Part shown: positions 1 to 64,000 of the stretch, piece by piece
Layout of the letters: every line of letters begins with the position of its first letter
How positions within the stretch are numbered: the stretch's first letter is position 1
Assembly (NCBI GenBank): GCA_049647265.1
Contig: JBARXJ010000015.1
Location: 1 to 64,000 of the forward strand
Direction: 5' to 3'
Source: Microcoleaceae cyanobacterium
GTDB lineage: Bacteria; Cyanobacteriota; Cyanobacteriia; Cyanobacteriales; Microcoleaceae
DNA length: 64,000 nt
Program-made: the position numbers and the translations under genes
The notes under the pieces: generated by a model
What the model was told of the DNA's origin: nothing
The model's database searches: none
The model's input: only the letters and a program-made list of their open reading frames with translations

Positions 1-45
1 ACCCTGATTGAGTCCTGGATTTAATAATCCGGGGCTATTTTTTTT
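1..45 (+). repeat. Copy 1 of a ~45-bp direct repeat (ACCCTGATTGAGTCCTGGAT..GGGGCTATTTTTTTT). It has an imperfect hairpin CCTGGAT-N7-ATCCGGG followed by a T-run and looks terminator-like. It may be truncated by the window edge.
   Basis: Read directly from the sequence. Near-identical to 199..245. Confidence 0.5.
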
Positions 46-198
46 GCCATGAAATTCACGCTTTAAGTGAGGCGTTTCTGCGGAGAAATATTCCCAGTTA
101 GCTTACACGTCATTATACCTAACTGAATAATTCCAAAACATTTTTATAAATCTTCCGGAATCGTTAACCCTTTCTCCGAGAATATAAATAGTAGATGC

Positions 199-245
199 AC
201 CCTGATTGAGTCCTGGATAAAATTATCTGGGGCTATTTTTTTTTG
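199..245 (+). repeat. Copy 2 of the ~45-bp terminator-like direct repeat
   Basis: ACCCTGATTGAGTCCTGGATaaAATtaTCtGGGGCTATTTTTTTTT, about 90% identical to copy 1 and 198 bp downstream of it. Confidence 0.5.
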
Positions 246-425
246 GAGAATTTTAACAAATCGTTCCTGATATCAGTGCTTTTCTCTGTAGTGAGAAAAA
301 ATGGTACACATACCCTATATATTGTCCTAGAGGAATACTCTAGGGCATTTTCTTAAACATTGTTTAAGAATTACAGGTAGAAAGACCCTGGTTAAAGCCT
401 TATTCTGATTTTAATGTCGATGCCT

Positions 426-1289
426 TCAAGACAGCTTCTTTGATTGCTCAGAAGAAACCACATCAGGCAAAGAACGATTAGTTATATATAACCATAGCAG
501 CCCTAATAGTCCTAACGCAATACCAATCAGGCTAACAATTTGTGCAATTCTTAGTGGCCCAAACATCAGGCTATCCATTCTTAATGCTTCTATCCAAATC
601 CGACCACTACTGTAAACCAGCATATAAACTAGAAATATTGTCCCTGGTTTTAGGGGTGACTTACCTTTGAGTCCTCGGAAAAACAGGGTTAACAGTAAAA
701 TAAATATTCCGACATTCCATAAAGACTCGTATAAAAAAGTGGGATGAAAGTATTCATAACTCATTAGTCCTGGGGGACGGTTTTGAGGGGGAATGTAGAG
801 TTTCCAGGGTAAGTCTGTTGGCTTACCAAAGGCTTCTGAGTTGAAGAAATTACCCCAGCGTCCAATGGCTTGACCTAAAATCAATGAAGGTGCCACCACA
901 TCGGCCAGTTGCCAAAAGGAAACCTTTTGAAGTTTAGCAAAAATCAGGACGGCTAATATTCCACCTAAAATTGCGCCGTGAATGGCGATACCCCCTTGCC
1001 AAATGGCTAAAATGCGGCTGGGGTCTTGGGCATATTTTTCCCATTCAAAGGCAACATAATATAATCTAGCCCCAGGAATTGCCCCTAATACTAACCATAT
1101 GGCTAAATCTCCTACTAAGTCTGGGTCGAGGTGACGACGTTTTGCCAAATATTGAGATAACGTTACCCCAATTAATAAGGCTGAAGCAATGAGTAAACCA
1201 TACCAACGCAAGGCTATCGGCCCAATCTCGAAAATTATTGGCCCAGGAGAGGCAAATTGGAAGGCAAACTGCAAACCTGCAATTTCCAT
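426..1289 (-). CDS. lgt: Prolipoprotein diacylglyceryl transferase
   Basis: 287-aa polytopic membrane protein with Lgt signature regions (GLLIASALL..., [28 protein letters not shown]). Confidence 0.88.
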
Positions 1290-1439
1290 AATGATTTAAA
1301 TTAGATGAATAACAGTCAGTTCTGTTTTTTATGTTACCGGATGGATGAAAATTGTAAACAACGAGGATTTAGTCAATGATTTAATTCTGAATATTTTGAG
1401 TTTCATCCCCTGACAATGCAAAAATAATTTAATTAAACC

Positions 1440-2306
1440 TCACTGATTGATTTTACTATAATTAGCAAGAATTGTTTTTAGATGAGTAATTACAATATCG
1501 GTTTGTTCTAACATTGCCATATGTCCGCAATTCGGAATTTCGATAACATTATCTTTTCCTTGTTGAGACAGCCAATGAAACTTTGCCAGATGATAAACAT
1601 ACTGCAATTCCATCACTTTATCCTGTTTTCCCGCTAAAAAATAAACGGGTTGTTGGAGTTGAGAAACGACTTCGGGTAAACGTTTGACTTCTGCTTCTGT
1701 GGTAGAATCCAATAAGCTTTTCAAAGCTGCATCCGGGTTAGCGGCGATAAAATCAACGATACGTTGACGACCCCAGGAACGTTGCAGAGGACGGGAAACT
1801 TGAGTCCGAGTAAATAGCAAATCTAAACCGGGAATCCGGCTTAACCAAGGAGGACGGAACTTAACAATTTGTTCACCAGCGGCGCGAAATCGCTTGAATT
1901 CGGCTTCTAAATAAATCCCGCCTCCGGCATTAATACACACCACCCCTTGTACCCGTTGAGGCTGTTTTTGTGCCGCTAACAACGCAATCGTTCCCCCGAG
2001 AGAATGTCCCACTAACCACACCGAAGATAAGTTGAGTTTTTCAAGTAACAGCAAAATATCTTCAGCATAAGCCGCTGGGGTATAATCCTGCTGAGATGAG
2101 GTTTGATTTTGGCGAAGTTGAGACTGTCCAAATCCCCGTAAATCATAGGATAAACATTGATAATCTGAAGATAAACCCGCCATCACCGGTTGCCAATACT
2201 GCCGACTTAACAACCACCCATGAATAAAAACAAGTGTGGGGGAAGCCGACACCGGCTGAGTGAGTTGATAAATCTGTTGAATCCCGTTAATATCAATTGA
2301 TTTCAT
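1440..2306 (-). CDS. Alpha/beta-fold hydrolase
   Basis: HGW oxyanion motif (LVFIHGWLLS), nucleophile elbow GHSLGG, C-terminal His (NCGHMAMLE). Confidence 0.75.
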   Translation of the reverse strand: MKSIDINGIQQIYQLTQPVSASPTLVFIHGWLLSRQYWQPVMAGLSSDYQCLSYDLRGFGQSQLRQNQTSSQQDYTPAAYAEDILLLLEKLNLSSVWLVGHSLGGTIALLAAQKQPQRVQGVVCINAGGGIYLEAEFKRFRAAGEQIVKFRPPWLSRIPGLDLLFTRTQVSRPLQRSWGRQRIVDFIAANPDAALKSLLDSTTEAEVKRLPEVVSQLQQPVYFLAGKQDKVMELQYVYHLAKFHWLSQQGKDNVIEIPNCGHMAMLEQTDIVITHLKTILANYSKINQ

Positions 2307-2555
2307 ACGCTAATCCACATCTAAATCTAAGTTAATCCTCCGCCTGTCAGCGTTGAAAGCATCATGAGTGATTGATTACGAATAATTAATAATAAATCAA
2401 AAAGGACAAATGTGATTAATTCACGTCTTACTGTTCATTTCTCCCTGTACCTCAACCCCTCAGCTAAACTGCCTAATAACTTATCCCTTGTCGAATTGAC
2501 TCCTAAATGCTACCAATATAGGGATAAACCTCTATTTTTAAACCCGATTTAAACC

Positions 2556-2759
2556 ATGGAAGAATTTCTGAAAAATATCTCTCGCTATCCTCGCTATTTA
2601 ATTTCCTTTTCATTGGGTATCTTCTTTTTCTTATTTGAGCAACTCAGACCCTTTTTGAAACGCCCTGTTACCGCAATTGCATTGGTCGGTTTAGTGGGTG
2701 GCACACTTGCCTTTACGTTTTTTACTTTACGGGCTATGTTTGGATTAAGTCCAGTCTAG
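2556..2759 (+). CDS. ycf33: Ycf33-like small membrane protein (DUF751)
   Basis: 67 aa with two TM segments. The N-terminal RYPRYLISFSLGIFF resembles plastid and cyanobacterial Ycf33 (FPRFFIS...). Confidence 0.5.
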   Translation: MEEFLKNISRYPRYLISFSLGIFFFLFEQLRPFLKRPVTAIALVGLVGGTLAFTFFTLRAMFGLSPV

Positions 2760-2858
2760 TTGGTGGCAACTGGCAATTTTAATATCTTTTAGAGTCGAAT
2801 TCTTGTACAATCAAGATGCCGGCTCTTCCTAATTTCACATCAATCAATATCGGTTCAT

Positions 2859-3113
2859 ATGAATATTGTCACTATTATTGGATTACTGGCAGGAAGCTTA
2901 ACAACAATCGCGTTTCTTCCTCAGGTGATTAAAACTTGGAAAACCAAATCAACAAAGGATGTTTCTTTGACAATGTTTCTGACATTTTGTACGGGTGTCA
3001 GCTTATGGATTGTTTACGGATTTTTAGAAAAAGACTTACCCGTGTTAATGGCAAATATTGTAACGTTTCTTCTGGCTTCAATCATTCTGGGATTTAAGCT
3101 AAAATATAAATAA
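2859..3113 (+). CDS. SemiSWEET / PQ-loop (MtN3-like) sugar transporter monomer
   Basis: 84 aa with three TM helices and a PQ motif (FLPQVIKTWKTKSTKDVSL). Confidence 0.6.
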   Translation: MNIVTIIGLLAGSLTTIAFLPQVIKTWKTKSTKDVSLTMFLTFCTGVSLWIVYGFLEKDLPVLMANIVTFLLASIILGFKLKYK

Positions 3114-3133
3114 ATTATTGAAATACAATCAGA

Positions 3134-4774
3134 GTGAATTCTTCTATCTTTAACGCTGAACGTTTGCTATTTACTCCCGCGACTCCTGATATTGATGCAA
3201 TTCCTATCATTTTTGCATTTCCCAATGAGTATACGGTGGGGATTACTAGCTTAGGATATCAGATTGTCTGGGCAACATTAGCACTGCGTTCTGATGTTAA
3301 AGTCAGTCGATTATTTACAGATATTTCAGAACCGATTCCAGCTTCTCCTGAACTCGTTGGGTTTTCGATTTCTTGGGAATTAGATTATGTCAATTTATTA
3401 GAACGATTAGAGTTTATACAAATTCCCATACGCGCCAATCATCGCAGTGAAGAACATCCGTTAATCTTTGGTGGGGGGCCAGTTCTCACCGCAAATCCTG
3501 AACCTTTTGCTGATTTTTTTGATGTAATTTTATTAGGAGATGGCGAGAATTTATTAGGAGATTTTATTGAGGCTTATAAAACAGTTCGCGGACAAACTCG
3601 TCAAACTCAACTCAAAAAATTATCAACAATTCCCGGTATTTATATTCCCAGTTTATATCAGGTGGATTATGAAAGTCCAACTGGGAGAATTAAAAGTATT
3701 GAACCCATCGATATTGATATCCCGCCACAAGTAGAAAAACAAACCTATCGTGGCAATACATTATCCGCTTCAACGGTCGTCACTGAAAAAGCCGCCTGGG
3801 AAAATATTTTCATGGTAGAAGTGGTGCGTAGCTGCCCAGAAATGTGTCGTTTTTGCTTAGCCAGTTATCTCACATTACCATTTAGAACAGCTAGTTTAGA
3901 AGGTTCATTAATTCCGGCAATAGAGAAAGGTTTAACAGTAACAAATCGCTTGGGTTTATTGGGGGCATCTGTAACTCAACATCCCGAATTTAATGATTTA
4001 TTAGATTATATTAATCAACCCAAATATGATGAGGTTCGACTCAGTTTAGCTTCAGTTAGAACCAATACCGTCACAGAAAAGTTAGCAAAAACTTTAGCCA
4101 ATCGAGATACCAGAAGTATTACAATTGCTGTCGAAAGTGGCAGCGATCGCCTGAGAAAAATTGTTAATAAAAAGCTAGAAAACGAAGAAATTATTCAAGC
4201 TGCCGTTAATGCAAAAGCCGGAGGATTAAAAGCCTTAAAACTGTATGGTATGGTGGGAATTCCAGGAGAAGAATCTGAAGATATTACTGCCACAATTGAG
4301 ATGATGACTGCGATTAAAAAAGCAGCACCGGGCTTAAAATTGACCTTAGGCTGTAGTACTTTTGTGCCTAAATCTCATACCCCGTTTCAATGGTTTGGCG
4401 TGAATAAACAGGCAGATAAACGCTTAAAACTACTGGAAAAACAGCTTCGATCTCAAGGGATAGATTTTCGTCCCGAAAGTTATAAATGGTCTGTGATTCA
4501 AACTTTAATATCTAGAGGCGATCGCCGTTTGTCTCATCTATTAGAATTAGTGCGAAATTATGGCGAATCATTAGGCAGTTATAAACGGGCTTTTAAACAA
4601 CTCAAAGGTCAATTACCGCCCTTAGAATTCTATGTTCATCAAGATTGGGAACTGGATCAAATTTTACCTTGGCATCATTTACTCGGCCCCCTTCCCATTC
4701 TTACAATTAAAAAACATTTAGCCGACTCAACTCAGTATTTTCACCGAACTAACTCTCAGGATAAAGCAGTATAA
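3134..4774 (+). CDS. B12-binding-domain radical SAM protein
   Basis: CPEMCRFC (CX3CX2C) radical SAM cluster motif, N-terminal B12-binding-like fold, 546 aa. It starts 20 nt after the SemiSWEET gene. Confidence 0.75.
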   Translation: MNSSIFNAERLLFTPATPDIDAIPIIFAFPNEYTVGITSLGYQIVWATLALRSDVKVSRLFTDISEPIPASPELVGFSISWELDYVNLLERLEFIQIPIRANHRSEEHPLIFGGGPVLTANPEPFADFFDVILLGDGENLLGDFIEAYKTVRGQTRQTQLKKLSTIPGIYIPSLYQVDYESPTGRIKSIEPIDIDIPPQVEKQTYRGNTLSASTVVTEKAAWENIFMVEVVRSCPEMCRFCLASYLTLPFRTASLEGSLIPAIEKGLTVTNRLGLLGASVTQHPEFNDLLDYINQPKYDEVRLSLASVRTNTVTEKLAKTLANRDTRSITIAVESGSDRLRKIVNKKLENEEIIQAAVNAKAGGLKALKLYGMVGIPGEESEDITATIEMMTAIKKAAPGLKLTLGCSTFVPKSHTPFQWFGVNKQADKRLKLLEKQLRSQGIDFRPESYKWSVIQTLISRGDRRLSHLLELVRNYGESLGSYKRAFKQLKGQLPPLEFYVHQDWELDQILPWHHLLGPLPILTIKKHLADSTQYFHRTNSQDKAV

Positions 4775-4889
4775 TAGAGCTAATAACAGAGAATTAGAGG
4801 CAGCTATTTTCTTCTTTGTTATACAGAGAGCGATCTAAAACTGAATGCTATCAAGAGTTATTTTGCTCCCTGATGGGTGAAGAAAAATT

Positions 4890-5678
4890 ATGCTGAATTT
4901 AGGAAAATATAACTTACTTGGACTACAAGTGAATGCGATTGATTATGAAGCCGCAACTGCACAAATTATCAAAGCAGCTAAAAATAATCAAACGTTTCTA
5001 GTCGCAGCCCAACCCGTCCATGGCGTAATGACCTCTGTTTTAAATCAAAAATATCGTTATCGTCTGAATCAATTTGATCTCGTTTGTCCAGATGGTCAAC
5101 CCGTACGCTGGGCATTAAACCTACTCTATCAAACCCAGATGAAAGATCGGGTTTACGGGCCGACTTTAACCCTAAAAGTTTGTCAAAAAGCAGCAGAAAC
5201 TGGGGTTAGTATTTTCCTGTATGGTTCTAAACCTGAAGTTTTAAATAAACTGCAAAATAATCTAAAAATAAAATATCCTAATTTAAAAATTGCTGGGGTA
5301 ATTTCTCCACCGTTTCGTCCTCTCAGCATAGAAGAAGAACAACGCTATATCGAAGAAATTCGTCAATCCAACGCGGGTATTTTGTTAGTAGGATTGGGTT
5401 GTCCGCGTCAAGAACATTGGGCGTATGAACATCGACACCAGCTTAATTGCGCCATACTCTGCGTCGGAGCAGCTTTTGACTTTCATGCTGGAAATATTCC
5501 TCAGGCCCCCCCATGGATGCAGCGAGGCGGCTTAGAATGGTTGTTTCGTTTCTTTCAAGAACCTTTTAGACTTTGGAAACGTTACGTTTTACTCAATCCC
5601 CTCTATCTGATTTTACTACTCTTACAAACTCTAAAAGTTCTGCCTGTGCAAAAATGGGCGCGAATACAACGCTATTGA
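4890..5678 (+). CDS. WecB/TagA/CpsF-family glycosyltransferase (N-acetylmannosaminyltransferase-like)
   Basis: 262 aa with family-typical LGLQVNAIDYEAATAQI, LVCPDGQPVRW and GLGCPRQEHW segments. Confidence 0.78.
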   Translation: MLNLGKYNLLGLQVNAIDYEAATAQIIKAAKNNQTFLVAAQPVHGVMTSVLNQKYRYRLNQFDLVCPDGQPVRWALNLLYQTQMKDRVYGPTLTLKVCQKAAETGVSIFLYGSKPEVLNKLQNNLKIKYPNLKIAGVISPPFRPLSIEEEQRYIEEIRQSNAGILLVGLGCPRQEHWAYEHRHQLNCAILCVGAAFDFHAGNIPQAPPWMQRGGLEWLFRFFQEPFRLWKRYVLLNPLYLILLLLQTLKVLPVQKWARIQRY

Positions 5679-5932
5679 TCTGACTCATCCTCAGAAGAAT
5701 TAGCCTTTCCAACGCCAAGCTGTTTTTTTGATTTTTTTAGTTGTTTCCACAGGAACTTAATTTGTTGATAAGCTTCCTCGGCTGAAATTTTACCATTAGT
5801 TTCTAATGCACAAATATAGCTTGCCCGTTGAGCAAATTCCTGTAAATTGGCATTAAATGCTAAATTTTCTGGGGTAAATTCTCCTCTATAGGAACTACGG
5901 GGATAGAGGAACTCATCACGGTCATTCATCAT
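5672..5932 (-). CDS. Hypothetical protein (86 aa, conserved-looking, acidic C-terminal tail)
   Basis: ORF only. It overlaps the 3' end of the glycosyltransferase gene by 7 nt on the opposite strand. Confidence 0.35.
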   Translation of the reverse strand: MMNDRDEFLYPRSSYRGEFTPENLAFNANLQEFAQRASYICALETNGKISAEEAYQQIKFLWKQLKKSKKQLGVGKANSSEDESDQ

Positions 5933-6352
5933 TTATCCTTTAATTAATAAGTAGATGTCAATTTTCGCCAAATGTCAATTATTATCTAATAGATAACTAT
6001 TATCTCATCCTAACCCACTTTTACTTTTGAAGTAGGATACATTGCAGCCTATGGCTTGGGGGTTTTCTAATGAATTCTACCCTTGTCAGCAAAGGGGGTT
6101 GTCGTTTATACTGATGCAAAGATAGCTCGAAAAATTAAGTTATAAGATAGTTAGATCAGATCAGTTGTGCCGCATACAATAGAATCGAGCGAATCGAGTT
6201 ATTATATTCTACCGAAACCCTGAAATATTACTGAGTGTCAGTGTATAAAATATTACGGTGTATTTAGGCATTGCCATTTGCCTAAAATCAACTAAAGTAT
6301 AATACATCCGATATCCCATTTGCTCAGTTTCTAGAAAACCCAAAAAATAACG

Positions 6353-7135
6353 ATGTTAACTTCAACAACGAACAATCTTAAGTATGATAGTTTGGCGTTA
6401 TTACGCCAGTATCACCGGACACCCTGTAATCAAATTCGTAATCAAATTGTTCAGCTTAATATCGGGCTAGTTCGTAAAGAAGTGCATCACTGGGTCAAAC
6501 AATGCACCGAAAGTTACGAAGACTTGATGCAAGTGGGTTGTATTGGCTTAATTCGCGCCATTGAACGGTTTGATCTCTCTCGTGGCAGTGCTTTTAGTAC
6601 CTTTGCAGTGCCTTATATTCGAGGTGAAATTCAACATTACCTTAGGGATAAAAGCCCTTCAGTCCGGTTACCCCGGCAATGGGTAGACTTGCAACGGCAA
6701 GCAATGGATGCCACCCAACAGCTTCAAATTCAACTCAACCGCCGTCCAACAGATACAGAAATTGCAGAATATCTTAAGATCTCAGTCGAAGAATGGCATC
6801 AAGTCAAACTAGCCCGCCAGAACCGTTCTTTGCTGAGTTTAGATGCCCCCGTTCAAGACCAAGATGCCGATGCCAGTTGTTTAGGGGAATTGGTTCCTGA
6901 CCCGCGTTATCGCAGCTTTCAACTCGCACAAGAAGATCAAATCCGTTTACAACAAGCCTTAGCTCGTTTAGAAGAAGGAACTCGTCGAGTCCTTGAATTT
7001 GTATTTTTACATGATTTGACTCAAAAAGAAACTGCCGAACGGATGGGTATTAGCGCCGTTACGGTTTCTCGTCGTGTTAAACGAGGCTTAACATCTCTCA
7101 AAGGGTTAATGAACGGTTCAGAAGATATCGATTAA
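6353..7135 (+). CDS. sigF: RNA polymerase sigma factor, group 3 (SigF/SigB type)
   Basis: Sigma-70 regions 2, 3 and 4 (GLVRKEVHH, FSTFAVPYIRGEIQHYLRD, C-terminal HTH ETAERMGISAVTVSRR). 260 aa. A 420-bp upstream untranslated region precedes it. Confidence 0.75.
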   Translation: MLTSTTNNLKYDSLALLRQYHRTPCNQIRNQIVQLNIGLVRKEVHHWVKQCTESYEDLMQVGCIGLIRAIERFDLSRGSAFSTFAVPYIRGEIQHYLRDKSPSVRLPRQWVDLQRQAMDATQQLQIQLNRRPTDTEIAEYLKISVEEWHQVKLARQNRSLLSLDAPVQDQDADASCLGELVPDPRYRSFQLAQEDQIRLQQALARLEEGTRRVLEFVFLHDLTQKETAERMGISAVTVSRRVKRGLTSLKGLMNGSEDID

Positions 7136-7270
7136 ATCAGGCTATCCGAAATTAAGTCAAGTGAGAGTGAAGAAAAATAGTATATTTGTCTATCCTAAAG
7201 TATCAGATTCTGTCGGAGTCATGACAATATATCTTCACTTAATCGCTTAACTCAAATTGGAGAATGATTT

Positions 7271-8572
7271 ATGGGTTTATTCGAGAGTATTCGAGGTCAA
7301 TTTATTGATGTTATCGAATGGATTGATCCAAGTCACGATACAATTGTTTATCGGTTTGAACGCCATAATAACGAAATCAAACAAGGTGCTAGGTTAACTG
7401 TTCGTCCGGGTCAACAAGCAATATTTGTCAATGAAGGACAAATTGCGGATGTATTTGAGCCGGGAATGTATACCCTCAATACTGAAAACCTTCCCATTCT
7501 CAGCACCTTAAAAGCATGGCCCTATGGCTTTAATTCTCCCTTCAAAGCAGAAGTTTATTTCGTTAGTACAAAAACCTTTACCAATTTAAAATGGGGAACG
7601 GCAAACCCTATTATTGTTAGAGATGCAGACTTTGGCGCTGTTAGAGTTAGAGCCTACGGAAATTATAGTATTCATGTTACCAACCCCGCTAATTTATTAC
7701 AACAACTCGTCAGTACAGATGGGCTATTTCAAGTTAATGAAATTCAAGATCATTTGCGTAACCGTATCGTAACTGCTTTTGCCAGTTGGCTCGGAAAATC
7801 TAAAATCCCATTACTAGATTTTGCCGCATATTATAGCGAATTAGGAGAACAAGTTCGTCAGGGAATTCAAACCGAAATAGCCAGTTTAGGACTACAATTA
7901 ACCGGACTATTAATTGAAAATGTATCTGTTCCGCCCAACGTTGAAGAAGCCATTGATAAACGCGCTTCTATCGGAATTTTAAATAATATCCCACAATATA
8001 GCCAATATCAAATGGCAAATGCGATAGAACAGTCGGCTCAAAACCCCGCTGGTGGTAATGTTGGCTTAGAATTTGGTATGGGGATGGCAATGGCGCAACA
8101 ATTTACCCAAGCAAACGCCCCGCAACCGCAGCAACCTGCACCCCCACCACCTCCGACAACGACTCAATGGTACATGACTCGTAACGGTCAGTCAGTCGGG
8201 CCATTTACCCCAGAACAACTACAGCAGCAAGGGTTAACGCCTCAAACTATGGTATGGCGGACGGGTATGAATGAATGGATGAATGTATCTCAAATACCAG
8301 AACTTGCCGGGATGGTTCAACCGCCTGCACCGCCTACACCGTCTGCACCGCCGCCTATCCCGCAACCCCCTGAATTAACCCAGAAAGCAGAATGGTATCT
8401 ATTTCGCAGTGGTCAACCCACCGGGCCGTATACCCTGGATGAATTGCGACAACCTGACCTTAGGCTTTCAGGCAGAACTAATGTCCGTAAAGAAGGAGAA
8501 ACGGAATGGCAGCGGGCGCGATATATTCCGGAGTTGAGTGAGGTTTTAGCAATATTGGAGAGTGGAGAGTAG
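7271..8572 (+). CDS. SPFH/band-7 domain protein (YdjI-like, 'virion core protein'-type) with two C-terminal DUF4339 (GYF-like) repeats and a proline-rich linker
   Basis: N-terminal approximately 270-aa SPFH-like core. Repeated W-x-x-x-x-G-Q-x-x-G-P-[FY]-T modules (WYMTRNGQSVGPFT, WYLFRSGQPTGPYT). PAPPPPP linker. Confidence 0.65.
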   Translation: MGLFESIRGQFIDVIEWIDPSHDTIVYRFERHNNEIKQGARLTVRPGQQAIFVNEGQIADVFEPGMYTLNTENLPILSTLKAWPYGFNSPFKAEVYFVSTKTFTNLKWGTANPIIVRDADFGAVRVRAYGNYSIHVTNPANLLQQLVSTDGLFQVNEIQDHLRNRIVTAFASWLGKSKIPLLDFAAYYSELGEQVRQGIQTEIASLGLQLTGLLIENVSVPPNVEEAIDKRASIGILNNIPQYSQYQMANAIEQSAQNPAGGNVGLEFGMGMAMAQQFTQANAPQPQQPAPPPPPTTTQWYMTRNGQSVGPFTPEQLQQQGLTPQTMVWRTGMNEWMNVSQIPELAGMVQPPAPPTPSAPPPIPQPPELTQKAEWYLFRSGQPTGPYTLDELRQPDLRLSGRTNVRKEGETEWQRARYIPELSEVLAILESGE

Positions 8573-8861
8573 GGAGTTGCTTGCTGGTATATGATTTTCA
8601 AATTTAACGAAATTGTTTCAATTTGAGATTTAGTAAGGAAACCAAAATGCTATTGGGGGAGCTTCCCCAAACCCCCACCTCAGGACGTTACGACCTCCCC
8701 GAACCCCTGCCGTGAGGGTGAAAATCTTAATTTTATCAAAGCTATAACTGGCGTTTAAGTAAAAAATAGCTGTTTTCTCAATTATTTGACAAGATTCTCA
8801 AAATCATATCCACAGGCTCAAGGTAGTGCGGGAAAAAATAACGTTGCGAAATGAATAACAA

Positions 8862-10304
8862 ATGATAAATAACGAACAACTAACCAACAGTGTTCAACAT
8901 CTTGCTTGTTCCGGTTGCGGTGCGCCGTTGACTTTTGACCCCCAGACAGGGCGGCTCAAGTGTGGATATTGTGGCGGTGAAGAAGCGATTCCAGAAGCAC
9001 CCAGAGCGGTGCAAGAACAGTCCTACAACGGACAATTCCACTATGATTCGAGTCGGTTGGCTCCCCTCTCGGAAACGGCGGTAGAAGTTAAATGTAATGG
9101 CTGTGGGGCGGATATTTTGTTTCCCTCAATTCAAACAGCCGGAGAATGTCCGTTTTGTGCCACACCGTTATTAACTGAACCAACAAAAGCCAGTCCAACG
9201 GTTATTCCTGAAGGGGTTATTCCGTTTAAATTTGATGAGAAACAAGCGAAACAGCATATTCAGAAATGGATAAGTAGTCGTTGGTTTGCCCCTTCAGCGT
9301 TGAAACAACTGGCGCAACAGGAGAAATTACAAGGGGTTTATTTACCGTTTTGGACGTATGATGCTGAGACAGTGAGTCAGTATCGCGGTCAACGGGGCGA
9401 ATACTATTACGAAACAGAGACGTATACTGTTACGGTAACAGATGAGGATGGTAATACCTCGGAAGAAGAAAGGACTCGGGAAGTTCGCCATACGCACTGG
9501 TATTCTGCGTCGGGTTGGGTACAACGAGGGTTTGATGATATCTTAATTTCGGCGACAACTGCCGTGTGTCAAAGTCGTTTGGATGCGTTAGAACCTTGGG
9601 GTTTAGAAAAGTTACAACCGTATCATCCTTCCTATTTAGCGGGTTTTGAAGCCCAGCGTCCGCAAGTGTCTTTAGAGGATGGGTTTGACACGGCGAAAGA
9701 TATGATGAAACCGGATATTTATTGTGCAGTGCGTCGCGATATTGGCGGAGATGAACAACGCATTCATCAGGTCAATACAGAATATAATCAGGTCACGTTT
9801 AAGCTAATTTTATTACCCGTTTGGCTCAGTTGTTATCGCTATCGAAATCAACAATATCAGGTAATGGTGAATGCTCAAACGGGAGAAGTTCAAGGAGAAC
9901 GTCCTTATAGTTATTGGAAGATTGGTAGTACAATTGTCAGTGTCATTGTGGCGATCGCCAGTGCTGTAATTTTACCAGAAATTAATTGGAATCAGTTTAG
10001 AGAGTTTCGCCCACCTCAACCCAATCAACCCACAGTTATTACGCCATCTTCTCCACCGCCGCCACCGCCAACAATGGATGATATTTGGAGAGAAGCAGTT
10101 AATTCTGCAACGAAAGCAGCCAATTTAGCGCAAACAGCCGAAACTCAACAACAATGGAATCGAGTGGCGTTACAATGGCAAGAAGCAATTAATTTAATGA
10201 AAGCAGTTCCGGTTTCCGATCCGAATTATACAACGGCTCAACAAAAAGTAATAGAATATCAGAAGTATTTAGAAGTGGCGCAACAACAGGCGGCAAGTTT
10301 TTAG
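8862..10304 (+). CDS. Double C4 zinc-ribbon membrane protein (YdjG-like) with TM anchor and proline-rich tail
   Basis: CSGCGAPL..CGYCGG and CNGCGADI..CPFC ribbons. Predicted TM helix IGSTIVSVIVAIASAVILP. PSSPPPPPP tract. Confidence 0.55.
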   Translation: MINNEQLTNSVQHLACSGCGAPLTFDPQTGRLKCGYCGGEEAIPEAPRAVQEQSYNGQFHYDSSRLAPLSETAVEVKCNGCGADILFPSIQTAGECPFCATPLLTEPTKASPTVIPEGVIPFKFDEKQAKQHIQKWISSRWFAPSALKQLAQQEKLQGVYLPFWTYDAETVSQYRGQRGEYYYETETYTVTVTDEDGNTSEEERTREVRHTHWYSASGWVQRGFDDILISATTAVCQSRLDALEPWGLEKLQPYHPSYLAGFEAQRPQVSLEDGFDTAKDMMKPDIYCAVRRDIGGDEQRIHQVNTEYNQVTFKLILLPVWLSCYRYRNQQYQVMVNAQTGEVQGERPYSYWKIGSTIVSVIVAIASAVILPEINWNQFREFRPPQPNQPTVITPSSPPPPPPTMDDIWREAVNSATKAANLAQTAETQQQWNRVALQWQEAINLMKAVPVSDPNYTTAQQKVIEYQKYLEVAQQQAASF

Positions 10305-10616
10305 GGAAAGTTATATTAATCACAGAGAGAAAACTATATGAAAGCTGAAGAATTTGATAAAAAGTTTGATGATAATAAAATATTAACGTTAGGTGCGATA
10401 AATTGGAAACTGACCTCTCCCTAGCCCTCTCCTACCCACCCCTAGCCCCTCCCAGGAGGGGAGAGGGAAATTGTGTCCCTAAGGGACTATTTATTAATTG
10501 AGAAGGGCAAGAAAATCCTTAATTTTCCATTAACCTGTCAAGGTGTTTCTCTGGTTCCCCTCCTTGTAGGAGGGGTTAGGGGAGGTTAACAGAGGTTTGA
10601 TTATTTTCACGTATCA

Positions 10617-11786
10617 TTAATTCTCCTCAACCGCTGACTGTTTTGCCCAAAGCGTTAAGATTTTAGTCAGAAACTCTACCCGACATTCATCTGAGGTACA
10701 AAACTCAATAGCATGATGGGCTTTTCTCCAATTACCTAATTCAGCTTGAGTCTCAGCAATAGCTGTTAATGCCCTGGCTTTTTCACGTGGATGATCAATT
10801 GTCTCAACAACTGATAAAGCTTCAGATAGCAGTTGACTTGCCTTGGTGTTGTCCTCGAGTTGATCAATAGCTTCAGCAATAGCCCTTAACACCGAGACTT
10901 TATCATATAATTTATGAATTATCATAGCAACAGATATTGCTTCAGACAGCAATTTCTCAGCCTTGGTGTTGTCTCCCAGTTGGATATAAGCTTCAGCAAT
11001 AGCCGTTAAGGCGTCAGCATAAGATGAAGTATAAATTGTATCAGCAATGGTTAAAGCTTCAGACAGCAATTTCTCAGCCTTGGTGTTGTCTCCCAGTTGG
11101 ATATAAGCTTCAGCAATACCGCTTAACGCCAAGACTTTGTATAAACCATCAGTTGTTTCAGCAATGGTTAAAGCTTCAGACAGCAGTTTATCTGCCTCAG
11201 TTTTGTCCTCTAGTTGGACAATCGTTTCAGCAATATAATCTAGCATCCCGACTTGACCAAGAAGTCTCAACTCAAAGACTTTCTCAGATGTATCAGGTCT
11301 CTCAGCAATGGTTAAAGCTTCAGATAGCAATTTCCCAGCCTCGGTGTTGTCTCCCTGTTGAACATATGCTTCAGCAATATCTGTTAACGTCGAGGCTTTG
11401 GTAGATGAATTATCAATCGTCTCAACAACTGCCAAAACTTCTGACAGCAGTTTCCTAGATTCTGTGTTGTCCTCCAGTCGAATATAGGCTTCAGCAATCG
11501 CCCTTAACACCGAGGCTTTATCATATGAACCTCGAATATCCTGTTGATCAATTTTCAATGCTTTGTCAACTTGCCCATCCTTTGCTAAAGCAATTGCTAT
11601 GTCTGCTGCACAATATCGTTGATTTTTACGAATACATGGAACTTTTCGACTCAACTGCACCAACTCTCGTCGGGTTTGCCAGATAATTCTCTGTGGACTA
11701 AACCACCATAATCCCCCTATTAATATGGGTAACGATACTGCCAATACTATTGGTAATTTGCTATAAATACTACTCCGTAAACGCAT
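10617..11786 (-). CDS. TPR-like/HEAT-like repeat protein with N-terminal TM anchor (approximately 39-aa repeats ...KASTLTDIAEAYIQLGDNTKAEKLLSEALTIAE...)
   Basis: At least six tandem 38-39-aa repeats. Perfect 63-bp DNA repeats inside the gene. Confidence 0.6.
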   Translation of the reverse strand: MRLRSSIYSKLPIVLAVSLPILIGGLWWFSPQRIIWQTRRELVQLSRKVPCIRKNQRYCAADIAIALAKDGQVDKALKIDQQDIRGSYDKASVLRAIAEAYIRLEDNTESRKLLSEVLAVVETIDNSSTKASTLTDIAEAYVQQGDNTEAGKLLSEALTIAERPDTSEKVFELRLLGQVGMLDYIAETIVQLEDKTEADKLLSEALTIAETTDGLYKVLALSGIAEAYIQLGDNTKAEKLLSEALTIADTIYTSSYADALTAIAEAYIQLGDNTKAEKLLSEAISVAMIIHKLYDKVSVLRAIAEAIDQLEDNTKASQLLSEALSVVETIDHPREKARALTAIAETQAELGNWRKAHHAIEFCTSDECRVEFLTKILTLWAKQSAVEEN

Positions 11787-11991
11787 AAATTACCCCCTGT
11801 AAAGACTCTGAATCTTTACATCAGTTCTGTCTGCCTCTATTCCTGAAAAAAGATTACTGAATTAACCAAATTGATCGCGATTTACGAAAGATTATTCAAT
11901 ATACGTACCCAGAGTTAAAGGTTTGGGGACAAAATCATAAATGCTAAAAATCCATTAAAATAGAGACTCAATCACCTTCGAGGAATAGCCT

Positions 11992-13368
11992 GTGACCCCC
12001 TCAATAGCCGACCAACTCCTAAACACTATCTCAACTTATCGCAACAACGTTGATTATCTCGAACTGCGTTTACAACAAAGCGAAGCCAGTACTATTTCTT
12101 TTCGTGGCCCCCAACTGGACGCGGTTAACCGTAGTTTTTCCCTAGCTGGGGGTATTCGGGCCTGTCACAAGGGGGGATGGAGTTTTGTTACCTTCAATGG
12201 TTTAGAAGAACTCAACAGTCGCATTGAAGAAGCCATTTCTCAAGCCCATTTAGTCGGCAGTGACACTACACAACTCGCAGAAATTAAACCGATTACCGAT
12301 GATGTAAAAGTTGAATTAGGACGCGATCCACGCGGTATTTCTTTACAGGAAAAACGGGATTTAGTCGAAGCTTACAATCAAATATTATTGGATTTTGACC
12401 CTCGGATTCAAACCACTTCTGTGAGTTATAGCGATCGCTTTAAAACCACCTATTTTGTCAATTCTCTCGGCAGTTGTATTACCCAAGAACGGTTAGATTT
12501 AAATGGAAGATTTGGGGCGATCGCGCGGGCGGATGGTACAGTTCGTCAAGGGTTCGAGTCGGTTGCTTCCCGCAATGATTATAACGATTTGGTCGGGATT
12601 GAAAATCGGGTTAAAGGAGCAGCAGAACGGGCTGTCCGGCAGTTAGAAGCCCAATCTGTTAAAGGGGGAGAATATACGGTTATTTTAGATCCGTATTTGG
12701 CGGGGGTGTTTATTCATGAAGCATTTGGTCATCTTTCAGAAGCCGATTTTGTTTATGAAAATCCTCGGATGCAGGAATTATTACAACTCGGAAAACCGAT
12801 GGCAATTGAACAGTTAAATGTGATTGATGATGCCACTCTCGAAGGTTTACCCGGTTCAATAAAATATGATGATGAAGGTGTACCCGCTCAACGCAAATAT
12901 CTGATTAAAGACGGAGTCCTGACTCAGCGCCTCCACAACCGCGAAACCGCAGGCAAAATGAAAGAAACCCCTACAGGCAATGCACGGGCGTTAGGAGCCA
13001 CATATCCGCCGATTATTCGCATGACCAATACAGCCATTGAAGCAGGCGATCGCACCTTTGAAGAAATGATCGCCGATGTGGAAGAAGGGGTTTATGCGGT
13101 GCGGATGTTAGGAGGCCAGACGAATGGCGAAATGTTTACTTTTGCTGCCGCTGAAGGCTATATGATCCGTAATGGTAAAATCGCTGAAGCGGTGAGTGAT
13201 GTGACGTTAAGCGGTAATGTCTTCCAAACCCTCAAGGATATTGATGCGGTGGGTAGTGACTTACTTTACACCGGGGGCGGTTGCGGAAAAGGGGGTCAAA
13301 TGCCGTTACCGGTGAGTGTTGGGGGGCCTCATGTCCGGATTCAAAATGTGGTTATTGGAGGCCGTTAG
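11992..13368 (+). CDS. tldD: TldD/PmbA-family metallopeptidase (TldD-like, HEXXXH)
   Basis: HEAFGH motif, glycine-rich C-terminal TGGGCGKGGQ, 458 aa. Confidence 0.8.
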   Translation: MTPSIADQLLNTISTYRNNVDYLELRLQQSEASTISFRGPQLDAVNRSFSLAGGIRACHKGGWSFVTFNGLEELNSRIEEAISQAHLVGSDTTQLAEIKPITDDVKVELGRDPRGISLQEKRDLVEAYNQILLDFDPRIQTTSVSYSDRFKTTYFVNSLGSCITQERLDLNGRFGAIARADGTVRQGFESVASRNDYNDLVGIENRVKGAAERAVRQLEAQSVKGGEYTVILDPYLAGVFIHEAFGHLSEADFVYENPRMQELLQLGKPMAIEQLNVIDDATLEGLPGSIKYDDEGVPAQRKYLIKDGVLTQRLHNRETAGKMKETPTGNARALGATYPPIIRMTNTAIEAGDRTFEEMIADVEEGVYAVRMLGGQTNGEMFTFAAAEGYMIRNGKIAEAVSDVTLSGNVFQTLKDIDAVGSDLLYTGGGCGKGGQMPLPVSVGGPHVRIQNVVIGGR

Positions 13369-14720
13369 TCGCAGGTGAACTACTCATCGCAGTCGCGCGA
13401 GAGCTTCCTATCCAGAAACTTGCGAGATAGTAGATTTCTTGCGTCCTCTGCTATCTCGTCTTACAGTTTGGCAATAGGCGGCATCCCCGGTTCCCGAGGT
13501 CGATAATATACGCAGGCCTTCCTCTCTGATATTGATTGCGGCGTTAATATCTCTGTCGTGCTTAGTACCACAATTAGAACATTTCCATTGCCTTATATCA
13601 AGTGGAAGGCTTTTGACTTGATTGAGACAAACATGACAGGTTTTGGAGCTTGGAAAGAATCTATCAACTTCAAGATAAACTTTCCCATCCCACTCAGCCT
13701 TGTATTTCAACATGGTGCACAATTGTCCCCACCCAACTTGGCTAATCGCTTTAGCAAGACAGTGATTCTTTACCATACCTTTAATATTAAGATTTTCTAC
13801 ACAGATTACTTGGTTTTCGTTGACTATCCTGCGTGATAGTTTGTGCAAAAAATCTTCTCGGCAACGAGTGATTTTATTGTGTACTCCTGCTACCTGCTTC
13901 CGAGTTTTATTGCGGTTATTAGACCCTTTTAGTCTTCTAGATAAACGCTTTTGTTTCTGTTTTAGGTGACGTTCATGTTTGTTTATCCATTTAGGATTAT
14001 CAAACTTAGAACCGTCAGAAGTAATAGCAAAATAGGTCAGACCTAAATCTATGCCAACAGCCTTACCCTGACTTGACTTTCTAGGGCAATCTTGAGCCGT
14101 TTCAATCAAGACAGAAGCAAAGTACTGTCCTTTACAGTTCATTGACACTGTAACGGTCTTAACTTTACCTTCAACAAGTCGATGAATTTTGGCATCAACT
14201 ACGCCCATCTTGGGAAACTTGATGCCATTTTTCAGTACAGAAACGTTTTGAGGATATTGAATAGATTGTTTATGGTGTTTAGACTTGAACTGAGGAAAAG
14301 ATGCTCTTTTTTCAAAGAAGTTGATAAATGCTCTAGAAAGGTTGAGGGCTACTACTTGTAAGCATTGAGAGTAAGGCTCTTTCATCCATTCATGCAACCG
14401 CTTAAGCTGGGTTATTTCTTTTTGAATTGCGAATCGACTTAATCCCTTGCCTGTAGCTTTATAAGTTTCGTTAGTAAGGTTTAGAGCGTAATTCCAAGCA
14501 AATCTACAGCAACCAAAGCTTTGAGCTAAGTGTTGCCGTTGTTCCTTTGTGGGATAGATTCGGTACTTAGTCGCTTTTAGCATTACCATAAAAACTTTAC
14601 ATGATAATATTATAACACAAATAAATCGATTCGCTTACATCCCTTCACGGGACGAGAGGGATTTCTCGCTCACTTCAGTTAAAAGCTTGTTCATAGTAAC
14701 GCGCGATCGCACAGGTTGCG
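13369..14720 (-). mobile_element. Solo-tnpB IS200/IS605-type element (IS1341-like). The boundaries are approximate.
   Basis: The tnpB stop lies 39 bp after the tldD stop. Hairpin-rich right-end / putative omega-RNA region. No tnpA. No HIP1 sites inside. Confidence 0.45.
13408..14589 (-). CDS. tnpB: TnpB (IS200/IS605 OrfB) RNA-guided endonuclease-like transposon protein
   Basis: N-terminal MLKATKYRIYPTKEQ, RuvC-like motifs, C-terminal zinc finger CHVCLN..CSNCGTKHDRDINAAINI. Confidence 0.88.
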   Translation of the reverse strand: MVMLKATKYRIYPTKEQRQHLAQSFGCCRFAWNYALNLTNETYKATGKGLSRFAIQKEITQLKRLHEWMKEPYSQCLQVVALNLSRAFINFFEKRASFPQFKSKHHKQSIQYPQNVSVLKNGIKFPKMGVVDAKIHRLVEGKVKTVTVSMNCKGQYFASVLIETAQDCPRKSSQGKAVGIDLGLTYFAITSDGSKFDNPKWINKHERHLKQKQKRLSRRLKGSNNRNKTRKQVAGVHNKITRCREDFLHKLSRRIVNENQVICVENLNIKGMVKNHCLAKAISQVGWGQLCTMLKYKAEWDGKVYLEVDRFFPSSKTCHVCLNQVKSLPLDIRQWKCSNCGTKHDRDINAAINIREEGLRILSTSGTGDAAYCQTVRRDSRGRKKSTISQVSG

Positions 14721-14802
14721 CCAACTTCCCATCTCACCCCCGCACAGTTCTCACCTACGAGATTGAGGCGGGGGGCATATTTTAATTTAAATATCCTGCC
14801 GT

Positions 14803-15627
14803 CTACAAAATCTTTTCGAGTCCATAAATTAAGCTTTTCAACTCTAATACTTTACGAACCGATAACAATACACCGGGCATAAAACTAGAGCGATCTGTTG
14901 TATCGTGACGTAAGGTATAAAGCTGACCAGCCGAACCAAATAAGACTTCTTGATGGGCAATTAAACCGGGTAAACGCACACTATGAATCCGAATTTGTTC
15001 ATCTGCGTTTGCGCCTCTTGCCCCTGCAATATTCTCTGTTTCTTCAACACTGGCCGGATTATAAGTTTTTCCCATTTCCGCTAACATCTGAGCCGTTTTA
15101 ATCGCGGTTCCGCTGGGGGCATCTGCTTTTTGGTTATGATGTAATTCGATAATTTCAACGTGATCGAAATATTTGGAAGCGGTAACGGCGGCTTGTTGTA
15201 ACAAGATGATTCCAATGGAAAAATTAGGAATAATCAAACATCCAATACTGGCTTTTTCTGAAAACTCTGCTAAGTCTTGAATTTGTTCTGCACTTAACCC
15301 CGTTGTCCCCACTACAGGACGGACTCCGTAGGCGATCGCCGCTCGAATACTATCATAAATTGAATCAGGATGGGTAAAGTCTACCATCACAGGAAGCTGT
15401 TTTTCAGCCGCCGCCATCACTAACGTCCCTTCTCGATCTGAAGTAATGGGTACTTCTAACGGTTCAATCCCGGCTAATTCCCCCGCATCGATATCTATAC
15501 AGTTCGGATTGTTATCAATTGCCCCAATTAGGGTCATATCCGGGGCGGTGGCGATCGCTTTGACCACTTCACGCCCCATTTTACCCCCTGCGCCGTTGAC
15601 AATGACGGGTATCGGCTGATTTGCCAT
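14803..15627 (-). CDS. dapB: 4-hydroxy-tetrahydrodipicolinate reductase
   Basis: N-terminal Rossmann [14 protein letters not shown]. DapB length and C-terminal domain. Confidence 0.9.
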
Positions 15628-15927
15628 GACTCAATTCTGCGCTCCGTTATGAATGCTTCAATGTATTACCATAACCTGTGGTGGTATTTTACAGCTAATC
15701 TGTTGCTGGCTTGCTACAAGTGAATCATCCTTTGCTGCATAATTTAAGAATTATTCAATAAATCCGCAGCCAATAAATCCTGAAAAGGGAGTATTTGCGC
15801 GGTACAGTATAAAGCAATTCATGCTACGCTATTGAGACTAGAATGCTGCGTTAGTCAGGATATAGCATAACCTGACTCCTCAGTGCCTGATTCAATCCCT
15901 CCAATTGATCTCTAGAACCATTTTTCA

Positions 15928-16566
15928 GTGATTAAGATGAAACAACCATTGCAGGTTGCCCGGTGCTTGATGCAATCTAAAAAAATTTTGTTATTAGCTG
16001 GGCTAATTGGTGTGAGTATTGCTTCACTCGGCGGCGCACAACGATTAGTTCGCGCTTATGAACCTCAGGAAACATCTGTTGCATCTGCCTTAGATTGGTC
16101 GGGTGCTTCATTTCCGGTAGAAGACTTTCAAGAATACACTTCCCCGTTTGGTTACCGTTCCAGCGGCTTTCATTATGGCCTAGATCTGGCTGCACCCCAG
16201 GGGAGTTACATTCGTAACTGGTGGGCTGGTAAAGTCGTTGAAGTTTGGGAAGATGGTCGGTGTGGCACCGGTATTGCCATCGATTCTGGCCGCTGGACTC
16301 ATATTTACTGTCATGTTCAGGGGCGGGTTTCCAAAGATAGTCACGGCGCATATTTTGTTGATCGTCAGGGCGGTTTAGTGCTGCGAGAGGGTCAAATGAT
16401 TGAAGCGGGGACCCGAATTGCTCGAGTCGGGATGACAGGACGAACCACAGGCCCTCATCTTCACTGGGGGCTTAAATATGATGGTCGTTGGGTCGATCCA
16501 GGTCGGGTATTAATTGCAATGTACAATCAACAAAATCAACGATATTCACAACGATCTACGCGATAA
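15928..16566 (+). CDS. M23-family peptidoglycan DD-metalloendopeptidase (signal peptide / N-terminal TM)
   Basis: HYGLD and GPHLHW motifs of M23/LytM. Confidence 0.8.
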   Translation: MIKMKQPLQVARCLMQSKKILLLAGLIGVSIASLGGAQRLVRAYEPQETSVASALDWSGASFPVEDFQEYTSPFGYRSSGFHYGLDLAAPQGSYIRNWWAGKVVEVWEDGRCGTGIAIDSGRWTHIYCHVQGRVSKDSHGAYFVDRQGGLVLREGQMIEAGTRIARVGMTGRTTGPHLHWGLKYDGRWVDPGRVLIAMYNQQNQRYSQRSTR

Positions 16567-16595
16567 GAAAAGTCGATATTTTTATATTTGATTAT

Positions 16596-16622
16596 GCAGG
16601 ATGGATGCATCCTGTTTTTTTA
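16596..16622 (+). terminator. Rho-independent terminator downstream of the M23 peptidase gene
   Basis: CAGGATG-GATG-CATCCTG hairpin followed by TTTTTTT. Confidence 0.55.
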
Positions 16623-16740
16623 GTCATTCGTTCTTTGTTGTTGGTTGTTTGCAAGTCGGGTCTAGTTGAGAGACGAATGACGACTCACCAATGACGGCGC
16701 GTAGCGCTATAATTTTTTTATTCAACTTGTTGTTGGAACC

Positions 16741-17838
16741 ATGAAACCACTCCAACCCGTAATTGATGCATTAGAAAATAAAGATTTCCGCACAGCGGCT
16801 AAATTGCTGAAGCAGCTACAAAAGCAGTCTCCTGATGATCCATGGGTACAGTTTTATATTGGGCGTTGGTATGAAGCCACGGAGAAGTTTTCATCGGCTG
16901 AAAAAGTCTATCGTAAATTGTTACAACAAGCGACAAATCCTAAAATTACCACATCTGCACGGCAAGGTTTACAACGGATTGAAACTATCGAACAAAATCA
17001 ACGACTTGCTGCAATTGACCAAGCGAAAATAGAGACACAAAATAATGAACCGGGGCTGTTAATTTTAGAACCTATTCCTCCAGAAAAGAAAGCAGAAGCG
17101 GCGCAAAAAGTAGCCAGAATGTTGAAGATGGATGCTTATACTACCCGTATGCAATTACAAAGTCGAGGATGGCGACTGTATCGTACAGGAGAGATAGCAG
17201 AATTACAGGTTTATGGTGAAGAAATGCGTTCCTATGGAATTCCTGTATTTTGGGTTACTCTGAATCAAGTTCAAAAGATTAATGTATTTCGAGTCCAATA
17301 TTTCAAATCTTTAACCCCTCAACCGACTGTTGTCTGTCAAAATTATCAAGATCAACTGGGTGAAATTACGTTTGATTGGTCAGAAGTTTCTCAACGAATT
17401 GATGGATTATTACCTATATTTAGTGAAGCGTTAGATTATGATCCCCGTCGTTCTCGCACTGAACGTTTTCGCCATAAACAAATGACTCAAGATCACGCTA
17501 ATATTTGTGATTTACATCTACCTCAGCGAGGTTCTATTCTACGATTTTACGATCAAGTGTATGACTTTCAGCAAGGAATTGATTTTAATTTTGCAGCCGA
17601 AACAACAACCACAACTCGGATGAATTGGAGTCATTTAATTGATGTATTTAACCGGAATTTAAAAGGCGTTAAAATCTGGTCAGAATTTACAGCCTTTGCT
17701 GAAACGACTTTAGATTATACTCAGCTTTTAGGTCATCTTCCAACTTATGTTAATGTTTCAAATCAAGAAGCGACGCTTTGGGAGTCGGCTTTTCAGCTTT
17801 ATAGTGCGTTAGTCTTTCTGAAAACTGAGGAAAAATAA
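16741..17838 (+). CDS. Conserved hypothetical protein (365 aa, TPR-like N-terminus)
   Basis: ORF with good coding character. No recognisable catalytic motif. Confidence 0.45.
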   Translation: MKPLQPVIDALENKDFRTAAKLLKQLQKQSPDDPWVQFYIGRWYEATEKFSSAEKVYRKLLQQATNPKITTSARQGLQRIETIEQNQRLAAIDQAKIETQNNEPGLLILEPIPPEKKAEAAQKVARMLKMDAYTTRMQLQSRGWRLYRTGEIAELQVYGEEMRSYGIPVFWVTLNQVQKINVFRVQYFKSLTPQPTVVCQNYQDQLGEITFDWSEVSQRIDGLLPIFSEALDYDPRRSRTERFRHKQMTQDHANICDLHLPQRGSILRFYDQVYDFQQGIDFNFAAETTTTTRMNWSHLIDVFNRNLKGVKIWSEFTAFAETTLDYTQLLGHLPTYVNVSNQEATLWESAFQLYSALVFLKTEEK

Positions 17839-17899
17839 GAAATTCTCCCCTTCATAAAAGAGGAGAAAAACAGAATTAAATTAAATTAATTAAACTCAA

Positions 17900-18433
17900 T
17901 TAACGACGACCCACGTCACGCGCCATATCTTTAAACATTTTCAAACTTGGCCCCGGACGACGACGACTGCCGTTAGATTTGGGCAGTAAATAATCTGTCG
18001 AAAATGTCATTCCTTCCGGCGTTTTTTGAATAGAATTTAGCGGAGGAAGTTCTTTTTGAGGTGCAGGCTTTTCAATTGTAGACTCTGTTAAATCCGGCTC
18101 AGGAGGATTGGTTTTTGGTTGATCTGATTTTTTTGTTTTAGCTTTCGCCGCATTAGCTTCTTTCTTGGCGATATTAGTTTCGTCTACATTTTTTGCTTCT
18201 CTTCCTGATGTTTCCGTAACTTTATCCGCCGCATCAAGTACTTTTCCTGTCGCTTTAGCTGCTTTGTCTGGTGCTTCGTCTGCTACTTTCTTCGCAGTTT
18301 CTGTCACTTTTTCTGCAACGTCACTGACGGTTTCTGTTATTTTTTCAACAACTTTATTGTCTTTTATATCATCAAATTCTAAAAAATATTCAGACTTTTT
18401 AGACCCAAAAATCTTATTTATAATATTCGCCAT
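17900..18433 (-). CDS. Hypothetical Lys/Ala/Glu-rich protein with repeated KVTET motifs and a basic C-terminus
   Basis: ORF only. Internal repeats AEKVTETAKKVAD / DKVTETSG. Low complexity. Confidence 0.35.
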   Translation of the reverse strand: MANIINKIFGSKKSEYFLEFDDIKDNKVVEKITETVSDVAEKVTETAKKVADEAPDKAAKATGKVLDAADKVTETSGREAKNVDETNIAKKEANAAKAKTKKSDQPKTNPPEPDLTESTIEKPAPQKELPPLNSIQKTPEGMTFSTDYLLPKSNGSRRRPGPSLKMFKDMARDVGRR

Positions 18434-18855
18434 AACTATAAACTCCGTTGATTTTTATTTAAAATTGTGCAGCTTTTGTTTCACCTTATTCTATTAAAAT
18501 TAGAAGCAGGAGCAAAATTTGTCTACATTTTTTAACAAAAATTAACATAAAATAAGAGTAATTGGGCGAAATTAATCACTTTTCTCTATCAAACTGAATA
18601 GGTCTTTGCACTTATTTACAAAACTCTCAGAATCGTCTAAGCCTTTGATTGTTATATTCAGAAATTGGCTAAAAGCCTGATTTTAGCGTCTATCCAAGCA
18701 GCCTACTTGAAGGGGTTGAGGCTGAGGTTCACCAGAGACACCCGTTCATAATTCCTGTAACCATAGGTTAACCCAAAAACTACAATAGGAGTTAGACGAT
18801 TTTCGGATCGATTTTCCTTTATCCTATAACTCTGAGTATTGATACGTTAACCATT

Positions 18856-21537
18856 ATGTCTTTTTCTCCTAAGTTTCTCACAGGTGATGAAATTCGGCAA
18901 AAATTTCTCAACTTTTATGCTGAACGAAATCATAAAATTATGCCAAGTGGATCGCTTGTTCCTGAAGATCCAACCGTCCTATTAACTATCGCTGGGATGT
19001 TACCCTTTAAGCCGATCTTTTTAGGGCAAAAACCCCGTGAAGTTCCTCGCGCTACCACTTCTCAGAAATGTATCCGAACCAACGATATTGAAAACGTCGG
19101 ACGAACTGCCCGTCACCATACATTTTTTGAAATGTTAGGTAATTTTAGCTTTGGGGATTATTTTAAACAACAGGCTATTAGTTGGGGTTGGGAACTCTCT
19201 ACAGAAGTATTTGGTTTACCGCCAGAACGTTTAATTGTTAGCGTGTTTAAAGATGATGATGAAGCCTTTAATATCTGGCGCGATAACATTGGTATTCCCG
19301 CCCACCGCATCCAACGCATGGGAGAAGCAGATAACTTTTGGAAATCTGGCCCCACTGGCCCTTGTGGCCCCTGTTCAGAAATTTATTATGATTTTCATCC
19401 GGAATTAGGGGATAAAAATATTGACTTAGAAGATGATACGCGGTTTATCGAGTTTTATAACTTGGTTTTCATGCAATATAACCGTGATGCCGATGGCAAT
19501 TTAACTCCGTTACAAAATCAAAATATTGATACGGGAATGGGGTTAGAACGGATGGCGCAAATCTTACAACAAGTGCCGAATAATTATGAAACGGATCTGA
19601 TTTTTCCGATTATTAAAACCGCTGCTGAAATTGCCGGAATTGATTATAGTAAAAGTGACGATAAAACCCAAGTTTCACTGAAAGTGATTGGCGATCATGT
19701 GCGGGCTGTGGTTCATTTAATTACGGATGGGGTAACGGCTTCTAATATTGGTCGAGGTTATGTCTTACGCCGCCTCATTCGTCGTGTGGTTCGTCATGGA
19801 CGGTTAATTGGAATAGAAGGTGAATTTACCACAAAAGTTGCTGAAACTGCGATCAATCTTTCTGAAGCAGTTTATCCGAATGTTAGACAACGAGAAGCAG
19901 TGATAATAGCAGAATTACAACGGGAAGAATCTCGCTTCCTTGAAACCTTAGAACGGGGTGAGAAACTGTTAGCAGAAATGATGGAAAAAGTTTTAAGTCA
20001 AGATGAGTCAATCCCCCCTCAGTCCCCCCTTCAAAAGGGGGGAGGTGTGATATCAGGAAAAGATGCATTTATTTTATATGATACTTATGGTTTTCCGCTG
20101 GAATTAACCCAAGAAATTGCCGAAGAACAGGGTTTAACCGTGGATGCTGAGGGCTTTGAAACGGAGATGGAAGAACAACGTCGCCGTTCTAAAGATGCCC
20201 ATGAAACGATAGATTTAACCGCTCAAGGCAGTTTAGATAAATTAGCAGGATCAATTCTTCCTACGGCATTTTTAGGGCATACAGAACCGTTATCAGAGGC
20301 GGTTATTGCTGCTATTTTAGTAGGTGGAAAATCGGTAGAGTCGGCTGAAGCCGGAACAGAAGTTCAGATAGTTTTAGATCAAACGCCATTTTATGCAGAG
20401 TCTGGCGGACAAATTGGCGATCGCGGTTATTTAGTGGTTGATGATACGATTGTCCGGATTGAAGATGTACAAAAAGAATCGAATATTTTCATTCATATTG
20501 GATATATTGAACGGGGAATATTATCAACGGGAATGACCGTCAATGCCCGCATAGATCGCGCTTGTCGTCGTCGCGCCCAAGCTAATCATACCGCAACCCA
20601 TTTATTGCAAGCCGCGTTACGTTCTATTGTTGATTCTAACATCTCGCAAGCGGGTTCAATGGTGTCTTTTGATCGGTTGCGGTTTGACTTTAATTGTCCT
20701 CGTAATTTAACCGCAGAAGAACTACAAGAAGTGGAGGATAAAGTGAATAGTTGGATCGCTGAAGCACATCCGGCAATTGTCGCAGAAATGCCCATAGAAG
20801 AAGCCAAAGCAAAAGGTGCGATCGCTATGTTTGGTGAGAAGTATAGTGATGTCGTTCGGGTAGTAGATTATCCGGGGGTTTCGATGGAATTATGCGGCGG
20901 AACTCATGTAGGAAATACAGCCGAAATAGGCTTATTTAAGATTATCTCAGAAACCGGAATTTCATCAGGAATTCGACGCATAGAAGCAGTAGCAGGACAG
21001 TCTGTTTTAGACTATTTAAATGTGCGAGATAATGTGGTGAAAGAATTAAGCGATCGCTTTAAAGCAAAACCGGAAGAATTACCGGATCGCATTACTAATT
21101 TGCAAACTGAGTTAAAAAATACTCAGAAACAATTAGACGCGGCTAAAGCAGAAATAGCGATCGCAAAATCCGATCAATTATTAGCAGAAGCTGAAACTGT
21201 TGGCGAGTTTAAAATTATCGTCGCAGAGTTGGAAAATGCTGATGCAAATTCCCTCACGACTGCTGCTGAAAGGTTGCAACAAAAGTTAGGTGAAGCAGCG
21301 GTTATATTGGGATCTTCTCCTGCCGAAGGTAAAGTCAGTTTAGTGGCGGCATTTAGTCCGAAAGTTCATAAGGAGAAGAAATTACAAGCCGGAAAATTCA
21401 TCGGCAGTATCGCTAAAATTTGCGGCGGTGGCGGCGGTGGACGACCGAATTTAGCCCAAGCTGGCGGACGCGATCCGAGTAAGTTAAAAGAGGCATTAGA
21501 GAGTGCAAAATCTCAGTTAATTGAGGCGTTAGGGTAG
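18856..21537 (+). CDS. alaS: Alanine--tRNA ligase
   Basis: Class II aaRS motifs, HxxxH...CGGTH editing domain, C-terminal DHHA1 GGGGGRP. 893 aa. Confidence 0.95.
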
Positions 21538-21579
21538 TTTATCGGGGTGGGCATTGCCCACCTTACTATTTAAAATATA

Positions 21580-21822
21580 ATGAGGATAAATATGTCTTCA
21601 ACTGTGAAAATATTGTATGACAAAGAAGGAGATTTTCTCGAAGTCACTTTTTCAGATAAACCCGGTTATATGAGAGAAACAGATAATGATGCAATTATGG
21701 AACGAGTCGATCGAGATGGAAATTTGTTAGGTTTTTCTGTATTAGCGGTGAGTCGTCTTTCAACCGATCGGCCATTAATTGCAGAGTTAGTTGCTAGTGT
21801 TAAAGACTCAAAGAATAAATAG
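21580..21822 (+). CDS. DUF2283-domain protein
   Basis: 80 aa with ILYDKEGDFLEVTFSD ... DGNLLGFSVLAVSRL, which is typical of DUF2283. Confidence 0.6.
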   Translation: MRINMSSTVKILYDKEGDFLEVTFSDKPGYMRETDNDAIMERVDRDGNLLGFSVLAVSRLSTDRPLIAELVASVKDSKNK

Positions 21823-21860
21823 TAATTTTAAGGATGATCTTGATTAAAAATAATTTGTAA

Positions 21861-22514
21861 TTATGGACGAGCAAATTTATTCAGTTCTTCAACCAGTAAA
21901 TGTACTGTTGTGGAAGGATTATCTATTGCAGGCTGAGGCGGGTTATATTGTTCTAAAAGCTTCTTAGCATTTTTAATCGCTTGCAGTTGTAATCTTTCTA
22001 AATACTCATACATATTACTATCATTTTTCTGATATTGCTGATTTTTCTTAATCAAATTTGCTTTTATAAGTTTTTCAGTAAGTTCTTTTTGATATTCTTT
22101 GCGAGACATTGCTGTGTCACGATAGTCAAAATGTAGAATATACCAAATCTCAAAAGCTTCGTTAGAATAAGCAACTTTAATATTATTTTTTTTAGCAATA
22201 TCTAAAGCTTGATTAAATTGTTCTTTTGAAAATGAGTTTTTATCAAAAACACACCATACTTGATCATAGTCTCCATCATCTTCTTTTAACTTAATGGCTT
22301 CTTTAACCAAATTTACTGTATTTTCTCCTATGCCTCTAATATCTAGTTCTACTACATTTTTAGGTACACGAAAATGCTTAAAATAATTCGGTTCAGTTTT
22401 ACTCCCTTCACACACAATTAAAAATCGCTGTATTTTATCTCTAGAATTTACTGTTCTATTTTTATAGGCGCGAGATTTTCTTCTATTGTTATTTTTAGAA
22501 GATTTAGGATTCAT
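21861..22514 (-). CDS. RloB-family protein (AbiLii/RloB-like, Toprim-related)
   Basis: Hallmark N-terminal motif LIVCEGSKTEPNYF. 217 aa. Overlaps the upstream ATPase gene by 11 nt. Confidence 0.75.
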   Translation of the reverse strand: MNPKSSKNNNRRKSRAYKNRTVNSRDKIQRFLIVCEGSKTEPNYFKHFRVPKNVVELDIRGIGENTVNLVKEAIKLKEDDGDYDQVWCVFDKNSFSKEQFNQALDIAKKNNIKVAYSNEAFEIWYILHFDYRDTAMSRKEYQKELTEKLIKANLIKKNQQYQKNDSNMYEYLERLQLQAIKNAKKLLEQYNPPQPAIDNPSTTVHLLVEELNKFARP

Positions 22515-23808
22515 TATTTTCTGACTTAATAACTTGACTTAAATCTCCAATGAAGGGAATAGCGCCATATCTACCTTTAATATAATCATTTTCACTGATA
22601 TCATCATTATCGATTTTATACTCCACTAAAGAATATAAATCTGTAGCGCCTTGTCTATCTTTTTCTGTAAACCATATTTGATCTCTTCTAAAGATTTTAT
22701 CTGTCAGTAAATTAGTGTCATGAGTCATAAAAATAAGTTGTGCATTATTTGTATTAGTTATTTTAGAATTAAATAAATCAATAATAGTTCGCGTAATTAA
22801 TGGATGGAGTCTTGCATCTAATTCATCAATGACTAATACTTCTCCTTGTCTTAGGGTTTCTAAAATTGGGCCAGTGAAAGCAAATAACTTTTGTGTTCCA
22901 TCTGACTCATTTCTATCTAAATCAAACTTTTCTATGGAAACAACTTTACCTTTAGAATCATATTTTTCGTGAAATGTATTAATATCATGAGTTCTTGATT
23001 TTAATATTACAGAATTAACAAATAACTGTATTACTCTTTCTGGAAAACTAGGTAATTCTTCTGAAACTAGCTTTCTAGCTTTTACATCAATATTATCTAT
23101 TCCTAAATCAAGCTTTTGAATTAACTGAATAATGTCAGAGCTATTTTTCTCAAAATATGTAATTGTGTATGTCTTATATACTTCACTATCTCTATTAAAT
23201 AGAACATTGAGCTTTTTATCAAAAAAAAATAAACTTTTCCGAGATATTTCTCCATTAAACTGAGCAACAACAGAAAGAAAAAGAGCATTATTTCTAGTTT
23301 TACTAAAAATACTATCTCCTTCATTAAAACCTTTATTGATTTTGATTTTATCTTTTTTTCTTTCAAAGAGCTTAAATTCTTTTATTTTAGGGACATGAAA
23401 TAACCATTCAGAGACTACCTGCTTTCTATTAACTTCAAATCCATATCGATATATTCTATTATCTTCTAAAAAAACAATTTCAAAAAAAGAAGGTTTATTC
23501 TCAGTCTCAGTGCTTAATCTGAAAATTTCGACATTAATTGAGTCTGTAATTTGTGTTTCTCGTGATGAATTCAGCACAAACCATCGCATAAAATGAATGG
23601 CTTTTACTAAATTACTTTTGCCACTGGCATTTGCGCCATAAACCGCAGCACTTTTTAATAAAGTTAACTCTTCATCAACGTGAATTAGATTATTTTCATC
23701 TAGCTTATTATTTAATGATGCTTCATTTGCAGCCACCATACTAAAAGTGACTTTGTCTTTAAAAGATAAGTAATTAGCCACGCTGAATTCTATCAGCATA
23801 ATACTCAA
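22504..23808 (-). CDS. AAA_21-type (SMC/ABC-like) ATPase (AbiLi/RloA-like)
   Basis: N-terminal IEFSVANYLSFKD, Walker A GANASGKS, C-terminal VLVIDELDARLHP (Walker B / D-loop). 434 aa, about 30% GC. Confidence 0.8.
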   Translation of the reverse strand: MSIMLIEFSVANYLSFKDKVTFSMVAANEASLNNKLDENNLIHVDEELTLLKSAAVYGANASGKSNLVKAIHFMRWFVLNSSRETQITDSINVEIFRLSTETENKPSFFEIVFLEDNRIYRYGFEVNRKQVVSEWLFHVPKIKEFKLFERKKDKIKINKGFNEGDSIFSKTRNNALFLSVVAQFNGEISRKSLFFFDKKLNVLFNRDSEVYKTYTITYFEKNSSDIIQLIQKLDLGIDNIDVKARKLVSEELPSFPERVIQLFVNSVILKSRTHDINTFHEKYDSKGKVVSIEKFDLDRNESDGTQKLFAFTGPILETLRQGEVLVIDELDARLHPLITRTIIDLFNSKITNTNNAQLIFMTHDTNLLTDKIFRRDQIWFTEKDRQGATDLYSLVEYKIDNDDISENDYIKGRYGAIPFIGDLSQVIKSENNES

Positions 23809-24056
23809 AAAATAATAATTAAAACTTATAACTTAAGATATAATCGAAAGTTTTATCTAAATTATACCCTGTTGTGTATACTTATACAACTCATCTAGCT
23901 TCATAGCTTACTTAAAAATATATTCTAAATTGTTAATGAGTTCTAGAATTAGTCAAACAAAAAGATAATACTTAAATAGAGTGTGATTAAATCATTGGAC
24001 AGACTGATTCTCATCTATAGACTTATAATAAACTAATAAACTCATCCTAATAGTAC

Positions 24057-24695
24057 TTGATGAAAATTTTAATAGTTGAAGATGACCCGATGATGCAACT
24101 AGGGTTAGAACAAATCTTATCCAAAAAGTCTAATTTAACAATCATTGGAATAGCTGAAGATGGCTATATGGGGGTTGAAATGGCACTGCAACAACAACCA
24201 GATATAGTGTTAATGGATATTGGTTTACCTCGCCTTGATGGTATCGAAGCAACCCAGCGAATTAAGCAAGCAGCGCCTGATATTCGGGTGGTGATGTTAA
24301 CCTCTCATAGTGCGGAAACAGAGGTTGTTGCAGCGTTATCCAGTGGTGCAGATGCTTATTGTATTAAGGGAAAGAACACAGATCGGATCTTTTCTGCTAT
24401 TCAAGCGGCTTACGAGGGAGCCACTTATCTTGATCCACAAATTGCTCGGTTAGTAGTAGATCGTTTACAACCTTCAATATCATCTCATCCACCCATTCAA
24501 ACCAATTTATCTGAACGAGAAATGCAAGTTTTAAACTTATTAGTCGAAGGTAAAAGTAATCCTCAAATTGCCAAAGAATTGTATTTAAGTCCGAATACAA
24601 TTAAAGTTCACGTTCGGGGAATTATGAATAAATTAACAGTTGACGATCGCGTACAGGCGGCGGTAGTCGCGTTACGATCTGGACTGGTTCAGTAA
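24057..24695 (+). CDS. Two-component response regulator, NarL/FixJ (LuxR HTH) family
   Basis: REC domain (ILIVEDDP...D54-like) plus a C-terminal LuxR HTH LSEREMQVLNLLVEGKSNPQIAKELYLSPNTIKVH. Confidence 0.85.
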   Translation: MMKILIVEDDPMMQLGLEQILSKKSNLTIIGIAEDGYMGVEMALQQQPDIVLMDIGLPRLDGIEATQRIKQAAPDIRVVMLTSHSAETEVVAALSSGADAYCIKGKNTDRIFSAIQAAYEGATYLDPQIARLVVDRLQPSISSHPPIQTNLSEREMQVLNLLVEGKSNPQIAKELYLSPNTIKVHVRGIMNKLTVDDRVQAAVVALRSGLVQ

Positions 24696-24791
24696 CTATT
24701 TTAATATCAGATAAAAAAAGAGACATTCTCAATAGAACATCTCTGTGAAACAGTTAACAGATCGCTAAATTATTCTGTTACGAAGAATTTA

Positions 24792-25430
24792 CTATTCCAA
24801 TTCAGAGGGGGGTAAAATGACTGCGTCAATGGCATGAATAACACCGTTGCTTGCTAGAATATCGGCTTGAGTCACAGTTGCATCGTTGATCATGACTGCT
24901 TGAGTCGTTTCATCAACCTGAATATTGATCGCTTCACCTTGAACTGTTTCTACTGCACCTGGTGCAATTTCAGTGGACAGGACTTGAGTCGGTACAACGT
25001 GGTAAGTTAACAGCTTAACTAACTGATCTTTGTTTTCGGGCTTGAGTAACTCTTCAACAGTTCCTTCGGGTAACGCAGCGAAGGCTTCGTCTGTGGGAGC
25101 AAATACGGTGTAAGGACCATCTCCAGAAAGAACTTCTGCTAAGTCTGCGGCACTGAGTGCTGCAACTAAAGTGCTGAATGTATCGTCTTGGCTAGCAACT
25201 CCAACAATTGTGTCTACTGCGGCATCGTTAGCGACAGGAGTTGCAGCGGTGTCTGCATCCAGTGTAGGCGCTTCAGCAGTGGTTGTATCGGGTGTTTCTA
25301 CAGCTTGCTCTTCAGTTGTCGTATTTTCAGCGGTAGGAGTCGTACCACCACAAGCAGCTAAGAAGGAAACAGCTCCTACAGCGGTGAGTAGAACAAAAGC
25401 TTTTTTGGTAATTACAGAGATGTTAGTCAT
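24792..25430 (-). CDS. Fasciclin (FAS1)-domain lipoprotein
   Basis: Lipobox LAACGG, Thr/Ala-rich linker, FAS1 motifs ([22 protein letters not shown]). Confidence 0.78.
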
Positions 25431-25659
25431 ATCAGCTTGTAAAACAAATTAACGAGAGAATAACAAATTGTTTCTCGATTTGCGGTAATTATAACAAATT
25501 CTAAACAAATGTCAAGCTTAAATTTTCATAAAGTGTGGTACAATAATTTATTTTGATATTGCCATCTATCCATAGGTATAAATCATTATTTGTCTGGGCG
25601 TAAGATTGAGAACCAATTGAGCATAAACTATAAACCTGTAACTCAACTGATCTCGATCA

Positions 25660-26517
25660 ATGAAGATTCAAGGAACCACTAAATTATTGGGTGTGATCGG
25701 TTATCCTGTGGAACATTCCCTATCTCCGGTAATGCACAATGCAGCGATCGCTCATTTAGGAGAAGATTACGTTTATCTGCCCTTACGCATTTCTCCAAAC
25801 GACTTAAGTACTGCCTTAGAAGGCTTTGCTGCAATGGGTGTGCGAGGGTTTAGTATTACCATCCCTCACAAACAGGCCATTATTCCCCTATTATCAGAAG
25901 TCTCTACCGTGGCTCAGTCCGTGGGGGCGGTGAATACAGTTTGGTCTAAACCCGACGGTTGGGGGGGAACAAATACCGATGTTGTGGGATTTATTGCTCC
26001 GTTACAAGCTTATGAGGTGGACTGGAATTCAAAGAAAGTCGTCATTTTAGGTAATGGCGGCGCTGCTCGAGCTGTAGTGGCTGGATGTGCTCAATTAGGT
26101 TTAGGTGAAATTCATGTCGTCGGGCGTAACGCTGAAAAATTAGCCCAGTTTCAAACCAGTTGGTTAGAGTCTCCGATGGCAGTTTGTCTAAAAATCCATC
26201 TTTGGGAGGAATTATCAACTTTAATGGCAGAAACTGATTTATTAGTTAATACAACCCCAGTGGGTATGTTTCCCCATGGCGATCGCTCTCCCGTTGACGA
26301 GAGGGTGATGGATCAGCTTCGACCCGCTACAATTGTTTATGATTTAATATATCGCCCCAGTCCGACTCAATTTCTTAAGTTTGCGGAGCTGCGAGGCGCG
26401 ATCGCCATTGATGGGTTAGAAATGTTAGTCCAACAAGGGGCAGCAGCGTTAGAAATCTGGTTAAAGCAACCTGTCCCCGTTGAGGTGATGCGCGAGGCTT
26501 TACAACAGCAGCTTTAA
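25660..26517 (+). CDS. aroE: Shikimate dehydrogenase
   Basis: GVIGYPVEHSLSP N-terminus, NTD motif, GNGGAARA Rossmann. Confidence 0.88.
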   Translation: MKIQGTTKLLGVIGYPVEHSLSPVMHNAAIAHLGEDYVYLPLRISPNDLSTALEGFAAMGVRGFSITIPHKQAIIPLLSEVSTVAQSVGAVNTVWSKPDGWGGTNTDVVGFIAPLQAYEVDWNSKKVVILGNGGAARAVVAGCAQLGLGEIHVVGRNAEKLAQFQTSWLESPMAVCLKIHLWEELSTLMAETDLLVNTTPVGMFPHGDRSPVDERVMDQLRPATIVYDLIYRPSPTQFLKFAELRGAIAIDGLEMLVQQGAAALEIWLKQPVPVEVMREALQQQL

Positions 26518-26653
26518 AATCAAAAAGGAGAAACTCGGGGACGAGGTAAGAGGGAGAAGAGGAGAGGAGGAGAGGAGGAGAGGAGGTACTTTAGGTCATG
26601 GAGAAAAATCCAATCCTACACCCTACACCCTATTTTTTTCGGTTTCCTCTAAC

Positions 26654-27853
26654 TTAGAGTGATGAATAAGAGGTACTTTTTAACTTTTGTTCACGGAATT
26701 TAATATGGAAAGTAACCCCTTGATAATTTCGCTGAAGCTCTATAGTTCCTTGTAGTTGTTTAATTAAAAGTCGCACTAATGTTAAGCCTAAAGATGTAGA
26801 TGTTTCCCAATTAAACCCCTCAGGAAAACCTATTCCGTTATCTTGAATCATCAGGTTATATCTCTGAAGACTATCCTGTTTTAGAACTATTTTAATTTCT
26901 CCGATGAGCTGATGAGTAAAAGCATATTTTATTGTATTTGTGACTAATTCATTGATAATCATACCGCAAGGAATTGCGGTTTCAATATTGAGGTAAATTT
27001 CATCCATATCAAACTTCAGTTCAATCTGAGCAGAACTATCGCTACAAAAATAAAATAAACTACTAACGAGCTGTCTAATATAGTCTCTACAATTAATCTG
27101 CGAAAGGGTTTGAGATTGATAGAGTTGTTCATGGACTAAAGCAATACTATGAACTCTATTTTTACTATTCTCAAAAACTTCAATAACTTTCGGATCATTA
27201 AATAATTTTGACTGTAAACTGAGTAAACTAATAATCACATTAAGATTATTTTTAACGCGATGATGTACTTCTTTTAATAACGTTTCTTTTTCATGAAGAG
27301 AAATCTTAAGCTGTTCATTACTGAGTCGGAGTTGAGCGGCACGCTGATCGACTAAAGTTTCTAGTTTCTGATTAAGCTGTTGCAGTGCCATTTCCGTCGT
27401 CACTCGTTGTTTAACTTCTGTTTGTAAACGATGATTTTGTTGTTCTAATGTTTGAGTTAATGCACGTAATTGTAAATGAACTCGAACTCGGGCTAAAAGC
27501 TCCTCTTTTTGAATGGGTTTTGTAATATAATCAACAGCTCCTAGTTGAAACCCCATAACTTTATTTTGCATCTCAGATAATGCCGTCATAAAAATAATCG
27601 GAATATCTCGAGTTTCTTGATCTTGCTTGAGTTGACGACAGGTTTCAAAGCCATCAATATCAGGCATAATCACATCGAGTAAAATTAAATCAGGATGGGT
27701 ATATTTTGCACGCATTAATCCACTTTTACCCGTACCAGAGACTGAAATAGTTAAACCAAATTCTTCTAGAAAATTAACCGCGATCGCTAAGTTGGCGGGA
27801 TTATCATCAATCACTAATATTTTCGAGTTCTCTAAATTTAATGGATTACTCAT
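26654..27853 (-). CDS. Hybrid signalling protein: N-terminal REC domain + coiled coil + HisKA_2/HWE-type histidine kinase
   Basis: REC (ILVIDDNP...D). H-box VHHRVKNNLNVIISLLSLQS. HATPase (ELVTNTIKYAF...IQDNGIG). Confidence 0.75.
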   Translation of the reverse strand: MSNPLNLENSKILVIDDNPANLAIAVNFLEEFGLTISVSGTGKSGLMRAKYTHPDLILLDVIMPDIDGFETCRQLKQDQETRDIPIIFMTALSEMQNKVMGFQLGAVDYITKPIQKEELLARVRVHLQLRALTQTLEQQNHRLQTEVKQRVTTEMALQQLNQKLETLVDQRAAQLRLSNEQLKISLHEKETLLKEVHHRVKNNLNVIISLLSLQSKLFNDPKVIEVFENSKNRVHSIALVHEQLYQSQTLSQINCRDYIRQLVSSLFYFCSDSSAQIELKFDMDEIYLNIETAIPCGMIINELVTNTIKYAFTHQLIGEIKIVLKQDSLQRYNLMIQDNGIGFPEGFNWETSTSLGLTLVRLLIKQLQGTIELQRNYQGVTFHIKFREQKLKSTSYSSL

Positions 27854-28009
27854 CTTAAAAGCAATAGGTTTATCTATTTAACATTGCGGTAAATATAACG
27901 GCTGTATCGCTACATATACATTCCAAAATGCTCGGGTAATCAGCTAGGAATATTATCTATCTCTACACCTTACCACCGACTTTCTACCTTCACCAGTTAT
28001 CAATCATGA

Positions 28010-28053
28010 ATTTCTTTAACAAAATAAGCCTCGCACAACGAATATTATGCGAG
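28010..28053 (-). terminator. Putative intrinsic terminator downstream of hpf
   Basis: On the minus strand, a CCTCGCA...TGCGAGG hairpin is followed by a CUUAUUUUGUU tract. Confidence 0.4.
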
Positions 28054-28123
28054 GAAAATGACATCTTTTTAAAGTCCCATTAACTCTTTCAAAGTCTAAT
28101 TCAAGCTGATAGGATTAAACTAA

Positions 28124-28789
28124 TCAGTGAGCTGGATGAGGGGGGGTAAGAGTCGGTGCGTCATGAGCGACTTTACCATTTTGATAGTTGGCACTCTGAC
28201 TAGAGTCTTGACTAGAACCCTGACGGGGTAATATTAATCCATAGCCGCCATGGTGCATGCGCTTGTAAATCACATTCATTTCACCGGTTTGTGAGTTACA
28301 GAACATATAGAAGTCATGATCGATCAGTTGAAGCTGTTCTAGGGCATCTTGAACCGTCATGGGTGGCATCGAGAAATATTTGGTTCGGACAACTTCCTCG
28401 GGTAATTCTGGAGTACGGTTGCCGATGAGATCTTCGACTAAAGGTTGATCCTCTACCACTTCACTCATTTTGGGTGGATGAGGATGCTTCTGAGAGCGTT
28501 TCTCCTTGTATTTGCGTAGTTGACGAGAAATTTTATCTGCAACTAAGTCAATGCTGGCATAAAGATTTTCGCTACTCTCTTGAGCTCGAATCACCGTACC
28601 ATTGGCATAAATGGTAACTTCTGCAGTTTGTTTAGGATTGATCCGAGGGTTCCGTGCAATTGACAAATGAACATCTACTTCCGTTGTCAGTTGTTGGTAA
28701 TGATTAACCGCCTTTGTAATTTTCTGATGCACGTACTCACGAATTGCATCTGTAATTTCAAGATTTTTACCCTGGATTACAAGCTTCAT
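28124..28789 (-). CDS. hpf: Ribosome hibernation-promoting factor, long form (light-repressed transcript LrtA)
   Basis: [21 protein letters not shown]-terminus with a C-terminal dimerisation domain. 221 aa. Confidence 0.9.
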
Positions 28790-29010
28790 ATAGCTTCCTC
28801 CCGCTTCTGATATGGGCTTAAATTAACCTTAACACTTTAGGTTTGCGATACTTGAACCCTTCAAAATCTGTTACATTTTTTTAGAGTTCGTGATAATAAT
28901 TTCCGCTTATTCTGTCAACTGACTTGTAATTACCTCAAGAATCTTGAACGTTTTTGAAGGTGATTTATCTTTTGAACTAAGCCGGAATACCTTATATTTT
29001 AGTACAAATC

Positions 29011-29721
29011 ATGGGTTTAATCTCTCTGACAACCGCCGAGTCGGACTTTTGTTGCAAAATTTATCATTTAGGACAAATTTCTTATCAAACGGCTTGGCAA
29101 TGGCAACGCTTGCTGGTAGATCAACGCCGTCAGCAACCTGAATTAGAAGATCTCGTCCTATTGCTGGAACATCCGCCGGTCTATACCCTGGGGCAGGGAT
29201 CAGATGAAAAGTTCCTCAAGTTTGATCCTCACAACAGTAATTATGAACTGCATCGCATTGAACGAGGGGGAGAAGTCACGTATCATTGTCCTGGACAATT
29301 AGTTGGGTATCCGATTTTAAATTTACGTCGTTATCGCCAAGATTTACATTGGTATTTACGACAATTGGAAGAAGTGATTATTCAAACTTTAGCCATTTAT
29401 GGACTTGAAGGCAGACGAATTTCGGGTTTAACTGGGGTTTGGGTGAATGATACCAAAGTGGCTGCAATTGGAATTAAGGTCAGTCGTTGGATTACTTTTC
29501 ATGGTTTTGCACTGAATGTTTGTCCTGATTTAAGTGGTTTTGAACGAATTGTTCCTTGTGGAATAACAGATAAATCAGTGGGTAAATTAAGCGATTTTAT
29601 CCCAGATTTAACCGTCGAGATAGTGAGAGAAACAATTGTCAGTGTTTTTGCTAAAGTATTTAATATTAATTGTGTTTTAGGTCAGGTTCAAGATAATCCT
29701 TTGTTTTCTCAAATCGTTTAA
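29011..29721 (+). CDS. lipB: Octanoyltransferase (lipoyl(octanoyl) transferase)
   Basis: LipB motifs [12 protein letters not shown] and conserved K/C region. 236 aa. Confidence 0.85.
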
Positions 29722-29780
29722 TCATTGATCAATCATATTTTGCTTAATATCTTATAGATTAATTATGGATAAAAATCACA

Positions 29781-30629
29781 ATGTACTGGATAACGGTTAA
29801 TTATCACTCAACTCAATTGATTCAGAAGTTAATCCACTCTATCTCTATCCAGCACCAGACCGATAATCGATTGATTATTATCAATAATTCTCCGCAAGAT
29901 GCCTCAATTTATCAGTTAAAATCTGACTTTATTATGATTCTGGATGCGCCCGGTAATTTAGGATTTGGAGGGGGATGTAATATTGGATTAAACTGGGTGT
30001 ATAAACAGGATAAAAATGCAATCGTTTGGTTAATTAATCCAGATACTCAACTTCCTCAGAATGCTATTTCAAATGCCATTAATATCACCCGTCAATATCC
30101 CCATTTATCGATCATTGGAACATTAGTCGAACAAGCCGATCAAAGTATTGGGTTAGGCGGGGGACTATTTAATCCGAAAACAGGCGAAATTTTACCTCAA
30201 ATTTATCGCGAGTTATGCCATGATCAATCATTAATTGCAATAGATTGGGTGAGTGGTTGTAGTATGATACTAAACTTACGTCATTTCACAACTTGCCCGC
30301 AATTTGATATAGATTATTTTTTATATTATGAAGATTTTGACTTTTGTCTGCGTTATCGTCAACAGGGTCATCAACTTGCTATTACACCGAATATTAAAAT
30401 CTTTCATCAATCTTCATCCATTACCAATCAATATCCTCGTCTAAAATTAGAATCTCAAATTTATAGCTATCTCCTCAGCTTAGAAAAATATGCCAGTCCA
30501 GCCGCCTTTTTATATCGCTTGATTAGAATTAGCTTAGTTTCATTAATCTTTATCTTAATCAATCCTCAAATAAGTCTACCTAAATTAAAAGGTGTCATTC
30601 GTTACTGGAAGCGGATTTTATACTCATGA
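29781..30629 (+). CDS. Family 2 glycosyltransferase
   Basis: GT-A fold with an NNS...D and DxD-like (YEDFDF) arrangement. 282 aa. Confidence 0.65.
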   Translation: MYWITVNYHSTQLIQKLIHSISIQHQTDNRLIIINNSPQDASIYQLKSDFIMILDAPGNLGFGGGCNIGLNWVYKQDKNAIVWLINPDTQLPQNAISNAINITRQYPHLSIIGTLVEQADQSIGLGGGLFNPKTGEILPQIYRELCHDQSLIAIDWVSGCSMILNLRHFTTCPQFDIDYFLYYEDFDFCLRYRQQGHQLAITPNIKIFHQSSSITNQYPRLKLESQIYSYLLSLEKYASPAAFLYRLIRISLVSLIFILINPQISLPKLKGVIRYWKRILYS

Positions 30630-30719
30630 AGATTGAAGTCATTTAGAGAATATGTTAAACTGACAATATATAAACTGTAAGTTGTATTAATTTCGAGATT
30701 TTATAGCGATCGCGTTTCT

Positions 30720-31025
30720 GTGCTGACAACTATATTTATTCTCAGCTTAGGTATCAGTCCATTCCTGATTTATCTCAGGTATAGGCGAGAGTGGGAAAGC
30801 CAAGCCAGACAACAACTTCAAACGGCGAGTGCATCCCAAGCATTCACCCGCTGGCAACGACCCAATTTACCGCCGGATGCAGAATATATCGAAGGCGTTG
30901 GGTATTTAATTGGTGATATTACTTGTCGATATAATGCACGTTCTTCTTATATCCGTTGTGCTGTCAATCCTGAAGGGCCTTGTAAAGATTGTCGTTTTTA
31001 TGAATCAAAAGAAGAAGACTATTGA
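30720..31025 (+). CDS. Hypothetical protein with C-terminal Cys cluster (C-x10-C...C-x2-C), conserved cyanobacterial type
   Basis: ORF with N-terminal TM helix. CRYNARSSYIRCAVNPEGPCKDC. Confidence 0.4.
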   Translation: MLTTIFILSLGISPFLIYLRYRREWESQARQQLQTASASQAFTRWQRPNLPPDAEYIEGVGYLIGDITCRYNARSSYIRCAVNPEGPCKDCRFYESKEEDY

Positions 31026-31182
31026 TAACTAAATCAGTATGAAAAAGAAAACTCAATATAGTCTGATCGGTTTATTAATTCTATTTTCTTTGATCTTAAC
31101 GACAGGTTATACTCATTTAGAATTAGCCGCTTTAACCGGACTAATTTTAGCTTTAATCTCTAAAGGAATGCGTCGTCGTCGT

Positions 31183-32820
31183 TTACGCTAACTTCATCAA
31201 TACATCCAAACTATGACCCAAAACTTGATAAACTTGCCGCTGTTCAAATAACAATAATAAATCTGAATTCACCTTGTTATTCAGGGCTTCTTGTCGTAAA
31301 ATCTTAATAGCTGTAATTGTGGGTAACCCCTGTTTATAAGGGCGATCGCCAGCAGTTAAGGCATCGTAAATATCTGCAATTGCCATCATTTGTGCTTGCA
31401 ACGGGATTTCATCTTGATTTAATCCCAAAGGATAACCCGTCCCATCTAGCTTTTCATGGTGTCCCGCAGCGATCGCTGGGACTTGTTGTAAATGAGTGGT
31501 CCAAGGAATACGCTTGAGAAACTCATAGGTATGACTGACATGAGACTCCATCACGATTCGTTCTTCTGCGGTAAGATTACCTCGTAATACCTGTAATTGT
31601 TGTAATTCTTCTGGGGTAATAAGCGGCTTCAATTCACCATCAATATCACGATAAATAAACTGAGATAACTCAATTAATTCAGCAAACGGTTCTTGATCGA
31701 GGACTTGAGGTTCATTAGCAATTTGCAATAAATTCCAATACTCACTCAGACGGCGAATAACCTGGTTAAAATGAATATCAAGCTGTTCGGTTTGTTGACA
31801 AAGGGGACAGTCTTCTGTCAAACGATGATCGTGGCTTGAGGCTTGTAATAATAGCTTATATTTTGCTTCAATTTTTTCTAATTCTAATCCCCGTTTTGCC
31901 AAAGCGAAACGATGACGAATAATTTCGAGTTGTTCACCGTATAGCTTTTTCGACTTTCTTAGCACCGCTTCGGGGACACCAATTTTACCAAAATCATGTA
32001 ATAATGCCGCGTATCGTAACTCTTTACGGTGGCTTTTATCGAAATAATAATCTCTTAAAACTCCACTATTAATCTGATTAACTTCTTCACACAGTCGAAC
32101 GCTTAATTCTGCAACTCTTTCAGAATGACCCGATGTACAAGGATCGCGTTGTTCAATCACTTGAACAGAAGCCTTGACAAATCCTTCAAACAGATATTCA
32201 ATGCTATCTTCAAGTTGATTTCGTTCAATCGAAACAGCCGCTTGAGAAGCCAGCGATCGCAAAATTCGTTCTTCCCATTCAGAAAACGCTAAAGTCGAGG
32301 CTAAAGTATTCTCTGGAGTCAGAACCGTATTCTTGTCAATTTTACGGTTAATTAATTGCAGAACCCCCAAAATTTCCCCTTGCAGATTTGGCATCGGTAA
32401 GATTAATACCGACCGGGTTCGATAAGAAATCATCCGATCAAAGCTACAATCTAGCCGATAAGGTTGATCGATAGGAAGATTATAAGCATCTGACAAATTT
32501 AACGTTTCTCCCGTCAGTGCCACATAACCTGCTAAACTTTTATCTGTAAGAGGAATAGAAAACTCACGAAACGATAAATCAGGAATTGAGGCGTTTTGAG
32601 CTGCTTTAAATAGTAACCTCGGCACTTGATCCCGACGATCAACAAGATAAACGCTGCCGGCATCACTGTTGGTAATCTCTCGACTTTTGGTCAAGATTAA
32701 ATTTAACAGGGTTCCTAAATCTTGAGTGCCGGACAACGCTGCACCAATTTCTAAGAGTTGTTCTATTAACTCTGTTTGTTCAGTTAACGCTTGTTGAAAC
32801 TCGCGACGTTCACACACCAT
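31183..32820 (-). CDS. GAF-domain HD-GYP phosphodiesterase (c-di-GMP)
   Basis: N-terminal GAF domain. HD motif (LLHDFGKIGVPE). GYP motif (HHEKLDGTGYPLG). Confidence 0.8.
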   Translation of the reverse strand: MVCERREFQQALTEQTELIEQLLEIGAALSGTQDLGTLLNLILTKSREITNSDAGSVYLVDRRDQVPRLLFKAAQNASIPDLSFREFSIPLTDKSLAGYVALTGETLNLSDAYNLPIDQPYRLDCSFDRMISYRTRSVLILPMPNLQGEILGVLQLINRKIDKNTVLTPENTLASTLAFSEWEERILRSLASQAAVSIERNQLEDSIEYLFEGFVKASVQVIEQRDPCTSGHSERVAELSVRLCEEVNQINSGVLRDYYFDKSHRKELRYAALLHDFGKIGVPEAVLRKSKKLYGEQLEIIRHRFALAKRGLELEKIEAKYKLLLQASSHDHRLTEDCPLCQQTEQLDIHFNQVIRRLSEYWNLLQIANEPQVLDQEPFAELIELSQFIYRDIDGELKPLITPEELQQLQVLRGNLTAEERIVMESHVSHTYEFLKRIPWTTHLQQVPAIAAGHHEKLDGTGYPLGLNQDEIPLQAQMMAIADIYDALTAGDRPYKQGLPTITAIKILRQEALNNKVNSDLLLLFEQRQVYQVLGHSLDVLMKLA

Positions 32821-32911
32821 AACTGGAGTTAACTCATCTTATGAATGCATTGTAGCGCAAGCCAGTAAAACTACTGACATTAAACCAATAATTTGTCCAT
32901 TGCTTTAAGAT

Positions 32912-33802
32912 ATGTCTGATAAACTTAAGTCTATTAGTATCGCCATTGTCTGCGGAACAGCCCTGCTTGCCGTTTGGAGTTTTATTGAACCATTTGTAAT
33001 TAATACCGAAGTTGAAACCGCCAATATTCCCAATCTTCCGCCAGCCTGGGACGGCCAGCAAGTGGCACAAATTACAGATTTTCAAATAGGACTGTGGGGA
33101 GATAATCGATCAACCGCCCGTCGTAGTGTCGCTAAAATCATTGAAGCCAAACCGGCTGCGGCGTTAATTAGCGGAGATTTTTTATATCATCCCGGTCAGA
33201 ATATCGAACCAGAAGTTGAAGCGGCGGTTGAAATCGTTCGTCCTTTAGTCGAAGCCGGTATTCCCACTTATGCGGTTTTGGGTAATCATGATTATGGCAT
33301 GAGTAGTCGGTCTGCCGCGCCAGAAACTGAAAACGCCCAACGGATCGAGACGGCGTTAGAAGCAGCTGGAATTGAAGTGTTAGAAAATGAGTCTGTACAA
33401 CTGCGTTTACCTGAGAGTAACGAATTAATATACCTAGTGGGTGTTGGTTCTTTGTGGGCAAAGCGGGATAATGTAGAGCTTGCTTTAAGTACAGTACCGA
33501 GTGATAGCCCTAGAATTGCAATGATGCATAATCCCGACACCTTTGAGCAATTTCCCGCCAATTCCGCCCCCTTGGCTGTTGCGGGACATACCCACGGGGG
33601 ACAAGTACGAGTTCCTGGTTTGCCCCAATGGTCATGGTTACAGTTCACTCAAAAAGATAAAGTCTATGCCGATGGTTGGGCAAAAGGGTATGGTGAAGCG
33701 GGGAACCAACTGTATGTTAATCCGGGTATTGGCATGAGTTATGCCCCCATTCGCTTATTCTGTCCTCCTGAATTAACATTCTTTACCCTGAGGGCTGATT
33801 AA
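32912..33802 (+). CDS. Calcineurin-like metallophosphoesterase (N-terminal TM)
   Basis: GDF/GNHDY/GHTHGG phosphoesterase motifs. Confidence 0.75.
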   Translation: MSDKLKSISIAIVCGTALLAVWSFIEPFVINTEVETANIPNLPPAWDGQQVAQITDFQIGLWGDNRSTARRSVAKIIEAKPAAALISGDFLYHPGQNIEPEVEAAVEIVRPLVEAGIPTYAVLGNHDYGMSSRSAAPETENAQRIETALEAAGIEVLENESVQLRLPESNELIYLVGVGSLWAKRDNVELALSTVPSDSPRIAMMHNPDTFEQFPANSAPLAVAGHTHGGQVRVPGLPQWSWLQFTQKDKVYADGWAKGYGEAGNQLYVNPGIGMSYAPIRLFCPPELTFFTLRAD

Positions 33803-33810
33803 TTTAATAG

Positions 33811-34842
33811 ATGAACATTCAATCTTTACCGATTAATATTAGTATTTTTGCGATCGCTGCGATTATCATTGCCGTGGTTGGCATCCGCATGGCAAAAGTC
33901 ACCGATGAATTAGCTGATAAAACCGGCTGGGGACAAGCCATTGTTGGGGCTGTTTTTCTGGGGGGAAGTACTTCTTTATCCGGAATTGTGACCTCGGTTA
34001 CCGCCGCCGCTGGGGGACATTCAGAACTTGCGGTCAGTAATGCTGTCGGCGGAATTGCGGCCCAAACTGCGTTCCTTGCCATTGCGGATATTTCCTATCG
34101 TAAAGCCAATCTTGAACACGCCGCCGCTTCTATTGCTAATTTAGTTCAGGGGACATTGTTGATGTCTCTATTAGCAATTCCTTTGCTAGCCGCAGCCAGT
34201 CCCCAGGTGAGTTTATTTGGCATTCATCCCGCCACAGTGATTTTAATTGTTGCCTATTTGTTTGGCCTGCGTTTGGTCTCTCAAGCCCAGGAAAACGAAA
34301 TGTGGTCACCCCGTCAAACCCAATTAACCCACGTTGAAGAGACACCCGCCGAAAAGAGTGATGCTAGCAGCAGTGGCTTAGGTTTACTTTGGGTCAAGTT
34401 CGTCATCTATGCTTTATTGGTATCCGGTTCGGGTTATTTAATTGCCAATTCCGGCTTAGAAATTGCCTCAGCTACAGGCATCTCAGAATCCGTTGTTGGG
34501 GGCTTATTCACCGCCATATCCACCTCTTTACCCGAACTCGTCACAACTGTCGCCGCAGTCCGTCGCGGGGCGTTAACCTTGGCTGTTGGGGGTATTATTG
34601 GCGGTAACTGTTTTGATTTGCTGTTGCTGGCGTTTTCGGATATTGCTTATCGTCAAGGTTCAATTTATGGGGCGATTGAAAATCATCAAATTTTTGTTAT
34701 GGCATTAACCATTTTAATGGTGGGTACATTATTGTTAGGGTTATTACAGCGAGAAGAAAAAGGGATTGGTAATATCGGGTTTGAAAGCGTGTTAATTTTA
34801 GTGCTTTATCTGGGCGGAGTGGGTTTATTATTTGTTTCCTAA
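33811..34842 (+). CDS. Ca2+/Na+(cation) antiporter, CaCA (YrbG-like) family
   Basis: Two alpha-repeat regions (GLEIASATGISESVVGGLFTAISTSLPEL). About 10 TM helices. Confidence 0.7.
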   Translation: MNIQSLPINISIFAIAAIIIAVVGIRMAKVTDELADKTGWGQAIVGAVFLGGSTSLSGIVTSVTAAAGGHSELAVSNAVGGIAAQTAFLAIADISYRKANLEHAAASIANLVQGTLLMSLLAIPLLAAASPQVSLFGIHPATVILIVAYLFGLRLVSQAQENEMWSPRQTQLTHVEETPAEKSDASSSGLGLLWVKFVIYALLVSGSGYLIANSGLEIASATGISESVVGGLFTAISTSLPELVTTVAAVRRGALTLAVGGIIGGNCFDLLLLAFSDIAYRQGSIYGAIENHQIFVMALTILMVGTLLLGLLQREEKGIGNIGFESVLILVLYLGGVGLLFVS

Positions 34843-34849
34843 ATCATTA

Positions 34850-36390
34850 AGTTAAGCCAACTATCATTTCCTCATCCTCTCTCCAATAGCAAGGGTTTGA
34901 CACTCCCTCGTCCTATAAGGACGGGGATTCTTCTCTCTTCGACTCAAGTTGCTGATACAGGTGAATCACCTATAACAGTAGCGCTTAAATCTCCAGAAGC
35001 GTAACTTCCGACGTGCCCCGTCGTACGATAGGCAGAATTCAGAATATTAATAGCTGCATTATAATCTCTGTCTAGCTCACATCCACACTCACAAATATGA
35101 GTTCGAGTACTTAGAGACTTTTTAACTACCGCACCACAATTAGAACATTCTTGACTTGTATAGGCTGGATTTACAGCTACTGTTACCTTGCCAAACTTAT
35201 TACCAAAATATTCTAACCATGTTCTGAATTGATACCAACCTGCATCATTAATTGATTTAGCCAGACAATGATTTTTAACTAAATTCCTCACTCTCAAATC
35301 TTCGTAGGCTACCATATCGTTAGATAGAATTACGCAACGCGCTAATTTGAGAGCGTGTTCTTTACGTTGCCTACTTATTTTGAGATGTTCTCGTCCTAAT
35401 CGATTAATTGCTTTTAAACGGTTGGCACTGCCAATATGTTTACGAGAAACTCTACGTTGATGAAATTTCAACCGTTTCTCACCTTGCCTGTAGAACTTAG
35501 GGTTCGGTTCACTATATCCATCACTATCAGTATAGAATTGTTTCAAACCGACATCTAATCCTACATTATGTTTTGTCGGTCTGGCATCAATTTTCACATC
35601 TACACTAATACAGAACTGGCAATAGTAACCATCTGCACGTCTGACTAATCTAACTCGCTTAATCTTTTCAACTGGGTAAAAGGCTAAATTCCAAGTTCCA
35701 ACTAACTTAAGCTTCCCAATCCCTTTCTTATCGATAAATTCAATATGTTTAGGATCTAAAAGCTTCCAGCCACTCGTCTTATACTCAACAGAACGACTTC
35801 TCTTTTTGAACTTTGGATAGCCTGTCTTGGAAAATCGCTTCATTTGGGGAGACCCCAAGACCGCGTTTTCCGCTTTCTTGCCGGGGATATTCCTTTTACA
35901 GTTTTCAAAAAAACGAGCAATAGCTGACCAGCACCGTTCTACAGAGGCTTGACAAGCATGAGAGTTTAGATCGCGGGCAAAAGGATACATAGCTCGAAGT
36001 TCAGTGTTGTAACGATACAACTCTTTTCTTCCAAGCCCACGATTATCCATCCAATATCTTAGGCATGAATTACGAATGAACTGAGCTGTTAATATCGCTT
36101 CATCTATTGCTTGATATTGATGTGGCTTCCCTTTTACCTTGAATTCGTAAACAATCATTGACGCTCGTTTGACTGGCGTATACTATTAGCTTATCAGGCG
36201 TAGCAGGTTTATGCAAGGATACTTAGGTTAATCGTCCTGGAAGGACGAGGCTTGTTCGCGTAGCGTCTCCGCTGCGGAGAAAACCTGCCTTCTTTGGTCA
36301 AAAGTGGCAAGCCATTTGTTAAGTTATATAACAAGGCTCGTAGATTAACTTGATCTACAACTTTTACGTTCACCCTACACAAAATTAAAA
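34850..36390 (-). mobile_element. Solo-tnpB IS element (approximate bounds)
   Basis: Flanking hairpins (CTCCCTCGTCC...GGACGGGGAT on the 3' side, TCTCCGC-TGC-GGAGA on the 5' side). No tnpA. HIP1-free. Confidence 0.4.
34944..36158 (-). CDS. tnpB: TnpB (IS200/IS605 OrfB) family protein, family 2
   Basis: C-terminal CSNCGAVVKKSLSTRTHICECGCELDRDYNAAINI. Related to the 61965..63227 copy. Confidence 0.88.
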   Translation of the reverse strand: MIVYEFKVKGKPHQYQAIDEAILTAQFIRNSCLRYWMDNRGLGRKELYRYNTELRAMYPFARDLNSHACQASVERCWSAIARFFENCKRNIPGKKAENAVLGSPQMKRFSKTGYPKFKKRSRSVEYKTSGWKLLDPKHIEFIDKKGIGKLKLVGTWNLAFYPVEKIKRVRLVRRADGYYCQFCISVDVKIDARPTKHNVGLDVGLKQFYTDSDGYSEPNPKFYRQGEKRLKFHQRRVSRKHIGSANRLKAINRLGREHLKISRQRKEHALKLARCVILSNDMVAYEDLRVRNLVKNHCLAKSINDAGWYQFRTWLEYFGNKFGKVTVAVNPAYTSQECSNCGAVVKKSLSTRTHICECGCELDRDYNAAINILNSAYRTTGHVGSYASGDLSATVIGDSPVSAT

Positions 36391-36391
36391 G

Positions 36392-36979
36392 ATGCCATCA
36401 CCCGTTGGACATACCTTAGCTGGAATTTGTGGATTTTATCTCGTGTATCCTCAAATCCCTAAACCTCAGAAAATCGCAGCCTTACTCACGGCTATTTTTG
36501 TTGCCAACGCCCCTGATTTAGATATTTTTGCCGGACTAATTTTACATCAAGATCCTAGTATTTTGCATCGACAAGCGACTCATAGTTTCATTGTGGCCAT
36601 TGTTTTGGGTTGTTTAATTGCTGGGATTATTCATCTTCTCAAGATTAAAAATGCCAATTGGATTGGATTGTGGTTTGCCGGATTATATGCCAGTCATATT
36701 TTCTTAGATTTACTCGTCGCTGATGGCGGATTTCCCTACGGACTGCAAGCATTCTGGCCGTTTTCACAGGATTACTTTATTTCACCTTTGACTATTTTTA
36801 ATGGCTTTGACTATGCTACAGAGGGTTTAACAATGATACAGTCAATGATGACATTTAATAATTTAATCGGTACTCTAAAAGAATTTGCTATCTTAGCGCC
36901 AATCGCTTGGTTATCTTGGGGGTTTGGGATGAAATCGCTTAACGAAGGAAGAAGGAAGAAAGAAGAAGGAAGATGTTGA
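36392..36979 (+). CDS. Membrane-bound metal-dependent hydrolase (DUF457/YdjM-like)
   Basis: Four TM segments with conserved His/Asp positions. It ends in a GAAGGAA microsatellite that encodes EGRRKKEEGRC. Confidence 0.5.
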   Translation: MPSPVGHTLAGICGFYLVYPQIPKPQKIAALLTAIFVANAPDLDIFAGLILHQDPSILHRQATHSFIVAIVLGCLIAGIIHLLKIKNANWIGLWFAGLYASHIFLDLLVADGGFPYGLQAFWPFSQDYFISPLTIFNGFDYATEGLTMIQSMMTFNNLIGTLKEFAILAPIAWLSWGFGMKSLNEGRRKKEEGRC

Positions 36980-37146
36980 ACAAACCCCATTAATACATTT
37001 TGAGGATTTGATAAAAAAAGAGTTTATATTGATCGCGTCAGAATCAATATACCCAGTCGTTCTCAACTCGGGTTAATCTTGTCAATCAAGACTCAAAAAG
37101 GGTGCATCTCAACCTGAATTATACACCCTACAACTGGGTAAAATAA

Positions 37147-37701
37147 TTAGGAATTATTGGATTGTAATTCATCTAATTGTGCTAACACTTCATCACTATG
37201 AATAATCGGCCGCACACCGAGAAATCTAGCTTTTAAAATACCATTGGGATCGACAATAAAAGTATGTCGCATCGAGTAAGGTTTTAGCCAAGATCCATAC
37301 TGTTTACTCACACTACCATCTGTATCCGCTAGTAAAGGAAACTTTAATCCCTCCGCATCACAAAATTCCGCATGAGAATCAATATCATCGGCGCTAATCC
37401 CTAAAATTTGTGTATTTCGATCTAAATATTTAGGTAAATCCTGCTGAAACCGACGGGCTTCTATGGTACAACCCGAGGTAAAATCTTTCGGATAAAAATA
37501 CACAACTACCCATTGTCCCTGATAATCATTTAAAGCAATTTCTCCATCTCCTGTATTGGTTGGTAAGGTAAAATTAGGAGCAGGTTGATTTAACGGGGGT
37601 AACTTCCCACCCAATGCTAAAGCAGCATCGGTAAACTGAAGATTAAACAGGGCAATACAAGCAATTAAGCAAAGACGAATGAAGAAGCGACGGGAGATCA
37701 T
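37147..37701 (-). CDS. Peroxiredoxin (Bcp/PrxQ-type, AhpC/TSA family) with signal peptide
   Basis: Thioredoxin-fold motif FTSGCT. The N-terminal hydrophobic leader suggests periplasmic or lumenal location. Confidence 0.75.
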   Translation of the reverse strand: MISRRFFIRLCLIACIALFNLQFTDAALALGGKLPPLNQPAPNFTLPTNTGDGEIALNDYQGQWVVVYFYPKDFTSGCTIEARRFQQDLPKYLDRNTQILGISADDIDSHAEFCDAEGLKFPLLADTDGSVSKQYGSWLKPYSMRHTFIVDPNGILKARFLGVRPIIHSDEVLAQLDELQSNNS

Positions 37702-37834
37702 TAATCAATTATTAGAACTATAGCAGTACAACATTAGTGTAAAAACGTTACATGTAACGTCTCTACGGGTATAGTTTACATAATTTTAACCCCAACGCGA
37801 TCGCCATCAGTATTAATCCCCCAGTCAATCGTGT

Positions 37835-40800
37835 TTAAATGGTTGCTTCAACCCCTCCAGCGGGTAACCCCACCACTTCCCCTTTCAACATCCGCTGGGC
37901 GGCTTCCAGGAGTTGTTCTTCTAAATAAGGCTTGGTGAAATAGCCTCTTGCCCCCAATTGATACGCCATTTGACGGTGACGGTCAGCGCCACGAGAAGTT
38001 AACATGGCGATTGGAAGTTCTGCCACCTGTGCATCTTTTTGCATCCGAGATAGCAGTTCTAAACCATCCATGCGCGGCATTTCAATATCACAGAAGACTA
38101 AATCACAAGGTAAGCCAGATTTAAGTTTTTCCCAAGCTTCTTTACCATCGCGGGCTTCTTCAACTCGATAACCGGATTTTTCAAAGGTGATGGATAATAG
38201 CGATCGCACAGTAATTGAATCATCCACAATTAATACCGTCGGTTCAGTCTTTTGTTCTATGGGTGGTTCTGGGAGAGAATCTCCAGCATCCCAAATCTTA
38301 CTGCGGAAGTCTCGGCGAATCCGACCCATTGCCAAATCAATTAATTCTAGAACATCCGCGATTCCCACAATCTGTCCATCCCCCAAAACCGTTGCCCCAG
38401 CAATGCCTACGGGTTTTGGCACAGGCCCTTCGAGTTGTTTAATCACAATTTCTTGTTCAACTAACACTTGATCGACCTGTACCGCCAGATAGTTTCCAGA
38501 CGAACGCAGGACAATCACTGAAATCATATCTTCGTCTGTATTCGTTCCGTAGACATTACCCCGACCCAAATGGCGGTTATAGGTGAGTAAATCTCGCAGA
38601 TGTCGGAAGGGTAATTTCGATCCGCGCCATTCTAGGGTTTGTTGGTCACCATCAATGATTTGAATCTGATCTTTGGGAACATCAATCATATCTTCTACCC
38701 CATCCATCGGAAATGCAATCCGGGCGCGATCGCTAATACAACATAACGCCCGTGAAATACTCATATTCAGGGGCAGACGAATTGTAAAGGTTGTGCCTTT
38801 ACCCAAGGTAGAATCTGTGGTTATCGTACCCCGCACTTCCATTAAACTGGTGCGGACCACATCCATCCCCACACCCCGGCCAGCATACTCATCGGCTTGG
38901 TCTTTCATACTAAAGCCGGGATGGAACAGCAAATCATAGATGTCGATACTAGACATTAAATTCGCTTGTTCTGGGGTAATCAAATTTTTCCGTAACGCTT
39001 TTGCCTTCACCTTTTCCGTATCAATTCCCGCCCCATCATCAGACACTGCAATTACCGTTTGGTTCCCTTGGTGGAACACCTTCATCATAATTCGACCCGT
39101 TGGGGGTTTCCCAGCCGCTTGACGGACTTCTGTGGTTTCAATACCGTGGGTAATGGCATTATTCACCAAATGAATCAGTGGGTCATGAAGTTTACCCAGC
39201 AACATTTTGTCAATCAGCGTATCTCGGCCTTCGACATACAACTCAGCTTGCTTACCACATTTAATCGAAATATCTCGCACCGGACGTTTCAGCCGATCCG
39301 CCTCTTGAGAAAACGGTTCCATCCGTGCCTTGGTTAAGCCTTCGCGTAATTGAGTCGTAACTTGGCGTAACTGCCGAGAGACTTGATCGGCTTCTTCGAC
39401 TAAAAATTCAATATCAGCCGCTGACTCTCGGACGCGCACCACCAACTCAATAATCTCTTGAGACAGCGTATGGAACGGCGTAAACCGGTCTAATTCTGTC
39501 GATTCAAACTCCAACTCATCATGGCGATTTTGGCTGTCTGTGAGGGCAGGTTGAGCAGGCCACGGAGACGGTTTACGATTCGACAGTAAAGAAATTTCTA
39601 ACAGACTTCGCTCATAAAAGTCCTGCATCCGCTGACCGACATCACTGAGTAGAGAGACTTGATCGAGTAAATTATCTAAGAACTGCCGCATCCGTTCTTG
39701 GTCTTGTTCTAAACTGTTGCGGTTGACAACCAATTCCCCCATTAAGTTACTGAGATTATCCAATTGCTTGACCGGGACTTTAGCAATCGGTTCGTAAATG
39801 GGGGCTGAGCGCTTCGGAGTCGGCCGCAGCATTGCCGCAGATCGATTGCCCCCGGGAGAGTCCTCAAGCAGCTTTTCTAACTCTTTAAATTCATCTTCTT
39901 CGCTGGTTTCACCCGCTGAGGTCGATTGATTTTCTGAGTCGGTTTCATTCAGAAGCTGATCGAGGTTAGCAAATAAATCTAAGTCTTCATCATTACCATT
40001 TGATAATGCCTGATTTGGCTGTTCGGAGAGGGATTCGTCCTGATTGAGTAAAGCGTCTAAATCGGTAAAATCGGCTTCTGTTGATTCAGATGTACCATTG
40101 AGAGACGTTTCATCAGGGGTATCTTCCTCCTCGATCTCCATAGTAAACAAATCCTCAAACGCGGTACTCATATCCGGTTGACTCATTTCTTCTTCTTGAT
40201 AGTTATCGAACAATTCATGATACAGATCATCACTGGTATCATTGAGCTGCGTGACTTCCTCGGCGGTATCCTCTGTATCCTGTGTATCCTCTGTATCGGA
40301 ATAAGTCGTCGGTTGTTCAAAGTCTGTAAACAGATCTTCAAAACTCATTTCTTCTGTGGCTGGAGTAGAATTTGTCACCTCAGTCGTTACATCTAAGTCG
40401 GTTGATAGACTGCTTTGAGACTGACCAATATTAAGCAAATCATCAAATTCATCTAGACCCGTTTCTTCATTAACTGAGGTGGGCTGAGATGCTGATTTTC
40501 GTTGAGCCGGTTGGGAACGCTGCGGTTGAGGTCCACGGGCTGAACGGCGGGATTTAGCAGTTGTCTCCACCTCTTCAAGCTGCTCGAATAAATCTAGGAA
40601 ATCTCGATCTGAATTGTCGCTATTTTGAGCGCCTAACGATTGAGTTTGATCTAAGTTTTCAATTAAAGTTTCTTCTTGCCAACTTTCTTCAATTGGACTT
40701 TCACCGTCAAATAAATCCGCTAAACTTTTAAGTTCTTCTGGTGGAATTTGAGGCCCACGAGATTGAGTATGCTCAAAGACTTCATCAGGAATAAATGAAG

Positions 40801-41845
40801 ATTCAGAATCTAGATCAGCGTCTAAATTTTGTGACTCTAATTTAATCGCTAACTCGCTCTCAATCTCAGACTCTGCCCCGGATGTTTCAGACTCTAATAA
40901 CTCTAATAGTGAGAGTTCTTCAGAATCTAAATCCTGTGTCGTCGCTTCTGGGGATGTCGTTGGAATCGAAGGCAGGAGTTGTGTTAGATCTTCACCCACA
41001 ACAATTTCATGATCTCGATTTTCAAGGATCAGTTCTTGAGCCTGTTTAATGGCTTTAATAATAATCGGTGCTAGAACCTGATAGGTATTTCCCAGATTAG
41101 CGATTACTTGTTCAATCGTATTAATAAATATCACCCAGTTGGGCAGATCAAACGTTTCTCCGGCTCCACTAAGACTCTGACAAATATCTTGAAGTGTGGA
41201 GCGATTCTGCTGATCTTCGGGTTGCTTAAATTGTTGTAACATCTCCCGTAAATAATCGGGGACATCACTGCGGAAAAAGAGTTCTTGGGCGCTATTTTCT
41301 GAAGTGGGTTTCGGTACAGATAAGGTCGCCACCACAGCCACAGGAGCCGGAGATACACTGGCGGCGGGATGTCCTGTTGGGAAAGTTAATTCCGTTACCG
41401 TGACATCATTTTGCTGAGCCAGTTGACCAATATGGTATTTTAGAGCTTCAAAAACAGGTTCAACTTCTTGTAGTAAGGTTTGGGCTGCTTCATCGGTTAA
41501 GCCATAAGGCCCTGAAAGACTATCAATCAAGGCTTGCAACGTGTCAAAGATTTGTAGAAATAATGACTCTAACTGTTGGTCAACCCGAACCGCACATTTA
41601 TCTCGAATTTTCTCTAAAATTTTGAAACTGTCTTCTAGGCGGTGGGAGGTTTGCTGAATACTATTTAATCCCAACATTGCCGCGCCCCCTTTAACGGAGT
41701 GGGCAGCACGATACACTTCATACAGCAGTTCGGGATCTTCAATTGTCGATTGCAAATTCAGCAAACCTTGCTCAATTGTATTGAGGTGATCTTTAGCTTC
41801 CTCAATAAAATAACCCAGTATCCGTTGTTGTTGTTCTGCTTGCAT
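37835..41845 (-). CDS. pilL: CheA-like hybrid histidine kinase (Hpt - long acidic linker - dimerisation/HATPase - CheW-like - C-terminal REC); PilL/HmpE-like
   Basis: Hpt (HSVKGGAAMLG), HATPase (DDGAGID), CheW-like and REC (LIVDDS..D) domains. 1336 aa. Confidence 0.85.
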   Translation of the reverse strand: MQAEQQQRILGYFIEEAKDHLNTIEQGLLNLQSTIEDPELLYEVYRAAHSVKGGAAMLGLNSIQQTSHRLEDSFKILEKIRDKCAVRVDQQLESLFLQIFDTLQALIDSLSGPYGLTDEAAQTLLQEVEPVFEALKYHIGQLAQQNDVTVTELTFPTGHPAASVSPAPVAVVATLSVPKPTSENSAQELFFRSDVPDYLREMLQQFKQPEDQQNRSTLQDICQSLSGAGETFDLPNWVIFINTIEQVIANLGNTYQVLAPIIIKAIKQAQELILENRDHEIVVGEDLTQLLPSIPTTSPEATTQDLDSEELSLLELLESETSGAESEIESELAIKLESQNLDADLDSESSFIPDEVFEHTQSRGPQIPPEELKSLADLFDGESPIEESWQEETLIENLDQTQSLGAQNSDNSDRDFLDLFEQLEEVETTAKSRRSARGPQPQRSQPAQRKSASQPTSVNEETGLDEFDDLLNIGQSQSSLSTDLDVTTEVTNSTPATEEMSFEDLFTDFEQPTTYSDTEDTQDTEDTAEEVTQLNDTSDDLYHELFDNYQEEEMSQPDMSTAFEDLFTMEIEEEDTPDETSLNGTSESTEADFTDLDALLNQDESLSEQPNQALSNGNDEDLDLFANLDQLLNETDSENQSTSAGETSEEDEFKELEKLLEDSPGGNRSAAMLRPTPKRSAPIYEPIAKVPVKQLDNLSNLMGELVVNRNSLEQDQERMRQFLDNLLDQVSLLSDVGQRMQDFYERSLLEISLLSNRKPSPWPAQPALTDSQNRHDELEFESTELDRFTPFHTLSQEIIELVVRVRESAADIEFLVEEADQVSRQLRQVTTQLREGLTKARMEPFSQEADRLKRPVRDISIKCGKQAELYVEGRDTLIDKMLLGKLHDPLIHLVNNAITHGIETTEVRQAAGKPPTGRIMMKVFHQGNQTVIAVSDDGAGIDTEKVKAKALRKNLITPEQANLMSSIDIYDLLFHPGFSMKDQADEYAGRGVGMDVVRTSLMEVRGTITTDSTLGKGTTFTIRLPLNMSISRALCCISDRARIAFPMDGVEDMIDVPKDQIQIIDGDQQTLEWRGSKLPFRHLRDLLTYNRHLGRGNVYGTNTDEDMISVIVLRSSGNYLAVQVDQVLVEQEIVIKQLEGPVPKPVGIAGATVLGDGQIVGIADVLELIDLAMGRIRRDFRSKIWDAGDSLPEPPIEQKTEPTVLIVDDSITVRSLLSITFEKSGYRVEEARDGKEAWEKLKSGLPCDLVFCDIEMPRMDGLELLSRMQKDAQVAELPIAMLTSRGADRHRQMAYQLGARGYFTKPYLEEQLLEAAQRMLKGEVVGLPAGGVEATI

Positions 41846-41963
41846 AATTCGTTATTGGTTATGAGTTATGAGTCATTAGTCATTAGTTATTGGTGATTAG
41901 TTTTGGATTTAAAACTACTAACATACAACAAATGACGAATAACGGAAAACGAATGACAAATCC

Positions 41964-44900
41964 TCACTGTCGTTCTGAGGGATCGACACGGAACCGTTCT
42001 ACAGAGGTGAGTAGGTCGCGAGCCACCCCCACTAGATTACTTAAGGCACTCGACACCCGATGGGCTTCTTGAGAGGTTTCTTGAGCGCTATGTTCGACGG
42101 CTTGCATTACCTGAGCCACAGCCCGAGCGGTTTCATTTTGTTCGACTGTATCAGCGGTAATCGAGCGCACTAATACATCAATTCTATTCGTTACTTGAAT
42201 GATATCATCTAGCGATCGCTTGGCATCTTCAGCCAGGCGGGTTCCTTCAATCACCTGTTGGTTTCCTTCTTCCATTGCCATCATTACAGAACTGGTTTGG
42301 CTCTGAATTTGCATCACAATTTGTTCAATTTCTTTTAAGGATTTCGCAGAACGATCTGCTAACTGTCGAACTTCATCGGCTACAATGGCAAAACCCCGTC
42401 CAGCCTCCCCAGCCCGTGCCGCTTCAATACTGGCGTTTAACGCGAGTAAGTTGGTTCTTGAGGCAATCTGAGAAATAATCGCCACAATTTTAGAAATTTC
42501 TTGAGAAGATTCCGCCAAACGCTTGACATCTCGGGTCGTTTCTGCAACAGTTTCGCGAATTTTCAAAATCCCTGCCACGGTCATTTCTACAGACTCTCCC
42601 CCCTTAGTCGCCACAGCCGCAGCAGAGCGGGCCACTTCTTCGGCTTCTCGGGCACAGTCTGCAACCCGTTGAATCGCATCTGTTAGGACTTGTACTGAAT
42701 TAAGAGTGGCAGCCAGTTCTTCTGCTTGTCGGAGGGCATCCCCTGCCACATCTTTAGCAAACATGGAGCTATCGGTTGCCCCTTTACTCACCTGACGAGC
42801 GGCGTGTTTGACCTGTACCACAATTTCTCGTAGGTTTTGAATGGTGAGGTTAAACGAGTCTGCGACCGCTCCCAATACGTCAGCGGTGACTTCTGCCGTG
42901 ACCGTTAAATCTCCTCGGGCTGCACCTTCTACATCATCGAGGAGGCGAATCACTTGACGTTGTAGATTTTCTTTGGCTTCTTCCTGCTCTTCTGCTTTGC
43001 GTTGAGCTTCTATGGTAGTCGTTTCAATAAACTGAGCCATTTGATTAAACCGGGTAGACATTTGACCCAGTTCATCGGCCGCATAAACTGTTGAGCGAGC
43101 TTTCAAGTTATTCTTTGTAATGGCATCAAACTGAAACTGCAAGTCATCAGAGGCTTTCACCATCTGTTTTGAAGTCAAACGCCCCATAAATAGAGCGGCA
43201 CTAAAACTACTGAGACCCGCAACGGCAGTCATAATCCAGCCTGTGGTTCGCAGGTAGCTGACCACATCATTGCGTCGATCATAAACCGCAGTTTGAGTGG
43301 CAATATTGGTAGCCAGTGCCACACTAATTAAGCTAGCAATCCCCGCTCCAATGGCGGTATAGAAGAACTTGGTTCTGATGGGAGCATTTTCTAGAAAAGC
43401 CAGGGGCCCTTGTTCGACAGAAATCGTTGTTTCTACCGCATCTTCAGTTTGGGGTGTAAAGGTGGTAACGGCCTCTTTATCGAGAGAGAGCGACCCGAAC
43501 AACTCACCACTGCCAATCGATGAGCTATCGTTCTCAATGGCGCTGCTGGTGGTCGTTGCCACAAAGTTACTATCAACTTCTTCATCAAATTCTGTACTTT
43601 CCCCCAGAAAAGCAGAAGTATCATTAGCAGACACTTCAAAATCTGGGATATCTCCTAAGTCATCAAACTCTTCAAACCCGTCTAAAAAGTCATCCGCGTC
43701 TGTCGGGGGTGGAGCCATAGAGTCTTCTTCTTCATCGTAAGCACTTGAGTCATCGTACCCATTAGAAAAGTCCACAACAGACATAGAATTATCATTTTCG
43801 GAAGTTTCTGAGTCTAAAGGATCGACCTCAAAGCCTTCTGAAAATTCATCCATTGGAAAGGCAAATGTCTCATCGGAGGAATAATCTGACATCTCATCTG
43901 AGTCCGAATCGGCTTCGGACATTGCCGCTGAACTGCCTGTGATTAAAGTTTCTGCTTCAACGGAGGAAAAATCAGCATCGGCTCCCTCTGTGTCATAATC
44001 TGTGACCCTGCCATTGCCATTCATATAGCCAAGATCTTCTGTGGATTGAAAATCAAATTCTTCTGAGTCCGACTCATCAACGGTCGCGAAAATATCGTCA
44101 AAATCGTCGTTAAATTCTTCTACGGCGAGTTCTCCGGTGGTGGGTTCGTCTATATCGGTTTGCAGAGGTTCACCCCCGTGAGCAGCCATCGGTAGAGGCT
44201 GCATCGATGAGTCGGACTGATGAGCCTCAGCCGTTTCTGTGGGCATCTCAAACAAATCATCCAAATCTTCAAAATCTGCGGTTGAAGCTATCTGTTGAGT
44301 CTCAAAAGCCTCCATCTCATCTGTTTCTAAAGCTTCGTTAAACAGATCGCCTGAGAGTAAATCACTTTCATCAAGATCGTCATTCACAATGGCTTCATCC
44401 CCCAAGGCAAATGGATCTTCATCAAAATCCATCGGCTCAGATTCGTTTTCTAATTCGGATTGATTCTCTTTTGTGGCTGAGAGTTGAGAGTCAAAGGGAT
44501 TATCTAATTGGGAGTCTAACCCCTGAGACTCCATGGCATATTGCTCAAGATCAGTTTCTGATTCTGCTATTTCGAGTCCGAAGTCCGACTCAACTATTTC
44601 AGGGTTAATCTCGGGTTGAGTTAAACCCGAAGTCGTTGAGCTAAAGTTGTCCTCAAAATCCGACGCTTCAAAATTAGGCTGAGATAAATCAACCGTTTCT
44701 AAATCTAGATCCTGCTCTAGTTCTTCTAGGGTAATATCAGATTGAGATAATTCTAATGCATCAAAATCCTTCAAATCTGTGTCAACACTGACTAATTCTG
44801 AATCAAACTCAGAGTCTGCCTCTGTAAATGTACCCGCCTCAGGCTGAGTGAAATCGTCATCAAAAGTTTCTGAGTCGAGCATGGGAAACGATTCAACTGA

Positions 44901-45299
44901 TTCTAAATCCGAATCTTCCAGTCCTGAATTGTTTTGATCTGCGTTCGTCTCAACTGCCGTTTCAGCAGCATCCATCAAGTCACTGGTGGTACTATCATTC
45001 AGCAGTGCAGAGCTATCGGTGGAGACAAAATGACTTGTCTCTGTAATGGCAGCTTCAGCTTGTTCGAGTAACTCAGCGTTATCTGTCAGACTCAGTACCG
45101 CACTGTACTGTTCTTGAGCCACGTCATATTGTTGTAAGCCATACCCATAGATATGACCACAGAGTAGACGGGCAGATGGATCTTCAGGATAATGTTCAAT
45201 TAACGTGTAAATTAAACCCGCCGCCTCTTCAAAGTTTCCTTGAGTATAGGCGGTCTCTGCCTGTTGATATTCTTGCAGAAAGTCTGCACTCGCTGGCAT
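41964..45299 (-). CDS. pilJ: Methyl-accepting chemotaxis protein with N-terminal TPR and a long acidic low-complexity region; PilJ/HmpD-like
   Basis: TM + HAMP + MCP signalling domain ([33 protein letters not shown]). 1111 aa. No GAF/PAS domains. Confidence 0.85.
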
Positions 45300-45542
45300 T
45301 GCTTATTTCCCCCTCTTCAATATTTCAGGTTGTTAAAGTGTAAGACTTAAAAATTAAAACTAATGTTGATGTTTAGTTTAGATATTACCAATGATATTTC
45401 CGGGCTGGAATGCTTCGGAGCTCATCGACGACGGATGTCGATTTGACTGCAATCTCAGGTGGTGCACAATTTTAGAAGGTCGGGAGGATGCTGCTCGAGA
45501 AACGATATTGATATTACAATTTGATATTGATCAAGTGTCCCG

Positions 45543-46082
45543 TTAAGCGGCCCACCGAGCTGAACGTAGAATGGCGATCTGATCCAGTAGCCGTAGGCAT
45601 TGATCGCTTTCTTCGCCAATTTGCCATTCTCCCTTAATAAAAGGAGCCATGCTATCTGGAACTTGAGTAGACATATGCATTTTCTCTAGATCTAGCCAAG
45701 CCATATCATTAATTGCCTTAACCGCTAATCCTAGGATTGTATCCTGATCCTCAACCGCAATCACGGGAATTTCAGTTCGATCTGTATCTAAAGGCGTTAA
45801 GTCCCCTAAAAACTGACCCAAATCAGCCACCCAAATGACTCTTCCTCTGAGATTAAGAGTGCCGAGCAGTAATGGAGAGACATTGGGAATGGGTGTGATT
45901 CGATCAGGTGATTGAGACAGAACTTCTTTAATGCCCATTGCGGGTAGAGCAAATTCATAGCCTGATGAGACATAGAACCGCAGGTGGGGTTCTCCCTCAG
46001 GAGTTTCAAGTTCCTGAAACTCTGGGCTATCAGGGCCTTGTCCGGTTAAAAAATCTGGATTTCCGACCATCATCAACCTCAC
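45543..46082 (-). CDS. pilI: CheW-like coupling protein (PilI/HmpC-like)
   Basis: 179-aa CheW fold. Confidence 0.78.
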   Translation of the reverse strand: MRLMMVGNPDFLTGQGPDSPEFQELETPEGEPHLRFYVSSGYEFALPAMGIKEVLSQSPDRITPIPNVSPLLLGTLNLRGRVIWVADLGQFLGDLTPLDTDRTEIPVIAVEDQDTILGLAVKAINDMAWLDLEKMHMSTQVPDSMAPFIKGEWQIGEESDQCLRLLDQIAILRSARWAA

Positions 46083-46084
46083 CC

Positions 46085-46456
46085 TTATCCTCTAAGTAAC
46101 TGCTTCACCGTCCCCACCAATTCTGTCGGTTGAAAGGGTTTAGCAATGTAGGCATCTGCCCCCTGTTTCATGCCCCAATACCGATCAAACTCTTCGCCTT
46201 TAGAAGAGCACATGACAATGGAAATTTTCTTGGTTTTGGGATCAGATTTAAGCCGTCGGCACAGCTCATAACCATTCATCCGAGGCATCACAATATCCAG
46301 TACAACCAACTGAGGCCATTGCGATTGTGTCTGTATCTTTTCTATTGCCTCTACTCCATCGCAGGCTACCAGAACCTGCAAACCACTGTCTTTCAGGAGA
46401 TTAGAAATCATCTCCCGCTGGGTTACACTATCTTCTACTACCATAACTGTACTCAT
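46085..46456 (-). CDS. pilH: CheY-like single-domain response regulator (PilH/HmpB-like)
   Basis: REC domain with MVVEDS...D and KP motifs. 123 aa. It lies 2 nt from the cheW-like gene. Confidence 0.85.
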   Translation of the reverse strand: MSTVMVVEDSVTQREMISNLLKDSGLQVLVACDGVEAIEKIQTQSQWPQLVVLDIVMPRMNGYELCRRLKSDPKTKKISIVMCSSKGEEFDRYWGMKQGADAYIAKPFQPTELVGTVKQLLRG

Positions 46457-46700
46457 ATGCTCTGGCTAACTGACTGAATGACTGACTGCAAGCTAAACTT
46501 ACCGGATTTTAACTTTCAAAAGAAAATGTTCAACCCTATTTACCCCGCTCAATAGTAACGAATACCAGCGCACTGGGGTGGTCGGTCACAGACAGGATGA
46601 TAACGACAATGGAAATAACTCTAATATATTAATGTTTCATTCAAGTATACCCAAATTATCTCCAGATTGATTAAGCGCTCATCAGAGTCTGACGATCGCG

Positions 46701-47930
46701 CTATTGATTGATAGAGTGATCGAGTTCATCGGCGAGGAGTCGTTCTGAGGGAGGGTGGTGCGGATTGCCTAGCCCCACATAGGATTCAACTAAGGTCAGC
46801 AGTTCATTTTCCCCAAACGGTTTGGTTAGATAGTTCGTTGCTTGTACCATGCGAGCTTTGAGCCGATCGATAAAACCGTCAATTCCGGTTAACATCACAA
46901 TGGGAGTTTGACAAAAGATGGTTGAACTTCGTAGCATGGCACAAATTTCATAACCATTCAGTTCAGGCATAGCGATGTCACACAAAATTAAATCCGGTTT
47001 GAGTTGGAAGACTAAACCCAAAGCTTTTAGGGGGTTACTGATACCGGTGGCTTCGTAGCCGTTTTGATTGAGGATCAATTCAACCGTTTCTCGAATCACA
47101 ATATCATCATCAATACAGACAATTCGAGGGACACGAGTCCGAACAGAGAGGACTTCAGATCCATCAGCACTGGTTGGGGTATCTCGGTTCAGTAATTGCA
47201 CCAGTCCCTGTTGGACAAAGGGATACATTGCTTTTGTAACCGTGACAATATCTCGATTGAGATAGCGGGCAATCTGACGCAGCGATGTCGTGCCATCAGC
47301 CCAACGATTTAGGGTTTCAAAGGCATGAGCCCCCACCGTTTGCCGTAACTTTTCGGGATTGGGAATCAGGGGACATTGGTTAGGAGATTGAACGTGAGGA
47401 TTAAAGGTTTTCCAAGTTTGTACTTGCTTAACAATCTTTTTCAGCAGTCCGTCAATTTCAAGAGTTGTCAGTTGAGGGGCTAAAGGTGCGCCCATCTCAA
47501 AAATAAATGAACCACTGTGTAAACTCAGCAGATCAAACAAAGTCTCCCGTACCATGCCATGAATAATGGTTCGCCCTTGAGCGGGTGTAATCACTTTTTG
47601 CTCGAGCAGAAACCACAAATAGCCATATTCTGGAGCATTGACTGTGGCAATAGCAGCGGCTTCTAGTTGATCTAGAGCGGTATCAACTTCGTAGCGGTGT
47701 AAATAATCCCGCAGTCGCGACAAATTATTTTCACTTTCGCCTGCATAAATAATTCGACCGTTGAAACAAAAAACTAACCAGCATTTCCCAGCAAAACGGT
47801 CCGAAGATCCACCTCTGTGATTATTGGTCACTGGGCTATAAGCCTCCACCATCAATTCTCCGGTTCGCTGACCGAGTTCGAGCAATTGTAAAATGCTACG
47901 GATATCAATTTCACTCAAAGAGCCTTGCAT
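46701..47930 (-). CDS. pilG: PatA-type response regulator (N-terminal PATAN/DUF4388 domain + C-terminal REC); PilG/HmpA-like
   Basis: A C-terminal REC domain (IVCIDDD...D...KP) is preceded by an approximately 270-aa PATAN-like domain. Confidence 0.72.
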   Translation of the reverse strand: MQGSLSEIDIRSILQLLELGQRTGELMVEAYSPVTNNHRGGSSDRFAGKCWLVFCFNGRIIYAGESENNLSRLRDYLHRYEVDTALDQLEAAAIATVNAPEYGYLWFLLEQKVITPAQGRTIIHGMVRETLFDLLSLHSGSFIFEMGAPLAPQLTTLEIDGLLKKIVKQVQTWKTFNPHVQSPNQCPLIPNPEKLRQTVGAHAFETLNRWADGTTSLRQIARYLNRDIVTVTKAMYPFVQQGLVQLLNRDTPTSADGSEVLSVRTRVPRIVCIDDDIVIRETVELILNQNGYEATGISNPLKALGLVFQLKPDLILCDIAMPELNGYEICAMLRSSTIFCQTPIVMLTGIDGFIDRLKARMVQATNYLTKPFGENELLTLVESYVGLGNPHHPPSERLLADELDHSINQ

Positions 47931-48288
47931 GTAGCAAGTGACCTCCTGATCACAGTATAAGTGCTATTCATATACATCCTCTCACACCAACTTCTATCTA
48001 AAGGGGGCGGATTTTACCCGTTTGGCACGTTGCCCAGAGTCATTGATCAAACTTCTTAACCCGATTCGAGGCTTACAATATTGAGGAATTTAACCATGAG
48101 TCCATTGTTCATCATGTGATGAAAATTTAATATGACTCGAGTAGAGTCTTGTTCAACTTTGTACACCTGATCGGCTTGCTGGGGTAAAATGTTTGTCAAC
48201 AGATCAATGCCAAGGTCGAACACGGATGTAAGACTATTATGATGGAATTAAGGCAGATCCGATCAAATACCTGACGAGGATAATCACC

Positions 48289-50031
48289 GTGCTGTATTTA
48301 GCAGAAGTACAAAAGCAGAGAAGTGGTTTTGGCTTGGGCGGGGCTAAAGCTGAACTCAAATTATTGGCCTGTCAGCGAGGTGAAAATCAATGGAGCGCTG
48401 TATCAGGTGATGAGTTGGTCGTGGCTGATGATGCTAACTCTTTTAAAGATGGAGCATTAGTCCTAGTTGATCTGAGTGCGAGTAAACAAGTACAGCGTAT
48501 TCAAGAAGCGGCTCGTCAGCTCGTCTTAATTCTCCAAGATTTCTCTCGACAAAGTGATAAAACCAAACGACAAGAAGAAGAAATTGAACAGTGGAAGGAG
48601 TCTTTAACTTATCAAAGTCAAGAACTGAACCGTCGCGAGATGGAACTCGAAGCTCGCCAAGAACAACTGGTTCAACTCGAAGCTGAATTAGAGCAACTCG
48701 ATCAGCAGCGGCAAGAGGTGGAAACGGCTCAAGCAGAAGGAAATCGGCTTCAGCAAGAGCTCGAACAAGCCCGTCAAGAGATTGAGACAGCCAAAGCTGA
48801 GCTACAACAACAAATGCAAGCGCTTCAAGCGCAGCAGGCCGATTTACAAGCCAATCAAGGACTCTCAGAAGAACAAATTCAAGTCCTTCAGGAATTGTTA
48901 CAGCGATCTGATCCCCAAATCGCAACCGAGCCGATTGAGCATCAACTGCAACAGATACTGCAACAGATTTCTGATAGCCAAGAACTGATCGATCAACATT
49001 GGCAACAGCTTATACAGCAGCAACAAACCCTTAATCAAGTTCAAAATGAAATTGAGGAGCGTTCTCAACAGATTCAATCCCAGTGGCGGGAATGGGATCA
49101 AACTCAAAAAGAACTGATTCAAACCGCAACTAAATTACAAGCTGAACAAACGGGCCTGCAAGCCAAGCAAGATGTGGCAAATGTTTGGCAAACTCAATTG
49201 CAAAGCCGTCAACAGCTTATACAACAGCTTGAACAACTTGCGGCGAAATCGGATGATTCGAGTGGGGTCAGTGTAATGGTTAATATTGCCGCCCTCGAAG
49301 CAATGCCGGTTAATCAGTTGCAAACTGAGGTAGAAAAGTTACAGCAAGAATGGGATCGACTGTTTCGGATGGTTAAAGAACAGGAAGAAGAACTGAAGTC
49401 AAAACAAGAAGAAATTGACGAGATTCAACAGAAAATTCCTTCTGTAGCAGACCATGAACGCTCTAATTTACAGTCTGAACTCACTGATGAGCAAGATGCT
49501 TATCAAATGTTGAATGAAACTTTAGTCGGTCAACGACGCACCCTGAGGGAACGGGAAGAAAGAATGCAGCAACATCAGGCGGTTCTGTTTCGGCGGCAGG
49601 GGACTCCGGCAGATGCGACTCAGAATGGTTTGGTGAGCTTTAAGTCTGTTATTGCTCAACTCAATACCCAACAATCTCAGCAATCTCAACAATATGACAC
49701 CCTAACAGCAGAGATTGGGCAATTACAAACCGCCATGACTCAAACCCAAGAAGAACTTGAACGTCAAACTCATCAACAACAAGAAAAGCGCCAGCGGATT
49801 CGCTCAGATGAATACAGTTTACGGGAGCATTATCAGTCTTTGGCACGACTTCAAGGTCAGGTGAGTCTTCATCAAGAGCTACTACAACCGCTCAAAGATC
49901 AACTCAAAGACCTCAACAAACAGCTTGAACAAACTGAAAATGATTACAATCAACTCACGGAGGCGGCAGGACAACAAGCTCAAACGATGGCAGAACTAAA
50001 AACCACTCTCGATCGCTTAGTTTCAAGTTAA
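48289..50031 (+). CDS. hmpF: HmpF-like coiled-coil protein (Gln/Glu-rich, about 580 aa), divergently transcribed from the pilG-like operon
   Basis: Almost entirely coiled-coil sequence with a short globular N-terminus. The synteny matches the Nostoc hmpF/hmp arrangement. Confidence 0.5.
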   Translation: MLYLAEVQKQRSGFGLGGAKAELKLLACQRGENQWSAVSGDELVVADDANSFKDGALVLVDLSASKQVQRIQEAARQLVLILQDFSRQSDKTKRQEEEIEQWKESLTYQSQELNRREMELEARQEQLVQLEAELEQLDQQRQEVETAQAEGNRLQQELEQARQEIETAKAELQQQMQALQAQQADLQANQGLSEEQIQVLQELLQRSDPQIATEPIEHQLQQILQQISDSQELIDQHWQQLIQQQQTLNQVQNEIEERSQQIQSQWREWDQTQKELIQTATKLQAEQTGLQAKQDVANVWQTQLQSRQQLIQQLEQLAAKSDDSSGVSVMVNIAALEAMPVNQLQTEVEKLQQEWDRLFRMVKEQEEELKSKQEEIDEIQQKIPSVADHERSNLQSELTDEQDAYQMLNETLVGQRRTLREREERMQQHQAVLFRRQGTPADATQNGLVSFKSVIAQLNTQQSQQSQQYDTLTAEIGQLQTAMTQTQEELERQTHQQQEKRQRIRSDEYSLREHYQSLARLQGQVSLHQELLQPLKDQLKDLNKQLEQTENDYNQLTEAAGQQAQTMAELKTTLDRLVSS

Positions 50032-50772
50032 CTCTGCTACTTCTGGTATTTCTAAGGTCACTTCTGCTTGGGGGTCTGCGGGTAAACAAATTAGGTTGTC
50101 ACCTTGAGTATAAATTAACCCTTGTTGTCTGAGTTTTCCCATCAACCGAGTTACTGTGACTCGGGTTGAACCGATGGCACTCCCAATCTGAGAGTGAGTT
50201 AATGGCCAGGGTAAACAGTAGCCCCGAAACTCTTCTGTTCCCATTGGCCCGACATAATATTCTCCGTATTCTTCGATCAGTAAGGTAATAAACCCAAATA
50301 AGCGATCTATTGTCCGGCGTTGCCCTAATGTACTCAGCCACAATAACTTCCGTTGATGCTGATAGCGAAACGCATCTAAGACTTCTCGGCGGAAATGGGG
50401 CCAATTGTCTAAATCTTCCCAGTACATCCATAGGACACTAGTATCATCTGCATGGGCATAAGCCTGAAGAGAAAACGGAGACTGAGCCACTAATTCAAAC
50501 GGTTGACCCGCGCCCACAAACCCTAAAAAGGCTTCGTCTAAATTTCTAGATGCTGCTTTAGGATCAACTTGAGAGGTGACGGCGCTCAGTTGAGCACTAC
50601 CCACCAGCCTCACAGCCCCCCGCTGTACTAAATAGAGCAAACCCGGTCGGGCAGGAATCCGTTCGTCTTTATTAAAACTACGACAGCGGTAATGTTCCTG
50701 CGCCCAGTCAATAATCCGTTGCCAGGTCAGAAAAGGTCGATTACGATCTGGAGAAATTGAAGGTAATTCCAT
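50023..50772 (-). CDS. Crp/Fnr-family-like transcription regulator (divergent effector domain + C-terminal HTH)
   Basis: C-terminal HTH LTHSQIGSAIGSTRVTVTRLMGKLRQQGLI. It overlaps the hmpF-like 3' end by 9 nt on the opposite strand. Confidence 0.5.
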   Translation of the reverse strand: MELPSISPDRNRPFLTWQRIIDWAQEHYRCRSFNKDERIPARPGLLYLVQRGAVRLVGSAQLSAVTSQVDPKAASRNLDEAFLGFVGAGQPFELVAQSPFSLQAYAHADDTSVLWMYWEDLDNWPHFRREVLDAFRYQHQRKLLWLSTLGQRRTIDRLFGFITLLIEEYGEYYVGPMGTEEFRGYCLPWPLTHSQIGSAIGSTRVTVTRLMGKLRQQGLIYTQGDNLICLPADPQAEVTLEIPEVAELT

Positions 50773-51030
50773 AGAAAAATATTGAGAAACTAAATTTATA
50801 TCCGGATGACCACTGACTGAATCAAGTCAAGTTGATTTGGGAGTTACACTGACCCATTGATTCACTCATCAGTATAAGCTACATTTTATACTTGGCTGTT
50901 GTCAGGGTGACCTACTGCTCTAATGTAACAAAAAACACATCTGTTTGACGACCCTAGGAGCCAGGTAATTCATGATTGATTGTGTAAAAAAGACTGATTT
51001 TTTGCTGAACTCGATCCGGAGTTAGTCACT

Positions 51031-51900
51031 ATGGTTGCAGATATTTTCACCCTCAAAGATCGCTTGATATATCATATCAGGCAATGCTTACAGGGATTTT
51101 TCTCTCATCCGGTAATTCCAGAGCCTCAGATAGGACTTCATTTACTTCGGGGTCAGTATCCCATCACCTATCAATCGGCGATCGCCCACCGTCTCACTAC
51201 CCAATTTAACCAACCTGCAATAACAATTGCAACACAGATCGTGGATCAAATTCAAAGTAAAAGCACGGAGTTTTTTGTGTTTCCAAACTTACTCAAATTG
51301 GGTGGCGATCAAGCTCATATTACCTCAAACACTATGCCCTCGGGTATGATTCTCTTAGAATTGACGGATACGGGTGTGGCAAATTGGCTACACTATATGA
51401 CTAATATTTCGGCTGCACCCGGAAAAAGTAGGCCTCGAGCTGATTTTCCCAACGATTTATTTGATATACAATATAGCCATGCTAGGTGTTGCTCTTTACT
51501 GCGACGTGCTCATCAGGATGGCTTAATTACACTGACATCCCCACATCAAACCTTGACACAGCCGAACGGGCAGTGGTGTACTCCTCATCCACTTCCTTGG
51601 CTCACCTTAGCCCAGCAGTTACAGTTAACCCATACTGCTGAACATCTATTGATCGCTCAGTTAATCATGACGATGGATTGCTATAGTCTAGCTGCCCCGC
51701 CGCCGAACTGGACACAACTGGCTCATGATCTGAGTCGAGCATTTCAACAGTTTTATCAGTCTTGTCAAATATGGGGCGCAGTCAAACAACAAACCCCTCT
51801 ACTGGCTCAAACTCGTTTGGGGTTAGTCTGGATCACTCAAAAACTATTGTGCTCAATTTTACAAGAGCAGTTAAATATTATTGCTCCTTTTGAACTTTAG
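51031..51900 (+). CDS. Hypothetical protein (289 aa). Possibly a DALR/anticodon-binding-like domain protein.
   Basis: ORF only. The weak resemblance is not verifiable without a search. Confidence 0.3.
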   Translation: MVADIFTLKDRLIYHIRQCLQGFFSHPVIPEPQIGLHLLRGQYPITYQSAIAHRLTTQFNQPAITIATQIVDQIQSKSTEFFVFPNLLKLGGDQAHITSNTMPSGMILLELTDTGVANWLHYMTNISAAPGKSRPRADFPNDLFDIQYSHARCCSLLRRAHQDGLITLTSPHQTLTQPNGQWCTPHPLPWLTLAQQLQLTHTAEHLLIAQLIMTMDCYSLAAPPPNWTQLAHDLSRAFQQFYQSCQIWGAVKQQTPLLAQTRLGLVWITQKLLCSILQEQLNIIAPFEL

Positions 51901-52124
51901 CAATTCATTGCTCGTCATGGGTCGTTCGTTATTTGCGATTAGAAGTGGTTAGGGTGTAATGTGTAGGGTTTGCTCATTTCCCATTCCTTCCAACAAGCCA
52001 GAATAGATGATACATGATAGAGGACAAATTACCAATAACGAATAACCCTCTGCAACTGTGTCCCATTTTTCGATAAAATGCTAGGAGACCGTTCTTTATC
52101 ACGTTATTTATTTAAGAGCTGAGT

Positions 52125-53126
52125 GTGCCAAATCCGAACCGTAAACCTATCCTACTTGACTTTGAAAAGCCCCTGGCTGAGTTGACCTCCCGAATTGATC
52201 AAATTCGTCAACTCGCAGAAGAAAATGGGGTAGATGTCTCGGATCAAATTCATCAGCTTGAAACCCGCGCGACTCAACTGCGGCAAGAAATCTTTAGTAC
52301 CTTGTCCCCAGCTCAGCGCCTGCAACTGGCTCGTCATCCTCGTCGTCCGAGTACTTTAGACTATATCCAAGCGATGAGTGATGAGTGGTTTGAGTTACAT
52401 GGCGATCGCAGTGGCTCAGATGATCCCGCTTTAGTCGGAGGGGTTGCCCGGCTCAATGGACAGCCTGTTGTGATGCTGGGTCATCAAAAAGGACGAGATA
52501 CGAAGGATAATGTGGCTCGTAATTTTGGCATGGCAGCGCCTGGGGGCTATCGTAAAGCCATGCGGTTAATGGAACACGCCAATCGCTTCAATATGCCAAT
52601 TTTGACATTTATTGACACTCCAGGGGCTTGGGCTGGGGTTGAAGCGGAGAAACTGGGGCAAGGGGAAGCGATCGCCTATAACCTGAGAGAAATGTTTCAC
52701 TTGGATGTGCCAATCATTTGTACCGTGATCGGAGAAGGCGGATCGGGTGGTGCATTGGGTGTTGGTGTGGGAGAGCGGTTGTTAATGTTGGAATATTCGG
52801 TCTATACTGTTGCTTCCCCAGAAGCCTGTGCTGCCATTCTCTGGAAAGATGCCCGTCAAGCGCCGCAGGCGGCTACAGCGTTAAAAATTACAGCCCCAGA
52901 TTTAAAACAACTTAATATTATTGATCAAATCATTCCAGAACCGGAAGGAGGGGCACATCTGCATCCGTTACAGGCTGGAGAACTGCTGAAACAAGCCTTG
53001 CTCGAAAATTTAAAACAACTTAATCCCCTCAGCAGTCAACAGCGGCGTGAATTGCGATATCAAAAATTTCGTCACATCGGTCAGTTTACTGAAGCATCTT
53101 CCGAGTCAACGGTACACCGGACGTAA
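52125..53126 (+). CDS. accA: Acetyl-CoA carboxylase carboxyltransferase subunit alpha
   Basis: Conserved AccA core ([31 protein letters not shown]). Confidence 0.92.
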
Positions 53127-53423
53127 AGTCGGCTGAGGGGGTGAGCGCTACACCAGATGTGTTCATCCCTATATCCCACGCCCTGCGTACTCACGTAACA
53201 ACGGGGTCAAAATCTGAAAAATCTGCAATATTTCTTCATGTATTGTCACTCAAAATTTCGAGATAAATCCAGTGGGTTAGGAAATTTAGTCAAACCATCT
53301 TGTCATCTGATTCAGAACGTGAGGTGATATAATGACGTAAGTAACAAATCTTTACATTTTTTCTCAGAATTTACTCATTACGGATTTGCTACAGTTGTTC
53401 TCATTGTTAACAAGCTTTCAATA

Positions 53424-54155
53424 TTGTCAATGACTACTCCCATAGAACGAGTCGCGCTGATTACGGGTGCAAGTAGTGGGATTGGTAAAGCAACAGCTCT
53501 AGCGTTTGCTCAAGCTGGGATTAACGTTGCCTTAGTGAGTCGCTCACCGGGTCCTCTCGAGGAAGTCGCAGCAACTGCAAGGGCATCAGGAGTCAAAGCA
53601 ACTGCTTATACCTTTGACTTATGCCAAATCAACAAAATCCCCAAGCAAATTGATGAAATTGTCGCCGATTTTGGTGCAATTAATATTCTGGTTAATAACG
53701 CTGGAATGGGTTATACCGCTCCTCTAGTCGATACGACTTTATCAGATTGGCAACGAATTATCGATCTTAATCTCACCAGTGTTTTTGAATGTACTAAAGC
53801 GGTACTACCAGGAATGCGTCAGCAGGGGAGTGGATCAATTATTAATGTTGTGTCCATTGCCGGGCAGCAAGTATTTCCCAACTGGGGTGCTTACTGCGTC
53901 AGTAAATTTGGTCTGATGGCACTTTCTAAAGCATTTGCCACAGAAGAACGAGCCAATGGAATTCGTGTCTGTGCCATTTGCCCTGGATCGGTCAATACGC
54001 CGATTTGGGATACAGAAACAGTCAACGCTGACTTTGACCGCTCAGCCATGTTAACCCCGGAAATCGTCGCACAGTCGATTCTTCATGCGGTACAACTGCC
54101 GAATCATGCTGTGATTGAAGAACTGACTCTGATGCCCAATGCTGGAACCTTTTAA
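53424..54155 (+). CDS. SDR-family oxidoreductase
   Basis: TGASSGIG cofactor motif, NNAG, catalytic YxxxK (YCVSK). Confidence 0.82.
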   Translation: MSMTTPIERVALITGASSGIGKATALAFAQAGINVALVSRSPGPLEEVAATARASGVKATAYTFDLCQINKIPKQIDEIVADFGAINILVNNAGMGYTAPLVDTTLSDWQRIIDLNLTSVFECTKAVLPGMRQQGSGSIINVVSIAGQQVFPNWGAYCVSKFGLMALSKAFATEERANGIRVCAICPGSVNTPIWDTETVNADFDRSAMLTPEIVAQSILHAVQLPNHAVIEELTLMPNAGTF

Positions 54156-54175
54156 AGTTCTAGACCCAGTCCACT

Positions 54176-54922
54176 TTGTTTTGTTTCAACACTTATCAAT
54201 TTTTTATTATGACTACTGCTTCTTCGGGTAACTCCAATACATCTAGCTTATCGAATGGAAATGTAACCAAATCTAACCCCATCTCAACTCGACCTGACCG
54301 AGCCACTTCACCCAGCTCTAGTCAATCTCAAAAGCAGAATATGATTGAAGTCAGCGACGAAGACATGATGGATGCGGTTCATACATTATTACGCGGTGTT
54401 GGAGAAGATCCCGAACGAGAAGGATTACTAAAAACTCCCAAGCGAGTGGCTGAAGCAATGCGGTTTCTTACCAGTGGCTATAGCCAGTCTTTGGAAGATT
54501 TAGTCAATAATGCCATCTTTGACGAAGGTCATGAAGAGATGGTGTTAGTGCGAGATATCAACTTATTCAGCCTTTGCGAACATCATATGCTCCCCTTTAT
54601 GGGTAAAGCGCACGTTGCTTATATTCCGAACCAAAAAGTGATCGGATTGAGTAAACTGGCCCGTGTGGTCGAAATGTATTCTCGGCGACTACAAGTTCAA
54701 GAACGCCTGACTCGCCAAATAGCAGAAGCCATTCAAACCGTTTTAGAACCTCAAGGGGTTGCGGTGGTGGTGGAAGCTAGCCATATGTGTATGGTGATGC
54801 GAGGCGTACAAAAACCCGGTTCTTGGACAGTTACCAGTGCGATGTTAGGCGCATTCCAAGATGACCAGAAAACCCGTGAAGAATTTCTTAACTTAATTCG
54901 TCATCAACCCAGTTTCTTCTAA
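54176..54922 (+). CDS. folE: GTP cyclohydrolase I (Ser/Thr/Asn-rich N-terminal region; the start codon may be an internal Met)
   Basis: CEHHMLPF zinc-site motif and QVQERLT. Confidence 0.85.
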
Positions 54923-54980
54923 ATTTTGCACTGTTGAAGTGGAGGCGTTATCAACATGGGTAGCGTCTCTGTGTCACGGT

Positions 54981-55592
54981 TTATCTAGGCAGAACATGAT
55001 CGAGTTGGAATTGTAACCCTGGAAATAGGGGTGATACAATTGGCTGCCCTAATCGATATTGCTGCTGGCTATATTCATCACCATCAAGTTGACAAACAGT
55101 AAAAGTAGGTTGCTTTGGTTTACCAATAAAAGCCACTCCACCTAATCCTCGAAAATCAACAATCCAATATTCAGGGATACCCAAGAGGGCGTACTCTTCT
55201 ACTTTCCGAGCATAATCAGTTTCCCAATTTGTACTAACTACCTCTACCACCAGTTTAATCGAACGACCTAGGGTAATGACAGGTTCTCGCTGCCACAGCG
55301 GTTCGCTACTTAATACAGTTTCATCCAATACAACAATATCAGGACGACGAGCCGTGGCAATATCAGCAAAGGGCTGAATTAAGCAAGTCCGAGGAATAAA
55401 CCAAGGCAATTGAGCATTCATAATTGCAATCCCAATTTGAGTTGCCAGTTTACCCCCGACAGCTTCATGGGGGCCGGTGGGTTGCATATCAATTAATTCT
55501 CCATCAGCCAGTTCATAACGGGGACTATCCTGATACTTTTCAATAAATTCATGGACGCTAAGGTATTTTGTCGATGTGTAGGTCATGATCAA
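54981..55592 (-). CDS. Uma2-family (DUF820) restriction-endonuclease-fold protein
   Basis: Family-typical length of about 200 aa and an N-terminal YELADGELI motif. Confidence 0.72.
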   Translation of the reverse strand: MIMTYTSTKYLSVHEFIEKYQDSPRYELADGELIDMQPTGPHEAVGGKLATQIGIAIMNAQLPWFIPRTCLIQPFADIATARRPDIVVLDETVLSSEPLWQREPVITLGRSIKLVVEVVSTNWETDYARKVEEYALLGIPEYWIVDFRGLGGVAFIGKPKQPTFTVCQLDGDEYSQQQYRLGQPIVSPLFPGLQFQLDHVLPR

Positions 55593-55836
55593 AAAGCGAT
55601 ATTTCTCATCATTGCTTTAAATTAAAATTTGCGGAATTTTGGATTAATCATAGCCTAAACTCATTCACCCTATGATCAACACTGGCGTATGCTCCTCAAC
55701 TTAGGCTAAGGTGATGTTTGGGAGAGAGGGAAAGTTATTTGTTTTCTTGTTTTAGGCGGTTAACCGCTTGCCTGCAATCACGAATAACCCATTGTGAACC
55801 CTTCCCTAATCACCCCTGCACAATTGACACTAAAGT

Positions 55837-57276
55837 TTGATTATGACTCAACCGATTAAGTTTGGGACAGATGGTTGGCGAGGCGTGATCGCGGATAGTT
55901 TTACCTTTGATCGCGTTGCAATAGTTGCCCCCCTAGCGGCTCAAGTATTAGAGGATGCTTACGGCAAAGAGGCAAAAAGCCGTACTGTGATTGTTGGATA
56001 TGACCGACGCTTTTTAGCTGAAGAATTTGCTCAATGTGCAGCAGAGGCGATTCAGAAAGCCGGATATGATGTGTTATTGAGCGAAACCTACGCGCCGACT
56101 CCTGCGTTTAGTTTAGTTGCCCATCAACAGCAAACTTTGGGGGCAATTGTGATGACGGCTAGTCATAATCCGGGGAAATACTTAGGCTTAAAAGTTAAAG
56201 GTGCATTTGGCGGATCGGTCAGTCCTGAGGTGACTAAAAAAATTGAAGCGTTAGTCGATCAAGGCGCACCTCAAGCCGAAACATCGGGTAAATTAGAATC
56301 GTTTGATCCCTGGCCGAGTTATTGTGAAACCCTCAAATCTAAAGTGGATTTAGAAGCGATTCAAGGGGCAATTAATAGTGGTCAATTAACGGTTTTTGCT
56401 GATGTTATGCATGGGGCGGCAGCCGGGGGATTGGCAAGGATTTTAGGGGATCAAGTGATTGAGATTAATAGCGATCGCGATCCTTTGTTTGGTGGCGGCG
56501 CACCGGAACCTTTACCCAAGTATATCCCTGAATTATTTCGTCAAATTAAAAGCCATAAAAAGAGTGGCGAAGGGTTAACGGTTGGATTGGTATTTGATGG
56601 CGATAGCGATCGCATTGCGGCGGTTGATGGGGACGGAAATTTCTTAAGTTCTCAAATTTTAATTCCAATTTTTATGGAACATTTAGCGACGCGCCGGGGT
56701 TTAACGGGAGAAATTGTTAAAACTGTGAGTGGATCGGATTTGATTCCTCGAATTGCTAAATTATACGATTTATCTTTATACGAAACACCGATTGGTTATA
56801 AATATATTGCGGATCGGATGTTATCTTCAGATGTACTAATTGGTGGCGAAGAATCAGGCGGTATTGGCTATGGGATTCATATCCCAGAACGGGATGCGTT
56901 ATTATCGGCTTTATTCCTATTAGAAGCAGTCGTTAAATCTGGAGAAGATCTTAGCGCCATTTATAGCCGTTTACAACAAGAAGTTGGCTTTACTTCAGCT
57001 TACGATCGGATAGATTTACCCCTAGCAAATATGGAAGTGCGAGGGCGTTTACTGCAACAACTACAAGATCATCCCATTCAAGAAATTGACGGACAAAAAG
57101 TGGTAGATTGTTTGACTGTAGATGGCTACAAATTCCGATGTGCTGATGATCGGTGGTTACTGATTCGTTTTAGTGGGACTGAACCCGTTTTGCGACTGTA
57201 TTGTGAAGCAAGGGATCTTAAAACAGTGCATCAAACCTTATCTTGGGCTAAAGATTGGGCAACACAAGTAACATGA
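55837..57276 (+). CDS. Phosphoglucomutase/phosphomannomutase-family sugar phosphate mutase
   Basis: Active-site serine loop TASHNPG. Mg site FDGDSDR. GGEESGG sugar-binding loop. Confidence 0.82.
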   Translation: MIMTQPIKFGTDGWRGVIADSFTFDRVAIVAPLAAQVLEDAYGKEAKSRTVIVGYDRRFLAEEFAQCAAEAIQKAGYDVLLSETYAPTPAFSLVAHQQQTLGAIVMTASHNPGKYLGLKVKGAFGGSVSPEVTKKIEALVDQGAPQAETSGKLESFDPWPSYCETLKSKVDLEAIQGAINSGQLTVFADVMHGAAAGGLARILGDQVIEINSDRDPLFGGGAPEPLPKYIPELFRQIKSHKKSGEGLTVGLVFDGDSDRIAAVDGDGNFLSSQILIPIFMEHLATRRGLTGEIVKTVSGSDLIPRIAKLYDLSLYETPIGYKYIADRMLSSDVLIGGEESGGIGYGIHIPERDALLSALFLLEAVVKSGEDLSAIYSRLQQEVGFTSAYDRIDLPLANMEVRGRLLQQLQDHPIQEIDGQKVVDCLTVDGYKFRCADDRWLLIRFSGTEPVLRLYCEARDLKTVHQTLSWAKDWATQVT

Positions 57277-57854
57277 TCAAAACGTTAGTGGTGGCAACGG
57301 GAAACCCCGGCAAACTGGAAGAGATGCAGGCTTATCTGTCAGAGTTTGACATACAACTGCAACTCAAGCCCCCAGAAATTGAGGTAGAGGAGACCGGAAC
57401 AACGTTTTTGGAAAATGCTGCACTGAAGGCGGTTATCGTGGCTCAGAAGACCGAACAATGGGCAATCGCGGATGATTCTGGTTTAGTAGTAGATGCTTTG
57501 GAGGGTGCGCCCGGTCTCTATTCGGCTCGTTATGGTTCGACAGATACAGAACGAATTAAAAGGGTGTTACGAGAGTTAGGAGACAACCCTAACCGCCGCG
57601 CCAAATTTGTCTGTGCGATCGCTCTAGCGCGTCCAGATGGTTCTATTGCCTTGCAAGTGGAAGGACATTGTCCAGGAGAAATTCTTACCACTCCCCGAGG
57701 TGAAGGTGGCTTTGGTTATGATCCGATTTTTTATGTTCCGGCTGAGCAAAAAACCTTTGCTCAACTGTCACGGTCACGAAAACACGCGATCTCTCATCGG
57801 GGAGAGGCTTTTAAACAGTTACTGCCTCAATTCAAACAATTGTTGAATCAATAA
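57273..57854 (+). CDS. rdgB: RdgB/HAM1 non-canonical purine NTP pyrophosphatase (start reassigned to the ATGA overlap with the mutase stop)
   Basis: VVATGNPGKLEE N-terminal motif and FGYDPIF. The ORF-track start at 57255 would overlap the mutase by 22 nt, whereas the ATG at 57273 gives a classic ATGA coupling. Confidence 0.78.
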   Translation: MIKTLVVATGNPGKLEEMQAYLSEFDIQLQLKPPEIEVEETGTTFLENAALKAVIVAQKTEQWAIADDSGLVVDALEGAPGLYSARYGSTDTERIKRVLRELGDNPNRRAKFVCAIALARPDGSIALQVEGHCPGEILTTPRGEGGFGYDPIFYVPAEQKTFAQLSRSRKHAISHRGEAFKQLLPQFKQLLNQ

Positions 57855-57915
57855 CATATAAGGAGTTCAGAAGTTGCAGGCTTAAACCATCAGCTAACCC
57901 CTCGAACTCCTCAGT

Positions 57916-58272
<357 letters not shown>

Positions 58273-58340
58273 TTATCATCGTATGACTTCGCCACAAAGC
58301 GTGACACCAGATTGATATCACCGCTCAGCCAGACTAATTT

Positions 58341-58354
58341 GTAGTGTATGATAC
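58341..58354 (-). promoter_or_regulatory. Candidate NtcA binding site (GTA-N8-TAC) upstream of glnB
   Basis: Exact GTAGTGTATGATAC palindromic consensus about 78-90 nt upstream of the glnB ATG. TATCAAT-like -10 element about 22 nt downstream on the glnB strand. Confidence 0.5.
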
Positions 58355-58553
58355 ATTTATCTGTAAGGTTACTTCAATGGTATAACAATAGTGGCAACTG
58401 ATAACAGACATTGCAAAATCAATATGGGATCTGGCAATTGTAAAGTGTTGTTAAAACTAGCCAATTTGGAAACCCATCAACTTTCTTGAAATATAGAATA
58501 AAGTCTTTATAGAATTTAAAAAATATATTGATAGTACCGAGAGAGGAACTCCT

Positions 58554-60392
58554 GTGCAACAAAAAACTAAAGTCGCTTCTAAACGTGCTAGCGGTGCATT
58601 TGCGTTGATTGATAGTTTGATTCGTCATGGCGTAGAACATATTTTTGGCTATCCCGGCGGTGCAATTTTACCGATTTATGATGCTCTATACCAAGCAGAA
58701 GCCACTGGAGAAATCCAACATATTTTAGTGCGCCACGAACAGGGCGCAAGTCATGCAGCCGATGGCTATGCCCGCGCCACAGGGCGAGTGGGAGTGTGCT
58801 TTGGTACATCAGGCCCTGGAGCCACAAATTTAGTCACAGGGATTGCCACAGCCCACATGGATTCAATTCCAATGGTTGTGGTGACAGGACAAGTTCCTCG
58901 CCCAGCCATTGGGACAGATGCATTCCAAGAAACAGATATTTTTGGGATTACATTGCCAATTGTTAAACACTCTTATGTGGTGCGCGATCCAAGGGATATG
59001 GGACGCATTGTGGCAGAAGCGTTTCATATTGCTAGTAGTGGTCGCCCTGGGCCTGTATTGATTGATATCCCCAAAGATGTGGGCGTAGAAGAATTTGATT
59101 ATGTTCCCGTCAACCCAGGAGAAATTACCTTACCCGGATATCGCCCCACCTTCAAAGGTCATCTGCGGCAAATTAATCAAGCGATTAAATTGTTACAAGA
59201 GGCAGAACGTCCTTTATTGTATGTCGGTGGAGGCGCGATCGCAGCCGGGGCACACGCTGAAATTAAACAATTAGCAGAACATTTTAATATTCCGGTCACC
59301 ACAACCTTAATGGGTAAAGGATCAATTGACGAACATCATCCTTTAGCGTTGGGAATGTTGGGAATGCATGGCACGGCTTATGCTAACTTCTCTGTGAGTG
59401 AATGTGATTTATTGGTTGCGGTTGGATCGCGGTTTGACGATCGCGTGACTGGAAAGCTGGATGAATTCGCCTCCCGCGCGAAAGTGATTCATATTGATAT
59501 CGATCCAGCCGAAGTCGGTAAAAATCGCATTCCTCAAGTTCCCATTGTTGGGGATGTAAAGCAAGTCTTAGCAGACTTATTACAACGTTGCCGAGAGTTA
59601 GGAGATAAAACCGACTCTAATCAGACAAAAGCTTGGTTAGAACGAATTAATCGTTGGCGAGAAGACTATCCGTTACAAGTGCCTCAATACCCCGATCAAC
59701 TCTCTCCTCAAGAAGTGATTGTGGCACTAACTGAGATGGCTCCGGAGGCCTACTATACAACGGATGTGGGTCAGCATCAAATGTGGGCTGCTCAATTCCT
59801 CAAAAATGGGCCGCGTCGGTGGATTTCTAGCGCCGGATTAGGCACAATGGGCTTTGGTATTCCAGCGGCGATGGGGGCAAAAGTAGCCTTACCGGACGAT
59901 CAAGTGATTTGTATTGCTGGGGATGCCAGTGTACAGATGAATATTCAGGAGTTAGGGACTTTAGCGCAGTATGGCATTGCAGCCAAAACCGTGATTATTA
60001 ACAACGGTTGGCAAGGGATGGTGCGCCAATGGCAACAAGCGTTTTTTGGTGAACGTTATTCCTCTTCTAATATGGAAATGGGAATGCCGGACTTTGTTAA
60101 GCTTGCCGAAGCTTATGGAGTTAAGGGAATGCAAATCACACACCGAGACGATCTCAAAGATGCGATCGCCGAAATGTTAGCCCATGATGGCCCAGTCTTG
60201 ATGAATGTGGTGGTTCACCGAGAAGAAAACTGTTATCCCATGATCGCGCCGGGTAAGAATAATGCTCAAATGTTAGGATTGCCTGAACGCAAACAGTTAG
60301 AAAAGGCAGCAGAATTGGTTTATTGCAGTAGTTGCAACACGAAAAATGTCGCTAGCAGTAACTTCTGTCATGAATGCGGCACTAAGCTTTAA
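58554..60392 (+). CDS. ilvB: Acetolactate synthase large (catalytic) subunit with an unusual C-terminal zinc-ribbon tail
   Basis: ThDP/FAD-enzyme motifs ([24 protein letters not shown]). Ends with [22 protein letters not shown]. Confidence 0.9.
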
Positions 60393-60476
60393 GCAGTGTG
60401 ATTTAGCCTCTTTTGCTTCTTTTTTAGACAGTGAGAGGGGCTAAAAAATTAAGTCATTCAAATCACAGATTGATGA

Positions 60477-60851
60477 ATGCTTTATAAAAAAATTTTAGTT
60501 CAAACGCTTAAATTACTACATCTTAGTATTCTAATTTTTGTGATTTTAGGAGGATTTTCTCCTAATTTATTCCTCTGTAAAATTCACTTAATTTTAATTC
60601 CTTTAATGATTTTGCAGTGGCAACTCAATCAAGGAACTTGTATTTTAACGAATATCGAAAATGCTTTAGAAGATACTTCTCCAGAAAAACAACAACAGCA
60701 AGGTCAATTTATTAAAAGTCTTCTCAGCCGCTGCTTTAATCCGCTCCCGTCCGATCAAACGATTAAAATAGGAATTTATAGTATAATTCTTATGGCTTGG
60801 TCAATTTCTGCGATCCGAGTTTTCATCATAAAATCTAGTAATTTCGTATAG
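60477..60851 (+). CDS. Hypothetical membrane protein (possibly DUF2784-like)
   Basis: ORF with three or four TM segments. AT-rich flanks. Confidence 0.35.
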   Translation: MLYKKILVQTLKLLHLSILIFVILGGFSPNLFLCKIHLILIPLMILQWQLNQGTCILTNIENALEDTSPEKQQQQGQFIKSLLSRCFNPLPSDQTIKIGIYSIILMAWSISAIRVFIIKSSNFV

Positions 60852-61029
60852 AAAGCCTATTATTAAAGCGTCAGAACAGTTTAAGTTCAGCTAAAAGCTA
60901 ATTAATTCCTGAGCTATGCATGATTATAATATTGATGAAAATATTGCTATCTAAATCCCATTAAATTTATGGCTAATAAAAAATTCCCGCTGCACTCAAC
61001 GGGAAATATAACATATCGATCAATTATAA

Positions 61030-61230
61030 TTATTGATTGGCTTGAGCTTCTTTAATTGCCGCAAAAAATAGAAAGATTCCTAATGGAATACTTAATCCTA
61101 AAATCACTGTTGTAATCAGTCCCCCTAACTGAGGGTCACCCGAAGATAACTCGAAGACTGAACCCACAGCGGCGATGCCTGCAATGCATGAACCCCCTAA
61201 AAATAAACCGCTTTTTGGAGTACCGACCAT
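61030..61230 (-). CDS. Small hydrophobic protein (66 aa, two predicted TM helices)
   Basis: ORF only, with Gly/Ala-rich TM segments. Confidence 0.3.
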   Translation of the reverse strand: MVGTPKSGLFLGGSCIAGIAAVGSVFELSSGDPQLGGLITTVILGLSIPLGIFLFFAAIKEAQANQ

Positions 61231-61257
61231 TGTTTTTCTATTCCTTAAGTTGATAAT

Positions 61258-61821
61258 TTATTTCATTCGTCGAACCGCTTTAGGGGAAAACTTATGCTTT
61301 GCGAGTTCTTCATTTAAAGCTAATTGATTTTCCACCCGGTCTACAAATAATACTCCACTGAGGTGATCCATTTCATGTTGAATTGCACGGGAGAGTAATT
61401 CATTCGCTTTGATGGTGCGAGGACGGCCATTTTCATCTTTAAATGAAACCTCGATTGCTTCTGGACGAACTACATCCATGTATACCCCAGGAATACTCAA
61501 ACAGCCTTCTTGAAACGGAGAAAGATCTGAACTATATTTCTTAATTACAGGATTAATTAAAATTAACGGTGGAGTCGTGGCGTTGTCGGGTTCACAATCA
61601 ATCACAATTACCTGTTTATGAACCCCGACTTGCGGTGCGGCTAAACCAATCCCATCTGCACTATACATCGTTTGCAGCATTTCTCGCACCAATTTGCGGG
61701 TTTCATCATCGACTCTCGACACTCGCTTAGCTGGTTGTCGTAAAACGCGATCGCCAAGATAATGAATCTCAAAAGGAGGATTTTCTAACTTTTGTTTTTC
61801 TACAACAATCTGACTTGCCAT
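61258..61821 (-). CDS. def: Peptide deformylase
   Basis: Motifs GIGLAAPQVG, EGCLSIPG and HEMDHL. Confidence 0.92.
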   Translation of the reverse strand: MASQIVVEKQKLENPPFEIHYLGDRVLRQPAKRVSRVDDETRKLVREMLQTMYSADGIGLAAPQVGVHKQVIVIDCEPDNATTPPLILINPVIKKYSSDLSPFQEGCLSIPGVYMDVVRPEAIEVSFKDENGRPRTIKANELLSRAIQHEMDHLSGVLFVDRVENQLALNEELAKHKFSPKAVRRMK

Positions 61822-63390
61822 GAAATAATTACTCGCTTGTCTTGACTATTTTGGGGGATTTTAGTTTTTATACCTAGTCTTTATGTTAATAGATCTTCAC
61901 CTCAATCAGCTACTGAGGCTTGACATACTCCCGACGCTGAATCACAGATTACAGCGCGGGATTCTCACGCATTTGTGATTCTTGATTCAGCGACACCACT
62001 TACTGTTTCAAGTTGCCCATCTACAGCAGAGGTAGTAGTCTCCTCAAGCGTTCCCGATACATCGGAGGTTCCTGAATGCCCTTCAGTACCTTTTATTTCA
62101 TTCCACTCAGTTCCTAGAATGTTTAAGCCCTTCTTTAAGATGTTCAATGCTGCATTCGTATCCCGACAGATTTCTGTCTTACACTGAGGACAGCGATGAG
62201 TTCTAGTAGAAAGTGATTTTTTCACTCGATGACCACAATTTGAGCAATCTTGAGAAGTGTAGTTAGGGGCAACAGCTATCACTGTCTTGTCCCAAACTTT
62301 CCCAAAATAGTCTAACCATTGAGTGAATTGATACCACGAAGCGTCACAAATAGACTTTGCGAGGCTATGATTCTTGACCATGTTTTGTATCTTCAGGTCT
62401 TCATACACCACGACATCGTTAGATGCCACTACGCACCGAGCTAACTTAACTGCCCAGTCTTTACGTTGGCGTTGAACCTTCAAATGAGCTTTTGAGAGTC
62501 TAATTCTGGCTTTGTGGTAGTTATTTGATTGGGGTTTGGCTCCCCTGATAAACTTTCTCGATAGTCGCCGTTGTAGCTTCTTAATTCGCTTTTCAGCCCG
62601 TCTTAAATACTTAGGATATATAGCTACATTGTCGTTTTGGTCTTTATAGAAATACTTCAGACCTAAATCAATACCTACTACATTTCCTGTATAATTTCCC
62701 ATTTCTTTGCGAGTGGCATCGAAACAGAATTGAGCATAATAACCATCGGCTCGTCTCACCACTCTGACTCGATTAATTTTAAGTCTGAATAAGTCCTCTC
62801 TAGTCTGATGATTACAGAATAAAGAGAATTTACCCGCCTTGAATCCATCGGTGAAGTTAATAGTTAAACAGTCCTCTGACAGTTTCCAACCTGAGGTTTT
62901 ATACTCAACCGAACGAGAATGCTTTTTGAACTGAGGATAACCTTTCTGTTTGACTCCTTCTCTACAACGACGATAGAAGCTAGAGATAGAATTCCAAGCT
63001 CTTTCTGCCGATGCTTGACGTGCCATTGAGTTTAGTTTCTTAGCGAAAGCAAACTCACGGGCTAGTTCTTTGCACAGCAGGGATAGACGAGCCTTATTTA
63101 CATCTGACTCATTACGCCATAATCTAACTGCTTTATTTCTAATGAATTGAGCAGTCCTTATCGCTTCATCTAAGGCTTGATACTGTGCCGTAGACCCGTT
63201 TAATAGCTTGGCTTCTCTGACTATCATGCTTTTATTTTACCATGAACAAACTTGGATAAACGCAAATCCTGCATTCTTTGTTTGTTGGTCGCAATTCATG
63301 AGGCTGTTCTGTTGGCGGGTTCCCCGACATAAAGAAACTGCCATCTCAACACCAAACTAGCGTTATGGTGTGAGCCTTCTTGCTCCATTC
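61822..63390 (-). mobile_element. Solo-tnpB IS element (approximate bounds) with a putative omega-RNA/right-end hairpin just 3' of the tnpB stop
   Basis: GAATCAC...GTGATTC stem at about 61940-61990. No tnpA. HIP1-free. Confidence 0.4.
61965..63227 (-). CDS. tnpB: TnpB (IS200/IS605 OrfB) family protein, family 2 paralog
   Basis: C-terminal CSNCGHRVKKSLSTRTHRCPQCKTEICRDTNAALNI. The N-terminus is similar to the 34944..36158 copy (MIV.E.K...QYQALDEAIRTAQFIRN). Confidence 0.88.
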   Translation of the reverse strand: MIVREAKLLNGSTAQYQALDEAIRTAQFIRNKAVRLWRNESDVNKARLSLLCKELAREFAFAKKLNSMARQASAERAWNSISSFYRRCREGVKQKGYPQFKKHSRSVEYKTSGWKLSEDCLTINFTDGFKAGKFSLFCNHQTREDLFRLKINRVRVVRRADGYYAQFCFDATRKEMGNYTGNVVGIDLGLKYFYKDQNDNVAIYPKYLRRAEKRIKKLQRRLSRKFIRGAKPQSNNYHKARIRLSKAHLKVQRQRKDWAVKLARCVVASNDVVVYEDLKIQNMVKNHSLAKSICDASWYQFTQWLDYFGKVWDKTVIAVAPNYTSQDCSNCGHRVKKSLSTRTHRCPQCKTEICRDTNAALNILKKGLNILGTEWNEIKGTEGHSGTSDVSGTLEETTTSAVDGQLETVSGVAESRITNA

Positions 63391-63841
63391 AGGTAAATAA
63401 GGCTTGTAACTGAGACGGAAGGCAACGCATAATTTTACCGGTTTTACGATCAACAGGCACTAAAGTTACAGTAGCGGTGGCAAAAGTTTGTTGAGTATCA
63501 AGAGATTCTATTTTATACTCCCACTGAATCCGTAGCTTCGGCGGAGAAGAAATACGGCAGCAAACCCTGACATCCATTCCCATCGTTACAGACTGATGAT
63601 AGCGGATGGATAACTCCACCACGGGTAAATCACAACCCATTGCCACTAAGTCACGGTAATGCAGTCCAGCCAAGCGTAACCACTCGACTCGCGCCTCTTC
63701 CATCCAGTTAAGATAAGTCCCATGCCAGACCACCCCAGCATAATCAGTGTGATGAGGGAAAGCATGAACCGGGTAATATAGCCAGCCATCGGGGGTGAGA
63801 GTCGATGCAGAATGGCTTTGAGACGGTTGACTAGAAGACAC
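63389..63841 (-). CDS. Acyl-CoA thioesterase, hotdog fold (YbgC/4HBT-like)
   Basis: YHTDYAGVVWHGTYLNWMEEARVEWL is typical of 4HBT thioesterases. Confidence 0.7.
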   Translation of the reverse strand: MSSSQPSQSHSASTLTPDGWLYYPVHAFPHHTDYAGVVWHGTYLNWMEEARVEWLRLAGLHYRDLVAMGCDLPVVELSIRYHQSVTMGMDVRVCCRISSPPKLRIQWEYKIESLDTQQTFATATVTLVPVDRKTGKIMRCLPSQLQALFT

Positions 63842-64000
63842 GTTACTAATTGTTTTAAAACGCTACATTTCTACAAATTATCTGTCAGATATCCAGCTTA
63901 TGCTGAATACAAGAGACATTTTCAACCTTTTCGTCAGCTTATCACTGACACCTAACAAACGTCTATATAAATCGGATTGAATTAATTGAAGAAAGATGAT

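What the first reader, a model, noticed from the sequence alone, without database searches (positions are those of the whole stretch)
21823..24056. AT-rich, HIP1-free islet carrying an overlapping AAA_21 ATPase + RloB-family gene pair (AbiL/RloAB-like candidate anti-phage module)
Seen in the sequence. Two co-oriented minus-strand genes overlap by 11 nt, which suggests translational coupling. The upstream 434-aa protein has an SMC/ABC-type ATPase signature: Walker A GANASGKS and a C-terminal VLVIDELDARLHP. The downstream 217-aa protein starts with the RloB hallmark LIVCEGSKTEPNYF. By eye the block is about 30% GC against about 43% in the flanks. It contains no GCGATCGC (HIP1) octamer, whereas more than 40 occur in the rest of the window. 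It sits between a core gene (alaS) and a response regulator.
Established knowledge. AAA_21 (PF13304) ATPases paired with RloB-family (PF13707, Toprim-related) proteins form the restriction-linked RloA/RloB pair and the AbiL-type abortive-infection pair. OLD, Gabija and PARIS use the same ATPase + Toprim logic.
Inference. This is a horizontally acquired defence islet. The cyanobacterial version may be a divergent or unstudied subtype.
Basis: partly seen in the sequence, partly recalled or inferred. Interest (0 to 1): 0.8.

Follow-up and report, generated by a model that had tools for sequence, protein, structure and literature searches.

The report
AbiL-type ATPase plus nuclease defence cassette
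This is an ordinary member of a known two-gene candidate anti-phage system (AbiL: an ABC ATPase plus a small RloB nuclease-like protein) in a variable spot beside alaS in a filamentous cyanobacterium; it is correctly spotted but not new.

Summary
Two minus-strand genes overlap by 11 nt: 22504-23799 (431 aa from the conserved ATG) and 21861-22514 (217 aa). They match Pfam AAA_21 (1e-45) and RloB (1e-49), and PADLOC AbiLi (2e-104) and AbiLii (2e-31). The block has the lowest GC (28.6% vs 41.9%) and the most deviant tetranucleotide use in the 64 kb. The lack of HIP1 is real but not significant alone (35 sites in the window, about 1.1 expected, P about 0.33).

The closest relative (88% nt identity in the flanks) lacks the cassette. 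It has a PemK toxin pair at that spot and a different candidate defence pair next to alaS, so this is a defence/toxin-antitoxin hotspot.

The cassette is probably not a recent import. A Limnoraphis genome carries it in the same alaS-DUF2283 region at 79% nt identity. Its synonymous divergence (0.69-0.74) is close to that of alaS (0.90), and dN/dS is 0.17-0.22.

Hundreds of cyanobacterial homologues exist, always as a stand-alone pair with no restriction genes nearby. The likely mechanism, by analogy with PARIS and P2 OLD, is an ATPase sensor that restrains a Toprim nuclease until infection. This is inferred, not shown.

Verdict: new member of a known kind, low to moderate interest.

The parts
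22504..23799 (-). AbiLi-like ABC (AAA_21/SMC-type) ATPase gene, 431 aa from the conserved ATG. The longest ORF runs to a TTG at 23808. Walker A is at nt 23614-23637; Walker B and D-loop are at 22801-22839.
   Evidence: Pfam AAA_21 9.7e-46. PADLOC AbiLi 1.7e-104. Walker A, Q-loop Q83, signature ES[DE]GT, Walker B D325/E326 and H360 are conserved across 24 homologues. The ATG start is conserved with L081/L082.
21861..22514 (-). RloB/AbiLii-like gene for a putative Toprim-type nuclease, 217 aa. Candidate catalytic Glu36 lies in LIVCEG (nt 22380-22421). The D91-K-N93 motif lies at nt 22236-22244.
22504..22514 (-). 11-nt overlap (ATGAATCCTAA) between the ATPase stop codon and the RloB start codon; likely translational coupling.
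   Evidence: Overlaps of 8-14 nt between the called genes occur in five of the six homologous cyanobacterial contexts: L081 14 nt, L090 14 nt, L083, L086 and L091 8 nt each. In L088 the two genes are called 109 nt apart.
23861..23889 (-). Putative sigma-70-type promoter of the cassette: TTGTAT, 17-nt spacer, TATAAT, about 60 nt upstream of the ATG.
   Evidence: The block is conserved between the window and the Limnoraphis loci L081/L082 while the sequence further upstream is unrelated. This is a consensus match plus conservation only; no transcript data.
21848..23891 (.). Cassette as defined by homology: a block 79% nt identical to the Limnoraphis robusta copy (L081 5912-7979). It comprises promoter, both genes and 13 nt past the RloB stop.
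   Evidence: blastn.
21790..24071 (.). Segment with no counterpart in the closest relative L001. L001 has a 756-bp segment there (L001 14534-15289), most of it taken up by a 61-aa gene plus a PemK/MazF-like gene.
   Evidence: blastn breakpoints. L001 ORFs and Pfam.
21580..21822 (+). Flank, not part of the module: orphan DUF2283 gene, conserved next to alaS in relatives. It marks the left edge of the variable region.
   Evidence: Pfam DUF2283 1.9e-07. Present in L001, L003, L005 and L081.
24057..24695 (+). Flank, not part of the module: NarL/LuxR-type response regulator with host-like GC (0.40), transcribed divergently from the cassette.
   Evidence: Pfam Response_reg and GerE. GC. Reduced to a 71-nt remnant in L001. 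Not adjacent to the cassette in any other context.

Best explanation
This is a two-gene AbiL-type module: an ABC/SMC-like ATPase (AbiLi-like) followed by an overlapping gene for a small RloB/AbiLii-like protein with a Toprim-like active site.

Proposed mechanism (inferred by analogy, not shown):
1. The two proteins are made together from one promoter, with translational coupling.
2. The ATPase oligomer binds the nuclease and keeps it inactive.
3. A phage-derived cue sensed by the ATPase releases or activates the nuclease.
4. The nuclease cuts an essential nucleic acid. tRNA or another RNA is the leading guess; DNA is the alternative.
5. The infected cell is arrested before phage progeny are made (abortive infection, toxin-antitoxin-like logic).

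Origin: the cassette is accessory cargo in a defence/toxin-antitoxin hotspot downstream of alaS-DUF2283 in the Lyngbya/Limnoraphis clade of Microcoleaceae. It has most likely sat there since before the window organism and Limnoraphis diverged, and has been lost or replaced in several relatives.
For: Shown here:
- Strong, specific model hits: Pfam AAA_21 and RloB; PADLOC AbiLi 1.7e-104 and AbiLii 1.5e-31, far above the AriA, GajA and PtuA models.
- All ABC ATPase catalytic motifs are conserved. E36 and D91 of the RloB protein are invariant.
- The gene order, ATPase then RloB, is conserved. It holds in 33 of 43 loci with ATPase relatives down to about 25-40% identity, including (pro)phage contigs. 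The called genes overlap by 8-14 nt in five of six cyanobacterial contexts.
- Both genes are under purifying selection: dN/dS 0.22 and 0.17 against the Limnoraphis copy.
- The cassette is accessory. It is absent from the junction in L001-L006. There it is replaced by PemK, HicAB, VapBC or HNH genes and a PDC-M02 candidate system.
- Relatives sit on 191 plasmids and in temperate phages, including a Lactococcus prophage pair annotated as abortive phage resistance.
- Long residence is supported. The cassette has the same position and orientation in Limnoraphis L081, with 79% nt identity against 81% for the adjacent alaS/DUF2283 DNA. dS is 0.69-0.74 against 0.89-0.90.

From the literature:
- AbiL is grouped with PARIS and MADS as split ABC ATPase plus Toprim systems (PMC11464382).
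- AAA ATPases neutralise TOPRIM_OLD toxins in toxicity assays (PMC10440598).
- PARIS AriB and P2 OLD are tRNases (PMC12409363; bioRxiv 10.64898/2026.07.10.737580).
- Lactococcal AbiL acts after phage transcription (PMC13064643, citing Deng 1999).
Against: - No experiment exists on any cyanobacterial member. The AbiL mechanism itself is unknown, so sensing, sequestration and substrate are all by analogy.
- The second acidic residue of the DxD motif is Asn in this copy. DKN occurs in 12 of 117 close homologues, so activity could be altered.
- No solved structure of a sequence-detectable relative exists. The ATPase model was too poor to use (pLDDT 51.7).
- The persistently low GC and GC3 after long residence is not explained.
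Confidence: 0.6

Rival explanations
1. Recently imported foreign islet. The cassette entered this genome by horizontal transfer from a low-GC donor shortly before sampling, and its AT-richness is unameliorated donor composition.
For: - Lowest GC and strongest tetranucleotide outlier in 64 kb.
- Absent from the closest relative L001, whose flanks are 88% nt identical.
- dS of the cassette against Limnoraphis (0.69-0.74) is somewhat lower than that of alaS (0.90). That would also fit a later transfer between the two lineages.
Against: - The nearest homologue sits in the same alaS-DUF2283 region, in the same orientation, in another genus, with nt divergence matching the flanks.
- No integrase, transposase, tRNA or flanking direct repeats.
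- All cyanobacterial homologues examined are also lower in GC than their hosts, so low GC is a trait of the family rather than a sign of recent arrival.
Confidence: 0.2
2. A selfish toxin-antitoxin addiction module with no role in phage defence. The ATPase neutralises a toxic nuclease, and the pair persists only because losing it is costly.
For: - It lies in a region filled with toxin-antitoxin genes in relatives: PemK, HicAB, VapBC, DUF4258/DUF2283.
- AAA ATPase plus TOPRIM_OLD pairs behave as toxin-antitoxin pairs in E. coli (PMC10440598).
Against: - The founding AbiL pair and the related PARIS system protect against phage (PMC13064643, PMC11464382).
- The cassette has been lost repeatedly in relatives, so addiction is weak.
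- The two roles are not mutually exclusive.
Confidence: 0.12
3. An inactive or decaying remnant. The D93N change in the DxD metal-binding motif has killed the nuclease and the pair is on its way to loss.
For: - The window has DKN where about 90% of close homologues have DxD.
- Truncated RloB genes occur in other genomes: L084 and L085 at 120 aa, L088 at 175 aa.
Against: - Both ORFs are intact.
- dN/dS is 0.17-0.22.
- All other conserved residues are kept.
- DxN recurs in 12 of 117 homologues, which suggests a tolerated variant; Asn can still bind a metal ion.
- The promoter is conserved.
Confidence: 0.06
4. Restriction-linked RloAB-type accessory that works with a type I restriction-modification system, as in Campylobacter hsd loci.
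For: The Pfam family name, and the RloB match itself.
Against: - The immediate neighbours are DUF2283, alaS, a response regulator and a fasciclin-like ORF. The other neighbouring genes that were scanned with Pfam are housekeeping or signalling genes.
- None of the six distinct cyanobacterial contexts has R-M domains within 6-7 kb.
Confidence: 0.02

Closest known systems
Lactococcal AbiL (AbiLi + AbiLii; Deng et al. 1999), as modelled in PADLOC
   Same: Two adjacent co-oriented genes, an ABC/AAA_21 ATPase then an RloB-family protein. Both PADLOC models are the best hits. Shared motifs with a lactococcal prophage pair: (C)EG..TE, FDxD/N and SN...E.W..LHF.
   Different: - Only about 29% (ATPase) and 27% (RloB) identity to the lactococcal prophage pair.
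- Chromosomal rather than plasmid- or prophage-borne.
- DKN instead of DxD.
- No phenotype known.
PARIS (AriA ABC ATPase + AriB Toprim tRNase)
   Same: Split ABC ATPase sensor plus Toprim-type effector. Placed in the same AAA15/21 tree as AbiL (PMC11464382). The PADLOC AriA model matches the ATPase at 1.9e-44.
   Different: - The effector is RloB (PF13707), not DUF4435/AriB; no AriB model hit.
- No sequence-detectable relation to the solved PARIS structures.
- Trigger and substrate are unknown.
Campylobacter RloA/RloB (restriction-linked ORFs)
   Same: Same Pfam family for the small protein, paired with an AAA ATPase.
   Different: Not embedded in a type I R-M locus, either here or in the cyanobacterial homologue contexts.
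OLD-family nucleases and Gabija GajA
   Different: Those have both domains fused in one polypeptide (plus the GajB helicase in Gabija). Here there are two separate small genes and no helicase.
Unnamed two-gene ATPase+Toprim system of Nostoc (Makarova et al. 2011, as cited in PMC13064643)
   Same: A cyanobacterial stand-alone ATPase plus Toprim pair. Nostocalean homologues at 57-59% identity are abundant.
   Different: Identity with that exact system was not checked, because the original paper's locus was not retrieved.

Membership tests
AbiL (PADLOC definition) | Protein matching the AbiLi model | tested here: met
   PDLC02335 AbiLi at 1.7e-104, 347 bits; the next model (AriA) is at 1.9e-44.
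AbiL (PADLOC definition) | Protein matching the AbiLii model | tested here: met
   PDLC02337 AbiLii at 1.5e-31; it is the only PADLOC hit.
AbiL (PADLOC definition) | The two genes are adjacent and co-oriented | tested here: met
   11-nt overlap, both on the minus strand. The order is conserved in 33 of 43 related loci.
AbiL (functional definition) | Abortive-infection phenotype against phage that requires both genes | not testable with these tools
   Needs cloning and phage challenge.
ABC/SMC-type ATPase (Pfam AAA_21) | Score above the gathering threshold, plus Walker A, Q-loop, signature motif, Walker B and H-loop | tested here: met
   157.6 bits against a cutoff of 27. GANASGKS, Q83, ESDGT, D325/E326 and H360 are conserved.
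RloB family (Pfam PF13707) | Full-length match above the gathering score | tested here: met
   169.4 bits against a cutoff of 31.5; profile positions 1-195 of 195.
Toprim nuclease fold | Conserved Glu after strand 1 and a DxD after strand 3 | tested here: inconclusive
   E36 and D91 are invariant and sit at strand ends in the model. The window has D-K-N, not DxD; this variant is seen in 12 of 117 homologues.
Toprim nuclease fold | Structural similarity to solved Toprim/OLD domains | tested here: inconclusive
PARIS | AriB (DUF4435 Toprim) effector next to AriA | tested here: not met
   No AriB model hit for the small protein. The ATPase scores far better on AbiLi than on AriA.
RloAB (restriction-linked) | Located inside or next to a type I R-M (hsd) locus | tested here: not met
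   The neighbouring genes that were scanned are DUF2283, a response regulator, M23 peptidase, TPR, hpf and lipB; alaS, the fasciclin-like ORF and aroE were named by eye or from Pfam calls on relatives. No R-M domains in six homologue contexts.
Gabija / class 1-2 OLD | ATPase and Toprim fused in one protein (plus a UvrD-like helicase for Gabija) | tested here: not met
   Two separate genes and no helicase nearby. GajA models match only at 1e-7.
Septu | HNH nuclease PtuB partner | tested here: not met
   The partner is RloB. PtuA models match only at 1e-5 to 1e-6.

The most novel reading that the evidence does not exclude
The cyanobacterial AbiL clade may be a long-lived, vertically retained immune module. 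On this reading it stays anchored next to alaS in the Lyngbya/Limnoraphis lineage, and its RloB nuclease (including the recurrent DxN active-site variant) targets tRNA. The cassette would then be a tractable entry point to the still-unknown AbiL mechanism, possibly with a metal-site chemistry or substrate different from PARIS AriB.
Probability: 0.1. Interest if true: 0.55.

Novelty: new member of a known kind. Interest (0 to 1): 0.25.

Why it matters
AbiL is detected in many genomes, but its trigger, its substrate and the way its ATPase and nuclease interact remain unknown, and no solved structure of a sequence-detectable relative was found. This locus adds a clean, intact cyanobacterial example under purifying selection, with a defined promoter, defined boundaries and natural present/absent alleles at one hotspot. 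That could help anyone studying defence-island turnover in filamentous cyanobacteria or choosing AbiL homologues for biochemistry. It does not reveal a new kind of system; a standard PADLOC run would label it.

Tried and rejected
- The AlphaFold model of the ATPase built from 24 close homologues was poor (pLDDT 51.7), so no fold search was run on it.
- Sequence and profile searches of both proteins against PDB chains found nothing.
- NCBIfam gave no meaningful family for either protein.
- No flanking direct or inverted repeats suggest a mobile element, only short AT-rich chance matches. The window has no tRNA gene. The only Rfam hit in the window is at 189-241, far from the cassette.
- The terminator scan found nothing convincing downstream of the RloB gene.
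- HIP1 absence was rejected as independent evidence.
- A functional link to the neighbouring response regulator was considered and rejected. It has host-like GC, is absent next to every other cassette, and is deleted in L001.
- A functional link to alaS was considered. The adjacency holds only in this clade, so it is best read as a hotspot effect.
- A scan of viral contigs found only distant relatives (42% identity or less), so there is no evidence that cyanophages carry this clade.
Full report
**1. Observation**

The ORF list shows two minus-strand ORFs, 21861-22514 (217 aa, ATG) and 22504-23808 (434 aa, TTG). They share 11 nt, ATGAATCCTAA. All three quoted motifs are present. Alignment with homologues and with the upstream DNA of the nearest relative shows that the conserved start of the larger gene is the ATG at 23799, giving 431 aa beginning MLIEFSV. 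The upstream TTG is not conserved.

- Composition. The pair has GC 0.286 against 0.419 for the rest of the window. It is the lowest of all 1,948-bp windows (mean 0.415, sd 0.036). GC3 is 0.18 against 0.24-0.40 in the neighbouring genes.
- Tetranucleotides. A scan puts the maximum deviation of the whole 64 kb at 22001-24000 (z about 5.5; 4.9 after correcting for base composition).
- HIP1. The window has 35 GCGATCGC sites, not more than 40. The gap that contains the cassette (21164-25744) is only the fourth largest. About 1.1 sites are expected in the cassette, so finding none has P about 0.33. This point carries no weight alone, although homologous cassettes in three other cyanobacterial loci also have no HIP1 and lower GC than their flanks.
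- Neighbours. The left neighbour is an 80-aa DUF2283 gene, with alaS one gene further. The right neighbour is a NarL/LuxR-type response regulator.

**2. What it is**

- Pfam: the large protein matches AAA_21 at 9.7e-46 and the small one matches RloB at 1.4e-49 over the full profile.
- PADLOC: AbiLi at 1.7e-104 and AbiLii at 1.5e-31. AriA, GajA, PtuA, MADS3 and the candidate-system ATPase models score far lower, and nothing else matches the small protein. NCBIfam has no specific model.
- ATPase alignment. Among 24 homologues (57-74% identical), Walker A GANASGKS, Q83, the signature ES[DE]GT, Walker B D325/E326 and H360 are invariant or nearly so.
- RloB alignment. E36 (in LIVCEG), D91 and the block AYSNEAFE.WY.LH are invariant.
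- One detail. The window has D91-K-N93 where about 90% of close homologues have DxD. The DxN form is found in 12 of 117 close homologues. It therefore looks like a tolerated variant rather than a unique lesion.
- No solved structure of a sequence-detectable relative exists for either protein. The ATPase model was too poor to use.

**3. Relatives and contexts**

The exact proteins are on record from a Microcoleaceae cyanobacterium MAG, annotated 'ATP-binding protein' and 'RloB family protein'. Hundreds of cyanobacterial homologues at 55-75% identity exist for both proteins, and they fall on the same contigs.

Six distinct cyanobacterial contexts were examined: Limnoraphis, Chlorogloeopsis, Kalymmatonema, Dapis, an unclassified cyanobacterium and a Coleofasciculaceae MAG.

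- The pair is always a stand-alone two-gene unit among unrelated genes. In five of the six contexts the genes overlap by 8-14 nt; in the Dapis locus (L088) they are called 109 nt apart.
- There is no third conserved gene and there are no restriction-modification genes.
- Across 43 loci with an ATPase relative, including 29 viral contigs, 33 have a detectable RloB homologue immediately downstream.
- Relatives occur on 191 plasmids and in temperate phages. One is a Lactococcus prophage pair annotated as abortive phage resistance, which also matches AbiLi and AbiLii.

**4. Is it an islet?**

The alaS protein was used to fetch the syntenic region from species-representative genomes.

- Closest relative (L001, an uncultured Lyngbya; flanks 88% nt identical). 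It has alaS, DUF2283, the fasciclin gene, aroE and the histidine kinase in the same order, but no AbiL genes. The window segment 21790-24071 has no counterpart there. L001 has instead a 61-aa gene plus a PemK/MazF-like toxin gene. It also has only a 71-nt remnant of the response-regulator gene, and a PADLOC candidate system (PDC-M02A/B) between alaS and DUF2283.
- Lyngbya PCC 8106 and Limnoraphis robusta BA-68. These carry DUF4258, HNH, VapBC and HicAB genes in this region.
- None of the 80 alaS loci has the cassette within 10 kb.

The region downstream of alaS-DUF2283 is therefore a variable hotspot for defence and toxin-antitoxin genes, and the cassette is accessory.

**5. It is probably not a recent arrival**

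The nearest homologue (73% and 75% aa identity) is in another Limnoraphis robusta assembly. There it lies in the same region and the same orientation. It is separated from DUF2283 by 2.87 kb holding a 61-aa gene, a ParA-like gene, a 297-aa gene and HicAB.

- The block 21848-23891 is 79% nt identical to that copy. The adjacent alaS/DUF2283 DNA is 81% identical.
- Nei-Gojobori estimates give dS 0.69 (ATPase) and 0.74 (RloB), against 0.90 (alaS) and 0.89 (DUF2283). dN/dS is 0.22 and 0.17.

The simplest reading is that the cassette was already in this hotspot in the common ancestor, is kept by purifying selection where present, and has been lost or replaced elsewhere. A later exchange between the two lineages cannot be excluded, because dS is somewhat lower than for alaS and is hard to estimate at GC3 0.18. 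Low GC is shared by every cyanobacterial copy examined, so it is a feature of the family rather than a mark of recent import.

A promoter-like element, TTGTAT-17-TATAAT at 23889-23861 on the minus strand, is conserved with the Limnoraphis copies. Conservation stops just upstream of it, which defines the cassette edge.

**6. How it most likely works**

- Shown: domain content, intact catalytic motifs, conserved gene coupling, purifying selection, and accessory and mobile distribution.
- From the literature: AbiL is placed with PARIS and MADS among split ABC ATPase plus Toprim systems (PMC11464382; PMC13064643). AAA ATPases neutralise TOPRIM_OLD toxins in E. coli (PMC10440598). PARIS AriB and P2 OLD are tRNases released or activated on sensing infection (PMC12409363; bioRxiv 10.64898/2026.07.10.737580). 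Lactococcal AbiL acts after phage transcription (PMC13064643).
- Inferred: the ATPase holds the RloB nuclease inactive and releases it on a phage cue. The nuclease then cuts RNA (most likely tRNA) or DNA and arrests the infected cell.

My rough estimates are about 0.9 that this is an AbiL-family module, about 0.6 that it works as just described, and about 0.3 that the substrate is tRNA.

**7. Comparison and novelty**

All testable defining features of AbiL are met: both models, adjacency and co-orientation. The phenotype cannot be tested here. It is not PARIS (no AriB), not Gabija or OLD (not fused, no helicase), not Septu (no HNH), and not restriction-linked RloAB (no R-M genes seen nearby).

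It is not a divergent subtype. It scores higher on the PADLOC AbiL models than a lactococcal prophage pair does. A cyanobacterial ATPase+Toprim pair has already been noted in the literature (PMC13064643, citing Makarova 2011).

Verdict: a correct identification of an ordinary member of a known but mechanistically unsolved defence family. The useful additions are the hotspot, its natural present/absent alleles, the likely long residence, and the recurrent DxN variant.

Noticed in passing
window 189-241 (+): Rfam match to NsiR1 (nitrogen stress-induced sRNA 1), 47.4 bits against a gathering score of 39. From my own knowledge, NsiR1 is described from heterocyst-forming cyanobacteria, whereas this window is from a Microcoleaceae MAG.
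   Followed up: no
L001 12727-14339: The closest relative carries a PADLOC candidate defence pair, PDC-M02A (DUF4365, 1e-57) and PDC-M02B (7e-21), inserted between alaS and DUF2283. The window has nothing there.
   Followed up: partly
L001 14627-15149; L001 15290-15360 = window 24072-24142: Where the window has the AbiL cassette, L001 has a 61-aa gene plus a PemK/MazF-like toxin gene. The response-regulator gene is reduced there to a 71-nt remnant of its 5' end.
   Followed up: partly
window 21580-21822 (+): Orphan DUF2283 gene. Its usual DUF4258 partner is weakly matched in Limnoraphis L005 (11548-11859; Pfam E 0.001, below the gathering score) but is missing from the window.
   Followed up: partly
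window 48289-50031 (+): A 580-aa Gln/Glu-rich coiled-coil ORF with no Pfam domain. It is the second-strongest tetranucleotide outlier. It lies in the largest HIP1-free gap (42212-51178), next to a CheA/MCP/CheW-type cluster. It has only weak, probably compositional, hits to JetC/LmuB.
   Followed up: partly
L090 1-533 and 7001-8966: One cyanobacterial contig carries two AbiL-type pairs about 7 kb apart.
   Followed up: no
L084 6938-7300; L085 7280-7642; L088 8396-8923: The RloB gene is truncated (120 aa) or shortened and separated from the ATPase gene (175 aa, 109-nt gap) in some assemblies. This suggests occasional decay or assembly error.
   Followed up: no
L094 1278-3018 (E. coli plasmid NZ_LR890654.1): Small mobilizable enterobacterial plasmids of about 4-6 kb carry an AbiLi-like ATPase (PADLOC 7e-72; L094 is the example examined). 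In L094 it is followed by a 145-aa protein with no AbiLii/RloB match, possibly a different effector partner.
   Followed up: partly
L081 about 5895-5912: In the Limnoraphis copy a HIP1 octamer sits exactly at the upstream edge of the block conserved with the window cassette, and a second lies about 120 nt further out.
   Followed up: no
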